Shown: piece after piece, positions 1-48,038 of the stretch | Numbering within the stretch: the first letter of the stretch is position 1 | How the letters are laid out: the number at the start of each line of letters is the position of its first letter | Origin: a virus | Taxonomy: Duplodnaviria > Heunggongvirae > Uroviricota > Caudoviricetes | IMG/VR virus record: IMGVR_UViG_3300011840_000036 | Coordinates: 1-48,038 of that record | Length of the DNA: 48,038 nt | Strand: one strand, 5' to 3' | Program-made: the position numbers and the translations under genes | The notes under the pieces: generated by a model | The model's database searches: none | Seen by the model: the letters and a program-made list of their open reading frames with translations, nothing else | Told to the model about the DNA's origin: nothing

Positions 1-1131
1 TCAAATGACCAGTTTTTTCCACTCCTTGCCGCGTGCATCGTTGTAAATATCGGTCATTTTTTGATTCGAATGACCCAGCAAAATTTGGGTATCAATTCCC
101 TGCTCTCTGAACAATCGCTCTGATAAAGATCTCTGCTCATGGAAAGAGGGTGGGGTGCCATTAGCACGCCAGTTGTAATCCACAGAATCCCGCGCTTTTT
201 TAAATGCAACGGTTAACGTTGCTGGCTTAACCATCCCGCCGCGCTTAGCTGTCCCTTTCGCGTGATGATGGTGCAATAGCCACGGACTAAGAACGCAATC
301 GCGACAGGATGACACCACATCATCCAGGGTGAGATTTAATTTATCGCAACGCAGAGCCAGAGGGATGGCAATCCGGGTTCCTGTTTTTTGCTGTTCGATA
401 TGAAGATAACCATCCCGGATATCCGAAAATTGCATTTTGCAAATATCTGAAAGGCGCTGGCCTGTCATCAGTGCCAGCAGCATACCGCGCTGTAAAAAGT
501 AACCATCCTTTTCCGCTGCGTTATAAATCATCGTCCACTCATCAAAAGTCAGTCGCTGTCTTGATATCCGCACCTGTGGTTTTTTTGCCGATTCTGCAGG
601 GTTAAAGCCTGGCGGGACATCGCCCGTTTGCTGAGCCTCCCGGAAAACATCGATCAGTACCTTCCTGAAAATTTGTCCCATTCTGTTATGTCCTCTGGAC
701 TTGTACTCTTCCAGCACCGATACCACATCCTTTACGGTTATGGCATCTAACGGTCTGGTGCCAAAACGTTCATCAAAAACCCTGAGAGGGGCCGCTTTCT
801 GTTTCAGCGTGTTGAGTTTGATTTCTCCGTTTTCATATCTTTCCTGTTGAATTTTTCTGTAATTATTCAGAAAAATGGAAACGGTTGATGAACCGCCGGT
901 ATCATTAATAATTTTCTCCTGCAGACTGAGCATTTGCTCCATTTGTTGTCTGGCAAGACGGCTGTTCGCTTCTGCTGCAATGGTTTCCGCCAGTTTCTGG
1001 TCAATACTGCCGAGTCCATGATTTTTACCTGTGATGGGATGCCTGTAACGCCAGTAAACTTTGTTATTTCTTTTGTCAAAATACGGAGATAATCCCGGAA
1101 CAGCGGTTTTATATTTTCGCGGGCGTGCCAT
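1..1131 (-). CDS. int: Tyrosine-type site-specific integrase (lambda Int family)
   Basis: 376-aa ORF; C-terminus ...LLGHSNQKMTDIYNDARGKEWKKLVI resembles the lambda Int catalytic Tyr region; 23-bp overlap with the downstream excisionase ORF as in int-xis operons. Confidence 0.9.
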   Translation of the reverse strand: MARPRKYKTAVPGLSPYFDKRNNKVYWRYRHPITGKNHGLGSIDQKLAETIAAEANSRLARQQMEQMLSLQEKIINDTGGSSTVSIFLNNYRKIQQERYENGEIKLNTLKQKAAPLRVFDERFGTRPLDAITVKDVVSVLEEYKSRGHNRMGQIFRKVLIDVFREAQQTGDVPPGFNPAESAKKPQVRISRQRLTFDEWTMIYNAAEKDGYFLQRGMLLALMTGQRLSDICKMQFSDIRDGYLHIEQQKTGTRIAIPLALRCDKLNLTLDDVVSSCRDCVLSPWLLHHHHAKGTAKRGGMVKPATLTVAFKKARDSVDYNWRANGTPPSFHEQRSLSERLFREQGIDTQILLGHSNQKMTDIYNDARGKEWKKLVI

Positions 1132-1357
1132 CTTCCAGTATCCTCTTTAAAGCAGGGTGATCTGTGGCGATCACCTCCGGCTTGTTTACCATTCCGACAA
1201 AGCGAGCTCGCGGATCCACTCGCCAGTGTCTTCCAACTTTTTTGGGGAGAGGAAATATCATTCCGGCTTTAGCGTATTTACTTAACGTGCCCGGAGTAGG
1301 GACCGGATCGCTGAATTCCTCTTTTGCCCACTCAGTGAGCAGAATAAGTCTTGCCAT
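1109..1357 (-). CDS. xis: Excisionase-like DNA-binding protein (Xis)
   Basis: 82-aa ORF immediately upstream of and overlapping int on the same strand; small basic protein with a winged-helix-like pattern. Confidence 0.7.
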   Translation of the reverse strand: MARLILLTEWAKEEFSDPVPTPGTLSKYAKAGMIFPLPKKVGRHWRVDPRARFVGMVNKPEVIATDHPALKRILEDGTPAKI

Positions 1358-1420
1358 GAGTATCGTTCGCTAATCATGGTCGCCGCCACTATAGCTGGGG
1401 GCGACGACCGGGGTTGAACA

Positions 1421-3859
1421 TTAAAAATCAGACTGATTCGGGATCAGTTTTTGCCAGATTGCTGAAACGTATTTCGCCTGGTGACGGGCATCATCCAGCG
1501 CATTGTGGCGTATGCCTTCGAATTGAATAGGCGTCCTGGCATCGAAGTCTATGGATTTTCCCAGTTCAATGATTGTGCGTACATCGCGATCGTTGTAGTA
1601 GCGCCACGGGCAGGGGATACCCTGCCGTTCATATGAACGGCGCAAAATCACGTTGTTGAAGTTGGCTCCATTTCCCCAGACCTGAACAAACAATTCACCG
1701 GAGTTTTCGGCGATAAATTCCCGCAATTGCAGCAGTGCATCATCTAACGGGATTTCATCGGTCAGAATGGCAGATTGCGCTTCGCGTGATTGCTTCAGCC
1801 ACCACTTGATCGCGTCCCGATCAATGACTCCGCCAGCAGTTTCCAGATCGATGGTTTTATTAAATTCTGGTCCCATCTCTCCGGTTTGCGGATCGAAAAA
1901 TATTGCACCTATTGAGATAATCGGGGAATCAGGATTTTTTCCCATTGTTTCAAGGTCGATCATCAGATGGTGACACATTCTGCTGGTGGATGTTCTTTTC
2001 TGATGACCGTGCATATTAATTAAGGAATTTGTCGTCCTGTCAGTTTTATCACCGCTATTGTTATGCTGATTGCTGTCAGTATTTTCCGGATGCGGATGTT
2101 CAGGGTTTTCCATCTCCTCCGGAGCTTTTTCCTGAGATTCATCTGAATCTTCCTCGCAGAATGTCTCATGGTAAGTTGCGTCGCCCATTACTGAGGCACA
2201 GTCAGGGCATGTGCCCCCGCCAGTTTCCCCACAAACATTACAGGGATTTTTCTGTGCATGTTGCGCTGCTGGCTCCGGATGTATCGTTTTTGGTTCATTT
2301 TGGTGTGCATCCTGGCTATTTTGTCCCGATTCTGGCTTGGTTTGTTCCACTTCTGGTTGATTCTGGTTCGAAGACTCGCGAGTCTGGAGCCCCTTAACCC
2401 ATTTCGGATCATTCGGGTCACTAATCCCTTCAACAAATTCTCCGCGAGAGGCTGCCAGTAATTTGTTTGCGTCGACAGGATTTTTAGGCGAAATGTTTTT
2501 CCTAGCTTCATGGAGTTCTGCCCGCAGTTTCTGATATTTCGCATAAACAGAATTCACCTGTGGCTGAGCATCCACCGGCTGCGTGTCCGGATGATGTTCA
2601 GTTGCATCCGGTTCCACTGTTTCAGCCGTTGCCTGTTCATCTGCCATTGCGCCAGATGGTTGCGGTTTTTCTTCATCATGTTTTTCTTTTTCAGTTACAC
2701 GCTGCGGCATCGGGGCAGAGGAGCGACCGCAGGCAATATCCACGATTTCCGGATCAGGGTTGGCATGATCGGTTTCAGTCAGCACTTTATTCAGGTATTC
2801 GGTGACACGGTGGGGCATAGCCTCTATACCAACTGGTGCTTCTTTCACGGAGGCAACCACGATGGCACGGGAGAAATCCTTGTGGCCCGGCATGGTGATG
2901 AATTTGCTGAAGAAAACAGAAAAGGGCGGTTTATTTTCAGCGATAATTTCCTCGACGCGTTTAGCGTGTGCCGGATGAAGGTTATAAATGTCCACGTCCA
3001 TTGAACGGGCCAGCACGCCAGTGGCTACGTCGCGCGCCAGTGATGCATCATCGTGTACAAAACCTTCGCCGCGATCGGTAAGAATACCGCCGCCAGCGTT
3101 AGCGCCGGATGGTGTGCGGCTGATTCGCGAAACATGATTTCCTTTCATCCACTCTTTTGTAAGCAGACCGCGATTGGTGTAGTCAGCGTCCAGGTATGCT
3201 TCGATGAAGGAAGTCATCAGTCCCAGGTCTGAATTTACGGGGGCGGGAAAAACTTTGTCAGTGTCCCGCACCAGTTTGTACAAATCCCGAATCTCCAGCG
3301 GTTCGAGTTGCACTGCTTTATTTGAGATGGCCAGAGCGGTAACGGCGGGAAGTTTTTCTTCCTGTGCGTTATGTAATGCCCGCAGTTCATCCCGTGAAAC
3401 ATGCGTGACAGGTTTTTCGCTGCCGTGCTGTGCCAGCCATCTAACAGGCAGAAGCTGACCTGAAACCGGCAGAAGAATATTCTCCTCAATCTCAATCATG
3501 TCTTCGCCGTTGACGTTAGTATTAGCGGCGTTACTGTTTTCATCGCTGTTGCTGGACGGTACCGGCATCATTGTGATGCCATCTTCTCCACCTTTTTCGT
3601 AACGGTTACAGAAATCAGTATCAAATACGCCTTCAGGTGGCAGGTCATTTACAACAGGCAAATGGATGCGAACTGTTTTTTTGAAATCATCTTCGTCGTA
3701 GCCAGCATCGTCCATAGCGGCAATACAGCGGGAAACTGCAACGGAAAGTTTTTTGGCTTCGATCCAGAAAAAGCCACCTTTAATACCGAGACGCTTTCTG
3801 ACCTTGTCATTTTTAGCTTCGCAATATAGCGCAAACACTTCTTTATTCGTGCTCATCAA
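1421..3859 (-). CDS. Prophage exonuclease with C-terminal DnaQ-like 3'-5' exonuclease domain (often annotated exodeoxyribonuclease VIII)
   Basis: 812-aa ORF; C-terminal MIDLETMG...HNALDDARH is a DEDDh-type exonuclease signature; long acidic, low-complexity central region; sits at the lambda exo/bet position. Confidence 0.8.
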
Positions 3860-3976
3860 TAAACCTCATTACAGATTTAGGGGTGAACAAGTCACTGCCA
3901 TTGCTGGCATATAAGAATCGAATCTGATGTATTTATTAAACTGAATGTCGTATTGGGGTAGTTATTTTATTACAGC

Positions 3977-4198
3977 TCACCACGACTCCGCCTTTACAGG
4001 TAAACCATCACGATCAAGGAAGACTTTAATCATGGTTTCATTAATACAGTGTTGTGTGGAAAAATCACGAATATAGAGCCGGTGTTTTTTTATATTGTTT
4101 ACCGAAGCAATATATGTTCTTCCTTTATGAATAACATAATCACCGGGAGTCACGCACTGACGAGGAATATCATCAGTTCCGAAGTGATGAGCAATCAT
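3977..4198 (-). CDS. Hypothetical small protein (early-left operon accessory gene)
   Basis: 73-aa ORF in an AT-rich stretch between the exonuclease and the Rha gene, same strand; no family recognised. Confidence 0.4.
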
Positions 4199-4244
4199 AA
4201 TTATCTCCTTAATAAATTTGTCGCATTAAGAAAATTCCAGAAAA

Positions 4245-4799
4245 CTATTTAATACTCAGCAACTGCTCGACGGTCATATTTTTAATTGCGCTCCTGTTTA
4301 CAAGAGTCCACCCCTGCTTCTCCAGATAAAAGCGGAAAGTATCCAGAGTACAGACGAGAGCGCCGTCAGGAACGGTTTCGGTGAATTTGATATTGCCGCG
4401 TTCGTCGAAGTGAACAACGAGAGTGCGACCATCACCAGGAATTATTTTGTCTGTGGTAGTGGTATTAAGCTGGTACAACTCTGCCTCCATGCGATCGAAT
4501 TCAGCGATGTAGGCTTCCTTGAAAGCTGCGGCTTTTTTGCCCGTGAAGCCCATCACCAGGAAAACGAAGCCGTTTTTGGTGATTTGGTACATAGGGAGTT
4601 TGCGCCCGGTTGAGTCGGTGTATTCGCTCACCTTAAAATTAAGGGCAGTGAATTCAGGGGAGCAATCCAGTAATTTTATTTTTTGAATAACATTGTCGTG
4701 GCGTTTGCCAAAGAACTCGGCGATCGCAACAGACGTAGTGACAGCGCGACCATTTTCGATGGTTACGTCAGGTTGAGAAAGGGTAGGGATAGTAGCCAT
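4245..4799 (-). CDS. rha: Rha-family phage regulatory protein (antirepressor-like)
   Basis: Motif TTSVAIAEFFGKRHDNVIQKI typical of the Rha N-terminal domain. Start chosen at the internal Met (MATIPTLSQPDV..., GAGG 9 nt upstream); the six-frame ORF extends to 5096 but that extension contains a minus-strand terminator hairpin. Confidence 0.75.
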   Translation of the reverse strand: MATIPTLSQPDVTIENGRAVTTSVAIAEFFGKRHDNVIQKIKLLDCSPEFTALNFKVSEYTDSTGRKLPMYQITKNGFVFLVMGFTGKKAAAFKEAYIAEFDRMEAELYQLNTTTTDKIIPGDGRTLVVHFDERGNIKFTETVPDGALVCTLDTFRFYLEKQGWTLVNRSAIKNMTVEQLLSIK

Positions 4800-4968
4800 G
4801 ATAGCAGCCTCGTTAGTGAATTTGATTAACTCACCACCAAGGTTTTCCACGACCATAAGGGTGGTGAGACGTACAGGGGTGGAAATACCGGTCACTAACG
4901 AACCCGGCCAGCCTTGCGGCTGCCCTGCACGTCCCACCATAATCTGAATGTGGCTGTGCATTACGCAT

Positions 4969-4992
4969 AAAAAAACCGCCTGAGCGCGGTTA
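4969..4992 (-). terminator. Putative Rho-independent terminator (minus strand)
   Basis: Plus strand reads AAAAAAACCGCctgagcGCGGTT; on the minus strand this is a 6-bp GC-rich stem followed by a 7-T run. Confidence 0.4.
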
Positions 4993-5316
4993 TGCGCGTT
5001 AGTGAACATCGGGTTTCCACGCCCGGCACCCGTTTTATGAGGTGCAGGTGCACTATAATTCCACCCGTTCTGGTTTTCAATAGCTACATTCAACATTTTC
5101 TCTACCTTTCATCACCTAAGTGAACTTTGTGATGCGGTGCCTGGTGCCTCCAGGTGACGTTAACCAGTTAACAATTAACGCCGGATGATTCACCCATAAC
5201 ACTTGTGTTTTTAACTGTTCTGCGTGCGCTGAGCCGCATTCACCGCATCACGAAATTCACTTTTTACTTCATAGACCGTGATATGATTTAGCTTTCCACA
5301 GTAAAAAGGAGTGTTT

Positions 5317-5580
5317 ATGTCCCATATACATAGTCGTGAACACATGAATGATGGTGACCTTGTCAGGGTTCAATGTTCACACCAGATTAATGTTTTATTA
5401 ATGGATGATTCAAATTACCAGGCTTTCAAGCGGGGCGGGCGTTTTACCTATTACGGCGGTTTCTATGAACGATTCCCTGCCAATATTACCGTGCCCCACT
5501 CGGGTTACTGGAATGTTGTATTAGCACTCCCTCCCGGTCATCGAGCCAATATCAGATACTCCATTAACGTTATCAGATAG
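5317..5580 (+). CDS. Hypothetical protein (accessory gene, opposite in orientation to the early-left operon)
   Basis: 87-aa ORF from ATG at 5317 with AAAGGAG 6 nt upstream; AT-rich; possibly DUF1883-like, from memory only. Confidence 0.5.
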   Translation: MSHIHSREHMNDGDLVRVQCSHQINVLLMDDSNYQAFKRGGRFTYYGGFYERFPANITVPHSGYWNVVLALPPGHRANIRYSINVIR

Positions 5581-5817
5581 CAGAATTTGGCTTGTCGCCT
5601 GAGTTAATGCACTTGCAAGGGCGGTAATGATTTTTTGTTGAGTACCGTCCTTTATAAAAGTCATATTCATTATGTGTTTCTGGCTGACGGTATCGTATGA
5701 CCAGAGCAGCTTATTATTCCCGTCTGTGCATTGAACTATCATTTTTCCTCCGGTTAGACCCCATATATCTATAGCAGTATGAGTTATGGCGGGGTTGTCA
5801 CTTAAGCGTATGGTCAA
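5521..5817 (-). CDS. Hypothetical protein (uncertain)
   Basis: 98-aa ORF with a TTG start; an internal ATG at 5742 has a GGAGGA RBS (73-aa product). Its 3' end overlaps the convergent 5317..5580 ORF by 60 bp. Confidence 0.3.
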   Translation of the reverse strand: MTIRLSDNPAITHTAIDIWGLTGGKMIVQCTDGNNKLLWSYDTVSQKHIMNMTFIKDGTQQKIITALASALTQATSQILLSDNVNGVSDIGSMTGREC

Positions 5818-6102
5818 CCTGACAACCCGGTGTCCTCAACGGGGGAAGGAATAACCCCGCCATACTTACCGCCGCGCCATTTCGCGGAGTGCCACAACCG
5901 GAAGCGCACGGTCGAAGAAATTAACGACAAGCCTCATAGGTGAAGGCCTTCGCCGTACGCTTTCGTGTTATGCCCTGACTTTTCAGGGAAATATCCTTTC
6001 AGTAAACTGTCAGTGCCGGATTCTTATCCGTGTCCGGCGCACGACCACACGTAGCCCCGTATTGGTCTCCATTTCTAACCCAGAACCTAAATGGAGGATA
6101 AA

Positions 6103-6387
6103 ATGGCAAAATTTACAGTCAGGATCGAACTTCGCGATTCCAGTTCCGCTGATTACGATAAGCTTCATGAACGAATGGAAGCAAAGGGATTCTCCAGAAC
6201 GATTACAACCTCTTCAGGGAACACCTACCGACTTCCTAATGCCGAATATACATATTCAAGCAAGAATGAAGACAAAGAATCTGTTGCTAACCTTGCTGAA
6301 TCAGTGGCCTCAAAAGTTAAGAAAAATCCCGGAGTTCTTGTTACCGAATCTAATGGGCGCTATGTAAAAAACTTAGATGATGCTTAA
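6103..6387 (+). CDS. Hypothetical protein
   Basis: 94-aa ORF (MAKFTVRIELRD...) with GGAGG 7 nt upstream of the ATG; plus-strand gene embedded in a minus-strand operon. Confidence 0.5.
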   Translation: MAKFTVRIELRDSSSADYDKLHERMEAKGFSRTITTSSGNTYRLPNAEYTYSSKNEDKESVANLAESVASKVKKNPGVLVTESNGRYVKNLDDA

Positions 6388-6530
6388 CCTTCATCATCAC
6401 GACCTGACTCAATAGCGTACAATGCCAGCCAGATGCGGGCTTCAGTGCCTGCATTTGGTTCCAGTTGCTGGAGGCGTTTTGCATCCTCCAGAAGCAGAGC
6501 GATAACGTGTTTTAATTCTGTTTCGTTCAT
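6384..6530 (-). CDS. Small protein (48 aa), possibly YdfB-like member of the DicA-controlled operon
   Basis: ORF MNETELKHVIALLLEDAKRLQQLEPNAGTEARIWLALYAIESGRDDEG, below the 60-aa cutoff of the ORF track; sits 1 nt from the upstream ydfA-like ORF on the same strand. Confidence 0.4.
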   Translation of the reverse strand: MNETELKHVIALLLEDAKRLQQLEPNAGTEARIWLALYAIESGRDDEG

Positions 6531-6531
6531 T

Positions 6532-6687
6532 TTATTCACCTGAATGTCTTACCAACCAACGACGCGCGCCAGATTCGGTTTTAAACGTTTTGCTTTTGGT
6601 ATACGTCATCGCGGTGAACGTTCCGTCCTGGTTGGGAAACACACCGCACACCAGAGATTCGTTGTTGCCAAGATCGATAGTTTCCAT
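6532..6687 (-). CDS. Small protein (51 aa), YdfA-like, first gene of the dicB-type operon
   Basis: METIDLGNNESLVCGVFPNQDGTFTAMTYTKSKTFKTESGARRWLVRHSGE; first gene downstream of the dicA-proximal operator; the six-frame ORF extends to 6765 with a non-ATG start. Confidence 0.45.
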   Translation of the reverse strand: METIDLGNNESLVCGVFPNQDGTFTAMTYTKSKTFKTESGARRWLVRHSGE

Positions 6688-6767
6688 GTTGACCTCATTT
6701 CCCCTTAACGCCGGGGTGGCGGAACTGTTTGCTGAGAACACCGTGCGGTGTCTTGATGTAAGCAAGA

Positions 6768-6782
6768 TTAGTCATGGCTAAC
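6768..6782. promoter_or_regulatory. Candidate DicA operator half-palindrome (TTAGTCATGGCTAAC) in the promoter region of the leftward operon
   Basis: Near-palindrome related to the GTTAGC-N4-GCTAAC element between dicA and dicC; about 80 bp upstream of the ydfA-like start. Confidence 0.4.
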
Positions 6783-6853
6783 AAATTGGTCAAGTATTTT
6801 TGTTTGTCATGACTAACATTTTGGGCAACCAAAAAGATAACGCATTGATTGCG

Positions 6854-7261
6854 TTATCTTTTGTTTGTTCGTTGACGGGCTTTTAATAATTCTTCAAAGA
6901 GTTTGTTGAAATTTTTTACTCGGGCGCGCATCTCGGTGAGCTGAGCATCCTGTTCTGATTCAGGCAATGCATTAAAAAGCTCAAGGAGCTCAAGTTCTTT
7001 GGGGGATAGAGCAACTGGCTCCTCAATAGGTGGTGATGGCAGCTTGTCTTCATCGCCAAATAGAATCCATGTTGGCGAGCACTGCAGTACTTTGCTGAGG
7101 GCAAAAAGATTCTTTCCTGTAGGTTCGCTATCATCCCGCTCCCATTGTGAAACCGATACGTGAGAAATTTTCAGGGCTTTAGCAAGAGACCTTTGGGTGT
7201 ATTTGAGGTTTTTTCGGCGATATCTAATGCGTTCGCCAATGGTTAAATTTTTTGTATCCAT
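6854..7261 (-). CDS. dicA: DicA-type HTH (XRE) immunity repressor, no S24 peptidase domain
   Basis: 135-aa protein MDTKNLTIGERIRYRRKNLKYTQRSLAKALKISHVSVSQWERDDSEPTGKNLFALSKVLQ... matches E. coli DicA as I recall it (recalled, not searched); divergent from a Cro-like gene. Confidence 0.9.
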   Translation of the reverse strand: MDTKNLTIGERIRYRRKNLKYTQRSLAKALKISHVSVSQWERDDSEPTGKNLFALSKVLQCSPTWILFGDEDKLPSPPIEEPVALSPKELELLELFNALPESEQDAQLTEMRARVKNFNKLFEELLKARQRTNKR

Positions 7262-7312
7262 AGTTAGTTAATGCTAAATCTTATTGACTATGTTTTTGTT
7301 AACATCTATTTT

Positions 7313-7328
7313 GTTAGCTATGGCTAAC
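7313..7328. promoter_or_regulatory. Candidate operator palindrome GTTAGC-TATG-GCTAAC between dicA and dicC
   Basis: Perfect 6-bp inverted repeat with a 4-bp spacer in the 83-bp divergent intergenic region. Confidence 0.45.
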
Positions 7329-7344
7329 AGTCAAGGTGCTTTAA

Positions 7345-7575
7345 ATGCTTAAAACTGACGCACTTTTGTATTTCGGTTCAAAAACAAAACTTGCACAAGC
7401 TGCTGGTATTCGTTTGGCTTCGCTTTATAGCTGGAAAGGGGAGCTAGTACCTGAAGGTCGCGCGATGCGCCTGCAAGAGGCATCCGGCGGGGAACTTCAG
7501 TACGACCCCAAAGTTTATGACGAATATCGTAAGGCAAAGCGGGCGGGGCGGTTGAACAATGAAAATCACCCCTGA
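7345..7575 (+). CDS. dicC: DicC-type Cro-like regulator
   Basis: 76-aa protein MLKTDALLYFGSKTKLAQAAGIRLASLYSWKG... closely resembles E. coli DicC as I recall it; divergent from dicA. Confidence 0.85.
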   Translation: MLKTDALLYFGSKTKLAQAAGIRLASLYSWKGELVPEGRAMRLQEASGGELQYDPKVYDEYRKAKRAGRLNNENHP

Positions 7576-8110
7576 ACAGGTTTGTGAGGCTCTGGATGCC
7601 TGGGTATGCCGACCAGGAATGACACAGGAGCAGGCGACGATATTAATCACGGAAGCATTCTGGGCTCTGAAAGAACGCCCGAACATCGATGTTCAACGCG
7701 TCACGTTTAATGATGGCGAGGTTGATCAACGGGCGCTGGGCGTTAACCGGGTGAAGATATTCGAACGCTGGAAAGCTATCGACACCAGGGATAAGCGGGA
7801 AAAATTCACGGCGCTGATTCCGGCAATTATGGAGGCTATCCGGATCAGCGATTTCAGGTTGTATGGTGAAATTACTGACGGAAAAAGCATTACGTACATG
7901 ATCGCCGGGTTAAACAAAGAATATGGCGATGTGGTGGAGTCCGGGCTGCTTTTTGCGGATCCATCTGTTGTGGAACGTGAGACTGACGAGCTTATAGAAA
8001 AAGCTATTGCTTTCAAGCATGCGTATCGTCAGCAATATCAATATTACTTTGCAGATAAACAAATGTCTGCCAGGGGTTCGTATGAGTATCGATGCACTAC
8101 GATGGGCTAA
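7559..8110 (+). CDS. YdaT-like protein (cII-position regulatory/toxin-domain protein)
   Basis: 183-aa ORF overlapping the dicC stop; motif KFTALIPAIMEAI resembles the YdaT family core as recalled from Rac YdaT. Confidence 0.45.
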   Translation: MKITPEQVCEALDAWVCRPGMTQEQATILITEAFWALKERPNIDVQRVTFNDGEVDQRALGVNRVKIFERWKAIDTRDKREKFTALIPAIMEAIRISDFRLYGEITDGKSITYMIAGLNKEYGDVVESGLLFADPSVVERETDELIEKAIAFKHAYRQQYQYYFADKQMSARGSYEYRCTTMG

Positions 8111-9122
8111 AAAGGTGAAAACCGGCAGTTCATCCAGTAAGTCAGTATTGACCTGGCTTGCTGATATGTGCGGTGCCGATTTGTGTGCATACCCGTCTGT
8201 ATCTGCACTGGCAGAAGTAACGGAACTGAACAAAAAGACTGTGCAGGACAGCTTACGACACCTGATGGAGATTGGGTTAATTGTTGATACCGGTGAGAGA
8301 AAAGGCCGAACAAAGCAAATCGTGGTGTACCGACTTATCGGTGTAGAAGAAAGCGTTGCCGAGCCTGAATACACCCAAAAACGGGAGTCTTTAAAGGTGG
8401 GTAAAATTGGTGCTGTTAATAAAAACAGTACCGAAAATGGTTATGTTTCAGCACAAAACAGACCCAAAAACGGAACTCTTAGCTGCATGGAAAATAACCA
8501 AAGACACCCAAATTTTCCATCAAAGACACCCAAAAACGGATCACGGAACCCAAAGGAACCCAAAGATCTAAACCCCACACATAACGTACGCGAGAGTGCT
8601 CCGACCAGTGAGCAGGAAGTTTTGTCGTTACAGGCAGCCCCCCCTGTATTCCTGGATGGCCTGAGCGAACCCATCGGAAAATTTCCGATGACCGATAACT
8701 GGTATCCGTCACGGGATTTTCGACGACGGGCTGCGTTGTGGGGGATGGCTTTGCCGGAGACAGAATTCACACCTGCTGAACTTGCCGCATTCCGGGACTA
8801 CTGGGCAGCGGAGGGGAAAGTGTTTACGCAGGTTCAGTGGGAGCAGAAATTCGCCCGTCACGTAAATCACGTCAGGGCGCAGGTTAAACCAGTCAGCAAG
8901 GGGGTAAACCATGCAGCAGCACCAGGTGGCACCGCATCACGGGCAGTTCAGGAAATTCGGGAAGCACGTGAGCAGTGGGAACGTGAAAACGGATTTATCA
9001 GCGACGGAAACGGCTTGGAAGCTGTGGGAGCTCATGGGGGAGGTTTATTCGAACCGCTGGACCCAGAAGAACGGGGCCGCACCTTCGAAGCTCTGGATTG
9101 CACAGATTGGCGCGATGACTGA
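8082..9122 (+). CDS. Replication initiation protein (O-like: N-terminal winged helix, C-terminal DnaT-like domain)
   Basis: Start taken at MSIDALRWAKKVK... (ORF track begins at 8007); sits in the replication-gene position upstream of a P-like gene. Confidence 0.65.
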   Translation: MSIDALRWAKKVKTGSSSSKSVLTWLADMCGADLCAYPSVSALAEVTELNKKTVQDSLRHLMEIGLIVDTGERKGRTKQIVVYRLIGVEESVAEPEYTQKRESLKVGKIGAVNKNSTENGYVSAQNRPKNGTLSCMENNQRHPNFPSKTPKNGSRNPKEPKDLNPTHNVRESAPTSEQEVLSLQAAPPVFLDGLSEPIGKFPMTDNWYPSRDFRRRAALWGMALPETEFTPAELAAFRDYWAAEGKVFTQVQWEQKFARHVNHVRAQVKPVSKGVNHAAAPGGTASRAVQEIREAREQWERENGFISDGNGLEAVGAHGGGLFEPLDPEERGRTFEALDCTDWRDD

Positions 9123-9576
9123 GCAGCAAATCCGACAGGTCTGCCGCCAGTGCATGGACCGCTGCCGGGCGGGTGAAACATGGCCTCCGGACCTGGCTGA
9201 GTTTGTGGCGCTGATTTCGGAAAGCGGGGCCAATCCATTTGGTCTGACGGTGGATGCTGTGATGGAGGAGTACCGCCGCTGGCGCAATGAGTCCTGGCGA
9301 TACGACGGAAGTGATAAGTACCCTTGGTCTCAGCCTGTGCTGTATCACATTTGCCTCGAGATGCGTTCAAAGGGGATTGAACGCCAGATGACCGAAGGGG
9401 AATTAAAACGGCTTGCAGAACGGCAGCTGACGAAATGGGCAAAGCATGTTAGTCACGGCCTGAGCGTTCCGCCAGTACGGCGACAACTGGCGGCACCAAA
9501 ACGCCCGTTGGGACCAACGCCAATTGAGTTGCTGAAACAGGAGTATGAACGCCGGAAAGCGGCTGGTTTTGTTTGA
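8911..9576 (+). CDS. Replication protein P-like helicase loader
   Basis: C-terminal half aligns by eye with lambda P ([13 protein letters not shown]..., YPWSQ..., [14 protein letters not shown]...). Candidate starts at 8911 (AGGGGG RBS), 9034 and 9115 (ATGACTGA overlapping the O stop). Confidence 0.65.
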
Positions 9577-9610
9577 GTTGAGAAGTAATTTTTACCGGGA
9601 GGAAATTTTA

Positions 9611-10357
9611 ATGGAAACCGTTTTTGATGCACTGAAAGCAATGGGAAAAGCCACGTCGGTAGAGCTGGCTGCGCGACTTGATATCAGTCGTGAAGAAGTG
9701 CTGAACGAGCTGTGGGAACTGAAAAAGGCTGGCTTCGTTGATAAAAGCGTATACACCTGGCGTGTGGCTTATAACAACGTTCAGCAGGAACAGCCAGCGC
9801 CGGCAGAACTGTCGGAAGAAACCACCACGGCAACAGTCGCTAAAATTTCGGAGTGCGATTTAACTGCGACGGTTGAACAACGCGGACCACAAACGGCTGA
9901 TGAGCTGGCTACGTTGTTCGGTACAACATCACGCAAAGTGGCTTCAACGCTGGCAATGGCAATCAGCAAAGGTCGTCTGATTCGTGTAAACCAGAACGGT
10001 AAATTTCGTTACTGCATGCCGGGCGATAAGTTACCAGCAGAGCCGAAATCCGTGCCGGTAACGGAAAATGATGGTAAAGCCTTTCCTCAGCCAGCCGGTG
10101 TTGCGTTACCAGTACAGGAAGCTGCAACACAGGAAGATATTAAAACAGAAACTGTGGCTGATATTGTGCAATCGTTGCCATCGTTTACTGAAACGCGAGC
10201 GGATGACCTGGTTTTACCATCGCTGCATATGGCAAACCGCGAATTGCGTCGGGCGAAAAGTCATGTCCAGAAGTGGGCGCGAGTCTGCGCCGCGCTGCGG
10301 GAGCTGAACAAGCACCGGGATATGGTTGCCGGGATTTGTCGGAAGCCCGGGCAATGA
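9611..10357 (+). CDS. Winged-helix DNA-binding protein (DUF1627-like prophage protein)
   Basis: Start at [30 protein letters not shown]... with GGGAGG RBS; N-terminal wHTH followed by a Q/E/T-rich low-complexity region. Confidence 0.55.
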
Positions 10358-11024
10358 GCGGATGGTGCAGGCCTGAAATTATGATACTAACAATGAAGGT
10401 AAAATGCATTGGCAGTCTGATTGGTCGTAGTGAGGCGGCGGTCAGGATGAAAGCCCGGGTTAAGGGAATAAGCCTGATTCTGCGGGGTAATTTTCACCAG
10501 TCAACAAAATATCCGTAGCGCGATAACGGTCAAAAATCATGGCGCTGACACTTTTGTGCCACTGGAGATGACTGTACCTAAGTTCAGGGGAGAAGAACAC
10601 GTCCGGTGGGATGGTCGGGCCAGATTTAAAGGGCAGGTCATGGCTCCAGCCAGTACGCTGGCAATGGAGGCTGCCTGGCTGGAAATTGATATGGGAACCA
10701 CGCCACTCAGGGATTTACTGCCGGTCCAGAGAATAAATTCCTGTTACGGTTACACCACTGTGATCTTGCAAGTGCAGGAAAGTAGGTCTACACGGTAACG
10801 CGAGTGCGTGTAACTTTTGATGTTATTTCCGTAGAAACACCGGACAAATTTTCGCTGGCAGGTCATGCTGAAGGTATAATTCTGCAGATTATGGACAATT
10901 ACGGATATCCGGCAAGAGCCGGAAAAAGCATGCCGCCTTTAATTCTCAGTGGAAGATGGACTTGATTATACTCATTGCATTGTCAGAAATAGTTATCCAT
11001 TAAAGGCTGGCTATTCCAAACAGG

Positions 11025-11052
11025 ATGTTGATTACAAAAATGTAATCAACAT
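11025..11052. repeat. Perfect 28-bp palindrome ATGTTGATTACA-AAAA-TGTAATCAACAT (candidate operator or hairpin)
   Basis: 12-bp perfect inverted arms with a 4-nt spacer in the AT-rich region about 165 bp upstream of the 11217 gene. Confidence 0.6.
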
Positions 11053-11216
11053 GTAAGGTTTATACTCTTCAATATGCGTATAATTTTCCTTATTTTGTTA
11101 GCTTTAAATAACAAGCTATGCACGAGGTAAAGTCGGATAAGTTTATCTGGATGTAATATATATTATTTGTAGTGTTTATAACTTTATTTCATGATAACCA
11201 ATAAAAGGAGTTTTTT

Positions 11217-11975
11217 ATGAGGAACATAATGGCAGGTTTTTTAATATTTCTGTCTTCTGCTGCTTATGCTGATATCAATCTGTATGGTCCTGGTGGCCCG
11301 CATACAGCCTTGCTTGATGCAGCCAAACTTTATGCCGAAAAAACAGGTATTATAGTGAACGTTCATTACGGCCCACAGAACAAATGGAATGAAGATGCCA
11401 AAAAAAATGCAGATATCTTGTTTGGCGCATCAGAACAATCTGCTCTGGCTATCATTCGGGACCATAAAGACAGCTTCAGTGAAAAAGATATTCAGCCTCT
11501 TTATCTGCGAAAAAGTATTTTACTGGTAAAGAAAGGTAATCCTAAAAATATCCGGAGTATTGACGACCTGACCAGACCCGGGATTGGCGTAATTGTTAAT
11601 GATGGTGGTGGTACCAGTAATACATCAGGCACTGGCGTCTGGGAAGATATTGCCGGACGTAAAGGGAATATAGAAACTGTCGCCGCAATCCGAAAAAATA
11701 TTATTTTATATGCGCCCAATAGCGGAACTGCACGTAAGGCTCTTGAGAATCAGCCTGAAGCAGATGTCTGGATAACCTGGGCTGACTGGGCAGCCAGTAA
11801 TCCAGAAATTGGTGATGTCGTGGAAATAGCGCCAGACTACGTGATATGGCGTGATATGAACATTACAGTACGTCAGGATGCAAATGATGAAACCCGTCGA
11901 TTTGCAGAATGGCTACAAACCGATGAAGCGGCGCCTGCATTCAAAAAATATGGCTGGACCAGGAAAGGCACTTGA
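11217..11975 (+). CDS. Orphan periplasmic substrate-binding protein (ModA-like type 2 PBP fold) with signal peptide; moron
   Basis: 252-aa ORF; N-terminal MAGFLIFLSSAAYA signal-like segment; overall resemblance to ModA-type binding proteins (C-terminal ...FKKYGWT); AT-rich with its own promoter-like region and terminator; no permease or ATPase partner. Confidence 0.7.
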   Translation: MRNIMAGFLIFLSSAAYADINLYGPGGPHTALLDAAKLYAEKTGIIVNVHYGPQNKWNEDAKKNADILFGASEQSALAIIRDHKDSFSEKDIQPLYLRKSILLVKKGNPKNIRSIDDLTRPGIGVIVNDGGGTSNTSGTGVWEDIAGRKGNIETVAAIRKNIILYAPNSGTARKALENQPEADVWITWADWAASNPEIGDVVEIAPDYVIWRDMNITVRQDANDETRRFAEWLQTDEAAPAFKKYGWTRKGT

Positions 11976-11981
11976 CATCCT

Positions 11982-12010
11982 CCACGTCCTTCAGGACGTG
12001 GATTCTTTTT
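11982..12010 (+). terminator. Rho-independent terminator after the binding-protein moron
   Basis: CCACGTCC-ttca-GGACGTGG perfect 8-bp stem followed by ATTCTTTTT. Confidence 0.7.
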
Positions 12011-12096
12011 CCGGATGCCGCGCCAGCGGCATGTAGGGGCAGCTCACAAAACGGAAAAAATTGTACGCTAAGCCTCGCCAGGTGAACTGAATTCAT

Positions 12097-12122
12097 TCCG
12101 ATATGGGAATTCCCATATCGGA
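12097..12122. repeat. Perfect 26-bp palindrome TCCGATATGGGAATTCCCATATCGGA
   Basis: Spacer-less inverted repeat centred on GAATTC, upstream of the hok/mok locus. Confidence 0.6.
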
Positions 12123-12256
12123 CGAAAACGGCTTGCTGTAACGGCAGAGTTAAGTAGAATTGCTGCGGGTGCTTGAGGCTATCTGCCTCGGGCATGAACA
12201 CCAACGGCAGATAGATAAAAGCCCCACCCGACTATAAATCGAAGTGAGGCCCCTAT

Positions 12257-12469
12257 ATGCTCGTCACATATAGATTGCCTCTTACGGACCGAAAGGTCAA
12301 GGAGAAGCAGGCTATGAAGCAGCAAAAGGCGATGTTAATCGCCCTGATCGTCATCTGTTTAACCGTCATAGTGACGGCACTGGTAACGAGGAAAGACCTC
12401 TGCGAGGTACGAATCCGAACCGGCCAGACGGAGGTCGCTGTCTTCACAGCTTACGAACCTGAGGAGTAA
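12257..12469 (+). CDS. mok-like overlapping reading frame (modulator of killing) of a hok/sok-type locus
   Basis: 70-aa ORF starting 57 nt upstream of hok and read in the same frame through hok, as in hok/mok loci. Confidence 0.45.
   Translation: MLVTYRLPLTDRKVKEKQAMKQQKAMLIALIVICLTVIVTALVTRKDLCEVRIRTGQTEVAVFTAYEPEE
12314..12469 (+). CDS. hokD: Hok/Gef family type I toxin (HokD/RelF-like)
   Basis: 51-aa product MKQQKAMLIALIVICLTVIVTALVTRKDLCEVRIRTGQTEVAVFTAYEPEE is a typical Hok peptide (single TM segment, conserved C-terminus); followed by a terminator. Confidence 0.8.
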   Translation: MKQQKAMLIALIVICLTVIVTALVTRKDLCEVRIRTGQTEVAVFTAYEPEE

Positions 12470-12537
12470 GAGACCAGGCGGGGGAGAAATCCCTCGCCAC
12501 CTCTGATGTGTCAGGCATCCTCAACGCACCCGCACTT

Positions 12538-12566
12538 AACCCGCTTCGGCGGGTTTTTGTTTTTAT
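12538..12566 (+). terminator. Rho-independent terminator downstream of hok
   Basis: ACCCGC-ttcg-GCGGGT stem followed by TTTTTGTTTTT. Confidence 0.65.
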
Positions 12567-12689
12567 TTTCAACGCGTTTGAAGTTCCGGACGGCGCCGGA
12601 ATAGAATCAAAAATACTTAAGTAGCGCGCAGGGAGAAGAGGGATGGACCCCGAACAGGGGAGTGCTATTTATCTGGAAGGATTCTGTTG

Positions 12690-12950
12690 ATGAAAATCGA
12701 AGAATTACGTGAAATTTTTAGTGAAGATGGCCTCTATACTGTGCGCGTTGAGAAGGGCGCTATTGTCAGCCACTGCCGTATTAAATGTTTACAGTCTCAA
12801 CAAAGGAAGAGTGGAGCTGCGTTAATTCATTTTGTGGATGGGCTTGTGACGGATGGTTTTATTTTGCGTGCAAATGAATTTGTCACATCGTTGCCGTCTC
12901 TGAAAGACGCTGGGATTAAGGCTGGTTTTTCTGCTTTTGAAGATGAGTGA
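12690..12950 (+). CDS. Hypothetical protein
   Basis: 86-aa ORF with GGAAGGA RBS upstream of ATG 12690. Confidence 0.45.
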   Translation: MKIEELREIFSEDGLYTVRVEKGAIVSHCRIKCLQSQQRKSGAALIHFVDGLVTDGFILRANEFVTSLPSLKDAGIKAGFSAFEDE

Positions 12951-13016
12951 ATTCATCTACAATTCAGCGCAGGGCTGAACCCCTGTTGAGTAACACTGTG
13001 CCACCGGAGAAAGCCG

Positions 13017-13295
13017 ATGGCGCAAAATTCCAGACTACACAATTCTGATAATTCAGCCGTCTTTGCCAGCAGGCACGGGCGGCGTTCTCATGCATTCAAA
13101 TCTGACTGGTTCCAACACGACCCATGCACTGAAGAACAGGCCGAATGGCTGATTCAGAACTACCGCAGACGTGGGTATGAGTTTAGGAAAGCCCTCAGCC
13201 TCGATTATCGTCACTGGATAATCTCCGTCAGGCTTCCTTACTCCGAACGCCCACCGCGTCCGTCCCGCACATTCCAGCAACGCATCTGGAGGTAA
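13017..13295 (+). CDS. Hypothetical protein (Rem-position gene upstream of the ydfU-like gene)
   Basis: 92-aa ORF; stop overlaps the RBS/start of the following gene; position matches the Qin rem-ydfU arrangement. Confidence 0.5.
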   Translation: MAQNSRLHNSDNSAVFASRHGRRSHAFKSDWFQHDPCTEEQAEWLIQNYRRRGYEFRKALSLDYRHWIISVRLPYSERPPRPSRTFQQRIWR

Positions 13296-13296
13296 C

Positions 13297-14352
13297 GTGC
13301 GGGTATTACTTCGACCTGTTCTGGTACCGGAACTCGGGCTGGTGGTCCTTAAGCCAGGTCGTGAATCCATGCAGGTATTTCACAATACCCGGGTGCTGGT
13401 GGAGCCGGAACCGAAAAGCATGCGTAATCTGCCGTCCGGGGTCGTTCCTGCCGTTCGCCAGCCGCTGGTGGAAGACAAAACATTGCTGCCATTTTTCAGC
13501 GACGAACGAGTGATTCGTGCTGCTGGTGGTGCTGGTGCATTGTCTGACTGGCTGTTGCGCCATATTAAATCCTGCCAGTGGCCACACGGCGATTATCATC
13601 ACAGCGAAACCGTCATTCACCGTTATGGTACCGGCGCAATGGTGTTGTGCTGGCACTGCGACAACCAGCTGCGTGACCAGACCTCCGAATCATTCGGGCA
13701 ACTTGCTCACCAAAATTTGTCAGCATGGATGATTGACGTCATACGCCATGCAATGAATGGCACGCAGGAGCGGGAATTATCTCTGGCTGAATTATCCTGG
13801 TGGGCGGTCCGCAATCAGGTGGCGGACGCGCTACCGGAAGCGGTATTACGTCGTTCGCTGGGGTTGCGTGCGGAAAAAATCCGCTCAATGTACCGTGAAA
13901 GCGACATCGTACCGGGAGAGCAGACCGCCACCAGCATACTGAAGCAGCGCACAAAAAATCTTGCGCCGCTGCCTCACGCCCACCAGCAAAACCCGCCACA
14001 GGAAAAGACGGTGGTCAGCATTGCCGTTGATCCGGAGTCACCGGCTCAGTATCTCCAGCGCCAGAAACCACAACGGGAAGATATGCCTGTATACACGCGC
14101 TGGGTAAAAACGCAGAAATGCATGACGTGCGGTAATCAGGCAGATGATCCGCATCACATCATTGGTCATGGGCTGGGAGGGATGGGAACAAAGGCTGATG
14201 ATTTGTTTGTTATTCCGCTGTGCCGTAAATGTCATAACGAACTGCACGCCGGGGTAAAAGATTTTGAAGAAAAACACGGCAGCCAGCTGTTGTTGCTGAT
14301 TCGTTTTTTAATGCACGCGAGAAATTCGGGTGTCCTGAAGTGGAAAGCATGA
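13297..14352 (+). CDS. YdfU-like DUF968 protein with C-terminal Cys/His (HNH-like) motif
   Basis: 351-aa ORF (GTG start, GGAGG RBS); C-terminal CMTCGNQADDPHHIIGHG...CRKCHNELH; N-terminus MRVLLRPVLVPELGL resembles E. coli YdfU as recalled. Confidence 0.7.
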   Translation: MRVLLRPVLVPELGLVVLKPGRESMQVFHNTRVLVEPEPKSMRNLPSGVVPAVRQPLVEDKTLLPFFSDERVIRAAGGAGALSDWLLRHIKSCQWPHGDYHHSETVIHRYGTGAMVLCWHCDNQLRDQTSESFGQLAHQNLSAWMIDVIRHAMNGTQERELSLAELSWWAVRNQVADALPEAVLRRSLGLRAEKIRSMYRESDIVPGEQTATSILKQRTKNLAPLPHAHQQNPPQEKTVVSIAVDPESPAQYLQRQKPQREDMPVYTRWVKTQKCMTCGNQADDPHHIIGHGLGGMGTKADDLFVIPLCRKCHNELHAGVKDFEEKHGSQLLLLIRFLMHARNSGVLKWKA

Positions 14353-14730
14353 ATGACTGAACGCATAGAATTTGTTTTGCCTTACCCGCCGACGGTGAAT
14401 CCCTACTGGCGACGTCATGGCAATACGTATTTCATCTCGGAGGCCGGAAAGCGTTATCGCCGTGATGTGGCGCTAATTGTTCGCCAGCAGCGGTTGAAAT
14501 TAAACCTGTCCGGAAGGCTGGCGATAAAGATTATTGCAGAGCCACCGGATAAGCGCCGTCGTGACCTGGACAACCTGTTGAAAGCGCCACTGGATGCGCT
14601 GACGCATGCCGGACTACTCATAGACGACGAGCAATTTGATGAAATCAATATTGTGCGTGGTCTGCCTGTTTGCGGTGGGCGACTGGGTGTGAATATATTC
14701 GTAATAAGAGGATGTAATGATGTTGCGTGA
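14353..14730 (+). CDS. rusA: Holliday junction resolvase RusA
   Basis: 125-aa ORF; motifs [10 protein letters not shown] and [19 protein letters not shown] match the RusA family by eye. Confidence 0.85.
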
Positions 14731-15091
14731 TATTCAGCTGGTTATGGAGCGGTGGGGAGCATGGGCAGCAAATAATCATGAAGATGTAACATGGCCCTCG
14801 ATAGCTGCTGGTTTTAAAGGATTAATCCCGGCTAAAGTGAAATCACGTCCTCAGTGTTCTGATGATGACGCCATGATAATTTGTGGCTGTATGGCACGAT
14901 TAAACAAGAATAATCAGTATTTGCACGATTTGTTGGTGGATTATTACGTAGGTGGAATGACATTTATGGCTCTTGCACGTAAGCATAGATGTTCTGATGG
15001 GCTTATTGGTAAAAGACTTTATAAAGCAGAAGGTATTATTGAAGGAATGCTTATGGCTCTGAATGTCAGGTTAGATATGGATATGCGGTAG
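14717..15091 (+). CDS. Late-gene antitermination protein Q (QuuD-like small Q family)
   Basis: 124-aa [39 protein letters not shown]... closely resembles DLP12 QuuD as recalled; located just upstream of the late region. Confidence 0.8.
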
Positions 15092-15241
15092 GGATATATA
15101 GTGACTATGGTTATGTTTTCTATGTTTATAATCAATGTGTTTATTTTGTGGTCGTGAATTTTATGGAAAGTAAACAAAATGTTGCCAGGTGAATTGAAAA
15201 TATTGATAATCAATCTTCATCATTAAATAAAAGGAGTGTTT

Positions 15242-16060
15242 ATGTGGATTGTGTTAGCACTGTCACTGTCAACTCTCAGTTGGCATAAGGTAGTGGCTTT
15301 TTCATTGTTGACGGTGTCTGTTGTCCTGGCTGTGCTTAATGATATTATTGATTGGCCTGTGTTGTTTCTTGTTGCTACAATCGTTTTTTTTATTATTTTG
15401 AAGTTCAACTGGAAATATAACGCCTGGGCTAAATCCATATATGAAGCTGGCATAGTTTTATCAGCCATAGCATTATCTTTCCATTTATGGCCAGGGTTTC
15501 ACAATCCTGTAGTGCTAAAGTCTGTTACTGTCGGACCTCAAAGCACTCCCTATACAATGTATTTTAATTTTGATAAAGCACTGGTGCCATTTTTGTTAGT
15601 CCTGTGTACAGCTTCTTTGTTTAAAAAAGAAGTGAAATCAGAAGTATCTTTGTGGAAGTGGGGGGGGCTGTTGCTCTCTGTTCCTCTTATCCTGTTTTTG
15701 GCTGTTTTTTTTGGTGGGTTAAAGCCAGAGATTCATTTTCCTGAGTGGTTGCCAGAGTTTATATTGGCTAATTTGTTTTTTGTGTCTCTGGCAGAGGAAT
15801 CATTATTTAGAGGGTATATTCAATCACGGCTATCAGAAGTGACGTCTCCATTGGTTGCGTTAATTGTGGCGTCTTTGTTGTTTGGTTTTTTTCACTATTC
15901 AGGTGGTGCTTTACTTGTATTATTTGCCACGTTATCTGGTGTTGTGTATGGATTGTCATGGATGTGGAGTGGGCGCTTGTGGGTGGCAACCCTTTTCCAT
16001 TTTGGTCTGAATCTGTGTCACTTGTTATTCTTTACCTATCCATTCTTAAAATATAATTGA
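15242..16060 (+). CDS. CPBP-family (CAAX protease/Abi-type) intramembrane metalloprotease; moron
   Basis: Multi-pass membrane protein with EESLFRGY and FGFFH motifs typical of the CPBP/Abi family; AT-rich; AAGGAG RBS; followed by its own terminator. Confidence 0.75.
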   Translation: MWIVLALSLSTLSWHKVVAFSLLTVSVVLAVLNDIIDWPVLFLVATIVFFIILKFNWKYNAWAKSIYEAGIVLSAIALSFHLWPGFHNPVVLKSVTVGPQSTPYTMYFNFDKALVPFLLVLCTASLFKKEVKSEVSLWKWGGLLLSVPLILFLAVFFGGLKPEIHFPEWLPEFILANLFFVSLAEESLFRGYIQSRLSEVTSPLVALIVASLLFGFFHYSGGALLVLFATLSGVVYGLSWMWSGRLWVATLFHFGLNLCHLLFFTYPFLKYN

Positions 16061-16200
16061 TTTTTTCTATGGCTTTAAATTTATAACACTGAAAAATAGC
16101 AAGATGTGACATTTGCATGAAAAATATGCACGGCAAAGCATTTACGTACGTAAAAAATCATGTATGCTTTTAAGAGTGGTTATTTCACCGCATAGCCTGA

Positions 16201-16223
16201 ACCCGCCTCTGAGCGGGTTTTTT
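16201..16223 (+). terminator. Rho-independent terminator after the CPBP gene
   Basis: ACCCGC-ctctga-GCGGGT stem followed by TTTTTT. Confidence 0.65.
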
Positions 16224-16346
16224 GTGCTCGCAAAGTAGCGCAGTGCGTTAAATGTGCTGGTGGTTATTAATACTGGTCCTTCTGCTTGCAGGCTTTTTCG
16301 ACAAGAGTTATTGGTATGTCACGTTAACCAGAAAAGGGAAAAAGAC

Positions 16347-16544
16347 ATGCTAAAACAGCAGGATATGACCGAAACCGCCAGAGTGGTGTTTAATGAATTA
16401 AGCGTCACCGAACCGGCGACCGTCGGGGAGATTGCGCAGAATACTTACCTTTCACGCGAGCGCTGCCAGTTAATACTGACCCAGCTTGTTATGGCGGGCC
16501 TGGCAGATTATCAGTTCGGTTGTTACAGACGCCTTCCGCAGTGA
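16347..16544 (+). CDS. Small winged-helix-like protein (65 aa)
   Basis: Start at MLKQQDMTETARVVFNELSVTEPATVGEIAQNTYLSRERCQLIL...; pattern resembles the N-terminal wHTH of the 9611 protein; sits directly upstream of the methyltransferase. Confidence 0.45.
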   Translation: MLKQQDMTETARVVFNELSVTEPATVGEIAQNTYLSRERCQLILTQLVMAGLADYQFGCYRRLPQ

Positions 16545-16694
16545 AGGCTTTTTTATTTGTGGTAATGGGCGGCTGGTGGGTGTTAGCGGCACCTGCCAGC
16601 CATCTGCTCATGCGTTGGGGTCACAAGCAAACCTCAGGCCCATCTGCTTTGCGCAAAAGCGGAATGAGCCTATCAGAGAAGTGCTTATTGATCT

Positions 16695-17741
16695 ATGGTT
16701 AATACTGTAAAAATATCCAGTTGTGAGTTAATCAACGCTGATTGCCTGGAATTTATCCAGACCTTACCGGAAAACTCTGTCGATTTGATAGTCACAGACC
16801 CGCCATACTTTAAAGTGAAGCCCGAGGGCTGGGATAACCAGTGGAAGGGTGACGATGATTACCTGAAGTGGCTGGACCAGTGTCTGGCGCAGTTCTGGCG
16901 GGTACTGAAGCCCGCCGGAAGTCTTTACCTGTTCTGTGGGCATCGTCTGGCATCTGATATCGAGATCATGTTGCGTGAACGTTTCAACGTGCTTAACCAT
17001 ATCATCTGGGCGAAGCCGTCCGGACGCTGGAACGGGTGCAGGAAGGAAAGCCTGAGGGCATATTTCCCGGCAACAGAGCACATACTGTTTGCTGAACATT
17101 ACCAGGGGCCATATCGGCCAAAAAATGATGGCTATGTGGCAAAGGGGCGCGAGCTTAAACAGCATGTCATGGCTCCGCTGATTTCTTACTTTCGTGATGC
17201 GCGTGAATCACTGGGGATTACGCCGAAACAGATAGCGGAAGCCACCGGAAAGAAAAACATGGCTTCGCACTGGTTTGGTGCCAGCCAGTGGCAGTTACCG
17301 AACGAAGCTGATTACAGAAAGCTGCAGGCGTTGTTTGCGCGTGTTGCAGCAGAAAAACATCAACGCGGAGAACTGGAAAAGCCACACCACCATCTGGTCA
17401 GCACATACAGCGAACTGAACCGGCAATATGTCAGCCTGCTGGAAGAGTATAAATCTTTGCGGCGTTATTTTTCCGTATCGGCTGCCGTTCCTTATACGGA
17501 TGTCTGGACGCACAAACCTGTGCAGTATTATCCGGGTAAACATCCGTGTGAGAAGCCAGCAGATATGTTGCGGCAGATAATTACAGCCAGCAGTCGTCCG
17601 GGGGAACTGGTTGCAGACTTTTTTATGGGATCGGGGGCGACTATAAAGGCTGCGCTCTCTCTGGAACGTAGAGCTATTGGTGTAGAGCTGGAAACGGACA
17701 GGTTTAATCAAACGTTTGATGAAATAAGAAACAATAGTTAG
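16695..17741 (+). CDS. Orphan DNA methyltransferase (beta-class N6-adenine/N4-cytosine type)
   Basis: 348-aa ORF; DPPY motif near the N-terminus (LIVTDPPYF) and FxGxG motif near the C-terminus (DFFMGSGAT); no adjacent restriction endonuclease. Confidence 0.85.
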   Translation: MVNTVKISSCELINADCLEFIQTLPENSVDLIVTDPPYFKVKPEGWDNQWKGDDDYLKWLDQCLAQFWRVLKPAGSLYLFCGHRLASDIEIMLRERFNVLNHIIWAKPSGRWNGCRKESLRAYFPATEHILFAEHYQGPYRPKNDGYVAKGRELKQHVMAPLISYFRDARESLGITPKQIAEATGKKNMASHWFGASQWQLPNEADYRKLQALFARVAAEKHQRGELEKPHHHLVSTYSELNRQYVSLLEEYKSLRRYFSVSAAVPYTDVWTHKPVQYYPGKHPCEKPADMLRQIITASSRPGELVADFFMGSGATIKAALSLERRAIGVELETDRFNQTFDEIRNNS

Positions 17742-17907
17742 CTTTTTTTTGCGAACTTTTTAATTTTTATAATATTGTATAATTATGTTTTAAATACCTG
17801 ACATTGTTTGTATTGAAACAGGAGCGGAATTCATTATTATTCTTCGTCGGTTCCAAGGGAGGGTAATTTATGTATCCGGGCATCTCATCCACACCTGAGG
17901 AACCAAT

Positions 17908-17983
<76 letters not shown>

Positions 17984-17986
17984 TAT

Positions 17987-18061
<75 letters not shown>

Positions 18062-18414
18062 TCATTATTCTGGCAACACGAATTATACAGCACTGGCGTG
18101 TTTTTTTACGTGGGGGCAGGTTGTTTTAAGACATCTTTGGTCCTCAGGCTATGGTTTAAGGTCGGTTATAGCCTCAGTGCTGATTTTTTACAACAATGGA
18201 ATGGTGCATTATCGGTGGAGATTTAGTATTTCCTGGCAGGGCTGATGATGCACTATCCCGGTGTTGTAAAAACACTACAGAGGTGTTCCTCAGTGCGAGG
18301 GTGGTTTAAAGAGTCGGTTTAGCGGGAAACCACAGTATCCTTGTGGGGCTGGATGCTTCGGGAGGCACCCGACACTTCTGAATACAATTAAATCATGCGT
18401 TTTTATATGCCATT

Positions 18415-18441
18415 AACCGCCGCTCCAGGCGGTTTTTTTTA
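18415..18441 (+). terminator. Rho-independent terminator
   Basis: AACCGCC-gctcca-GGCGGTT stem followed by a run of 8 T. Confidence 0.65.
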
Positions 18442-19060
18442 TTCAAAGTTCGGGGTTACAAGTGCTCGCTTCCACTACTTTGGTTTTTACAATTATAGTT
18501 TTTGGGAGAATCTTCATGGGGCGTGCTTCATCCTTTGCAATTCGCTGATCCTGGTGTATGAGACAATGAAGTCCATGCGGTAACGAAGGTCGGATATCTG
18601 CTCGGTTTTATTCTGGTAATTTGGGGCCTTCGCTTTTTACGGATGCGGGCAGCACAAGGTTATTGGGGCGACGGCCATCATTGTTGCATTTGCAGGAGTT
18701 ATTCTGAGTCCGACAAGAATATGCTGTTGAGTGCACGGCTGGCTGAAAGAAACTGCCACCTGAAGAATGGTGAATTTATTTAGTAGGGGATCCTGGATGA
18801 AATTGAACGGGATGATAACTCCGAAATTAGTCCACTGAGGAATGCCTTATACAAGAGATCATGGATAACCCTCGGGCATTTACAGGAAGCAAACGCCACT
18901 TACTTCACTACCCCGGAGAAGTGGGGACTGTCAATATGACAGATAACAAAATCTGAAAATGAGTCTCTCCAGTTGAGAAATATACGATGAAGGAGCATTC
19001 TGTTCAGCGCAAAGTAATCCGTTTTGTGATGAATAATCTCGAGAGTCATTTTTCATTCCT

Positions 19061-19089
19061 GCCAGCCTCCCCAGAGCTGGCTTTTTTTT
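19061..19089 (+). terminator. Rho-independent terminator upstream of the lysis genes (tR'-like candidate)
   Basis: GCCAGC...GCTGGC stem followed by TTTTTTTT. Confidence 0.6.
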
Positions 19090-19154
19090 GAGGCCTGTTC
19101 TGACGGGCTTTGTTGTATTCGCTCCACGTCCCATACATATCAAATCTGAATAAC

Positions 19155-19200
19155 ACCACACAAAGGCATCTGCGGATGTCTTTGGTGTGGTGTTTTTTTT
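19155..19200 (+). terminator. Second hairpin plus T-run directly upstream of the holin gene
   Basis: Imperfect long inverted repeat CCACACAAAGGCATC...GATGTCTTTGGTGTGG followed by TTTTTTTT. Confidence 0.5.
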
Positions 19201-19240
19201 GGTCCGCTGGTGGCCTTTTTTAATTTACAGGAGAAAAAGT

Positions 19241-19633
19241 ATGTCTGAACCCTTATCCGGTTCCGGCACAGCTGCTGCGCTCGGTGGGGCGACTGTTTTC
19301 GGGCTGTTTACCGGAACGGATTTCGGGATTGTGTTTGGCGCATTTGCGGGGGCGTTGTTTGTTGCAACGATACCGCAGGCGCTTTCAGCATGGCGGGTGG
19401 CGGCACATTTTCTTGTGTCATTTATCGTCGGCGTACTGGGTGCGCGTTTGCTTTCAGCCTGGGTGGCATCAAAAACTGGTTATGACGGCACGTCTGCAGA
19501 TGCATTGTGTGCGGTGCTGGTATCGCTGGTGTCGGTAAAGATTATGTCATTCATCCACCAGCAGGATATCGCATCACTGGTGTCTGGTCTGTTCTCGCGC
19601 CTGCGGGGCGGAGGAGGCGGCAATGTTAAGTAA
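19241..19633 (+). CDS. Putative holin/lysis membrane protein
   Basis: 130-aa hydrophobic protein with Gly/Ala-rich TM segments, first gene of the cluster preceding the endolysin; AGGAG RBS. Confidence 0.5.
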   Translation: MSEPLSGSGTAAALGGATVFGLFTGTDFGIVFGAFAGALFVATIPQALSAWRVAAHFLVSFIVGVLGARLLSAWVASKTGYDGTSADALCAVLVSLVSVKIMSFIHQQDIASLVSGLFSRLRGGGGGNVK

Positions 19634-19898
19634 CCTTCCCGGATTGCTGAATGTGGCGTTATGCACGGTTATCGTGCTGACGCTCTTTTTTTATCGTCGT
19701 CGTGACTCCAGGCACAAACCGCTGATGTCATGGCTGGCCTGGCTGCTGATGCTGCTGTATGCCTTTGCCCCCCTCAGCTATCTGTGTGGTCGCTCGTTAG
19801 CAACGGGCTGGCTGGAGGTGTTTTTTAATCTGCTGTTCTGCGTGCTGGTGATACGCGCACGCGGGAACGTCACAAGAATCTTTCCATTGTTGAGGTGA
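19623..19898 (+). CDS. Putative second lysis membrane protein (holin/antiholin-like, about 3 TM segments)
   Basis: 91-aa hydrophobic ORF overlapping both neighbours. Confidence 0.45.
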   Translation: MLSNLPGLLNVALCTVIVLTLFFYRRRDSRHKPLMSWLAWLLMLLYAFAPLSYLCGRSLATGWLEVFFNLLFCVLVIRARGNVTRIFPLLR

Positions 19899-20278
19899 AT
19901 ATGTCGGGTAAATTCAGATTCAGCCGCCGGAGCGAGAAAAATCTGGAGGGTGTCAGACCACAGCTGGTTGCTGTAGTTCGCCGTGCCCTTGAACTGACGG
20001 AGGTTGATTTTGGTATTACGGAAGGTCTGCGCACGAAAGAGCGCCAGAAACAACTGGTCGCGGAAGGAAAAAGCCAGACCATGAACAGCCGCCACCTGAC
20101 CGGTGATGCGGTGGATGTTGTGGCCTACATTGGCAGCCAGGTGTCATGGGACTGGCCTCTGTACGAGAAAATCGCGCAGGCATTTAAGCAGGCTGCCGCA
20201 GAGCTGGGAACTGCCATCGAATGGGGCGGCGACTGGAAAACACTGAAAGACGGACCTCATTTTCAGTTGAAACGCTGA
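19895..20278 (+). CDS. Endolysin, L-alanyl-D-glutamate peptidase (peptidase M15 family)
   Basis: 127-aa ORF with SRHLTGDAVD ... GGDW ... DGPHFQ motifs typical of M15 zinc peptidase endolysins. Confidence 0.8.
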   Translation: MNMSGKFRFSRRSEKNLEGVRPQLVAVVRRALELTEVDFGITEGLRTKERQKQLVAEGKSQTMNSRHLTGDAVDVVAYIGSQVSWDWPLYEKIAQAFKQAAAELGTAIEWGGDWKTLKDGPHFQLKR

Positions 20279-20292
20279 TAACCAGGTGGGTT

Positions 20293-20475
20293 ATGAGCAG
20301 AAAACACTGGACACACAGAATGCCGCGAGCGGCGGTGAAATGGGCACTGGTAGCGATACTGGTGCCTTTTTTCCTGGTGGGATGCGTCAGCCTGGATAAA
20401 GCGCGCCAGCTTTTCGATACAGCTTCTCAGGTCTGTGAAATTGTCGACGATGTTCGGCAGTGTCTGCAGAACTGA
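20293..20475 (+). CDS. Lysis-associated lipoprotein (lipobox LVGC; possible spanin component)
   Basis: 60-aa product MSRKHWTHRMPRAAVKWALVAILVPFFLVGC... with signal peptide plus lipobox, immediately after the endolysin. Confidence 0.5.
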   Translation: MSRKHWTHRMPRAAVKWALVAILVPFFLVGCVSLDKARQLFDTASQVCEIVDDVRQCLQN

Positions 20476-20646
20476 TCGCCTGTAAGAGCAGAATATTTTG
20501 CTGAAAAATGAAGGGTGCGTCAGCGACCGGAAAGCATGAAATTCTGTGTTTGTGGTTATTCAATAAAATAAATTCTTTATGTCGCCGCGAATACTCAAAT
20601 GTTGATCAGTATCCGGTGCGGCGACGGGCTTAGATATCAGGAGACG

Positions 20647-20946
20647 ATGATGGAAAAAACAGAAAACAAACCGTTTGTAATTGGTGCTGATGCTGCTCCG
20701 TTTAAGTTTGAGTTGTCTCAACTGGTGGAGATGCGCATCAGTGATGAATGGGGTGAGATTAAAGCCCGCGCGCAGTATGCGGATGGCGAAAACCAGTACC
20801 TGATCCACTACAAAGCAGCTGATGGTCGCGCCACGACGGAGTGGTTTGGTGAGTCAATGCTGGAAGCAACAGAAGATAAGCGTCATCCTGGTTGTCCGGT
20901 ATTTGCCGGTATGGAATTACCGGAAGGTGCGGTAGTTACTGAGTAA
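20647..20946 (+). CDS. Hypothetical protein
   Basis: 99-aa ORF from MMEKTENKPF... with AGGAG RBS, between the lysis and packaging modules. Confidence 0.45.
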   Translation: MMEKTENKPFVIGADAAPFKFELSQLVEMRISDEWGEIKARAQYADGENQYLIHYKAADGRATTEWFGESMLEATEDKRHPGCPVFAGMELPEGAVVTE

Positions 20947-21005
20947 CAGCATTACAGCAGCCCTTCAGTGAGGGGCTGCGATAATGCAGCATGAGAAGGT
21001 GGAAT

Positions 21006-21671
21006 ATGGCTGACCTTAACGACCTTCACAGACAGCTTCTGGGAATGCAGAAGCAGGTGCGTTTTGCCACTGCGCGCGCCATCACTGCCACGGTGAGAAA
21101 AATTGAAGCGGCAGAGAAAGAAAACCTTCGCCGGAAGCTGGATAACCCGACGCCGTTCACCGTGAACTCGGTGCGCTCAAAAGGGGCAACAAGGGACAAT
21201 CTGACCGGTCGGGTGTTCATCATGGATACCGCCGTGCCTTACCTTGAACCCTTTGAGGTGGGCGGGCTGCATTATCTCGGTGAGGGGCAGAAAGCTGTAC
21301 TGAACCCGAAAAATATCCGGCTGAACAAATACGGCAACCTGCCAAAGGCAAAACTGCAACAGCTGAAGGCCAGACCGGATGTGTTCATCGGTAAGGTGAC
21401 GAACAACTATGGTGAGGATGTTGGTGGCGTCTGGCAGCGTAAGAAAGCGAAAAAAGTGGCAAAAACCAGGAAGCGGAGAAAACGCTCCCCCAATGGCACA
21501 CGCGCTCCCCGCAAAAAAAGCCGCTCACCAAAGCTGTTGATACGTTTTGGTGATGCACTGCCGGTCACGCCGGTACTGGGTTATCAGGCGCTGGCACACA
21601 ACATGGCATCGCGTCTCATGAAGACGGAGCTGAGTGTGGCGCTTGAACAGGCTTTAAAGACGGCGAAGTGA
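21006..21671 (+). CDS. Hypothetical protein with highly basic Lys/Arg segment
   Basis: 221-aa ORF containing RKKAKKVAKTRKRRKRSPNGTRAPRKKSRSPK; no family recognised. Confidence 0.5.
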   Translation: MADLNDLHRQLLGMQKQVRFATARAITATVRKIEAAEKENLRRKLDNPTPFTVNSVRSKGATRDNLTGRVFIMDTAVPYLEPFEVGGLHYLGEGQKAVLNPKNIRLNKYGNLPKAKLQQLKARPDVFIGKVTNNYGEDVGGVWQRKKAKKVAKTRKRRKRSPNGTRAPRKKSRSPKLLIRFGDALPVTPVLGYQALAHNMASRLMKTELSVALEQALKTAK

Positions 21672-21719
21672 TGCAGGGCATTGTTGCCCTGAAGAAAGAA
21701 CGTGCCAGCAGCGTTTTTA

Positions 21720-21911
21720 TTAACGTGATTCATGGCGAGAGTAACCACACTCTCTGCAAACATAAATGTCCCGCTGAAGGCCTAATACTCCAAACGTTGG
21801 ATCATTTTCAGTTCTGTCGAGCTGAAAAGACGCTTTTTGGCATTTGGGACAGAATTGTGCGCTGGTTGCAGAACAATGGTTCGATTCCAGTTCAGCAACT
21901 CTTCGCTTCAA
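21720..21911 (-). CDS. Putative zinc-ribbon protein (two CxxC pairs), opposite strand
   Basis: 63-aa ORF with CPKC ... CREC; TTG start with AGGAAA upstream; conflicts with the overlapping plus-strand ORF 21668..22000. Confidence 0.35.
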   Translation of the reverse strand: MKRRVAELESNHCSATSAQFCPKCQKASFQLDRTENDPTFGVLGLQRDIYVCRECGYSRHESR

Positions 21912-21996
21912 ATCTTCTATTTCCTGTGGGACTGACTGAAGTTTTTTTCAGAGTGGTATCTTTTCCAGAAGTGTATTTAATTCGGAGAGTATTCCC

Positions 21997-22200
21997 ATGA
22001 ATAACCTCATAAACAAAACTCACATTAGCGAACGCGGCATAGCGATATGCCGCCCCGTTGTTTCATATCTTGATGTTGAAAGAGATGAATCCGGGGGCAG
22101 GACATTGTATATCCACCGCACAGGAGGTGAAACGCTCGTGTTCCCTCTCAATAAGGAGGCGACCTGCCATCTGGTTGCGTTATTGTCTGATGAAACGTGA
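21997..22200 (+). CDS. Hypothetical protein
   Basis: 67-aa ORF just upstream of the cos-like region. Confidence 0.4.
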   Translation: MNNLINKTHISERGIAICRPVVSYLDVERDESGGRTLYIHRTGGETLVFPLNKEATCHLVALLSDET

Positions 22201-22339
22201 GGAAATATATGAAAACCATCAGTCGTGAAAAAATCATCACAGGGTTTTGTGATGGCATTGTGATTTATCGTTATCTTGAGATTTTTGAAACCGCAAGCGG
22301 GTGTCGACACTGTCGCCTGGCAGGGTAACGGGTCCTTCC

Positions 22340-22431
22340 TGGAGACCTTATTGCACGGGCATTGCGCGAGCGCGGTGTTTCGCTAGCTATAAAATTTTGA
22401 AATTTGGGTAACAGGTAACAGAGGGTAACAG
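22340..22431. other. Candidate cos region (cosN/cosB-like) upstream of the small terminase gene
   Basis: GGGCATTGCGCGAG-CGCGGTGTTTCGCTAGCTATAAAATTTTGAAATTTGG resembles the lambda left-end sequence as recalled (GGGCGGCGACCT-CGCGGGTTTTCGCTATTTATGAAAATTTTCC); lies directly upstream of the Nu1-like gene. Confidence 0.5.
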
Positions 22432-22690
22432 ATGAATCAGGCGGAATTCGCAAAACTTCACGGTGTCAGTCGCAAGACGGTAACGGCGTGGAAGGCCCGT
22501 GGCTGGCTGGTTCTGGACGGTGAGGACATCGATGTTGATGCCTCAAACGAGCGGATCCGGCGTTACCGGAAAACTGTTACCCGAATAAAAAATGAGCAAA
22601 AAGGTAACACTTTAGGTAACAGGGTAACATCCGAAGGTAACACTCCGGGTAACAACGAAGGTAACACTCCGGGTAACAACGAAGGTAACA
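22407..22690. repeat. Cluster of about 12 GGTAACA heptamers (3 upstream of terS, 9 inside it encoding Gly-Asn repeats, plus one inverted copy)
   Basis: Direct copies read at about 22407, 22414, 22424, 22603, 22615, 22623, 22636, 22648, 22660, 22672 and 22684; inverted TGTTACC at about 22576. Confidence 0.7.
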
Positions 22691-23073
22691 GCATTGCCCT
22701 GTACGATGACTCCTCTGATGTATCGAAAGAAGCACGGGTCGAACAGTTCATTGCCAGCCACGGAGCCATGATGACGCTCGATGAAGCCAGAACCATGAAA
22801 GAGAACTACTTCGCGCTGCTGGCAAAACTCGAGTATGACGAAAAGAAAGGAACACTGCTTCCCTGGAAACCCATCATTGAGCGGGTCGGGGCGGAGTATA
22901 CCCGGGTGAGGACGCGCCTTGTTGCCCTTGCGCCGGAACATGGTCCCCGTCTGCGGGCGCTGGCGGGGATGACAGACGATCAGGGATTCACGGCGGCATT
23001 GCAGGAACTGATTTACGAGGCGCTGAATGAACTTGCATTTGACAGGCGCGAAACCCACGGAGATACAGTTTGA
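22432..23073 (+). CDS. Terminase small subunit (lambda Nu1-like, N-terminal HTH)
   Basis: 213-aa ORF; N-terminus MNQAEFAKLHGVSRKTVTAWKARGW resembles the Nu1 DNA-binding domain; overlaps the terL start; internal GNTPGNNE repeats. Confidence 0.85.
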   Translation: MNQAEFAKLHGVSRKTVTAWKARGWLVLDGEDIDVDASNERIRRYRKTVTRIKNEQKGNTLGNRVTSEGNTPGNNEGNTPGNNEGNSIALYDDSSDVSKEARVEQFIASHGAMMTLDEARTMKENYFALLAKLEYDEKKGTLLPWKPIIERVGAEYTRVRTRLVALAPEHGPRLRALAGMTDDQGFTAALQELIYEALNELAFDRRETHGDTV

Positions 23074-25006
23074 GGATGCGCTGCTTTCGTGTCCGCGTTA
23101 TCTTGCGCCTCCGCCTCCATTATCCTTAAGTCAGTGGGCCAACACCTTCGCTGTACTGTCCCGTGAGACCAGTGCCCAGACGGGGAAATTCCGCTCCTAT
23201 CCCTATCAGGACGGCATAATGGATGCCATCACCGACCCGTCAGTCACGTATGTGTCTGTGATGAAATCAGCCCGTGTGGGATACACGAAAATTCTTGATC
23301 ATGTGGTGGGCTATTACCTGGCACATGATCCGTCCCCCATCCTGGTGGTTCAGCCGAGGGTGGAGGATGCCGAAGACTACAGTAAAACCGAAATTGCCCC
23401 GATGCTGCGCGACACGCCGGTGCTGGCAGGCATCAGCGGCGACCCGAAGGCAAAAAACAGCAACCAGACCATTCTTCGCAAAACCTTTTCCAACGGCGCA
23501 AACCTCACGCTGGTCGGGGCCAACTCCCCCGGCGGTTTTCGCCGTATCACATGCCGCATCATCCTTTTTGATGAGGTGGACGGGTATCCGGCAGGGGGCG
23601 CAGGGTCCGAAGGGGATCAGATTGCGCTGGGAACAAAACGTTCCGAAACCTTCTGGAACCGCAAGATTGTTCTCGGCTCAACGCCAACCGTGAAAGGCGT
23701 GAGCCGTATTGAAAAAGCCTGGCTGGAAAGCGATCAGCGCCGCTACTTCGTGCCCTGTCCTCACTGCGGTGAATATCAGGTGCTGGAGTGGGGCAGCAAA
23801 AGCACCCCTTACGGCATCAAGTGGGAAAAGGACAGCGAAGGTAACGGGCTGCCGGAGACCGCTTACTACCTGTGCCGCCACCACGGCTGTGTGATTGTGC
23901 ACAGTGAACTGCCCGGGATGCTGGAAAAAGGCGAATGGCGCGCCGGTGCACCATTCAGGGGGCATGCCGGTTTTCATATCTGGACGGGCTACAGCCCGCA
24001 CTCAAATGCCTCCTGGCCGAATCTGGTCGCCGAATGGCTGAGGGTGAAGGACGATCCGCTGATGCGCCAGACATTCATCAATACCACGCTGGGCGAGCCT
24101 TACGAGGATGCAGGCGAGTTTGCGATGAGTGAGCAGCGGCTGATCGCCCGCGTTGAGGTCTGGGGGGCGGAGGTGCCGTATGGCGTGCTCCTGCTCACCG
24201 CCGGGGTGGATACGCAGGATGACCGCTTCGAAATCACCGTTCTCGGCTGGGGCATGAACGAAGAATGCTGGGTGATTGCGCATGACATGATTTTTGGTGA
24301 CCTTGAAACAGAAGAGCCGTGGGAGCGCCTTGATGCGTATCTGAAGCAGGTCTGGCGGCGGGCTGACGGTTTCGGGCTGACGCTCTCGGCGGTCTGCCAT
24401 GACTCGGGCGGTCATCACACCAACAAAGTGTATGAGTTCTCGAAGGCGCGTATCGGGCGTCGTATCTGGGCGACAAAAGGTGAGTCGGCGACGGGCGGTA
24501 AACGTAACCCTGTCTGGCCGACGCGTGTCGTTTCGTCCCGCAACCGGAAATCCTTCCGCCCCGTCATTCTGGGGGTGAACTCCGCGAAGGACGACATCAG
24601 GCACCGGCTCCATATTGAGCCGGATCCGGCAGGCGCGCCTGCCGCAGGCTGTATCCATTTTCCGTCGTTTCTGGATTTGCATTATTTCAGTCAGCTGCTC
24701 TCTGAGCGTCTGGTGCGTAAGGAGAACGGCGGGCAGGTGTACCGTGTCTGGGAGCTGTCTGCCGGACGGGCGAATGAGGCGCTGGACTGCATGGTGTACG
24801 GTTACGCGGCCCTGAAGGGGCTGCTGCATCACGGTCTGAAACTGAACCGTCTGGCTGAACGGGCGGCGCAGGATCTGTCATTCATGGAGCCGCCTCCCGC
24901 GCAGCCGGAAGAAAAAATCAGTTTAAGTATGCCGGGCGCAAAAGCACCGGAGACACCCCGTAAGAAAATACCGCTGCATATGAGGCTTGCAGGAGTGAGA
25001 CGATGA
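23027..25006 (+). CDS. Terminase large subunit (lambda gpA-like)
   Basis: 659-aa ORF with extensive similarity by eye to lambda gpA (KSARVGYTK..., FDEVDGYP..., CPHCGEYQ..., FINTTLGEPYE). Confidence 0.95.
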   Translation: MNLHLTGAKPTEIQFEDALLSCPRYLAPPPPLSLSQWANTFAVLSRETSAQTGKFRSYPYQDGIMDAITDPSVTYVSVMKSARVGYTKILDHVVGYYLAHDPSPILVVQPRVEDAEDYSKTEIAPMLRDTPVLAGISGDPKAKNSNQTILRKTFSNGANLTLVGANSPGGFRRITCRIILFDEVDGYPAGGAGSEGDQIALGTKRSETFWNRKIVLGSTPTVKGVSRIEKAWLESDQRRYFVPCPHCGEYQVLEWGSKSTPYGIKWEKDSEGNGLPETAYYLCRHHGCVIVHSELPGMLEKGEWRAGAPFRGHAGFHIWTGYSPHSNASWPNLVAEWLRVKDDPLMRQTFINTTLGEPYEDAGEFAMSEQRLIARVEVWGAEVPYGVLLLTAGVDTQDDRFEITVLGWGMNEECWVIAHDMIFGDLETEEPWERLDAYLKQVWRRADGFGLTLSAVCHDSGGHHTNKVYEFSKARIGRRIWATKGESATGGKRNPVWPTRVVSSRNRKSFRPVILGVNSAKDDIRHRLHIEPDPAGAPAAGCIHFPSFLDLHYFSQLLSERLVRKENGGQVYRVWELSAGRANEALDCMVYGYAALKGLLHHGLKLNRLAERAAQDLSFMEPPPAQPEEKISLSMPGAKAPETPRKKIPLHMRLAGVRR

Positions 25007-25254
25007 TGAATCCCCCCGGCGTGTTTGCCGGAATGTCAAAAGAACAACTGAAGGCGGCACTGAATGAAGCTCAGGCGGCCTATATTGAGCTGCTTTCAGG
25101 GCGACGTGGCGTGAGTTTCTCCTATGCACAGGGAGACGGCACGCGCACCGTGACTTATTCACAGGCCAGCAGTGCTGATTTGCTGGCGCTGATCGCGACG
25201 CTCCAGCGGGCGCTGGGGATAAGGACGAGAAGGTCTCTGAGCGTGCGTTACTGA
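25003..25254 (+). CDS. Head-tail joining protein (lambda gpW-like)
   Basis: 83-aa ORF between terL and portal, start overlapping the terL stop. Confidence 0.7.
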   Translation: MMNPPGVFAGMSKEQLKAALNEAQAAYIELLSGRRGVSFSYAQGDGTRTVTYSQASSADLLALIATLQRALGIRTRRSLSVRY

Positions 25255-25262
25255 GGTGAGCG

Positions 25263-26903
25263 ATGATAGTCGATAAAAATGGCAGACCTTTTCCGCAACA
25301 GACGGAAAAAAAACGCGCACTGAATGACAGCGGGCGGATCCCCTACGACTCTGCCGGTTTCTCGCACGGTTCGGTGGCGGGCTGGAACCCGGTACTGTGG
25401 TCACCGGACAATGAAGTGAATATCTGGCGTAACCGTATGGTTGCCAGAATGCGCGACCTTGTCCGCAATGACGGCTGGGCGAATGGCAGTATCACCCGTC
25501 TGCTGGACAATGCCATGGGGGTGGTTTTTCGCCCGAGGATGAAGCCTGACTACCGGATGCTGGCAGAGATGACCGGCAACCGGGCATTTGATGCAGACTG
25601 GGCGGATGAGTACGGGCGCTGTGTGGAGGCACACTGGCGCAACTGGGCCAGTGATGCCGGGTGTTACTGCGACCTTGAACGCAGACAGACCCTGCCGCAG
25701 CTTTTCCGGCTGGCATTCCGCCACAAGATGATCGACGGCGATGCGCTGGCGGTCATCCACTGGCGACCGGACAGAATAGCCCCCGGTCGCGGGCGTTACG
25801 GTACGGTGGTACAGGTGATTGACCCCGACCGGCTGAGTAACCCGAACGATGCGTTTGACATGCCGCATATTCGTGGCGGTGTGGAAATTGACGCGGACGG
25901 GGTGCCGGTAGCCTATCACATCCGGTCCGCACACATGGGGGACTGGTGGAGCGGCAGTGACACGATGCACTGGGAACGCGTGCCGCGTGAAACGTCGTGG
26001 GGAAGGCCGGTGGTGGTGCATGACTTTGATCATGACCGTGCGGGCCAGCATCGTGGTGTCGGTATTCTCAATCCCGTGGTTCAGCGTCTGAAAATGCTTA
26101 TCAAGTACGACCAGGTGGAGCTGGAAGCCGCCATCATCAATGCCATGTTCGGTTTTTTCATCACGTCGCCCTATGACCCGAAACTGACAGAAGATCTGAT
26201 GAGTGACGCGGAGGTGATTAATGGCTACCAGGATGCGCGCATGAAGTATCACGATACTAACCGGATTTCGATGTCGGGCGTGCGTATTCCCATCACGTTC
26301 CCCGGCGAAGAGCCAAAAGCCGTGAGCGCCGCCCGCCCGGTCAGTAACTTTAAGGAGTTCGAGGGCACGGTGCTCAGGAATATTGCCGCTGCACTGGGTC
26401 TGTCCACCCAGCAGGTGACACAGGACTGGTCGGACGTTAACTACAGCTCTGCCCGCGCGGCACTCCTTGAGGCGTGGAAAACACTGACCCGCCGTCGTGA
26501 TGAGTTTGCGGTTGGCTTTGCCCAGCCGGTGCTGACGGCGTTTCTGGAAGAGCTGCACGAAGAAGAGGATTTGCCGCTGCCTGCAGGCGCACCGGATTTT
26601 CTGGCGGCGCGGGCCGCTTACACCCGTGCCCACTGGATGGGACCGGGGCGTGGCTGGGTGGATCCGGTCGCGGAGAAAAAAGGGGCGATTCTGGCGATGG
26701 AGGCCGGCATGTCCACGCTGGAAATCGAAGTGGCTGAGAACGTGGGGGAAGATTTCGAGGACATTCTCGATCAGCGGGCGCGAGAAGAGCGGGCCTTTAA
26801 GGAAAGAGGCCTGACACCGCCTTCCTGGTTTCAGGCAGAGCAGTTTGCCCCCACACCGACGGGCAGTGACCCGGCAGAGCCGAAGGAGCCTGATGTTTCA
26901 TGA
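25263..26903 (+). CDS. Portal protein (lambda gpB-like)
   Basis: 546-aa ORF in the portal position, same size class as lambda B. Confidence 0.9.
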   Translation: MIVDKNGRPFPQQTEKKRALNDSGRIPYDSAGFSHGSVAGWNPVLWSPDNEVNIWRNRMVARMRDLVRNDGWANGSITRLLDNAMGVVFRPRMKPDYRMLAEMTGNRAFDADWADEYGRCVEAHWRNWASDAGCYCDLERRQTLPQLFRLAFRHKMIDGDALAVIHWRPDRIAPGRGRYGTVVQVIDPDRLSNPNDAFDMPHIRGGVEIDADGVPVAYHIRSAHMGDWWSGSDTMHWERVPRETSWGRPVVVHDFDHDRAGQHRGVGILNPVVQRLKMLIKYDQVELEAAIINAMFGFFITSPYDPKLTEDLMSDAEVINGYQDARMKYHDTNRISMSGVRIPITFPGEEPKAVSAARPVSNFKEFEGTVLRNIAAALGLSTQQVTQDWSDVNYSSARAALLEAWKTLTRRRDEFAVGFAQPVLTAFLEELHEEEDLPLPAGAPDFLAARAAYTRAHWMGPGRGWVDPVAEKKGAILAMEAGMSTLEIEVAENVGEDFEDILDQRAREERAFKERGLTPPSWFQAEQFAPTPTGSDPAEPKEPDVS

Positions 26904-27760
26904 ATCAACTTGCACTGTTAAGCCAGCGCCTGCTGAACACGCCGCTGGCCATTCATCCGCGAAAAGCGGAAATCATTGTTACGGCACTGGCAGAACGACT
27001 CGGGATCACCCGGATAAAAACGGGGGCCTGGTATGACGATGATGAAGACGATTTCTGCCGTCCCGCCCCTGAAAGCGGGTACGACATTCTGGAGGGGATC
27101 GCCATCATTCCCGTGCACGGCACCCTGGTACAGAAACTGGGGACGCTACGGCCTTACTCCGGCATGACGGGGTATGACGGCATCCGGCGAAATTTTCTGA
27201 CGGCGCTTAACGACCCTGATGTGAAGGGCATCTGTCTTGATATCGATTCACCCGGCGGAGAAGTGGCCGGGTGTTTTGATCTGGTGGACACGATTTTTGC
27301 CTGTCGCGGGCAGAAACCGGTGCACGCCATTCTCTCGGAGTCGGCGTACTCGGCGGCCTATGCCCTTGCCAGCGCCGCCGACCGGATCCTGGTCCCCCGC
27401 ACGGGCGGCGTGGGATCCGTCGGTGTCATCTACGTGCACTGTGACATGTCGCGCCAGATGAAGGATGAGGGGCTGAACGTGACCATCATCACCTGCGGCA
27501 GCCGGAAGGCGGAGACCAGTCCGCTGCGTCCGCTGAGTGAGGCGGCACAGGCGGCACTTCAGGCGGACACTGACGCTGCAGGCACGCTTTTTATCGAAAC
27601 CGTTGCCCGCAACCGTGGCATCAGCGCGGATGCGGTGCGTGCACTTGAGGCCCGGACGTTGCGGGCTGACGAAGGGGTGCAGGCAGGGCTTGCCGACGAC
27701 GTGATGTCGCCGGATGAGGCCTTTTCTTTTCTGTTAAAGGAGACAGCAAACAATGGGTAA
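26900..27760 (+). CDS. Head maturation protease (S49/ClpP-like, lambda gpC-like)
   Basis: 286-aa ORF; ...DIDSPGGEVAGCFDL...SAYSAAYALASAADRI... typical of S49 peptidases; follows the portal. Confidence 0.85.
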   Translation: MNQLALLSQRLLNTPLAIHPRKAEIIVTALAERLGITRIKTGAWYDDDEDDFCRPAPESGYDILEGIAIIPVHGTLVQKLGTLRPYSGMTGYDGIRRNFLTALNDPDVKGICLDIDSPGGEVAGCFDLVDTIFACRGQKPVHAILSESAYSAAYALASAADRILVPRTGGVGSVGVIYVHCDMSRQMKDEGLNVTIITCGSRKAETSPLRPLSEAAQAALQADTDAAGTLFIETVARNRGISADAVRALEARTLRADEGVQAGLADDVMSPDEAFSFLLKETANNG

Positions 27761-28331
27761 ATTTTCTTTCATGCACCTGGTAGGCATGGGCGATCGTTCG
27801 CGAATGGATGACGATCCGGAGGACAAACGCGACGGGGAGAATGCGGAGGATGACGAGGACCGTCGCGAAAGCCGTAAGGCGCGCTCCCGTGCGGGTGACG
27901 ACGATAACGACGACGACGGGCAGGCGGATGACGACGATGACCGCCGCGAAAGCCGTAAGGCGCGCTCCCGTGCGGATGATGACGATAACGACGACGATGA
28001 AAACGCAGAAGACGACGATGACGAAGAAAAGGCCCGTGCCAGTGAACGTCATCGCTGCGCAGCCATCTTCGCCACGCCGTATGCAGCGAAAAATCCAGCC
28101 CTTGCCGCAGAGCTGGCTTTCAACACCCGCATGAGTGTGAAACAGGCCAGAGCCGTGATGAAAGCGGCGGTGGCAGGGGGCGCAGGCCAGAAAGGCGGGC
28201 TGGCTGCCCGTATGCAGCATGTACCACAGCCGGGAACCGGACGTGATGTCCGCCCTGCACCGACGGAGGCGCACGCGATGGCGCAGCACGCCATGAAACT
28301 GTACAACGAGGCTATGGGGGGTAAAGCATAA
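27753..28331 (+). CDS. Scaffolding protein (Nu3-like) with acidic tandem repeats
   Basis: 192-aa highly acidic protein between protease and decoration/capsid genes. Confidence 0.75.
   Translation: MGKFSFMHLVGMGDRSRMDDDPEDKRDGENAEDDEDRRESRKARSRAGDDDNDDDGQADDDDDRRESRKARSRADDDDNDDDENAEDDDDEEKARASERHRCAAIFATPYAAKNPALAAELAFNTRMSVKQARAVMKAAVAGGAGQKGGLAARMQHVPQPGTGRDVRPAPTEAHAMAQHAMKLYNEAMGGKA
27858..27999 (+). repeat. Tandem direct repeat (about 81 bp x 2) inside the scaffold gene, encoding DRRESRKARSRA-DDDNDDD units
   Basis: Two near-identical copies of GACCGTCGCGAAAGCCGTAAGGCGCGCTCCCGTGCGG...GACGACGATAACGACGACGA. Confidence 0.7.
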
Positions 28332-28732
28332 TGAGCACATACGGAAACAACCCGTCGGTACCGGGTTACTGGTCCGGTGCATACCAGCCGGACCAGCTGC
28401 TGTGCGGACCGCTTCAGGTGGTCACAAAAACTGTGACCATCACTGGTGGCGAGGTGTATCAGCGCGGTACGGTGCTGGGGCGCATCACGGAAAGTGGGGC
28501 GTACACCCTCTGCAAGCAGGGGGCCGGCGTGACGGACGGCAGCGAAACGCCGGTGGCGATTCTGGCGGACATGGCGGATGCCTCGTCCGGTGATGTGCTG
28601 GCCGGTGTCTACCTGATGGGTGAGTTCAACGCAAACCGGGTGATTTTTGATGAAAGCTGGGACATTGATGATCTGAGCGTGGCGCTGGAGAAAGAGAAAA
28701 TCTTTCTGCGCAATCCGGTCACGGTACCGTGA
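28331..28732 (+). CDS. Head decoration protein (lambda gpD-like)
   Basis: 133-aa ORF immediately upstream of the major capsid gene. Confidence 0.7.
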   Translation: MSTYGNNPSVPGYWSGAYQPDQLLCGPLQVVTKTVTITGGEVYQRGTVLGRITESGAYTLCKQGAGVTDGSETPVAILADMADASSGDVLAGVYLMGEFNANRVIFDESWDIDDLSVALEKEKIFLRNPVTVP

Positions 28733-28754
28733 TCTCCCCTCTGACAGCCTGACA

Positions 28755-28777
28755 GCCGCATGATGCGGCTTTTTTTA
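28755..28777 (+). terminator. Hairpin plus T-run between the decoration and major capsid genes
   Basis: GCCGC-atgat-GCGGC stem followed by TTTTTTT, 11 nt before the capsid ATG. Confidence 0.5.
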
Positions 28778-28787
28778 TGGGATTTTT

Positions 28788-29843
28788 ATGAGCGAAAAAG
28801 ACTTTAATCTGCTGTACGACACCGCGTTTCTGGCGCAGGTGGTGCCGAACCTGTTTGTGGCTCAGAACTGGCTGCTGGACAGTTTCTTCCCGAATATCGT
28901 GCTGAGCGATACGGAGTATGTGGCCATTGATGTGGAAGTGGGCGCACGCCGTATGTCACCGTTCTGCTCCCCTCTGGTGGAAGGACCAATGGTTGAGGCC
29001 CTGCCGTACCAGACCAACACCTTCAGACCGGCCTACATCAAGGATAAGCGCGTTCCCGATTTGCTTCGTCCGGTGCGCCGTATGATCGGCGAACGCCTGG
29101 GCGGGCGTGAGTACACGCCAGCAGAGCGTGCAATGCTGAACCTCCAGTACGAGATGGCCGACCAGATCAACATGCTGAACCGTCGTCTTGAATGGATGGC
29201 GGCACAGGCGCTCCAGTACGCGAAGGTGACGATCGCCGGTGAGGGCTACCCGACCACGGAAGTGGATTTTCGTCGTGACAGCGACCTGACGGTGACACTG
29301 AGCGGGGATGATGTCTGGCCTTCTGAGGAAAGCAGCACGATCCCGACCTCCTGCCTTGAGGCGTGGGCGACGCTGATGCTGAAAAAATCCGGTGCGTACC
29401 CGACCGAGGTGATTTTCACGCCGTCAGCCTGGACAGCGTTCATGAACGACAGTTTCATTCGTGAGAACGCCATCAACATGCCCGCCCTGAACCCGACCAG
29501 CAACGTGGTGAACCCGGGGACGCAGATCAACACCGGTGCGGTGTACAAGGGCAGGTGGGGGAACTTCAACCTCTGGCTGTATAACGACTGGTTCATCGAT
29601 CCGGATGACGGAACCGAAAAACCGATGCTGGATGACGGCAACGTCATTCTGACCGGGGCGGCCCTGATGGGGACCCGCGCGTTCGGCTGTATCATGGATC
29701 CGGCGTTTAATTACGGCCAGATGGCCTATGCCCCGAAAATGTGGGATCAGCAGGATCCGGCACAGCGTTTCCTGATGATGCAGTCGGCACCGATTGTCAT
29801 CCCGTCCCGTGTCAATGCGTGCCTGTGCGCGTCGGTGGTGTGA
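28788..29843 (+). CDS. Major capsid protein (lambda gpE-like)
   Basis: 351-aa ORF in the gpE position after protease, scaffold and decoration genes. Confidence 0.9.
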   Translation: MSEKDFNLLYDTAFLAQVVPNLFVAQNWLLDSFFPNIVLSDTEYVAIDVEVGARRMSPFCSPLVEGPMVEALPYQTNTFRPAYIKDKRVPDLLRPVRRMIGERLGGREYTPAERAMLNLQYEMADQINMLNRRLEWMAAQALQYAKVTIAGEGYPTTEVDFRRDSDLTVTLSGDDVWPSEESSTIPTSCLEAWATLMLKKSGAYPTEVIFTPSAWTAFMNDSFIRENAINMPALNPTSNVVNPGTQINTGAVYKGRWGNFNLWLYNDWFIDPDDGTEKPMLDDGNVILTGAALMGTRAFGCIMDPAFNYGQMAYAPKMWDQQDPAQRFLMMQSAPIVIPSRVNACLCASVV

Positions 29844-29844
29844 G

Positions 29845-30030
29845 ATGGCGTCCGGCAAAAAGGGCGCGCCGGTTGACTATGTTGTGCTGCGCGGTTGTGT
29901 GCAGCACAACGGACAACGGGTGGCGCAGGGTAATGTGATCACCCTGAGCGAAAGCGAGGCGCAGCGTCTTCTGCGTCTGGGGGTGATTGTTCCACTGGCG
30001 GAGATGAAGGGTGATGGCCGGACCGGTTGA
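29845..30030 (+). CDS. Small head-associated protein (hypothetical)
   Basis: 61-aa ORF starting 2 nt after the capsid stop codon. Confidence 0.45.
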   Translation: MASGKKGAPVDYVVLRGCVQHNGQRVAQGNVITLSESEAQRLLRLGVIVPLAEMKGDGRTG

Positions 30031-30346
30031 CTGGGACAAAAATCTGTTGTCCCCGTTGTTCGGGGTGTTTGGTGAGGAATGCGAACACCGCCCGCGTGGC
30101 GGTGAGGCGTACCGGCTGACCGGGATTTTTGACCGGGCGTACACGCAGCAGCTTGTCGGCGAGGACGGGGGCACGGAATCAAACTCCACGCTGCCCGTGC
30201 TGGGCGTGCGGGATGCGGCGTGTCGCGTGAAGCCGAAGCAGGGCGATATTTTCCTCATCGTGCGCACGGGGGAGCTGTATATCGTGCGGGATGTGCAACC
30301 GGACAGCCACGGCGGCACGCGACTTGAACTGAACAGGGTGAAGTGA
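30011..30346 (+). CDS. Head-tail connector/adaptor protein (hypothetical, FII-like position)
   Basis: 111-aa ORF between the head and tail modules. Confidence 0.5.
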   Translation: MMAGPVDWDKNLLSPLFGVFGEECEHRPRGGEAYRLTGIFDRAYTQQLVGEDGGTESNSTLPVLGVRDAACRVKPKQGDIFLIVRTGELYIVRDVQPDSHGGTRLELNRVK

Positions 30347-30906
30347 TGAATACCGCAGAAGCCAGAAAAATTGTCACCCGGGCACTGAACGACTGTTCCG
30401 GTTTTGGCGGTCGGGTGTATTCCCCGCGCACCCTGCCGGTGATGCCGGACCAGTACCCGCTCATCATTGTGTCCGTGCAGTCCGAACACAAGGTGTCACA
30501 GGGGCGGCATGTGCCGCAGTTCACCACCACCACGACCCTGCGTATCGACGGTCGCGTGCTGGCGTATGACAGCGGGGACGAGACGGAAAATGCAGCAGGC
30601 GTGGCGTGGGAAGAGGCGGAGGCGATGAAGGAGGCGATAGAGCGTGCCGTCATCGGTAATCCGGACGTCCGCATGAAGTTTCAGCAAATCAGCAGGATCC
30701 GGTCGCATATCGGCGTGGATTCCGACGGTGAAGCGCACACCGGTATTGTGGTGCTGGAGCTGGATCTGGAGTACTACCAGGGGCCGGAGGATTTCTTCCC
30801 GTCTGAGATTGTCCCGCTGCGTGAGGTGAACGTGCGCGGCGTGTATCCGTCATTCCGCCTGCATTTTGATTTGTCTGCCGGTGATGAAACCGGCAGTGAA
30901 ACCTGA
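30343..30906 (+). CDS. Tail completion/neck protein (Mu gp37-like position)
   Basis: 187-aa ORF, start overlapping the previous stop. Confidence 0.5.
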   Translation: MMNTAEARKIVTRALNDCSGFGGRVYSPRTLPVMPDQYPLIIVSVQSEHKVSQGRHVPQFTTTTTLRIDGRVLAYDSGDETENAAGVAWEEAEAMKEAIERAVIGNPDVRMKFQQISRIRSHIGVDSDGEAHTGIVVLELDLEYYQGPEDFFPSEIVPLREVNVRGVYPSFRLHFDLSAGDETGSET

Positions 30907-30919
30907 CAGGAGAAATTCC

Positions 30920-31156
30920 ATGTTTGTGAAACCTGTACCGGGGCGCAGGGTGCGCTACCCCGGCGACCCGTCACGTCTGCTGCCTGATGAGGGGGCGGAG
31001 GTGCCGGATCGTGATTTGTTCTGGCGACGCCGCCTGAAGCAGGGGGATGTGGTACTGGCTGACAGGGCCACCACGGCAGCCACCGGCAAAGTGACCGCGT
31101 CCACGACAGCAACAGGCAGCACGTCTGCCAGCACGGCGAAAGGGGGTGATGCATGA
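30920..31156 (+). CDS. Small tail-module protein (Mu gp38-like position)
   Basis: 78-aa ORF from MFVKPVPGRRVRYPG..., directly upstream of the sheath gene. Confidence 0.45.
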   Translation: MFVKPVPGRRVRYPGDPSRLLPDEGAEVPDRDLFWRRRLKQGDVVLADRATTAATGKVTASTTATGSTSASTAKGGDA

Positions 31157-32655
31157 CGGTATCGTTCAGCAATATCCCGTCAAATCTCCGTGTGCCACTG
31201 TTCTATGTTGAAGTGGACAACTCAATGGCGAACAGCGCCACGGAGACGCAGCGCACCCTGCTGATTGGTCAGATGACGGCTGCGGGAACGGCCACGGCAG
31301 GGACGGCATACCGCTGTTCATCGGCCTCCATGGCTGCCGGGCTGTGCGGGGAAGGCTCCATGCTGCATACCATGCTGATGGCCTACCTTAAAAATGACAG
31401 CTACGGAGAGACCTGGCTGCTGCCGCTGGCAGATGATGACAGCAGCATGACGACGGCCACAGGCAGTATATCTGTTGACAGTGTGCCGACGGCATCCGGC
31501 GTTATTTACCTGTACATCGCAGGCACCCGCGTGCGCCTGACGGTGAAGCCAGCGTACACGCGGGCAGAGATTGCCAGTCTGCTGGCAGACAGAATCAACG
31601 CCACCTCCGGGCTGCCGGTGACGGCCTCCGTGCCCCGTGATGGCACGACCGTTGAGCTTACGGCCAGAAATGCCGGTGAGACGGGAAACACCATTGATAT
31701 CCGGCTGAACTATCTCGGGTCATCCGGCGGCGAGTCCACCCCGGACGGCCTGACGCTGACCATCACGGCGATGAGTGGCGGGGAGGGTGCGCCGGACCTT
31801 GCGGATGCGCTCGCCTCTCTGGGCGACCGCACGTTTGATTTCATTGTCCTGGCGTATTCCGACACCACATCGCTCAACGACATGAAGGATTTTCTGTCGG
31901 ATGACGAAGGTCGCTGGGCGTGGGACAAACAAATTTACGGCCATGCCTTCACGGCGGTAAACGGCAGCTATGGCGAGCTGGCAGACAAGGGAGAGCGCCG
32001 CAACGACCAGCACATGACACTCTGGGGAGTGTATGACGGTCCGAACACCTCATATGACTATGCCGCCGCGATGGTGGGGGCGCTGGCGCAGTCGGTCCGC
32101 AACGATCCGGCGAGACCCACCCAGACGCTGCCGGTATCCGGTGTGCTGGCCCCGCCGCTGGCAAGCCGTTTCACCCTGACGGAGCGGAACACGCTTCTCT
32201 ACAGCGGTATCTCAACCTTCACGGTGTCGGCCGACGATACGGTGACGCTTGAGAATACCATCACCACGTACCAGACCAACCGATACGGTGCGACAGACGA
32301 CAGCTACCTGCAGATCGAGACGATGTACACGCTGATGTATGTATGCCGCGACATGCGCACACAGGTGACCTCGAAGTTTGGACGGATGAAGCTGGCAGAT
32401 GACGACGCGAATATTCCGGCAGGGGCTGCGATAGCCACACCTGCGATTATTCGTGCTGAGCTGATCGCCCGGTTCCGGACGCTGGCGAGCAACGGCTACG
32501 TGCAGAATGCGGATGCGTTTGCGGAGCAACTGGTGGTTGAGCGTGACAGTGACAACCCGAACCGCGTGAACGTGGTGTGGCCGGGCCGCCTGATGAACCA
32601 GTTACGCATCTTTGCGGTGCTGAACCAGTTCAGTCTGAACAGCCGCAGCGATTAA
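31153..32655 (+). CDS. Contractile tail sheath protein (Mu gpL-like)
   Basis: 500-aa ORF followed by tube, chaperone and tape-measure genes in canonical myovirus order. Confidence 0.8.
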   Translation: MTVSFSNIPSNLRVPLFYVEVDNSMANSATETQRTLLIGQMTAAGTATAGTAYRCSSASMAAGLCGEGSMLHTMLMAYLKNDSYGETWLLPLADDDSSMTTATGSISVDSVPTASGVIYLYIAGTRVRLTVKPAYTRAEIASLLADRINATSGLPVTASVPRDGTTVELTARNAGETGNTIDIRLNYLGSSGGESTPDGLTLTITAMSGGEGAPDLADALASLGDRTFDFIVLAYSDTTSLNDMKDFLSDDEGRWAWDKQIYGHAFTAVNGSYGELADKGERRNDQHMTLWGVYDGPNTSYDYAAAMVGALAQSVRNDPARPTQTLPVSGVLAPPLASRFTLTERNTLLYSGISTFTVSADDTVTLENTITTYQTNRYGATDDSYLQIETMYTLMYVCRDMRTQVTSKFGRMKLADDDANIPAGAAIATPAIIRAELIARFRTLASNGYVQNADAFAEQLVVERDSDNPNRVNVVWPGRLMNQLRIFAVLNQFSLNSRSD

Positions 32656-32694
32656 CCATGATGCCGCCTGCGGGCGGCTTTTTTACGGGAGACG

Positions 32695-33060
32695 ATGATG
32701 AGTAAGAACGCGTTAGCGGGCACCTGTACCGTGACGATTGACGGCGTGTCGGTCAATGTGGCCGGAACGTTCAGATATTCCGTGGGTGAAATCGAGCGTG
32801 AAACGCTCACGGGGATGAGCGGCATACATGGCTTTAAGGAGTCGTACAAAGCGCCGTTTATCGAGATGACGGTGCGTGATTCCGGCTCACTGTCACTGAA
32901 GGATTTTGCGGCATATACGGATGTGACGGTGGCGGCCTATCTGGTGAACGGCAAGACCATTCTCGGTCAGAATATGTGGCTGACTGGCCGGATTGAGACA
33001 GACAACAACGATGCAACCTTTACGGCCCGTTTTGAGGGGCGGGAAGTGACGGAGAGCTGA
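32695..33060 (+). CDS. Tail tube protein (Mu gpM-like)
   Basis: 121-aa ORF directly after the sheath gene. Confidence 0.75.
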   Translation: MMSKNALAGTCTVTIDGVSVNVAGTFRYSVGEIERETLTGMSGIHGFKESYKAPFIEMTVRDSGSLSLKDFAAYTDVTVAAYLVNGKTILGQNMWLTGRIETDNNDATFTARFEGREVTES

Positions 33061-33062
33061 CA

Positions 33063-33341
33063 ATGAATGAGAAACAGACCGAAGAACTGGTGGTGACGCT
33101 GAAACGTCCGGTGAAGGATCCGGATACCAGGACCGAGTTCCGTGAGCTGCGACTGAAAGAGCCGGTGCTGTTCCAGGCGGAGGACTTTCACCGCAATACC
33201 GCCTCACTGGGCGCAATGGCGGCCATGCGTGAGCTGATTGCGGCAGTGGCGGGCGTGCCGTCTGCCCCGCTGAAATTCATGGCGGTGTCCGATTACAAAA
33301 AGTGTGAGCGGTTCCTGACGGGTTTTTTCCTGGAGGCCTGA
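33063..33341 (+). CDS. Tail assembly chaperone (short product)
   Basis: 92-aa ORF between tube and tape-measure genes, ending just after a T_TTT_TTC slippery heptamer. Confidence 0.75.
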   Translation: MNEKQTEELVVTLKRPVKDPDTRTEFRELRLKEPVLFQAEDFHRNTASLGAMAAMRELIAAVAGVPSAPLKFMAVSDYKKCERFLTGFFLEA

Positions 33342-33487
33342 GCCAGTGGCAGTCGAGGGCGGCTGAACTGACGTGGTTCTTTCACTGGTCCCCGCGCGAG
33401 GCGTGGGGGCTGACGTCAGGGGAAATTCTCTGGTGGTCGTCACAGGCAGAGCGGATCAACAGGCTGAGGAGTGGCGATGGCGGGTAA
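33063..33487 (+). CDS. Tail assembly chaperone, predicted -1 frameshift-extended product
   Basis: Heptamer T_TTT_TTC at 33323-33329 in the zero frame; the -1 frame continues ...PGGLSQWQSRAAELTWFFHWSPREAWGLTSGEILWWSSQAERINRLRSGDGG to a stop at about 33487, overlapping the tape-measure start. Confidence 0.6.
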
Positions 33488-35435
33488 TGCTTTTGTTTTT
33501 GAGCTGAATGCAAAGGGTAACGCGGATGCGCTTTTACTGAGAGCCTCAGAGGCTGCAGGACTGCTGGCAGGTAACGCAGAGCAGGCGGCGGCCAGCGTGT
33601 CAGGTCTGTCTGAGGAGCTGGGTGAAGTAAATGACACGTCCCTGAACGGGGCATCCGGTGCGGCGGATGCGCTGGGCGGGAAGATAACGCAGATCCACGA
33701 TTCGGTTACGCTACTGATGAACGCGCTGCTGGCCACAGACAGGGCGGGTAACAGGGCGCTGGGAAGGGAGAGTCAGGAGAATGCGGACAGGATGTCCGGA
33801 TATTTTGAACAGCTGTCCCGGCTGGGGAAGGACACGTCACAGCATTTCGGGGATATTGTGCCGCCGCTGCGCAATGTCGGGGCACTGTCATCAGAGCTGT
33901 TCAGTGCGCTGGGGCGCGGAGGTCTTGCGGGGCTTGCGGTCGCTGGCGGTGGCATGGCGGTGAAGGCGGTCGTCAGTAATCTTTATGATGCCTCGAAAGC
34001 GGCATACAGCCTGGATGTGAACGCAAGGAACGCCGGAATGCGCGTGAGTGCGTTCAGCCGCTTTGCCGGGGTGTTCCGTCTGATGGGCCTGTCGGCAGAT
34101 CAGGCACAGGCGGAGACCGGTGCACTGTTCACGACACTGAACGATGCGCTGAACACCCGTTCACCGGAGGTCACGGGCATTCTTAACCAGTTTGGTGTGA
34201 AGCTGGCGGAGAACAGCGACCACACGGTGAACCTGGAAAAGAGCACGCAGAACCTGATTGATGCCTTCGGGCGACTGAACAGTTCGTCGCAGAAGGTGGT
34301 GGCAGACGCGCTGGGGCTGTCGGATGCACAACTGGCGCTGCTGCGGGGAACGAAAAACCTGAATGCGGCGCTGGCGGAGTCCGATCGTCTGGGGCTGTCG
34401 ATGCCGGACAGTCTGAATGCGAAGCTGGTTCAGGCGAACAGCAACCTGAACCGTCTGTCAGCCGCGTGGGATGGTTTCACCGGCAGGATGAAGGCGAAGG
34501 TACTGGGCAGTGATGCTGTCACCGCCTCCGTGGACTGGGCGACCGATGTCCTGACCGGTCAGCGCAGCAGTCAGCAGAAAACGGGGGACCGTCTGTCAGA
34601 GCTGCGCGGTTATCTGTATGCCCATCCGGAGCAACTGAAATCACTGACGTCCCGGCAAAGATACAATCTCGATAACAATATCGCGACATCAGATCTCCTG
34701 GAGATGCACACGCGTCTGTCCGGTCAGCGGTCCGACAGACTGAATGCGCTTACCACGATGCTGAATGACGATCTGTCGAAAGTTATGGTGTCTCCGGCCC
34801 TGTCACAGATCACGTCACCACAAAAAAACGGTGCCGGTGGTCGTGATATCACCCCTGAACTGCGGGCGCATTTTGCGGCACTGGAGAAGCAGTACAACCT
34901 GCCGGAAAACACGCTGTACGGTCTGGCCATGACGGAGTCGTCCGGGCGGGCGGATGCTGTCGGGCCGCTCACCCGTTACGGCACGGCAAAGGGGATGTTT
35001 CAGTTCATTGACCCGACGGCCCGGGAGTATGGCCTTTCCGGTATGGATGTATTCAACCCTTACCGGGCCTCGGAGGCAGCCGCCAGAAAACTGGCGGGGC
35101 TGATGGCGCAGTATGGTGGTGACATGCAGCGCGCCTTTCAGGCGTACAACTGGGGCGAAGGCAATATGAGCGCCTGGCTTCGCGGACAGAAGGGGATGCC
35201 GCAGGAGACACAGACCTACGCGCCGAAGGTGTTCAGGCACATGTCACAGGTATCCGGCGGCAGCATCATCATGCCGCAGTCCGGCAGTTCAGGGACTGAC
35301 GTGCGGGATGAAATCAGTCGCGGTTTCAGCGAAAACAAAATCCGGCTGGACATTAACGTCACCAACACCGCCACGGGGCAGACAACCCGACGGACGGTGA
35401 AGGGGGGCGCGGTGGTCACGGCGATGGATGTGTGA
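33471..35435 (+). CDS. Tail tape measure protein with C-terminal lytic transglycosylase (SLT)-like domain
   Basis: 654-aa ORF after the chaperone pair; C-terminal ...TESSGRADAVGPL...GMFQFIDPTAREYG...AYNWGEGN resembles SLT-domain motifs. Confidence 0.8.
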   Translation: MAMAGNAFVFELNAKGNADALLLRASEAAGLLAGNAEQAAASVSGLSEELGEVNDTSLNGASGAADALGGKITQIHDSVTLLMNALLATDRAGNRALGRESQENADRMSGYFEQLSRLGKDTSQHFGDIVPPLRNVGALSSELFSALGRGGLAGLAVAGGGMAVKAVVSNLYDASKAAYSLDVNARNAGMRVSAFSRFAGVFRLMGLSADQAQAETGALFTTLNDALNTRSPEVTGILNQFGVKLAENSDHTVNLEKSTQNLIDAFGRLNSSSQKVVADALGLSDAQLALLRGTKNLNAALAESDRLGLSMPDSLNAKLVQANSNLNRLSAAWDGFTGRMKAKVLGSDAVTASVDWATDVLTGQRSSQQKTGDRLSELRGYLYAHPEQLKSLTSRQRYNLDNNIATSDLLEMHTRLSGQRSDRLNALTTMLNDDLSKVMVSPALSQITSPQKNGAGGRDITPELRAHFAALEKQYNLPENTLYGLAMTESSGRADAVGPLTRYGTAKGMFQFIDPTAREYGLSGMDVFNPYRASEAAARKLAGLMAQYGGDMQRAFQAYNWGEGNMSAWLRGQKGMPQETQTYAPKVFRHMSQVSGGSIIMPQSGSSGTDVRDEISRGFSENKIRLDINVTNTATGQTTRRTVKGGAVVTAMDV

Positions 35436-35445
35436 GGAGCAGAAG

Positions 35446-36852
35446 ATGGGCATTATCACAGACGCGGTGTCATCCGCCCTGGGGCTGTCTTCCTCCGGCG
35501 GGTGGGAGTGGCAGTCGCATATTCACCAGGCGTCATTTTGTGGCGTGCCGTTTGGCGTGATTGCCGGAGAGGGGGTATATGGTCGCCGGGTGGCGGTGCA
35601 TGAATACCCGTACCGCGATACGGTCTGGGTGGAAGACCTGGGGCGCAGCGCCCGGAAGTTCACACTGCGCGGGTTCCTGATACAGGACAGTCTGGTGTAC
35701 AGCGCGGGGGATGTGTTCAGTCAGCGGGATGCCCTGGTGGCGGCCTGTGAAACATCCGGCGGAGGTCTGCTGGTCCATCCGACGCTGGGTGAGATGACGG
35801 TGTATGTCCCGGACGGAGGTCTGCGTATTGAAGAGGGCGTGGAGTCCGGGCGTGTGTTTTCGTTCACGCTGACCGTCATTGAGTCAGGGGAAAAAGCGTT
35901 TTCACTGGTGACGGGGACAACCTCCACGTCATCGGAGACGTGGTATCAGACGCTGACCACAACGGCCACCGTGACGCTGGCGGCGATTACCGGTGAGATG
36001 AACAGTGTCACCGGGGCGGTAAAAACGATAAAGAGCACGGTGAGCGCGTGGAAGACGATATTTTCGCGGGCGGTGACGTCGGTGACCAGCATGACCAGCA
36101 CGGTGTCATCCCTGTATTCGCCTGACAGTTACGGGCGTTACTGTCGGGGCAGTGACACGCCGTCGGGCAGCACGGCCTCGTCGCTTGCAACGTGGCTTGC
36201 CACCACGGATGCGGATGATGACAGTATCCTGGAAACCATTCAGGCCTGCTCCGTGCAGGACCGGTCGGCGGCGGAGTCGGCGACAGCGGTGCTGGAGGAT
36301 ATCACATCCGTGTCCGGTGCCGTGTCCGCGATACAGGCGGTCATTATCACTCTGGCGGAGGCCACGGGCAGCGACACGGAGAAAATCCGCGTCATGGCTG
36401 AGATTGCGTCGGCGGAAGACGGGACGTATTACGAAGGGGAGGCGGCAAATGCCATCTCTGCGGCGGTGCAGGCCCTTATCCGCACACTGGGGGCCGGAGC
36501 GATGCTGTGGCGGCTGATGCAGTATTCCCCCCGTGGTCACGACGACGCGGTGTTGGTGATGCGGAAGGCCCGCACGGTGACGGAAACCGTCCTGCTGTTA
36601 CTGGCTGACCGTACGGATGACGACAGTTATGACGCGCTGAATGCGCAGTACACGCAGTTTGTCACCCACTGGCAGACGAATTATCTGTCACAACAGGACG
36701 TGATGAAGGTGACCAGCCGCTCACCGCAGCCGTCGCTGGCGCTGGCAAACCGGCTGTATCAGGACGCCTCGCGTGCGGACGAACTGGTACAGGCGGTCTC
36801 TCCCGTCCATCCGGCGTTCATGCCGCTTTCCTTCACAGCGAGAAACACATGA
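35446..36852 (+). CDS. Mu gpN-like DNA circularisation protein
   Basis: Start at MGIITDAVSS... with GAGGAG RBS (ORF track starts at 35428); position after the tape measure matches Mu N. Confidence 0.7.
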   Translation: MGIITDAVSSALGLSSSGGWEWQSHIHQASFCGVPFGVIAGEGVYGRRVAVHEYPYRDTVWVEDLGRSARKFTLRGFLIQDSLVYSAGDVFSQRDALVAACETSGGGLLVHPTLGEMTVYVPDGGLRIEEGVESGRVFSFTLTVIESGEKAFSLVTGTTSTSSETWYQTLTTTATVTLAAITGEMNSVTGAVKTIKSTVSAWKTIFSRAVTSVTSMTSTVSSLYSPDSYGRYCRGSDTPSGSTASSLATWLATTDADDDSILETIQACSVQDRSAAESATAVLEDITSVSGAVSAIQAVIITLAEATGSDTEKIRVMAEIASAEDGTYYEGEAANAISAAVQALIRTLGAGAMLWRLMQYSPRGHDDAVLVMRKARTVTETVLLLLADRTDDDSYDALNAQYTQFVTHWQTNYLSQQDVMKVTSRSPQPSLALANRLYQDASRADELVQAVSPVHPAFMPLSFTARNT

Positions 36853-37937
36853 GTACAACCACAGATGACACCCTGACGCTGAAGGTGAACAACACCGTCA
36901 TGTCGGGATGGAGCCATATCCGGGTGACGCGGGGTATTGAGCGCCTGCCGTCGGATTTTGAGCTTTCGCTGACGGACTGGTATCCGCAGGAGGGCTTTCA
37001 GCTGGCCCCGCCGGGGAGCAGCTGCACGATATCCATTGGTGATGACCGGGTGATGACCGGCTATGTCGACCAGTGGGTGAACACCCTGACGCCGCAGTCG
37101 CATGATATCCGGGTGACGGGCAGGGGAATGTGCCAGGACCTTGTGGACTGCGCCGCCTGGTGGGAGAACAACATGATAAAGGGCGGCGATGCGCTGGCCA
37201 TCATCAGAAAACTGGCGTCGGTGTACGGCATCACGGTGACGACAGACATCGACAGTTTCACCACGGTGCCGGATTTTGTCATCAACTGGGGGGAGTCGTC
37301 GCAGCAAATCATTGACCGCATCTGCCGGTATGAGGGGCTGCTGTATTACGACCTGCCGGATGGCAGCCTGTTCCTGACGCGGGCAGGAACGGCGTCGGCA
37401 GCCAGTGGGGTGACGCAGGGGGTGAACCTGCAGAAGGCGGAGTACACACGAAGCATGAATGAACGGTTTTCGGAATACACCGGGCTGTCGGTGTCGGTGA
37501 ACAGCCTCAGCGAGCTGTCACCGGCATCCGGTTATGACAGCGTGCTGCTGGCGACGGCCCGTGACCCGGAAGCCGCCGGTATGCGCACCCGTCGTCACGT
37601 GACGATAGTGGAGAGCACGCTGATGACGACGGGGTGTGCACAGCAGGCGGTGAACTGGGAAATGAACCGGCGCTACGGGCGTTCCATGGCAGTGAACGTC
37701 ACGGTGGACAGCTGGCGTGACAGTGCGGGAACGCTGTGGCAGCCCAACACCTTTGTGCCGGTGAGCATACCGGCACTGGGGGCGGACAGTCTGAACTGGC
37801 TGGTCTCTGAGGTGACGTTCAGCCGTGACGATGAGACGGGGACCACGGCATCGCTGGTCCTGATGCCGCCGGAGGCGTTCAGCGTGCAGCCGTACCGTTT
37901 TTATTCCGGCGTGGCCGGAAGGGATGTGTCGTCATGA
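36849..37937 (+). CDS. Baseplate hub protein (Mu gpP/gp44-like)
   Basis: 362-aa ORF in Mu gene order after the N-like gene. Confidence 0.7.
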   Translation: MSTTTDDTLTLKVNNTVMSGWSHIRVTRGIERLPSDFELSLTDWYPQEGFQLAPPGSSCTISIGDDRVMTGYVDQWVNTLTPQSHDIRVTGRGMCQDLVDCAAWWENNMIKGGDALAIIRKLASVYGITVTTDIDSFTTVPDFVINWGESSQQIIDRICRYEGLLYYDLPDGSLFLTRAGTASAASGVTQGVNLQKAEYTRSMNERFSEYTGLSVSVNSLSELSPASGYDSVLLATARDPEAAGMRTRRHVTIVESTLMTTGCAQQAVNWEMNRRYGRSMAVNVTVDSWRDSAGTLWQPNTFVPVSIPALGADSLNWLVSEVTFSRDDETGTTASLVLMPPEAFSVQPYRFYSGVAGRDVSS

Positions 37938-38515
37938 ATCCTGTACAGGTGCTTTTTCGCCGTCTGGTGTCACTGCTGAGCGTGGGGCGCGTGACGGCGG
38001 GTGATGACAGCGGTGTGGTGCAGACCGTGCAGGTGCAGAGTCCGTCAGAGGTACGCAGCGACACGCCGGTTCTTCAGCAGTTTGGTTTTTCCTCGGTGCT
38101 GCCCGACGGAACGGATGTGGTGGTGATGAGTCTTGCCGGTAACCGCAGCAGCGCGGTGGTGGTGGCGTCCGGCCATCAGTCATACCGGATTAACGGTCTG
38201 AGCAGCGGTGAGGTGGTGGTCTACAACCAGTGGGGGCAGTTCGTCCGTCTGGGTGAGGACGGGATTGTGGTGGAGGCCTCCGGGCAGCCGGTGACGGTGA
38301 ACAGGGCCACCACGCTGAAGGTAACGGCGACGGACGGGGTCACCCTTGAAACGCCGTCGCTGAAGGTGACGGGGGATATCACGGACAACTGTGAAACCAA
38401 CAGCACCACGCTGAAGGCGCTGCGGGAGGCATACAACATCCACACCCACCCGGTCAGCGGTGTGGAGAGCGGCGGCAGCACGGTGACAAGTCAGGCAACC
38501 ACGGGGACGGTGTGA
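37934..38515 (+). CDS. Baseplate spike/assembly protein V-like (Mu gp45-like)
   Basis: 193-aa ORF with an OB-fold-like N-terminal region, following the hub gene. Confidence 0.7.
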   Translation: MNPVQVLFRRLVSLLSVGRVTAGDDSGVVQTVQVQSPSEVRSDTPVLQQFGFSSVLPDGTDVVVMSLAGNRSSAVVVASGHQSYRINGLSSGEVVVYNQWGQFVRLGEDGIVVEASGQPVTVNRATTLKVTATDGVTLETPSLKVTGDITDNCETNSTTLKALREAYNIHTHPVSGVESGGSTVTSQATTGTV

Positions 38516-38516
38516 G

Positions 38517-38954
38517 ATGAGCGATATCACGCTTTTGTACGATGAAGAGGCGCTGCGGTGCGACTGGTCCGTGGGCACAGGTGACATTGTCTGCGGAAAT
38601 GATTTGCAGACGGCCATTCTCATCAGCCTGTTCACGGACAGGCTGGCGGATGCATCAGATGAGACGGATGACGGCAACCGGCGCGGATGGTGGGGTGACC
38701 TTGAGCAGGACTACCGGGTTGGTTCACGGCTGTGGCTGCTGCGCAGGCAGAAACTGACCACACAGGTGGCGCTTAAGGCGGAGGCATACGCCCGGGAGGC
38801 GCTGCAGTGGCTGAAGGATGACGGCGTGGTGGCCTCGCTGGATGTGGAGGCGTGGATAGTGCCGCCGGACCGGCTGTACATGACCATTGCATACCAGCGT
38901 CCGGATGCGGACACGACGGAATACCAGAAATTTTACCGGGTGTGGGAGGTATGA
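38517..38954 (+). CDS. Baseplate protein (Mu gp46-like)
   Basis: 145-aa ORF between the spike and J-like genes. Confidence 0.65.
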   Translation: MSDITLLYDEEALRCDWSVGTGDIVCGNDLQTAILISLFTDRLADASDETDDGNRRGWWGDLEQDYRVGSRLWLLRRQKLTTQVALKAEAYAREALQWLKDDGVVASLDVEAWIVPPDRLYMTIAYQRPDADTTEYQKFYRVWEV

Positions 38955-38955
38955 G

Positions 38956-40110
38956 ATGCCGTTTGAGCGTCCCGGATTAAGCGAACTGCGTGAGAAAAGC
39001 CGGTCGTATGTGACCGGCCAGCTGGATGAGGCCGGTGCCCTGCTGCGGTTTTCCACGCTGGGGATTCTGGCGGATGCCGTGGCGGGCATGACGCATCTGC
39101 ATTACGGCTATCTTGACTGGATAGCGCAGCAGTGCACACCGGCCACGGCCACCGGGGAATATCTGGCGGCGTGGGGGGCACTGAAGGGCATCATCCGCAG
39201 GGCAGCAGTGGCGGCCACCTGTGAGGCGGTGCGCTTTACGGGCACACCGGGCAGCACGGTGAGCGCGGAGGCGGTGCTGAACCGTGCGGACGGGTATCAG
39301 TACACGCTGGATGAGGATGTGAGCATTGACAGTGACGGCAGCGGCACGGGGAGCATCACGGCGGTGCTGCCGGACCCGACGGATGACCGCAGCGGCGGTG
39401 GTGATGACGGTAACGCGGATGCCGGAACGACCCTGACACCGGATGTCACCTGGTCAGGCATCGACTCAACGGTGACGATGGTGAGTGCCGCCACCGGCGG
39501 CAGTGACACTGAGGATGAGGAAGCGTACCGCCAGCGCGTGCTGTATGCGTACCAGAACCCGCCTCAGGGCGGGGCGGCGGCGGACTATGTGCAGTGGGCG
39601 CTGGAAGTTCCCGGTGTGACCCGTGCATGGTGTGTGAACCGTGCACTGGGGTTCGGGACGGTGGGTGTTTACATCATGACGGACGGAGATGATGAAGACA
39701 ACGCCGGGGGCTTTCCTGACGGCACGGACGGGGTGGCAACGGATGAGGACTGGACGGACCGGAAAGCCACGGGGGTGCAGCTGACGGTGGCGGACCATAT
39801 CCGGCAGTACCAGCCGGTCACGGCGGTGGTGTACGTGATGTCGCCGGTGGCCAGAAGCATTGATTTTGAGATACAGGGGCTGAGCAGTGCCACGGCGGCA
39901 CTGAAGGCACGGGTGGAGAGTGCCATCAGCGAGGTGCTGTACAACGTGGGTGAACCGGACGGCAGCGGGGTGATTCACCTTTCAGACCTCTGGTACGCCA
40001 TTGCGGACACAGAGGGGACAGACGGGTTCATTCTGGTGTCTCCTGACAGCAACATCACGCTGTCGCAGGGAGAGCTGCCGGTGACCGGAACGATAACCTG
40101 GGCAACATGA
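38956..40110 (+). CDS. Baseplate J-like protein (Mu gp47-like)
   Basis: Start at MPFERPGLSELREKS... (ORF track begins upstream at a TTG, 38887); about 384 aa. Confidence 0.75.
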   Translation: MPFERPGLSELREKSRSYVTGQLDEAGALLRFSTLGILADAVAGMTHLHYGYLDWIAQQCTPATATGEYLAAWGALKGIIRRAAVAATCEAVRFTGTPGSTVSAEAVLNRADGYQYTLDEDVSIDSDGSGTGSITAVLPDPTDDRSGGGDDGNADAGTTLTPDVTWSGIDSTVTMVSAATGGSDTEDEEAYRQRVLYAYQNPPQGGAAADYVQWALEVPGVTRAWCVNRALGFGTVGVYIMTDGDDEDNAGGFPDGTDGVATDEDWTDRKATGVQLTVADHIRQYQPVTAVVYVMSPVARSIDFEIQGLSSATAALKARVESAISEVLYNVGEPDGSGVIHLSDLWYAIADTEGTDGFILVSPDSNITLSQGELPVTGTITWAT

Positions 40111-43100
40111 GGAACAGGATGAGTCGTTTTTCACATGATGACTACACGCGCGCGATGCTGAACCTTCTGCCGTCAGGGATTGCCTGGAGCCGTCTGCCTG
40201 ACAGCGTGCAGCACCGGCTGATACGCGGACTGGCACAGGCGTACCGGCAGAGTGACGCTGATGCGTGCGCACTGATAACGGGCGCCTTCCCGGAAACGGC
40301 GGATGCGCTCACTGATGAGTGGTATGCCTCGCTGGGGCTGAATGATGAATGCGGGACGCAGGCATCCACCACAGACCCGGCGCAGGCCAGAAAATTCATT
40401 CTGGCGAAACTGCTGTCGACGGGCGGGCAGAGTGTGGCGTATTTCACGGAGCTTGCGGCGACGATGGGGTACAGCATCAGTATCCGTGAGTACCGCACAC
40501 CACTGTGCGGATTTTCGTGGAGCGGGCATCTGCTGAGTGACGACAACCGGTTTAACTGGACCGTGGTGGTGGCCCCGCCGGGGGATGAGGTGACCACCTC
40601 ACGGGCGTACCTGGAGTGCCTGTTTCGTCGTTATGCCCCGGCGCATACGCTGGTGACGTTTGAGTGGCAGTTATCGTACAGCGCCGCCCTGAGCATTGCA
40701 TGGGACAACATCACACACGTTCTTTCCGGCGCGCTCACGGCAGATGAGGGGGTGGTGGTGTCGGGGGTGACGGTGAATGTTGTCATCAAATCCGCGTCGG
40801 GACAGCGGTATGTGGCGACAGTGACAACGGACAGTGAAGGGCACTGGTCGTATGAAATGGAGGATGATGATTTTGCGAACGGCTGGTATTCGGCGTATGC
40901 AGAGGCTGCCGTTGACATGCCGGATGACGTGACAGTACCGGTACGCAGTGAGGTGATAAATCTGCGGAAAACCGTGAGTGTGCGCGGTGTGAGCCTGTCG
41001 GTCACTGAGCTGGAGCTTGACAATGATGAGTGTGCTGCGGTTGCGGTGAGTGTCTGGCCGGAGAATGCTGAAGACCGGAGCTGGACTGTGACGGTCAGCG
41101 ATGAAAGCGTGGTGTCGGTGGTGGTCAACAGCGACAGTTCACTGACCGTGTGCGGGATGAGCGAAGGTGATGCGGTGGTGACGGTGACGACAAATGACGG
41201 CGGACACACGGCAACATTACAGGTCAGCTGTTACGTGCCGGCGGTTTTTGATTCGGTCTGTGCTTCATCGTCAAAAGCGCTGGTCAGTGTTGCTGATGTG
41301 GTGAACTGCCGTGTCAGCTTCGGCGACGGATATGTTGCTGCGGACCAGCTTGAAACGACAACCAGCGGGGGCTGGGCGAATATCCTGTTACCCGACTCAC
41401 TGGCAGACGGGGAGCTCCGGACAATCAGGGTGAGAACGGCGGGGAGTGTCAGGTTCAGGGTGTACGGGTACAGCAGCACGGCTTACAACGACCTGGTCAG
41501 ACTACGTCAACTTCCGGCGGGACAAAAATCCTGTAGCTACCTTGCGAGTAATACCCCCAGTCTGGTGAGTATTGACAGCGGCGCATTCCGTTTTTGCAAA
41601 AACGCTACGGCATTCGACAGTGCATTTTACCGGTGTAAAGGACTGACTGCGATACCTCCGGGGCTGTTTGCTGAGTGCGCCAGCGCCACGACGTTCTATC
41701 AGGCATTTTACGAATGTACGGGACTCAATGCAGTCGGTGACAGCGCATTTGCCGGGTGCACCGGTGCCACAACGTTTAAGGATACCTTTCGTGGTTGTAC
41801 CGGACTGAGAACGGTGGGTGACAGCGTGTTTGCCGGGTGCACCGGTGCCACAACGTTTGAGGATACCTTTTATGGTTGTACCGGACTGAGTGCCGTGGGG
41901 GACCATGTGTTTGCCGGGTGCACCAGTGCGACAACATTTTACAGGGTCTTTTATAACTGCAGGGAACTGAGCACGGTGGGTAACAGCGTGTTTGCCGGAT
42001 GTGCCAGTGCCACAACGTTTTTGCAGGCCTTTTATGGCTGCCAGGCGCTGACATCATTAGGTCAGGGGATATTTGCAGACTGCACCGGGGTGACGACATT
42101 CCTCCAGGCTTTTTATAACTGCAGGGGACTGACGGCATTGCCGGAAGGGATGTTTGACAGCTGCACTGCCGTGACCACGTTCAGTAATGCCTTTTATGGC
42201 TGCACGGCTCTGACAGCAATACCGGAAGGGTTGTTTGACAGTTGTACCGGGGTGACGACATTCAACCGGACGTTTTATGGCTGCGCGGCCCTGACAGCGA
42301 TACCGGCAAAATTGTTCGCAAACTGCACAGAGGTTGCGACGTTTGAGGGGGTGTTTTCGGGATGCTCGGGGCTGGTAACGATACCGGCAGGGTTATTTGA
42401 AAAACTCACCAGTGTCACGACGTTTGACAGCGCGTTTTACGGGTGCAGGGCACTGACAACAGTGGGTGACAGAGTATTTGCTGGTTGTACAGGTACCACA
42501 ACATTCGCAAGCGTATTTGAAGGTTGCACCGGACTGGTCACGATACCGGCTGACGTGTTTGCTGGTTGTTCGGGTGTCAGATCGTTTTACCGGTCGTTTT
42601 TGGGGTGTACAGGACTGGCAATGGTCCCCCCGGAATTGTTTGCAGATTGTACCGGAGCCACGACGTTCTATACGACATTTTACCGTTGTACCCGTCTGTC
42701 GGAAGTTCCTGCAGAGTTGTTTTCCGGTTGTACCGGAGCAAAGTCTTTCTATAAGACTTTTGGCGAATGTACCGGGTTGTCGGAGGTACCGGCCAGATTA
42801 TTTGCAGACTGTACCGGTGCCACGACGTTTGAGGGGGTGTTTTCGGGATGCCGGGGGCTGACAACGATACCGGCAGGGTTGTTCGCTGACAGCGCCAGTG
42901 TCACCACTTTCTTTGAGGCGTTTTACGAATGCACGGGCCTGACCGCGATACCGTCAGGATTGTTTGCAGACTGTGTAAGTGTGACAACCTTCAGGCGGAC
43001 CTTTTACGGTTGTTCCGGGCTGAGAACGCTGGGCGACAATGTGTTTGCCGGTTGTGTCAGTGCCACAACGTTTGAAGACACCTTTTATGGTTGTACCGGG

Positions 43101-44450
43101 CTGACAACGGTGGGAGACGGCGTGTTTGCCGGATGTACCAGTGTTACGACGTTCTACCGGGCGTTTTACGGCTGTACGGGGCTGACATCCATAGGAGAGG
43201 GAGTGTTTGCAGGTTGTACTGCTGTGACGACGTTCAGTAGTGCTTTTTATAACTGCAGGGGACTGACGGCATTGCCGGAAGGGATGTTTGACAGCTGCAC
43301 TGCCGTGACCACGTTCAGTAGTGCTTTTTATGGCTGTACGGCTCTGACAGCGATACCGGCAGGGCTGTTTGACAACTGCGTCTCTGTGACGACGTTCAGT
43401 TATGCCTTTGGCGACTGTGTGAGACTGAAGGCGCTGCCTGCCGGGCTGTTTGAAAACTGTAGTCGTGTGACGACCTTCTTCCGGACGTTTTATGGCTGCA
43501 CGGAACTGGTAACGGTGGGGGAAAGGGCGTTTGCAGGCTGCAGCAGTGCATCGACGTTCGAAGGCACATTTTACGACTGCACGAAGCTGACAACGCTGGG
43601 AGACAGTGTATTTGACGGATGTACAGGTGTGACGTCGTTCTATCAGACTTTCAGTGGCTGCACGAAGCTGACAGCAATACCTGCAGGGCTGTTTGACAGC
43701 AGCCACGGCGTGACAACCTTCTACCGGACATTTTACCGGTGTGCCGCCCTGACGACGGTGCCTGAGGCGGTATTTGACCGTTGTGTCAGCGCAGGGTCTT
43801 TCCAGGATACGTTTTTCGGTTGTACGGGGCTGACGATGTTACCTGCAGGATTGTTTGATAACTGTACCCGTGTGACGTCGTTTTACCGGACGTTCCGGGG
43901 CTGTACAGGTCTGAAGACACTGCCGGAAGGGTTGTTTGACAACAACACTGCTGTGACCACGTTCAGTCAGACTTTTTACGGCTGTACGGGGCTGGCGGTG
44001 CTGCCTGCCGGGCTGTTTGAAAACTGTACCGGAGTGACATCGTTCTATCAGACCTTTGATGGTTGCACGGGGCTGATGACGATACCGGACGGACTGTTTG
44101 CAGGACTCGCCAGCGTCACAACATTCAGAGAGACCTTTAACGGTTGTACGGGGCTGACCACTGTGGGCGACGGCTTGTTTGCGGGGTGCGTCAGTGCGAC
44201 GACGTTTGAAGGCACCTTTTACGGTTGCACAGGGCTGGAGAGTGATGTGAATGACATCCTCCCGGCGGAAGAGTACCCGCAAATAACCAGTGTGTACCGT
44301 TGTTTTTACAACTGCCGGTCATTGCAGGGAAGCGGATGTGCGCTCATTGAGAAGTTGCCTGGCGTGACGAGTTACGCGGATGCGTTTTATAACTGCGTAT
44401 CCCTGAGCGATTTCAGGACCTTGTCTGAGCGTTATCCAGTCTGGGTTTAA
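40107..44450 (+). CDS. Giant chimeric tail protein: N-terminal Mu gp48/YmfQ-like baseplate domain, Ig-like (Big_2-type) domains, then about 33 cysteine-rich 27-residue BspA-type leucine-rich repeats
   Basis: Single uninterrupted 1447-aa ORF; start overlaps the J-like stop; N-terminal ~190 aa resemble YmfQ/gp48; central segment VSVWPENAEDRSWTVTVSDESVVSVVVNSDSSLTVCGMSEGDAVVTVTT is Big_2-like; the remainder repeats the FxGCTGLTxIPxGLFxxCTxVTTFxxxF unit. Confidence 0.8.
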   Translation: MRNRMSRFSHDDYTRAMLNLLPSGIAWSRLPDSVQHRLIRGLAQAYRQSDADACALITGAFPETADALTDEWYASLGLNDECGTQASTTDPAQARKFILAKLLSTGGQSVAYFTELAATMGYSISIREYRTPLCGFSWSGHLLSDDNRFNWTVVVAPPGDEVTTSRAYLECLFRRYAPAHTLVTFEWQLSYSAALSIAWDNITHVLSGALTADEGVVVSGVTVNVVIKSASGQRYVATVTTDSEGHWSYEMEDDDFANGWYSAYAEAAVDMPDDVTVPVRSEVINLRKTVSVRGVSLSVTELELDNDECAAVAVSVWPENAEDRSWTVTVSDESVVSVVVNSDSSLTVCGMSEGDAVVTVTTNDGGHTATLQVSCYVPAVFDSVCASSSKALVSVADVVNCRVSFGDGYVAADQLETTTSGGWANILLPDSLADGELRTIRVRTAGSVRFRVYGYSSTAYNDLVRLRQLPAGQKSCSYLASNTPSLVSIDSGAFRFCKNATAFDSAFYRCKGLTAIPPGLFAECASATTFYQAFYECTGLNAVGDSAFAGCTGATTFKDTFRGCTGLRTVGDSVFAGCTGATTFEDTFYGCTGLSAVGDHVFAGCTSATTFYRVFYNCRELSTVGNSVFAGCASATTFLQAFYGCQALTSLGQGIFADCTGVTTFLQAFYNCRGLTALPEGMFDSCTAVTTFSNAFYGCTALTAIPEGLFDSCTGVTTFNRTFYGCAALTAIPAKLFANCTEVATFEGVFSGCSGLVTIPAGLFEKLTSVTTFDSAFYGCRALTTVGDRVFAGCTGTTTFASVFEGCTGLVTIPADVFAGCSGVRSFYRSFLGCTGLAMVPPELFADCTGATTFYTTFYRCTRLSEVPAELFSGCTGAKSFYKTFGECTGLSEVPARLFADCTGATTFEGVFSGCRGLTTIPAGLFADSASVTTFFEAFYECTGLTAIPSGLFADCVSVTTFRRTFYGCSGLRTLGDNVFAGCVSATTFEDTFYGCTGLTTVGDGVFAGCTSVTTFYRAFYGCTGLTSIGEGVFAGCTAVTTFSSAFYNCRGLTALPEGMFDSCTAVTTFSSAFYGCTALTAIPAGLFDNCVSVTTFSYAFGDCVRLKALPAGLFENCSRVTTFFRTFYGCTELVTVGERAFAGCSSASTFEGTFYDCTKLTTLGDSVFDGCTGVTSFYQTFSGCTKLTAIPAGLFDSSHGVTTFYRTFYRCAALTTVPEAVFDRCVSAGSFQDTFFGCTGLTMLPAGLFDNCTRVTSFYRTFRGCTGLKTLPEGLFDNNTAVTTFSQTFYGCTGLAVLPAGLFENCTGVTSFYQTFDGCTGLMTIPDGLFAGLASVTTFRETFNGCTGLTTVGDGLFAGCVSATTFEGTFYGCTGLESDVNDILPAEEYPQITSVYRCFYNCRSLQGSGCALIEKLPGVTSYADAFYNCVSLSDFRTLSERYPVWV
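41580..44420 (+). repeat. 81-bp-periodic coding repeat array with long near-identical copies (about 80 nt perfect identity at about 42109..42186 and 43243..43320)
   Basis: Direct comparison of the two copies shows an identical stretch followed by about 90 percent identity over a further ~60 nt; spacing 1134 bp (14 x 81). Confidence 0.75.
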
Positions 44451-44496
44451 TGACAGGAGGATCCCGCCGCTCCGGTGGCGGGGTAAGGAGATATGC

Positions 44497-45288
44497 GTGA
44501 AGAAAATATCTGATATCACACCGTATGTTGATGAAAACGACGAGTTTACTGACGGCGCGCCTGCCACAGGGCTGAAGCCAACGCCGTTGCTGGCGGCGTG
44601 GTTTAACCTCATTCAGCGGGAGCTGGTGAAGGTGGTGGAGGGGGCCGGGCTGACGCTGGATCCGACAGATGACACACAGCTCTGGCAGGCGTTATCGAAA
44701 TACTTTGCCTCACAGGAGAATGTGAACACTGCCATGGGTGCTCTGGGTACGATGGCCGGTCAGAACAGTGATGCGGTGGATATCACCGGCGGCGCGATAA
44801 CAGGGACATCCCTCACTGGCGATCTGACGGGCAATGCGGATACAGCCACAAAACTGAAAACGGGCCGGACAATCCAGGTAAATCTTGGCAGTACGGGTGC
44901 AGTTACTTTTGATGGCAGTGCGAATGTCACGCCGGGCGTGACCGGCACATTGCCGGTGAGCAGTGGTGGTACCGGGGCCACCACTGCGTCAGGGGCCAGA
45001 ACAAATCTGGGGCTGGGAGATGTGGCAACCCAGAATCTGAGTACGCTCGATGCCCGTTACCTGCTGACGACGGGCGGTGTGTCGGCGGTAAGGCTGGGGA
45101 GTGCCAGTTCGTATATCCCTCCCGGTAACGAAGTATCGTGGACCAGTAATCTCTCCTCCGGAAATGTGCTCACAGGGATTATTGTTCAGGAAACGGGATC
45201 AAACTCGGCAGACAATATTGGTGGGGTTTATTACCGCCAGTTGCAGTATTGCATAAACGGCACCTGGTATTCAGCTGAATCGCTATAG
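44497..45288 (+). CDS. Short tail fibre protein with P2 gpH-like C-terminal tip
   Basis: 263-aa ORF, GTG start with AAGGAG RBS; C-terminal ...QYCINGTWYSAESL resembles the P2 gpH C-terminus as recalled; Gly/Thr-rich segments; followed by a tail fibre assembly gene. Confidence 0.75.
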   Translation: MKKISDITPYVDENDEFTDGAPATGLKPTPLLAAWFNLIQRELVKVVEGAGLTLDPTDDTQLWQALSKYFASQENVNTAMGALGTMAGQNSDAVDITGGAITGTSLTGDLTGNADTATKLKTGRTIQVNLGSTGAVTFDGSANVTPGVTGTLPVSSGGTGATTASGARTNLGLGDVATQNLSTLDARYLLTTGGVSAVRLGSASSYIPPGNEVSWTSNLSSGNVLTGIIVQETGSNSADNIGGVYYRQLQYCINGTWYSAESL

Positions 45289-45297
45289 GATGAAAAT

Positions 45298-45837
45298 ATG
45301 CAGAATATAAAAAATTTCACGAAATACACCCCGGACAACCCGCCAGTGGAAGGGGCGGGATATCTCATCAGTGAGGATGGTCAGGACTGGTATGAATGCC
45401 AGACGCAGTTTGCAGAGGATACATACAAAGTTGCGTATGACAGTGACGGTATCGTGCGCAGTATTTCGACCGATGTGTCGGCACTTTGTCCTGTCAGTCT
45501 GAGTGTTGCTGAGGTTGAGTCGCTGCCGGACGGTGCGGATATCGACGGCAACTGGGTGTTTGACGGGGAGAGTGTGGTTGCGCGGACGCTGACGGCAGCG
45601 GAGTGGCAGGCAAGGGCGGAATCGCAACGAAGCGCGCTGATATCGGATGCGAAGGCGACAATCAGCCTCTGGCAGTCAGAGCTTCTGCTGGGCACCATCA
45701 GTGATGATGACAAAGAGAGTCTGACGGAATGGCTGGCTTACATAAAGGCGCTTCAGGCGCTGGATTTAAGTGATGTGACGGATGAGTCGAGTTACAACGC
45801 GACAGTCTGGCCGGATGAGCCGGGAGTCACCGCATAA
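45298..45837 (+). CDS. Tail fibre assembly protein (Tfa, P2 gpG/Mu U-like)
   Basis: 179-aa ORF immediately after the fibre gene; N-terminus MQNIKNFTKYTPDNPP typical of Tfa proteins. Confidence 0.75.
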   Translation: MQNIKNFTKYTPDNPPVEGAGYLISEDGQDWYECQTQFAEDTYKVAYDSDGIVRSISTDVSALCPVSLSVAEVESLPDGADIDGNWVFDGESVVARTLTAAEWQARAESQRSALISDAKATISLWQSELLLGTISDDDKESLTEWLAYIKALQALDLSDVTDESSYNATVWPDEPGVTA

Positions 45838-45907
45838 AGCCGCTGAGAAGCGTTTTTGCTTCAGTGAAACAAAATATTGGCTACTGTAGCATCGTGTTTA
45901 AAGAAAA

Positions 45908-45928
45908 ACCGGCATGGTTGATGCCGGT
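45908..45928 (-). terminator. Hairpin terminator serving the minus-strand hydrolase gene
   Basis: ACCGGCAT-ggttg-ATGCCGGT 8-bp stem; on the minus strand it is followed by TTTTTCTT. Confidence 0.55.
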
Positions 45929-46056
45929 TATATCAAAGCACGATATAAACTAAGGATAAAAGGATTTCAGGAACAACAATCTAACCAAAAGGTATATTTG
46001 AATCAAGTATGACCTGTGTATTGTTATTTATTTATCGTTTCGTGATTTTTTATGGC

Positions 46057-46857
46057 TTATTTATAAGAGTTAGATTTACTCTCAGTGCGTTTTTGTAACC
46101 AGTTTTTTAATATTGTATTTACTTCTTTTGCATGAGTGACATTCAATGCATGATTGGCGTCAGGTATAACTGCAAGCTCAGAGTGCGGGATCATTTTGTG
46201 CATTTCAAGAGCTTTCTCCAGTGGTATTCCTGTATCACCGGATCCATGAAGAATCAGGGTGGGCGTTTTGATCGTATGAACTTTACCTGAAATATCGTCT
46301 CGCTCCAGCATTGCATTCATAGCTAGTTTGATGTTTTCAGGTTCATGACGTAGCCATACTTGTCTCCATTTCGCTGCTTCAGAGATATTCTTTCCAAAGA
46401 AAACGGGTAATAATGAGGATATTATCTCTTCTTTTATTAGTGAGTTATGCCATCCATTGCATAGTTCCATATAACTGGATGCAATTTCTGGCGGGTCCTG
46501 CTCGACCTGAGTTGCCATAAGAATTAGTCCTGACAAACGCTCTGGATGTGACAGGGCAAATCGTAATGATATATACCCTCCCATCGACATCCCCCCTAAA
46601 ATAAACTTATCCAGTTGTAGTGAGTCTGCGACGTTTACAATGTCATCAACGATGTCATAGAGCGAGAATGGCTCAGTTTTTTCGGAGGTGGCATCGAAAC
46701 CCCGAACATTAATGCAAACAACTCTATGTTTTTCTTTTAGTTCGTCAAACTGGTATTTGAACATTTCATTATTCATGAAAAATCCATGAACGAAAATGAT
46801 AGGGGGATTGTTTTTATTTGTTTCAGTGTATCCAGAGTCAGTAAACGTAAAATTCAT
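46057..46857 (-). CDS. Alpha/beta-fold hydrolase (serine esterase/lipase-type), AT-rich cargo gene
   Basis: 266-aa ORF with nucleophile elbow GGMSMGG and a plausible Ser-Asp-His triad (HGSGDTG, ANHALN); markedly lower GC than the flanking tail genes. Confidence 0.8.
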   Translation of the reverse strand: MNFTFTDSGYTETNKNNPPIIFVHGFFMNNEMFKYQFDELKEKHRVVCINVRGFDATSEKTEPFSLYDIVDDIVNVADSLQLDKFILGGMSMGGYISLRFALSHPERLSGLILMATQVEQDPPEIASSYMELCNGWHNSLIKEEIISSLLPVFFGKNISEAAKWRQVWLRHEPENIKLAMNAMLERDDISGKVHTIKTPTLILHGSGDTGIPLEKALEMHKMIPHSELAVIPDANHALNVTHAKEVNTILKNWLQKRTESKSNSYK

Positions 46858-47039
46858 GAGTACTCCGTTATTTAGACAGTTATGTTGTACATTTGACTAA
46901 TGATAGCGAAGAGCTTTATTGACCTGCTGAACAGAAATCCACTTGTCAAAAACCTTCGAAGTTTATCTACCAAGATGGAGATAATCTTGTCAAGTATTCG
47001 TTAGGGCATAAAAGCATGGGTTTAATAGTAAATCTAAGA

Positions 47040-47289
47040 CTTTTACGTGCGACAACACGCCTCATTCGTGTTGTGTTTTGTCGCAGTTTGTTCTTAAATT
47101 CTCGCAAATCATTTCCCTCTAATTTGAAGTAGTGCCTCCCACAAACAAACCGCTCAGAGTTACGGGTGTAATTGACTCTGATGTTGTTGATCTTGGCACC
47201 TAAAGCTGATCCAAAAGTTCGGTGATGATAACAGGAATCTGGTTATGGATGAGCGGGGATATGGTTTCAACAGAGATTTGAGTTGTCAT
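47040..47289 (-). pseudogene. Disrupted fragment of an antirepressor N-terminal domain
   Basis: Minus strand reads MTTQISVETISPLIHNQIPVIITELLDQL-stop, then a homologous segment (...NIRVNYTRNSERFVCGRHYFKLEGNDLREFKNKL) in another frame; DNA about 80 percent identical to the 5' end of the intact gene at 47960..48038. Confidence 0.55.
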
Positions 47290-47474
47290 AATGACGTCCT
47301 CTAGTGGTTTCTAAACTTAAACTATCACCACCGTCAGGTTCCAATCATCGGGTGGTGAGACGCACAGGGTTGGAACTACCGGGAAACCGACCGACGAGCT
47401 TTTCAGCTCCCCCATGCGCCCCACAATAATTCATATGTGCGCGTGCATACGAGAAAAAACACTTGTTATATCTG

Positions 47475-48038
47475 CTAAAGCTGCATCAGCCTTTCCACCA
47501 GTTGTTCTTTACGGGCAACGAGCCAGCCGTGTTGCTCCAGATAAAATTTAAACCGTTCCAGAGTGCATACCATCGCATCGGCGGGGACTTTTTCTGTGAA
47601 CTCTACCTGACCGTGTTTATCGAAGTGGATCAGTAATGCGCATCCATCATTTACGGTGGGGGTGTTTTGTGTTGCTGGTGGCTGTTTCTGGCTGAAATAA
47701 CAGTCTTCCAGTTTTTCGAACACTTCCCACGCCTGATCTGTTTCGAGCATTTTGGCGTGGCGGGCTGCGCCACGTTCTGTCCATAGGATGAGGGAGCGGG
47801 CTTTGGGAGATATGGGGTTTTGTGACTTACTTAAAGTAAGTCGCAAATTTTTTAATTCTTCACCCGATGCTTTAAAAAAGTGCTTTCCTTCGACAAAACG
47901 CTCTTTGTTTCTGGTGAAGTTAACCTGGATATTCAGAATTTCGGTGCCATAAAGCTGCGCCAAAAGTTCGGTGGTAATAACAGGGATCTGGTTATGGGTG
48001 ATCGGGGTGAGAGTTTCAACAGAGATTTGAGTGGCCAT
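47475..48038 (-). CDS. Phage antirepressor (AntA/ORF6N-type N-terminal domain; C-terminal domain shared with the Rha protein at 4245..4799)
   Basis: 187-aa ORF whose ATG sits at the last three bases of the window; C-terminal ...HFDKHGQVEFTEKVPADAMVCTLERFKFYLEQHGW parallels ...HFDERGNIKFTETVPDGALVCTLDTFRFYLEKQGW in the Rha protein. Confidence 0.75.
   Translation of the reverse strand: MATQISVETLTPITHNQIPVITTELLAQLYGTEILNIQVNFTRNKERFVEGKHFFKASGEELKNLRLTLSKSQNPISPKARSLILWTERGAARHAKMLETDQAWEVFEKLEDCYFSQKQPPATQNTPTVNDGCALLIHFDKHGQVEFTEKVPADAMVCTLERFKFYLEQHGWLVARKEQLVERLMQL

Follow-up and report, generated by a model that had tools for sequence, protein, structure and literature searches.

To our knowledge, almost every receptor-binding protein characterised in contractile-tailed phages is a trimeric fibre or spike. 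Conserved baseplate subunits with extra domains include siphophage "evolved" Dit, the carbohydrate-binding extensions of Tal, and T4 gp7. These share with the protein described here the concept of added domains for binding or structure on a baseplate subunit, but they concern other subunits, folds (carbohydrate-binding modules, not leucine-rich repeats, LRRs) and tail types, with no homology. In Mu, there is one gp48 per baseplate wedge, and the fibre docks on gp48 loop 133-155 (PMC11915804). Mu gp48 (baseplate wedge protein 3, PDB 9ki1), whose P2 counterpart is gpI, has 180 aa and stops after the wedge domain. LRR solenoids also occur in the tail or receptor-binding clusters of other phages (Phapecoctavirus gp128, jumbo-phage BspA-like proteins, Goslar DUF7941-LRR), where they are predicted at the baseplate periphery, but these are separate proteins or sit on other anchors (DUF7941) rather than on the gp48/gpI wedge subunit. 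The literature searched yielded no functional characterisation of the Phapecoctavirus, jumbo-phage or Goslar proteins and no paper characterising a Gp48-LRR protein; a paper on receptor-binding proteins of Klebsiella temperate phages mentions neither LRRs nor the baseplate.

Here, we describe an E. coli prophage gene within the window, by which we mean the whole 48,038-nucleotide stretch of viral DNA that was analysed. It encodes, in order, a Gp48 domain, an Ig-like domain, a Big_2 domain, a beta-sandwich linker, a 27-residue BspA/PARCEL-type LRR array and a helical cap. The features of the locus are as follows.

38956..40110, + strand: Baseplate_J/gp47 wedge subunit, the partner of Gp48, with a stop codon overlapping the ATG at 40107
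40119..44450, + strand: entire gene, encoding a Gp48 wedge subunit extended at its C-terminus by an Ig stalk, an LRR solenoid and a cap
40152..40664, + strand: Mu Gp48/BW3 wedge domain (residues 16-186), including the counterpart of the Mu gp48 fibre-docking loop region (PF10076, phrog_203, 9ki1_a)
40674..40967, + strand: Ig-like beta-sandwich 1 (about residues 190-287; AF2 pLDDT about 84; weak Big_13 match)
40980..41225, + strand: Big_2 Ig-like domain (residues 292-373; PF02368; pLDDT about 90), first domain of the mobile cassette
41226..41516, + strand: linker beta-sandwich (residues 374-470) ahead of the LRR array (AF2 strands, pLDDT 60-85)
41517..44216, + strand: LRR solenoid, in which one degenerate N-terminal unit precedes 32 regular units of 27 residues (regular units at residues 507-1370, from nucleotide 41625)
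43156..44190, + strand: conversion-prone part of the array (units 20-31)
44217..44447, + strand: C-terminal cap (residues 1371-1447), made of helices and two degenerate coils, with homologous caps in Klebsiella gpI-LRR and P0029
44497..45288, + strand: 263-aa trimeric-type tail fibre (tail-fibre PHROGs; PDB fibres 8vbx and 9cuy)
45298..45837, + strand: tail fibre assembly protein (Caudo_TAP; Pfam, PHROG)

The longest ORF (40107..44450, + strand) is unbroken, with 1447 aa and its sole stop at the end, and its ATG shares an ATGA overlap with the stop of gp47. Translation probably starts at ATG 40119 instead, which would give 1443 aa, because this codon has a GAGGA Shine-Dalgarno sequence and homologues start with MSRF. 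Gp48, Big_2 and LRR_5 all fall on the one 1447-aa frame, so the continuous fusion proposed in the original prediction is borne out. Five complete E. coli chromosomes also hold the gene intact, so the continuity of the ORF has support from outside the window. The prophage occurs in E. coli ST2350, C8 and PapM-36-2, and the protein has the accession WP_162821091. The predicted repeat array of about 1250 residues holds as the size of the whole extension beyond Gp48; the LRR array itself spans about 975 residues (471-1447). Likewise, the predicted Big_2-type region does contain a Big_2 domain, but three beta-sandwich domains stand between Gp48 and the array.

The N-terminal domain identifies the gene product as a Mu-type wedge subunit. 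Residues 16-186 match Phage_Mu_Gp48 (PF10076, YmfQ/DUF2313) at 74.4 bits against a cutoff of 37.4, the gene matches phrog_203 (E 1e-43), and residues 14-186 align with positions 7-174 of the 180 in PDB 9ki1_a, "Baseplate protein gp48" (E 9e-14). In the latter alignment, the docking-loop region of Mu gp48 is covered without a deletion. AF2 models the Gp48 domain poorly on its own (pLDDT 34-65). The genes follow the Mu-type order (gp43-like, gp44, gp45, gp46, gp47, Gp48-LRR gene, fibre, Tfa), and the protein shares with Mu gp48 both the homologous N-terminal ~190 residues and the place directly after gp47/Baseplate_J. Compared with single-domain Gp48 proteins of ~180-200 aa, it is an extended member of 1443/1447 aa: the E. 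coli prophage protein has ~1260 more residues than Mu gp48, comprising three beta-sandwich domains, an LRR solenoid and a cap.

As had been predicted, the Gp48-LRR gene is followed by a separate short fibre of 263 aa, which has a weak match to the N-terminus of Mu fibre S and is expected to dock on the Gp48 domain. It had also been argued that so short a fibre implies that the arm supplies the long adhesive structure of the tail. This argument fails because sibling prophages without the LRR arm carry the same 263-aa fibre, and the idea of an arm that compensates for a short fibre is rejected.

The repeats have a period of 27 aa, with an autocorrelation of 0.55 at lag 27 against a background of ~0.16. 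In residues 507-1370, 32 units stand in perfect register without indels, flanked by degenerate units at 480-506 and 1371-1447; the roughly 33 tandem 27-residue repeats first reported are thus right in period, and the count becomes 32 regular units plus degenerate ones, ~35 coils altogether. The units share an invariant scaffold (F0 C3 L6 F14 (C17) F23), and the array holds 65 Cys. Between units within the E. coli protein, phases 24 and 25, beside the main strand, are the most variable. The protein matches LRR_5 (PF13306; 120 bits against a cutoff of 27.7, in six stretches), TIGR02167 (PARCEL; 83.6 bits against 30) and PHROG 9915, phage LRR proteins of unknown function (E 1.5e-273). It has no DUF285 Pfam match at E<=0.01, while 24 of 50 relatives have one. 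AF2 predicts one solenoid of 35 coils, one coil per 27 residues (pLDDT 88.6), and Foldseek searches with this model returned TLR, Toll, LGR, SHOC2 and the BspA-type structures 4fs7 and 4gt6, the top matches all being LRRs. In PDB profile comparison, the repeats align to VLRs, repebodies and designed LRRs. The Pfam and PHROG profiles placed no fibre or spike family on residues 288-1447, and none of the top 50 matches of the array in the PDB fold search was a beta-helix spike. Judged by profiles and predicted fold, then, the repeats are an LRR solenoid and not a fibre β-helix, in agreement with the original prediction, for which a standard fibre beta-helix was the named refutation.

The cassette begins at a module junction. 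Sibling alleles share 85% identity up to residue 287 and then diverge abruptly, and residue 287 is taken as the junction because identity ends there. Ig-like beta-sandwich 1, which precedes it, is present in all relatives of the E. coli prophage lineage. The arm is accessory, since relatives include minimal Gp48 forms of 285-293 aa that have none. Beyond the junction, the Big_2 domain is homologous to residues 186-270 of Klebsiella gpI; the linker is conserved in Klebsiella gpI and in P0029, and its "FGDG" matches the "DWGDG" motif in the consensus of 50 relatives. A fold search with the N-terminal model gave generic tandem-Ig matches only, and a word-index homology search with the cap alone returned E. 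coli fragments only.

Outside phages, the same repeat class with the same predicted fold is found in BspA-type LRR_5/PARCEL proteins (TIGR02167, DUF285), such as Bacteroides ovatus BACOVA_04585 (PDB 4fs7), many of which also share the linker and cap with the E. coli prophage protein. The unit length is 27 in the E. coli protein versus 25-26 in PARCEL and ~23 in LRR_5 proteins; a canonical PARCEL period of 25 has been described (PMC2996958). The bacterial proteins are secreted or lipid-anchored, the module being carried on fimbrillin-like or BACON-bearing surface lipoproteins, and among the 150 best relatives, ~60-75 begin with a lipoprotein-type or signal-peptide N-terminus. In contrast, the E. 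coli protein is anchored by its wedge domain: it has no signal peptide and its N-terminus is a phage protein, so it is not a secreted or cell-surface-anchored protein of the BspA type. Lytic E. coli phages carry LRR+cap proteins within their receptor-binding gene cluster; in Phapecoctavirus, the LRR+cap "tail protein" (tuntematon gp128) comes after the fibre and tailspike genes.

A homologous Big_2-linker-LRR-cap cassette is fused to P2 gpI (Tail_P2_I) in ~60 Klebsiella prophages among IMG/VR contigs and in Klebsiella phage ST16-OXA48phi5.4; the carriers include a classified phage species. These distribution figures come from alignment-based locus scans and an exhaustive HMMER search. In the Klebsiella P2-like (Reipivirus) "tail protein I" (PHROG 9915, E = 0), the cassette is 31-37% identical and extends the equivalent wedge subunit at its C-terminal end; a short fibre is again encoded separately after it. 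It differs in its anchor (Tail_P2_I), its ~20 units, the lack of an extra Ig domain before Big_2, and its host genus. Its length is tightly conserved (1006-1009 aa in ~58 contigs); across lineages, arms have about 6, 20, 34 and 35 units, the ~6-unit form being P0029, a mini version of the cassette. From the sequence comparisons, we conclude that the cassette is mobile because identity breaks at residue 287, the same cassette recurs on Tail_P2_I, and the mini version P0029 exists. The homologous fusions sought in other prophages have thus been found, and the chimeric protein is less of an exception than was implied: the cassette recurs in ~60 viral contigs, and BspA-type LRR proteins are predicted in many phages.

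The Klebsiella set allowed us to compare the evolution of arm, anchor and fibre in 56 orthologues. The anchor is nearly frozen (pN 0.007, dN/dS 0.04), and the arm is under purifying selection (pN 0.18, dN/dS 0.27, pS ~0.48). The mean p-distance is 0.245 in the arm and 0.014 in the anchor, which makes the arm ~17-fold more divergent in protein sequence than its anchor. The fibre has 0.05 at its N-terminus and 0.20 at its C-terminus, and the arm is about as diverse as this receptor-binding end of the fibre. Arms fall into discrete allele classes, and arm and fibre distances are uncorrelated (rho -0.02). Within the arm, scaffold residues are frozen and surface residues vary. A concentration of this variation on the concave face is not supported among the Klebsiella orthologues, as every surface phase varies. 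The frozen anchor, fibre-tip-like arm diversity, purifying selection and reassortment independent of the fibre together form a pattern that resembles the evolution of a receptor-binding protein.

An assembly error in repeat DNA, or a decaying gene of a disused prophage, could in principle produce such a fusion. Short-read assemblies do break inside the array, giving many "partial" entries of 705 and 945 aa, and a decayed prophage remnant in E24377A holds an 844-aa copy with an in-frame deletion. In-frame variants alone are no proof of selection, because recombination between 81-nt units always keeps the frame. The gene is, on the other side, an intact ORF of 1443-1470 aa in five independently finished E. 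coli chromosomes, within otherwise complete prophages, and P2-type arms are under purifying selection, so a non-functional fusion or artefact is very improbable and already largely refuted. We considered the 848/844-aa variant as a functional alternative and rejected it, as it sits in the E24377A remnant.

Recombination has reshaped the E. coli array. Strains numer 3 and DS26-1 carry copies of units 8-17 in place of units 20-31 within the same gene, so that 10-12 unique units have been overwritten by intragenic conversion with the ORF kept. DS26-1 has one extra unit near residue 1056, and the overall unit count of numer 3 is unchanged. The exact surface of the overwritten stretch may not be critical in those prophages, since its units were replaced without loss of the ORF. 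We had considered whether the two allele classes in E. coli reflect variation, imported or diversifying, that is tied to a different fibre allele. This was rejected: the block that diverges lies inside the array, where units 22-31 copy units 8-17 of the gene at 93-100%, and the two classes are 97-99% identical in the cap and over most of the fibre.

Remodelling by copying of LRR units is a likeness to lamprey VLRs, as an analogy only, with no sign of programmed or adaptive copying. The E. coli repeats align to the 24-residue LRRs of VLRs with a 3-residue insertion, and VLRs have far fewer units (matched chains of 170-270 aa) than the ~35 of the E. coli array. We think it quite unlikely, as an extension of this likeness, that the arm is a true monomeric receptor-recognition device, a third kind beside trimeric fibres and spikes, whose specificity would be re-tuned in a loosely VLR-like way by copying and shuffling of 27-residue units, as in numer 3 and DS26-1, and by whole-arm swaps between Mu- and P2-type wedges.

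A large extension on a wedge protein could instead be structural. T4 gp7 is an enlarged wedge protein whose extra domains play such roles. An arm of this kind would have no specific ligand and would act as a strut, skirt or spacer: it would reinforce the periphery of the baseplate, keep the fibres stowed or oriented, or determine the spacing between baseplate and cell surface. Proteins of the Gp48/gpI type are structural, P2-type arms keep a constant length, the unit total is preserved in numer 3 despite the overwriting, and surface variation is not limited to one face. However, a strut is not expected to be ~17-fold more divergent than its anchor or as diverse as the receptor-binding end of the fibre, nor to form discrete allele classes that reassort independently of the fibre. 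Arm length also differs widely between lineages, and the module is otherwise found on bacterial surface proteins of the adhesin type. We therefore regard a structural role as rather unlikely.

Altogether, we consider it modestly probable that the arm is an accessory adhesin, a second receptor-binding device mounted on the wedge of a Mu-type baseplate. The adhesin or receptor-binding module of the original prediction is the best-supported, if conjectural, function, given the receptor-binding-like evolution of the Klebsiella arm and the LRR+cap proteins in the receptor-binding cluster of lytic phages. From homology to Mu, we infer virion incorporation, stoichiometry and geometry as follows. The gene product is a BW3/gp48 subunit for a "simple" contractile-tail baseplate of the Mu type and would be present in six copies per virion, because Mu has one copy per wedge. 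After the lineage-specific Ig domain, this gp48 copy has gained a mobile C-terminal cassette of Big_2, linker, ~35-coil LRR solenoid and cap. The Gp48 domain would still form the wedge with gp46 and gp47 and still present the loop that docks the 263-aa trimeric fibre, and the extensions would stick out from the baseplate periphery as six monomeric arms. With the usual sizes of such domains, the length of an arm would come to roughly ~25-30 nm, counting ~4 nm for each of the three Ig-like domains and ~0.48 nm for each of the ~35 coils. As for binding function and ligand, we infer reversible, multivalent contact with a host-surface structure, made beside the fibre and not replacing it.

The ligand could also lie elsewhere, with the arm tethering virions to a non-host surface (mucus glycoproteins, other gut surfaces or non-host bacteria) and raising the encounter rate without setting host specificity. 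Every carrier is a prophage of gut Enterobacteriaceae that were isolated from human or animal stool or rectal samples, surface proteins of the gut typically have Ig-like and BACON/LRR modules, and an LRR tail-module protein has been discussed in a mucus context for coral-mucus vibriophages (PMC10945359). The arm is, however, on the baseplate wedge beside the fibre, facing the host envelope, and not on the capsid, and allele classes like the diversity of fibre tips are more typical of tracking variable bacterial surfaces. We judge a non-host tether unlikely. It parallels the "bacteriophage adherence to mucus" model, which was put forward for Ig-like domains decorating capsids.

Whichever surface the accessory adhesin would bind, the wedge-LRR design is real and, from the contigs searched, already recurrent in ~60 Klebsiella P2-like prophages. 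As no function is assigned to this large family (PHROG 9915; ~60 P2-type prophages), one experiment would annotate many genomes. LRRs are a proven engineerable binder scaffold (repebodies, VLRs). A phage-mounted LRR arm with a clean junction at residue 287 may be an attractive handle for retargeting phages or tailocins. If our reading is true, a wedge-borne monomeric LRR solenoid would be a second, independently evolving specificity module for simple Mu/P2-type baseplates.

The protein encoded at 40107..44450 (plus strand) is a Gp48 baseplate wedge subunit that bears a stalk of three β-sandwiches and a leucine-rich repeat (LRR) solenoid of ~35 coils. The original prediction of a Gp48 protein fused through Ig-like domains to a BspA-type LRR array is correct, based on repeat periodicity and on Pfam, PHROGs, and NCBIfam profiles:

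Profile matches of the protein
Residues 16-186: Phage_Mu_Gp48 (Pfam, 74.4 bits, cutoff 37.4)
Residues 292-373: Big_2 (Pfam)
Repeat region: LRR_5 (Pfam, 120 bits, cutoff 27.7)
phrog_203: baseplate wedge subunit (PHROGs)
phrog_9915: "unknown function" (PHROGs, E 1.5e-273)
TIGR02167: "PARCEL repeat-containing surface protein" (NCBIfam, 83.6 bits, cutoff 30)

The repeat period is 27 residues (autocorrelation peak 0.55 vs ~0.16 at unrelated lags). Residues 507-1370 form 32 units in perfect register with zero indels, flanked by degenerate units at 480-506 and 1371-1447. In the unit consensus, F-y-G-C-t-g-L-t-t-v-(P/G)-x-g-(L/V)-F-a-g-C-t-s-v-T-T-F-x-x-t, positions F0, C3, L6, F14, and F23 are invariant in 32/32 units and C17 is present in 27/32; the LRR array contains 65 cysteines. 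The units are old and diverged at the DNA level, with a mean inter-unit identity of 60% (TRF, 73-80% over short runs). The array length of ~1250 residues first proposed fits the whole extension, while the array proper spans ~975 residues; likewise, the Ig-like part before it does contain Big_2, but as one of three β-sandwich domains.

In a model of residues 1-640, built from a 13-sequence alignment, these β-sandwiches lie at ~190-287 (pLDDT ~84), 292-373 (~90), and 374-470 (~65-77), and the first LRR coils also reach ~90. The Gp48 domain was modelled poorly (pLDDT 34-65), as expected because the subunit folds inside a heterotetrameric wedge; fold matches to this N-terminal model are generic tandem-Ig arrays. 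The model of residues 374-1447 (mean pLDDT 88.6, pTM 0.67) is one solenoid; each of its 35 coils has short strands at phases 22-24, 0-1, and 8-9, and it ends in a helical cap. All 50 of its best 50 PDB fold matches are LRR solenoids, including Toll/TLR ectodomains, LGR4/5, SHOC2, and the BspA-type surface proteins 4fs7 and 4gt6 of Bacteroides and Faecalibacterium. No tailspike or fibre β-helix appears among these 50, so the array stands as LRR rather than a standard tail-fibre β-helix. At the sequence level, the repeats align to 24-residue LRRs (VLR, repebody, and designed), each unit carrying three inserted residues. For the TIGR02167/DUF285 repeats, the 2010 PARCEL paper predicted amphipathic helices (PMC2996958). 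The PARCEL-class repeats at window 41625-44216 align with canonical LRRs and are confidently modelled as an LRR solenoid with short β-strands and coils without helices; for this reason, the helix prediction is probably wrong for the class.

The reading frame is one unbroken ORF of 1447 aa, and its sole stop is terminal. The ATG at 40107, from which residues are numbered here, shares bases with the stop codon of the preceding Baseplate_J/gp47 gene (ATGA). A GAGGA Shine-Dalgarno lies 5 bases ahead of the ATG at 40119; this second ATG is the RefSeq start and agrees with the homologues, which all begin MSRF/MSRY; thus, the true product probably has 1443 aa. This 1443-aa ORF is intact in four finished chromosomes (ST2350, C8, PapM-36-2, and numer 3), and in a fifth, DS26-1, it has 1470 aa, exactly one extra 27-residue unit. 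The continuity of the frame is therefore borne out, and an assembly artefact was rejected on the same five chromosomes. Numerous "partial" database entries (705 and 945 aa) indicate that the array breaks short-read assemblies. A gene that is non-functional or artefactual is very improbable.

The N-terminal domain places the protein in the tail. The solved Mu "Baseplate protein gp48" aligns to residues 14-186 (9ki1_a, E 9e-14), and the alignment spans the Mu fibre-docking loop region without deletion. In Mu, each of six wedges contains one gp46, two gp47, and one gp48, and the N-terminus of the trimeric fibre anchors on gp48 loop 133-155 (PMC11915804). The genes here run gp43-like, gp44, gp45, gp46, gp47, the gene under study, a 263-aa fibre gene, and Caudo_TAP (tail fibre assembly protein, Tfa). 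The 263-aa protein is a bona fide fibre, since it has hits to numerous tail-fibre PHROGs and to the PDB fibres 8vbx and 9cuy, plus a weak one to the N-terminus of Mu fibre protein S. By homology with Mu, we infer six copies of the Gp48-LRR protein per baseplate, each expected to carry a short trimeric fibre and to extend a monomeric arm of its own.

Relatives of the protein diverge beyond residue ~287. A sibling prophage in E. coli EC12 encodes a 389-aa YmfQ protein that shares 85% identity across residues 5-287 and is unrelated beyond; behind it lie an additional 354-aa protein (phrog_8291, function unknown; no Pfam match) and, after that, the same 263-aa fibre plus Tfa. In this locus (L002, 7126-9382), the YmfQ C-terminus consists of ~19-residue tandem repeats ('QEPLVINSAMLQSGYLT'), which together with the phrog_8291 protein may constitute a different accessory attachment system. 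Other relatives of the same lineage end after the Ig domain (278-293 aa), and the protein P0029 (681 aa) is a miniature of the window protein with ~six LRR units and a homologous cap. In P0015 (E. coli, 547 aa), Gp48 and the Ig domain are joined to several Big_2-like domains without LRR, which shows that this junction accepts several different C-terminal modules.

The same cassette occurs on a second wedge anchor. In Klebsiella phage ST16-OXA48phi5.4 (Peduoviridae, Reipivirus), the 1008-aa "tail protein I" has an N-terminus of Tail_P2_I (gpI) rather than Gp48, and its remainder (Big_2, linker, LRR, and cap) is homologous to residues 295-1443 of the window protein (31-37% identity). In an alignment-based scan, the P2-type fusion turned up in 66 IMG/VR contigs as well as in genomes of K. 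michiganensis and K. spallanzanii, nearly all 1006-1009 aa. Judged by this distribution and by the sibling forms, the extension is a mobile cassette. It had been proposed that the short fibre leaves the arm to supply the long adhesive structure; this is not supported, as siblings without LRR have the same 263-aa fibre and the Klebsiella fusions retain a separate one. The arm looks additive, not compensatory.

Rates were calculated for 56 distinct Klebsiella P2-type coding sequences:

Substitution rates by segment, Klebsiella P2-type fusions
gpI anchor: pN 0.007, pS 0.16, dN/dS 0.04
Linker: pN 0.16, pS 0.49, dN/dS 0.23
LRR array: pN 0.18, pS 0.48, dN/dS 0.27
Cap: pN 0.14, pS 0.41, dN/dS 0.26

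The arm is under purifying selection and far more divergent than its anchor. Because arm pS exceeds anchor pS, the two have different histories, which indicates module exchange. Mean protein p-distance is 0.014 for the anchor and 0.245 for the arm, a diversity comparable to that of the fibre tip (0.05 in the N-terminal 150 aa of the fibre, 0.20 in its C-terminal part). Arm distances are bimodal (~0.04 or ~0.35) and do not correlate with those of the fibre (Spearman -0.02), as would be expected if the arm were a second specificity module that reassorts independently. The scaffold is frozen (0.01-0.27 bits) and every surface phase is variable (0.5-1.2 bits); across phases, the Klebsiella orthologues gave no sign that variation is restricted to one LRR face. 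We consider it unlikely that the arm is a purely structural strut, like the extra domains of T4 gp7.

The E. coli copies show recombinational plasticity. Two allele classes differ solely in an internal patch (window ~43156-44190): in numer 3 and DS26-1, patch units 22-31 match units 8-17 of the same gene at 93-100% DNA identity, the product of an intragenic conversion or duplication that left the total number of units unchanged, and DS26-1 has one further unit. In the window copy, unit 7 has 97.5% identity to unit 21. Since 81-nt units always keep frame, in-frame variants are in themselves no evidence of selection. An 844/848-aa variant sits in a decayed prophage remnant of E24377A (L089, 6248-8782), which lacks most head/tail genes, lies at the same ompW/yciE site, and retains the fibre and Tfa genes; its in-frame-deleted 844-aa LRR gene lacks Big_2 and most of the linker domain. 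A second, separate variable spot among E. coli strains lies at window 45094-45390 (73-85% DNA identity vs 97-100% around); it takes in the final ~60 residues of the 263-aa fibre and the beginning of the Tfa gene.

The E. coli prophage that makes up the window combines lambdoid early genes with a lambda-like head and a Mu-like contractile tail, and its insertion site adjoins truncated ompW and yciE. GC steps at ~23000 from ~0.45-0.51 in the early/lysis region to 0.57-0.65 across the head/tail module and falls back to 0.53-0.56 within the LRR array. This step and dip point to a mosaic prophage (early genes with dicB/ydfA/hokD) and to an arm cassette that differs in composition from the adjacent baseplate genes. 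Other features of this prophage group are:

Window 46057-46857 (minus strand): alpha/beta-fold hydrolase gene of low GC (0.38), just past the fibre-assembly gene, where the prophage ends; resembles a moron (cargo gene); broken into two ORFs in DS26-1 and E24377A
Window ~7500-12000: early ORFs unlike the ST2350 annotation, whose coordinates yield stop codons here, in prophages otherwise 99.6% identical; apparently a cargo block of hypothetical proteins that was exchanged
ST2350 copy (L004) 17928-18081: tRNA-Thr and tRNA-Gly between DNA methyltransferase and lysis genes; the same pair in the E24377A remnant

With the three final units and the cap as query, an exhaustive HMMER search (E≤1e-3) returned 11,942 cluster representatives. 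Among the best 150 of these, the Gp48 anchor occurs once (the E. coli cluster studied), the gpI anchor four times (677-1009 aa), and lipoprotein/signal-type N-termini ~60-75 times. Pfam domains were counted in 50 of the 150:

Pfam census of relatives (of 50)
DUF285: 24
BACON: 16
LRR_5: 15
BACON_2: 13
Mfa_like_1 (fimbrillin-like): 8
Big_2: 7
Tail_P2_I: 5
DUF2612: 2

Judging from these N-termini and domains, the LRR module is mainly a bacterial cell-surface element captured by two phage wedge families. Many other phages also have predicted BspA-type LRR proteins, among them phage G, Aeromonas D3, Klebsiella N1M2 and Eowyn, and a crAss-like phage, and Phapecoctavirus tuntematon encodes an 890-aa LRR+cap "tail protein" directly after its tail-fibre and colanic-acid-degrading spike genes. 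Adhesion of the arm to non-host surfaces, e.g., mucus, is quite unlikely.

We lean modestly toward a mechanism of peripheral arms. Six monomeric arms, ~25-30 nm long as estimated from generic domain sizes, would project at the baseplate periphery beside the six short fibres and attach reversibly and multivalently to a structure on the host surface, serving as an accessory adhesin or as a second receptor-binding device. The sequence class is not new, as RefSeq already lists the protein as "leucine-rich repeat protein", PHROG 9915 includes it, and dozens of P2-type counterparts are known, one in a classified phage species. The literature searched contains no description of a wedge-LRR fusion and no functional test of any phage LRR protein; "leucine-rich repeat", "baseplate wedge", and "phage" never occurred together in one paper in our text search. 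A Goslar preprint describes LRR/β-helix domains on DUF7941 proteins, by prediction only. Altogether, we rate the Gp48-LRR protein as a clearly testable case in which a binding module decorates a structural baseplate subunit.

Follow-up and report, generated by a model that had tools for sequence, protein, structure and literature searches.

A probable recombination footprint in the leucine-rich repeat array of a predicted phage baseplate wedge protein

The leucine-rich repeat (LRR) gene in the 48,038-nt viral sequence analyzed here (IMG/VR record IMGVR_UViG_3300011840_000036, hereafter the window) contains two near-identical segments, which are probably the footprint of a short recombination event in a tandem array evolving by homologous recombination between its own units. 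Comparison of allele sequences indicates that the length of this array changes through recombination among related E. coli prophages, from 18 to 34 units. An initial annotation of the window had proposed that recombination between the two segments could vary the length of the protein; alleles with 18-34 units and hybrid junctions bear out the variation itself, but the junctions used were others than this pair. The mechanism is an ordinary one of a well-known kind, and its carrier is an uncharacterised phage protein.

The gene (40119..44450; all features mapped between 38887 and 45837 lie on the plus strand) encodes a 1443-aa product and was delimited by its open reading frame, Pfam and PHROG matches and RefSeq homologues. 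An alternative start at ATG 40107 would yield 1447 aa and overlaps the stop of the upstream gene; the equivalent of 40119 is the start in the RefSeq homologues, which are named 'leucine-rich repeat protein'. On the strength of these matches the product is a predicted baseplate wedge protein with an LRR extension, in which a Mu gp48-type wedge and an Ig-like Big_2 domain are followed by 33 LRR units and a cap at the C-terminus (Pfam: Phage_Mu_Gp48, 74 bits; Big_2, 28 bits; LRR_5, 120 bits). The Mu gp48/YmfQ-type wedge domain (PF10076; 40152..40664, residues 16-186 of the 1447-aa ORF) was detected at E = 1.2e-20 with 74.4 bits against a cut-off of 37.4, and the product also matches PHROG 203, 'baseplate wedge subunit' (E = 2.5e-43). 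The bacterial Ig-like domain (PF02368, residues 292-373) occupies 40980..41225, a region absent from the E24377A allele. Directly upstream lies a baseplate J/Mu gp47-type gene (38887..40110; PF04865, E = 6.6e-56), and downstream follow a short tail-fibre gene of 263 aa (44497..45288; PHROG tail-fibre families, E down to 1e-31) and a tail-fibre assembly protein gene (45298..45837; PF02413 Caudo_TAP, PHROG 136). The placement of the wedge gene between J and the fibre and chaperone genes is kept in all related loci. Mu gp44-46 lie further upstream in the window, which gives the order gp44-gp45-gp46-gp47(J)-gp48-fibre-chaperone. The host element is a prophage with a lambda-like head and a Mu-like tail, and a RecE-type exonuclease gene is located at 1421-3859 of the same prophage.

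The array extends over 41562..44234 and comprises 33 in-register units, U1 to U33, as established from the register, the unit list and the identity matrix. Each unit is exactly 81 nt (27 aa) with no indels, which agrees with the strict 81-bp periodicity described initially. Two degenerate capping units and the C-terminus continue to the stop (44235..44450; from the unit register and an AlphaFold model), and the C-terminal 960 residues of the wedge protein belong to this repeat region. The unit consensus is L-T-x-I/V-P/G-x-G-L-F-x-x-C-T-x-V-T-T-F-x-x-x-F-x-G-C-T-G, with scaffold residues (L1, F9, C12, T16-T17-F18, F22 and C25) whose codons are common to the units, so that misaligned pairing would always be in register; every exact internal repeat of at least 17 nt lies at a multiple of 81. 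The most variable residues fall at fixed unit positions, with approximately 3 bits of entropy at positions 19-20. LRR_5 is matched in 6 stretches with 120 bits against a cut-off of 27.7. According to the AlphaFold model, each 81-nt unit is one predicted 27-residue coil of an LRR solenoid: the model from U23 to the end (pLDDT 90.3, pTM 0.89) shows one main strand per 27 residues, as in a solenoid with one beta-strand per repeat, together with helices at 302-305, 312-325 and 357-363 and a low-confidence region at 312-338. The best Foldseek matches were 4fs7, LRRTM2, designed LRRs and 4gt6, all with a probability of 1.0 but TM scores of only 0.3-0.5. Mean identity between units is 59.3% (sd 7.6) over 528 pairs. 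The array is not uniform but a mosaic, with a single recent patch among units that are 59% identical.

This patch consists of copy 1 at 42108..42240 and copy 2 at 43242..43374. Each copy takes in one complete unit, U8 and U22 respectively, flanked by the final 21 nt of the preceding unit (U7 or U21) and the initial 31 nt of the next (U9 or U23). Positions 42108-42186 and 43242-43320 are identical over 79 nt at an offset of 1134 nt, or 14 x 81 nt (378 codons, in frame), exactly the spacing reported before. Near-identity continues to 42240/43374 and spans 133 nt with 6 mismatches (95.5%); the two copies are real, and slightly shorter than the 'about 140' bp first claimed for them. The left edge of the patch is sharp, with six mismatches in a row at 42102-42107, and the right edge is gradual, as 42187-42240 is 89% identical to its counterpart compared with 61 +/- 8% for other pairs at the same unit positions. 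U8 and U22 are 96% identical, the next best unit pair reaching 86%, and the longest exact repeats after the 79-mer measure 30, 29 and 29 nt. The chance of a 79-nt run at 59% identity is approximately 1e-18 per start position, and within the core the third-codon positions are identical in 26 of 26 cases, at which units normally agree at 25-50%; the identity of U8 and U22 is therefore attributable neither to chance nor to protein-level constraint. The mismatches between the copies (A/G, C/T, C/T, A/G, A/C and T/C) have no adenine-specific pattern.

The comparison set comprised eleven related alleles of full length and two further proteins, one complete and one partial, and includes about nine structural classes (18, 18', 19, 20, 33, 33', 34 and 34' units). 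Alleles differ in unit number by whole units only, and all of their ORFs are intact. The window and alleles L004, L005, L006 and L013 have 33 units (1-33), and L011 has 20 (1-9 and 23-33), joined within an 18-nt identity and with flanks 99% identical to the window type. L016 has 19 units (1-18 and 33b); L003 and L014 (E24377A) have 18, lacking U5 and U19-32, and the protein P0025 also has 18, with a U17/U18 hybrid. An exact internal duplication of 656 nt at a 14-unit offset is found in L002 (33 units), exact duplications of 572 and 802 nt at a 15-unit offset are found in L001 and L012 (34 units each), and the partial protein P0036 has a U7/U9 hybrid. With 18, 19, 20, 33 or 34 units among related prophages, an identical array length in all genomes, named at the outset as evidence against variation, was not found. 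The short alleles L016 and P0025 stem from short-read assemblies, in which alleles with long duplications may have collapsed to these forms; L016 is a metagenome contig at 3x coverage, and P0025 is known solely as a protein on a 199-kb NCBI contig that is presumed to be a draft. Two 3' haplotypes occur, one with U23-33 and cap a, the other with 33b and cap b, next to U1-U18 that are ~100% identical, and inter-allelic exchange is therefore indicated.

Several junctions between units are free of mismatches and in frame, including the hybrid of U6 (positions 1-21) with U5 (22-81) and that of U20 (1-59) with U17 (60-81), each with 0 mismatches. The junctions used by actual variants are the 18-nt identity of L011 and the U20/U17, U20/U7, U7/U9 and U17/U18 hybrids. 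The arms of the L011 junction are the two occurrences of the 18-mer CTGACAGCGATACCGGCA, one heading U10 (42291..42308) and the other heading U23 (43344..43361), 1053 nt or 13 units apart; this junction adjoins the patch and separates the 33-unit from the 20-unit form. In addition, the head of U5 (41886..41906) is swapped exactly for the U6 head (41967-41987) in five other alleles, with allele differences clustered at 41891-41906, and this replacement is a second short conversion tract, of 21 nt.

The allele comparison shows that whole units are gained or lost by unequal exchange between units, and that part of one unit is overwritten with another by gene conversion, a short non-reciprocal exchange; hybrid units remain in both cases, and the frame is never broken. 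The 133-nt patch is most simply read as a recent short conversion tract, which would leave array length unaffected, since the offset is 14 units at its entry and at its exit alike. Copy 1 (U8) was probably the donor and copy 2 (U22) the recipient, since U8 is present and identical in every allele and U22 is confined to the 33-unit alleles of the window type. None of the alleles compared shows U22 in a pre-conversion state, and conversion is accordingly deduced from the pattern only. As the sole exact repeat longer than 30 nt in the window allele, the patch appears to be the best remaining substrate for further exchange, which would produce an in-frame deletion (19 units) or duplication (47 units) through host RecA pathways or the recombination functions of the prophage itself, as a rare event and not as a programmed switch; arithmetic confirms that a change by 14 units keeps the frame, as had been pointed out. 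The crossover product of the copies at 42108 and 43242 (U1-7, U8/22 and U23-33, or 47 units) was found in none of the alleles compared, which are a small sample. Five independent E. coli of differing host and continental origin share the patch-bearing 33-unit form. It is unchanged in all of them despite 21-62 substitutions between their genes, so the patch pair has passed through this divergence without recombining.

Another reading, to which we assign a lesser but real share of probability, takes the patch for what remains of the left end of an old block duplication, in which the U7 tail, U8 and U9 onward were copied downstream and the rest of the block was later replaced by the divergent U23-U33 through recombination with another allele. 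Such a block duplication is carried by L001, L002 and L012, and because the breakpoint of their U20/U7 hybrids at unit position 59-60 coincides with the left patch edge at 61, the patch could be a remnant of a duplication junction; L001 also keeps the U7 tail and U8 head at its junction, and the two 3' haplotypes over near-identical U1-U18 supply the inter-allelic exchange. However, at least two events and an unobserved parent would be required, U21 before the patch matches the L001 hybrid head at only 70-74% identity, and the common breakpoint is situated in the most conserved unit codons (TTT TAT ... TGC), where crossovers would resolve anyway. It seems improbable that the array is a programmed device for high-frequency variation of host range, resembling a contingency locus and perhaps driven by RecE, even though many structural classes occur among few genomes, the RecE-type gene resides in the same prophage, and variable residues occupy defined unit positions (19-20, ~3 bits). 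The 33-unit structure identical in five lysogens 21-62 substitutions apart argues against a fast switch, the window allele offers a single exact repeat above 30 nt, and the vicinity of the gene yielded no annealing-protein partner, invertase or reverse transcriptase. A Klebsiella P2-like homologue moreover has the same 27-aa array without exact DNA repeats of at least 25 nt, so the protein family needs no homogeneity at the DNA level.

Very little probability attaches to an assembly or polishing artefact with reads mis-placed between units, although repeat arrays are error-prone and this gene is broken up in most draft assemblies. The same 79-nt repeat is present at the same positions in four other independent assemblies (L004, L005, L006 and L013) and is therefore no artefact of the window assembly, a concern raised initially; it recurs with its six flanking mismatches in three complete RefSeq chromosomes and one IMG/VR contig, the chromosomes having been sequenced in different laboratories and each genome having its own SNPs elsewhere in the gene. 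Least credible of all is that the copies are kept alike by purifying selection or convergence, the same 27-44 residues being required by the protein at either site. The segment does encode conserved scaffold residues and both copies are kept in five genomes, but protein-level selection as the cause is contradicted by the synonymous-site identity (26/26 versus the usual 25-50%), units that share this scaffold elsewhere have 59% identity, and alleles without U22 exist (L011, L003 and L016). As for the suspected assembly trouble, database copies of the gene are mostly 'partial' proteins, and 24/24 contigs examined break off within copy 1, at the counterpart of window base 42235. The site is thus troublesome as anticipated, but the breaks are probably due to the exact 572-802-nt duplications found in sister alleles; these begin at window-equivalent 42216-42237 and fit better than the 79-nt patch.

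Among known proteins, the array shares its predicted solenoid fold with BspA-type LRR proteins (LRR_5, PF13306); the best PDB match, 4fs7, is the BspA-type LRR protein BACOVA_04585 of Bacteroides ovatus. In both, the scaffold residues L, F and C are conserved and the positions between them vary, and metagenomic relatives have the same 27-residue consensus, LTSIPxGLFxNNxxVTxFxxxFxxCxx. However, BspA-type proteins are located on the cell surface, whereas the window array is a C-terminal extension of a phage baseplate wedge protein and, unlike them, has 33 perfectly periodic units. The N-terminal domain and gene order correspond to those of Mu gp48, e14 YmfQ and P2 gpI, and the 'tail protein I' of the Klebsiella P2-like phage ST16-OXA48phi5.4 has the same layout of wedge, Big_2 and 27-aa LRR; typical Mu gp48-type members have ~190-390 aa, and the window protein is longer by ~1250 residues. 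PARCEL repeats (TIGR02167/DUF285), for which intragenomic shuffling was proposed, have a 25-residue unit, W-D-x-S-N-V-T-x-M...F-N-Q-D-I (Roske et al. 2010, PMC2996958). They resemble the window array as tandem variable repeats with conserved hydrophobic positions, a variable number per ORF and an association with mobile elements, but the window unit has 27 residues and an F-x-x-C motif. The match to TIGR02167 is weak: 83.6 bits summed over the whole protein lie above the cut-off of 30, but no single stretch passes the model.

Other intragenic tandem repeats vary in length through homologous recombination, among them those of the group B Streptococcus alpha C protein, the 102-nt repeats of Xanthomonas TAL effectors, plant NLR LRRs with their unequal crossing-over and collagen-like repeats in host-range genes of Streptococcus thermophilus phages. 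With these the window array has in common long in-frame units, whole-unit changes among strains, hybrid units and conversion patches, but its units are far more diverged (59%) than those of alpha C or TAL arrays and offer short and few substrates, and it therefore appears far more stable. Dedicated phage host-range systems include the Gin/G-segment inversion of Mu, the Pin inversion of e14 and the diversity-generating retroelement (DGR) of Bordetella phage that acts on Mtd. They lie at the corresponding genomic location, where the module for a Mu-type tail ends, and likewise target a presumed binding protein; the window differs in that variation arises by general homologous recombination. The surroundings of the gene showed no invertase, inverted repeats, reverse transcriptase or template repeat, and Pfam scans of 24 window ORFs yielded no reverse transcriptase; the mixed differences between the copies likewise led us to reject the array as a retroelement target.

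A change in unit number or order would lengthen, shorten or re-surface the predicted solenoid projecting from the baseplate, and virion binding would plausibly be altered. It is conceivable, if rather doubtful, that gp48-Big_2-LRR is a second baseplate-borne module of this group of SfV/e14-like phages for binding receptors or surfaces, with a specificity diversified by intragenic shuffling of LRR units. Were this so, shuffling would consist of gain, loss, block duplication and short conversion of 27-residue units, following a cassette-like logic as in TAL effectors or lamprey VLRs on the basis of general recombination, possibly aided by the RecE-type function. Alleles of the same gene also exist with quite different extensions, which are additional Big_2 domains in P0003 and tandem repeats of 16 aa in L015.

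The initial annotation had described a pair of long direct repeats, in frame and 14 units apart, within the leucine-rich repeat (LRR) array of the baseplate gene, and this pair was confirmed with small corrections. The identical core comprises 79 nt (42108-42186 and 43242-43320), the two copies being offset by precisely 1134 nt, which is 14 x 81 nt and 378 codons, and near-identity continues to 42240 and 43374; the near-identical copies, estimated earlier at about 140 bp, are thus real and measure 133 nt with 6 mismatches. Both copies of this patch lie inside one ORF (40107/40119-44450, + strand) and span unit borders: with the 81-nt units numbered U1 to U33, the patch starts 21 nt before the end of U7, takes in the whole of U8 and extends 31 nt into U9, matching the counterparts in U21, U22 and U23. 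In the product of a deletion between the copies, the patch would lie between a U7-specific flank (...GACATTCCTCCAGGC) and a U23-specific flank (AACTGCGTCTCTGTG). The left edge is abrupt, with 6 mismatches in succession just before it, and the right edge fades, positions 42187-42240 being 89% identical versus 61 +/- 8% when other unit pairs are compared over these positions. All third-codon positions of the core are identical, compared with a usual agreement between units of only 25-50%, so the identity reflects neither chance nor protein-level constraint. Three complete RefSeq chromosomes and one IMG/VR contig, each distinguished by SNPs of its own at other sites, carry the identical repeat at identical positions; it is therefore not an assembly artefact. 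The patch is a real feature.

The strict 81-bp periodicity noted earlier was borne out, as the protein set out in 27-residue rows forms 33 successive units with zero indels (from 41562, the start of U1, to 44234, the end of U33), followed by two degenerate capping units, and all exact internal repeats of at least 17 nt fall at multiples of 81; however, the array is a mosaic rather than uniform. Mean pairwise identity of the 33 units is 59.3% (sd 7.6), U8 and U22 are 96% identical with the runner-up pairs at 86% and 85%, and the longest exact repeats besides the 79-mer are 30, 29 and 29 nt, the patch being the sole exact repeat of more than 30 nt in the window allele. Each 27-residue unit throughout 41562-44234 also carries two similar half-motifs, F-x-x-C-T (positions 9-13) and F-x-G-C-T (positions 22-26), and a second, weak strand appears halfway through the period in the predicted structure; the unit may have derived from a 13-14-residue half repeat. 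Long antisense (-) ORFs run across the array (41502-44282; for example 42954-43706, 250 aa, and 43839-44282, 147 aa), and, rather than being genes, most likely just reflect the periodicity of the codons.

Related alleles were collected from complete-genome loci, four IMG/VR contigs, one metagenome contig and draft-genome proteins; their units were named after the best window unit and then tested against two-parent hybrid models. About nine structural classes were found among 11 full-length alleles, one further complete allele and one partial allele, with the ORF intact in every allele and every difference a multiple of 81 nt. Repeat number does vary among related prophages, with counts of 18, 19, 20, 33 and 34 across the alleles compared. 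Units 1-33 are present in the window, in L004 (human, UK), L005 (baboon, Gambia) and L006 (cow), and in L013. Locus L011, from genome IMG 2713896795, has 20 units (1-9 then 23-33) and is shorter than the window type by 13 units, exactly 1053 nt; its flanks are ~99% identical to window-type alleles, and its junction lies inside the 18-mer CTGACAGCGATACCGGCA common to the heads of U10 (42291) and U23 (43344). The allele L016, from metagenome ERZ773149, has 19 units (1-18 and 33b, a variant of U33), the E. coli E24377A allele (L003/L014) has 18 (1-4, 6-18, 33b), and the protein P0025 also has 18 (1-16, a U17/U18 hybrid, 33b). Locus L002 has 33 units arranged as 1-19, a U20/U17 hybrid, a U18 copy, a U20/U7 hybrid, 9-18 again and 33b, and L001 and L012 (34 units) have this composition with one extra unit. 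These three carry exact internal duplications of 656 nt (L002), 572 nt (L001) and 802 nt (L012) at offsets of 14 or 15 units. In the partial protein P0036, a U7/U9 hybrid marks a two-unit loss. Two hybrids are perfect, with 0 mismatches each: U6[1-21]/U5[22-81] and U20[1-59]/U17[60-81].

Derivation of the 19-unit form from the window type by a U19/U33 hybrid deletion was rejected, since 33b is 8 mismatches from U33 and a two-parent model was no better, which places 33b in a different 3' haplotype. U3 (41724-41804) likewise exists in two forms, 74% identical, one in the window, L004, L005 and L016 and the other, 3b, in L006, L013, L011, L001, L002, L003 and L012; no two-unit hybrid of window units accounts for 3b, and it probably came from an unsampled allele. 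The E24377A allele (L003 4013-6547) is also missing 194 residues of the N-terminal region, Big_2 among them, and the prophage around it is decayed, its capsid, portal-region and ORF6N genes being truncated pseudogenes.

Whole-unit differences, hybrid units and duplications together indicate that the array evolves by in-register unequal exchange and short conversion. From the sequences compared, several orders of events would fit the allele set and their directions cannot be polarised. The simplest reading of the patch would be a short gene-conversion tract, as it enters and leaves at the same offset and array length is therefore unchanged by it. U8, present and identical in every allele, is the likely donor, and U22, found only in 33-unit alleles, the likely recipient. 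The neighbours at the 14-unit offset (U6/U20, 77% identical; U7/U21, 75%) suggest an older block duplication that supplied pairing. It is also conceivable, though unlikely, that the patch is a remnant of a big-duplication junction whose distal units were afterwards replaced: its left edge, at unit position 61, is also where the L001, L002 and L012 duplications have their U20/U7 hybrid breakpoint, but no codons of the unit are more conserved than those at this breakpoint, and exchanges would be resolved there in any case.

The 14-unit recombination proposed earlier would yield either U1-7, U8/22 and U23-33 or a 47-unit form, and neither product is present among the alleles compared. Five 33-unit alleles keep the patch and the structure despite 21-62 substitutions between them. 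The minimum homology for RecA/RecBCD exchange is roughly 25 bp, which 79 bp exceeds, and phage RecE-type functions use about 40-50 bp; a 79-bp repeat at 1.1 kb spacing is expected to recombine rarely. The pair is a potential substrate, not a fast switch. The prophage itself encodes an 812-aa protein (1421-3859, -) that combines an Exonuc_VIII (RecE-like) domain with a Rv2179c-like 3'-5' exonuclease domain at its C-terminus; no RecT-like partner of this protein was identified, and it could act on the array repeats.

The warning of assembly collapse was right in spirit, as drafts do break in the array, although the breaks are less probably caused by the 79-nt patch. Two 90% clusters of the protein (65 and 43 members) are mostly 'partial', with ends at residues 699-738, and in one cluster all 24 of the 24 contigs read stop at the identical base, window-equivalent 42235, within copy 1 of the patch. 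A patch-caused break at this position, 128 nt past the patch start, was dropped as the main cause given the duplications in sister alleles. These exact duplications of 572-802 nt begin at window-equivalent 42216-42237 (42216 for the 656-802-nt duplications of the L002/L012 group), and the broken contigs carry the 3b haplotype typical of that group, so the long duplications are the more probable cause. The 19-unit L016 (3x coverage) and the 18-unit P0025 (protein only, its NCBI contig taken as a draft) could each be a collapsed version of a duplicated allele; this is unlikely for E24377A, a finished genome, and for L011, whose junction identity is just 18 nt. Short-read assemblies of the gene are usually truncated and possibly collapsed, and unit counts from draft genomes are not trustworthy.

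For the gene product, Pfam domains are Phage_Mu_Gp48 (residues 16-186), Big_2 (292-373) and LRR_5, a BspA-type LRR (120 bits); by the criteria tested it belongs to both the LRR_5 and the Mu gp48 wedge families, and its N-terminus is a 'baseplate wedge subunit' in PHROGs. An AlphaFold model from U23 to the C-terminus, built with 60 metagenomic homologues of the same 27-residue consensus, has pLDDT 90.3, pTM 0.89 and a main beta-strand once per 27 residues, and the top Foldseek matches in PDB are LRR proteins, the first being 4fs7 (Bacteroides BspA-like). In this model a single 81-nt unit corresponds to a single coil of an LRR solenoid, which would explain the tolerance of whole-unit changes. 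Upstream are Mu-type gp44/P, gp45, gp46 and baseplate J genes, and downstream the genes of a tail fibre (263 aa) and of a chaperone for fibre assembly. The tail is contractile and Mu-type; the rest of the prophage, which we take to be an SfV/e14-like mosaic, includes a lambda-type integrase, the RecE-like exonuclease, a lambda-type terminase, portal, S49 protease and gpD/gpE head genes. Wedge, Big_2 and 27-aa LRR are arranged in the same way in the 'tail protein I' of the Klebsiella P2-like phage ST16-OXA48phi5.4, whose gene, unlike that of the window, has no exact DNA repeat of at least 25 nt. The combination of a wedge, an Ig-like domain and a long LRR solenoid is shared by enterobacterial phages of the Mu-type-tail and P2-type kinds. 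Such genes are currently annotated only as 'leucine-rich repeat protein'; the baseplate LRR module is uncharacterised, and the LRR-bearing wedge protein is a candidate determinant of host range or adhesion. The C-terminal extension is a swappable module: the 389-aa, 87% identical gp48 homologue of L015 (IMGVR_UViG_2671180921_000015, 7001-8170) carries four tandem 16-residue repeats (TQEPLVINRVMLQSGR) in place of Big_2 and LRR, and the 547-aa protein P0003 has several Big_2 domains there.

That repeats within a gene undergo homologous recombination is textbook knowledge, and length-polymorphic repeats are known in alpha C protein, TAL effectors, plant NLR LRRs and phage collagen-like repeats. 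The window array varies as these do, but its units are much more diverged, and it accordingly appears more stable. As the mechanism is already known, the result is useful rather than surprising; the alleles form an unusually clean natural series of a phage baseplate repeat gene changing in length and composition with the frame kept. No sign of a DGR or invertible segment was seen around the gene, and nothing relevant on a phage gp48-LRR protein or on LRR tail proteins with repeat-number variation was found in the literature searched. The PARCEL repeat model gave a weak summed match, which is not enough to establish membership; the published PARCEL unit has 25 residues and a motif different from the 27-residue unit of the window, and dyad symmetry has been reported for that related class (PMC2996958).

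Any match to the gene was found in 9 of 5426 complete E. coli genomes, 3 of them with the 33-unit form, and the element seems restricted to a minority of E. coli. A Megablast search of the phage collection gave no near match, and GTDB, with one genome per species, gave no match at all when scanned by protein and by 30-mer. In a set of 5.8 billion proteins, whole-protein and C-terminal queries returned mostly unrelated LRR proteins and almost no close relatives, which were recovered by the N-terminal query only.

Elsewhere in the window, a second tandem repeat with an 81-nt period (27843-28022; 2.2 copies, 86% match) lies inside an acidic 192-aa ORF (27753-28331) between the S49 protease and gpD-like decoration genes; the ORF has no Pfam match, its product is probably scaffold-like, and the common period looks coincidental. 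A 24-nt tandem repeat (22622-22690; 2.8 copies, 95% match) is a further candidate for in-frame length variation; it lies in an ORF without a Pfam match (22432-23073, 213 aa) that shortly precedes the large terminase gene. After the tail module, the opposite strand (-) carries an alpha/beta-hydrolase gene (46057-46857) and an ORF6N-domain gene (47475-48038), the hydrolase being intact in the window and L004-L006 but in two pieces in DS26-1 and E24377A. The tmRNA gene ssrA is located immediately past the tail module in strain 'numer 3', and this suggests where the attachment site is.

Follow-up and report, generated by a model that had tools for sequence, protein, structure and literature searches.

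A mobile AT-rich cassette beside prophage tail fibre genes of Escherichia coli encodes a predicted cytoplasmic alpha/beta hydrolase

In an E. coli prophage, the gene for an alpha/beta-fold serine hydrolase that lies after the last tail gene and before attR was found to follow the textbook pattern of a phage moron, in a cassette that has been swapped between unrelated prophages. The gene was studied in a stretch of 48,038 nucleotides of viral DNA from IMG/VR (hereafter the window), the relevant features of which are collected in Table 1. Taking all the evidence together, we assign a probability of roughly 0.7 to the reading that the gene is a moron in a mobile, AT-rich cassette of about 1 kb and that its product is a soluble cytoplasmic hydrolase of esters or lactones, conferring a conditional benefit on the host.

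Table 1. Features in and around the hydrolase cassette (positions in the window)
Feature	Position	Strand	Remarks
Tail fibre assembly gene (tfa), Caudo_TAP	45298..45837	plus	last structural gene
Eroded late-operon terminator after tfa	45840..45865	plus	left junction of the cargo region
Intrinsic terminator of the hydrolase gene	45907..45929 (45929->45907)	minus	9-bp stem, 5-nt loop, U-run
Hydrolase CDS	46057..46857	minus	266 aa, ATG start, intact alpha/beta-fold serine hydrolase; stop codon 46057-46059
Conserved mobile unit	46091..47075	minus	ORF minus its last ~11 codons, plus ~215 bp of 5' region; 83-88% identity to copies in other prophage types
Shine-Dalgarno GGAG	46863..46866	minus	5 nt before the hydrolase ATG; read from the sequence
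Operator-like inverted repeat TTATCT-N10-AGATAA	46963..46984		overlaps the spacer and -10 of the candidate promoter
Candidate sigma-70 promoter	46964..46993	minus	TTGACA (46993-46988), 18-nt spacer, TAGATA (46969-46964); inferred
Truncated, frameshifted ORF6N antirepressor copy	47088..47289	minus	interrupted at the edge of the hydrolase cassette
C4 antisense RNA, second copy	47348..47431	minus	58.4 bits; P1-type immI-like module, upstream on the hydrolase strand
Full-length ORF6N antirepressor gene	47475..48038	minus	upstream on the hydrolase strand

RESULTS

The hydrolase gene and its terminator

As the original prediction had proposed, the ORF map and the Pfam assignment of Caudo_TAP place the gene directly after the tail fibre assembly gene and in convergent orientation to the plus-strand tail genes. 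Its base composition is as deviant as had been claimed: the GC content of the CDS is 0.39 (GC3 0.36), versus 0.588 in the tail genes (31153-45837) and 0.528 in the whole window. The predicted terminator of its own was likewise confirmed. The hairpin, which begins 127 nt beyond the hydrolase stop codon, reads AACCGGCAU-CAACC-AUGCCGGUU and then UUUUCUUU, the GC-rich stem of 9 bp with its loop of 5 nt being followed on the minus strand by UUUUUCUUU. Its folding energy was -13.1 kcal/mol for the centroid (hairpin-only) structure and -14.7 for the MFE structure, with a z-score of -4.0 and none of 200 shuffled sequences as stable, and the terminator is conserved also in the prophage at the dusA site. 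The interval 45840-46860 thus comprises the gene, its 3' UTR and the terminator, with the promoter region (46858-47075) just outside. RefSeq already annotates the product generically as 'alpha/beta fold hydrolase'.

The terminator that closes the late operon after tfa is clean in relatives (GCCGCT-GAGA-AGCGG followed by T8), and the window copy is without parts of the stem and of the T-run. Given this erosion, late transcription may run antisense into the hydrolase gene.

The gene lies inside the prophage

Over the hydrolase region, prophages of E. coli C8 and ST2350 match the window at 99.9% identity. The C8 prophage (locus L007) begins, in order, with ompW, the integrase, early genes, lysis genes, head genes and a contractile tail with a Mu-like baseplate, and continues with a 1447-aa repeat protein, the tail fibre, tfa, the hydrolase, the ORF6N pseudogene, the full-length ORF6N gene, an ompW 3' fragment and yciE. 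The att duplication is formed by ompW 3' ends present as direct repeats of 87% identity (L007 429-556 and 49568-49695). The window corresponds to L007 600-49108 and is therefore wholly inside the prophage, with the hydrolase about 1.7 kb from attR. The claim that the gene is phage cargo is borne out by this mapping, the att copies lying beyond both window ends. That it is instead host chromosome flanking the prophage had a single argument in its favour, nearness to the window end; the same ompW duplication already refutes it, and the gene is found only beside phage tail genes at six chromosomal sites and is also present on IMG/VR viral contigs, so that the probability of a host flank is practically nil.

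Just inside attR lies a P1/P7-type immI-like module, all on the minus strand (L007 48418-48501, 49160-49244 and 49272-49361). Its elements come in the order a1b1 target/isrK-like RNA, C4 (77.6 bits), full ORF6N, second C4, truncated ORF6N and hydrolase. The C4-ant unit is duplicated in tandem, its second copy being cut by the hydrolase cassette. The PADLOC models matched the full-length ORF6N weakly to a candidate system, PDC-S05 (E 4e-8 to 2.5e-4).

The 1447-aa tail protein (40107-44450, plus strand), named 'leucine-rich repeat protein' by RefSeq, matches a baseplate wedge subunit (phrog_203) at its N-terminus. Then come an Ig-like domain and, after it, repeats of leucine-rich type that contain Cys, several dozen in tandem, each of 81 nt or 27 aa ('F..C...TTF...F.GCTGL..'); the protein is probably the receptor-binding protein. 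In the C8 copy, which is 99.9% identical, RefSeq further annotates tRNA-Thr and tRNA-Gly genes, dicB, hokD and a DNA methyltransferase within the prophage, at L007 19002-19155, 4778-4960 and 13355-13510, which correspond to about 18400-18560, 4180-4360 and 12755-12910 of the window.

A cassette shared by unrelated prophages

5,426 complete E. coli genomes were surveyed for the conserved unit 46091-47075, which was present in 29 (0.5%), always on the chromosome. Eight contexts were read, covering six integration sites, and in all eight the hydrolase directly follows tail fibre/tfa genes in convergent orientation. Prophages with a Mu-like baseplate carry the cassette at ompW (C8, E24377A) and dusA; lambda-like prophages (gpJ-lom-stf-tfa) carry it adjoining zinT in APEC O1, at the lambda att site ybhB/bioA in strain A25, and at icd in strains including FHI_NMBU_03; and a P2-like prophage carries it at prfC. 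In the lambdoid prophages of A25, FHI_NMBU_03 and APEC O1 the cassette occupies the space between stf/tfa and attR, and the comparison with the slot of the lambda b region made in the original prediction therefore stands. Seven IMG/VR viral contigs also carry the hydrolase, with only about 0.9-1.2 kb on one side in the fetched locus; this short one-sided flank, and ranges that reach the contig end, indicate that the gene lies near one end of these contigs.

The limits of the cassette were set by comparison of relatives. At the Rac site of strain 'numer 3' lies a prophage whose repeat protein, tail fibre and tfa genes are 98.5% identical to those of the window; it contains neither the hydrolase nor ORF6N, its tfa terminator being followed by unrelated DNA and then uspF. 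Homology of the window to 'numer 3' ends near 45865, just past the eroded late terminator, which gives the left junction. At the right junction, homology to the other cassette copies stops at about 47075, where the truncated ORF6N copy starts. The 3' flank with the terminator differs between cassette contexts. Absence from 'numer 3' together with presence in unrelated prophages is the distribution that had been anticipated for cargo. Other prophage types share about 900 bp more DNA upstream of the cassette, with a 40-aa ORF that RefSeq calls 'ferredoxin' (L003 9103-9225, L005 9095-9217, L006 9102-9224); it is absent from the window, which has the ORF6N pseudogene instead.

The gene resembles phage morons and lambda b-region cargo (lom and bor of lambda, cor of phi80/N15, or the effector loci that lambdoid prophages have behind their tail fibre genes) in its own terminator, its atypical GC content and its slot between the last tail gene and attR, and also in being present or absent among otherwise near-identical prophages while recurring in unrelated ones. 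It differs from them in that the product is a predicted cytoplasmic enzyme and not a membrane, exclusion or secreted protein.

This location raises the question of anti-phage defence or superinfection exclusion, in which the hydrolase would destroy a molecule needed by an incoming phage, or a signalling molecule. The cor gene of phi80/N15 and fun(Z) of P2 are exclusion genes in comparable positions after the tail fibre genes, and the hydrolase lies in a variable slot for accessory genes at the end of the prophage, adjoins an immunity-type C4/antirepressor module and keeps its link to tail fibre/tfa genes in eight of eight contexts over six integration sites. However, none of the 5027 models of PADLOC-DB 2.0 matched the hydrolase, even at E 0.1; it stands alone, without a partner gene, and the proteins nearest to it are ordinary esterases of small molecules. 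The linked tail fibres differ between contexts, which gives no sign of a receptor-specific logic, and literature searches found no paper tying a prophage alpha/beta hydrolase of this kind to defence. A role in defence is thus considered quite unlikely. In a paper on P. aeruginosa hotspots that was also consulted, an alpha/beta hydrolase serves only as a flanking marker, and it was set aside as unrelated.

Protein family, catalytic residues and predicted structure

The serine hydrolase assignment of the original prediction proved correct. The protein scored far above Pfam cutoffs for Abhydrolase_1 (E 2e-28; 100.1 bits, cutoff 25.8), Hydrolase_4 (E 2e-22; 80.4 bits, cutoff 27) and Abhydrolase_6 (67.5 bits, cutoff 26.3), and it has a nucleophile elbow GMSMG (within LGGMSMGGY) and a triad in the order Ser91, Asp208, His236, as the alpha/beta-hydrolase fold requires. 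An alignment of 26 homologous sequences showed eleven invariant columns (G53, G89, S91, G93, G94, L113, P199, L201, G205, D208 and H236) and a nearly invariant HG oxyanion motif at residues 24-25 (H24, G25).

An AlphaFold2 model of the protein (mean pLDDT 92.6, pTM 0.91) shows a canonical central sheet flanked by helices, with strands at residues 4-7, 20-23, 46-50, 85-90, 108-114, 200-205 and 226-231 and a four-helix cap (residues 123-184) inserted after strand 6; TM scores to many solved members of the fold were 0.8-0.87. The slot after the tail fibres holds effectors in EHEC lambdoid prophages. A reading of the protein as a type III secretion (T3SS) effector was rejected, its Ser/Thr/Asn-rich N-terminus being strand 1 of the fold in the model; to our knowledge, carrier strains such as E24377A and APEC O1 are without the LEE.

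No signal peptide or membrane segment was detected in the protein, which has no Lys or Arg in its first 10 residues, a hydrophilic N-terminus and a maximal 19-aa hydropathy of 1.15. This makes it unlikely that the enzyme works at the cell surface, for example as an O-antigen deacetylase. The suggestion in the original prediction of a lysogenic-conversion enzyme found no support in the analysis.

Nearest known enzymes and candidate function

The best match among solved structures is TtEst, an esterase of Thermogutta terrifontis (PDB 4uhc/4uhd/4uhe/4uhh), with a phmmer E of 3e-33 over residues 16-257, the next structure being at 3e-20; Foldseek superposed the two at an rmsd of 2.0 A (TM 0.86; 31% identity). 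TtEst, a cytoplasmic enzyme, hydrolyses C1-C3 esters (PMC4655241). Both proteins have the Ser-Asp-His order, an HGF oxyanion motif, a helical cap and no signal peptide. On the other hand, they share only 31% identity, and TtEst is encoded on a planctomycete chromosome and not in a phage. The next fold matches, at 20-25% identity, were the Pseudomonas aryl esterase PFE, a gut feruloyl esterase, PcaD, cofactor-free haloperoxidases and the AHL-degrading Est816.

On these grounds the hydrolase is most likely a cytoplasmic carboxylesterase or lactonase with a small soluble substrate, as predicted from its sequence and model. The original prediction had offered an esterase, a deacetylase or a lipase. 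The first of these, in the form of a short-chain esterase, is favoured by the nearest structures, which also make a lipase less likely than a short-chain esterase or lactonase; a true lipase and, as stated above, a surface deacetylase are unlikely.

In NCBIfam no enzyme family was reached at its cutoff, and all equivalog scores were far below. The top profile was that of the bifunctional PcaDC enol-lactonase (121.7 bits, cutoff 390), followed by PcaD enol-lactonase (TIGR02427; 104.6 bits, cutoff 255.85) and the BioH pimeloyl-ACP methyl ester esterase (TIGR01738; 88.1 bits, cutoff 206.95); further profiles below cutoff were those of short-chain PHA depolymerase, RutD, MenH and macrolide esterases. 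The protein resembles PcaD in an end-to-end profile match (residues 13-255 to profile positions 9-251) and in fold (PDB 2xua, TM 0.84), and differs from it in the sub-cutoff score, the 20% identity to 2xua and the absence of pca pathway neighbours.

It was considered whether the enzyme could be specifically an AHL or enol-lactone lactonase, degrading signalling or aromatic-pathway lactones for the lysogen. In its favour, the highest-ranking NCBIfam profiles are those of 3-oxoadipate enol-lactonases, with full-length alignments; both an enol-lactonase (2xua) and Est816 (5egn), which degrades AHL, appear among the fold matches; and two genes upstream of a 46% paralogue there is a gene with an 'SdiA-regulated' Pfam domain. 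Yet no profile score comes near its family cutoff, TtEst is closer in sequence (31% identity) than 2xua and 5egn (20-22%), no beta-ketoadipate pathway context exists here in E. coli, and the SdiA-domain neighbour is a hint at the level of a name. Such a dedicated lactonase appears unlikely, if somewhat less so than the other alternatives.

An antibiotic-inactivating macrolide esterase resembling EstT or EstX is more doubtful still and is regarded as very improbable. The matches to the macrolide esterase families (EstT, EstX, mle) were weak, with 45-71 bits against cutoffs of 420-600 bits, scores 6-10 times too low, and were no better than those to many unrelated alpha/beta hydrolases. A match to the EstT structure 11tu (E 1e-18) would fit the idea, as would the IncF plasmids that bear paralogues in poultry-associated E. 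coli and Salmonella, but these plasmid paralogues lie beside fimbrial and EAL genes and not in resistance regions.

Among phage protein families, the hydrolase matches PHROG 789 and 23613 ('esterase/lipase') at E 1e-29 and 4e-13; the match spans only positions 345-601 of a 637-position profile, which implies that those phage proteins are larger and multidomain. No close relative (>60% identity) was found in 50,697 deposited phage genomes, where the only matches, in mycobacteriophages and others, were of 23-30% identity, and the viral structures of BFVD gave only distant giant-virus hydrolases. Literature searches found no expression data or paper on this hydrolase gene; a paper on the APEC phage phiv142-3 was discarded, as it concerns a tail fibre ORF and a hypothetical ORF and not this hydrolase.

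The conserved 5' region

Upstream of the gene, the combination of TTGACA, an 18-nt spacer and TAGATA with an overlapping inverted repeat is read as a putative promoter with its operator. A consensus promoter scan did not call the candidate, which it passed over because the -10 element is weak. Across the block that contains the candidate promoter, each of the four other alleles matches the window at 93-95% identity. The inverted repeat has perfect 6-bp arms, is the single match to its pattern in the window (0.04 expected) and is conserved in all five alleles; readings of it as a Fur box or a DnaA box, checked by eye, were dropped as too weak.

Conservation extends over the 5' non-coding region (46858-47031), in which four of five 40-nt blocks have 91-96% mean pairwise identity and one 81%, as computed from a gapped alignment, an ungapped comparison being misleading owing to 1-nt indels. 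Blocks of the hydrolase CDS range from 75% to 98% identity, most of them at or below 93%, and the upstream region is thus equally or more conserved. An Rfam scan of 45700-47500 found no riboswitch or sRNA in this conserved region, the only results being the C4 RNA farther upstream and sub-threshold noise. The stretch from the upstream C4-ORF6N genes to the hydrolase showed no terminator on the minus strand, so that read-through from the C4-ORF6N operon is also possible.

Selection and decay

Comparison of five hydrolase alleles gave dS values of 0.22-0.74, dN values of 0.03-0.12 and dN/dS ratios of 0.12-0.20, by which the alleles are under purifying selection, and the triad is intact in all full-length alleles. 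In two of the five genomes with the window-type allele, E24377A and DS26-1, frameshifts split the gene.

These frameshifts, the rarity of the gene (0.5% of complete genomes) and the fact that its upstream neighbour is itself a pseudogene would agree with a functionless passenger, a relic carried along by recombination at the tail fibre genes and now decaying. Against this stand the low dN/dS ratios at dS up to 0.74, the preserved triad and the strongly conserved 5' region, and we regard a mere passenger as improbable. Both its rarity (29 of 5426) and the frameshifts in E24377A and DS26-1 indicate, for a functional gene, that any benefit to the host is conditional.

Relatives on plasmids and elsewhere

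The family falls into tiers: alleles in E. coli prophages at 70-94% identity, one E. coli paralogue at 52%, a group at 42-48%, and then sequences at 35% or less. The 52% paralogue (P0012) lies between genes for a periplasmic binding protein and an aldehyde dehydrogenase, with flanking IS elements. IncF plasmids of E. coli and Salmonella, many of them from poultry, carry paralogues of 44-47% identity. Three of these plasmids were read: in two the gene is downstream of a chaperone-usher fimbrial operon, and in two there are EAL-domain genes within a few kb. A 46% relative on metagenomic contigs has an EAL-domain gene directly downstream and belongs to a cluster with bundlin, DsbA and 'SdiA-regulated'-domain genes. 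The 44-47% paralogues (L008, L009, L010, L014-L016) recur beside adhesin loci (chaperone-usher fimbriae, bundlin-like pilin, K88) and also adjoin genes for EAL-domain c-di-GMP phosphodiesterases, on IncF plasmids and virulence-plasmid-like contigs.

The IncF paralogues and P0012 thus share with the prophage gene a compact subfamily and a location on mobile DNA, and differ from it in lying outside prophages and in having fimbrial/EAL or binding-protein/aldehyde dehydrogenase neighbours. These neighbourhoods are suggestive of host-associated lifestyles.

DISCUSSION

The favoured reading, a moron encoding a soluble ester or lactone hydrolase, can be put as follows. The ORF, a ribosome-binding site and a putative promoter/operator region make up a cassette of about 1 kb that is of foreign origin and has been exchanged by recombination among unrelated prophages; in the window it lies in an E. 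coli prophage integrated at ompW, after the last tail gene and before attR. In the lysogen, transcription of the gene may begin at the candidate promoter upstream of it or reach it by read-through from the C4-ant operon; from what is generally known of AT-rich foreign DNA, its expression would probably be damped by H-NS. The enzyme would attack a carboxylic ester or a lactone through an acyl-enzyme on Ser91, the oxyanion presumably being held by the backbone of the HG motif and of the residue after Ser91, and its substrate would most likely be a small soluble ester or lactone. The hydrolase would be dispensable for phage growth and, from general knowledge of such genes, could give the host a conditional metabolic or detoxifying benefit.

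It is also conceivable, if distinctly unlikely, that the cassette travels with tail fibre genes for a phage-related role, be it exclusion and defence or the degradation of a quorum signal that biases the choice between lysis and lysogeny. If true, this would amount to a single-gene, enzyme-only module of immunity or communication outside current defence catalogues.

The limits of the cassette are now defined (46091-47075) and include a 5' control region conserved at least as well as the CDS. Prophages of myovirus, lambda and P2 type at six att sites share this unit, a clean case of modular exchange beside tail fibre genes. What remains novel is the constant linkage to tail fibre genes and the operator-like repeat, and the gene would be of more interest if the enzyme affected phage infection or signalling. 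The subfamily is compact and confined to mobile DNA, namely prophages and IncF virulence-type plasmids of E. coli and Salmonella, and characterisation of one member would therefore annotate the whole small family.
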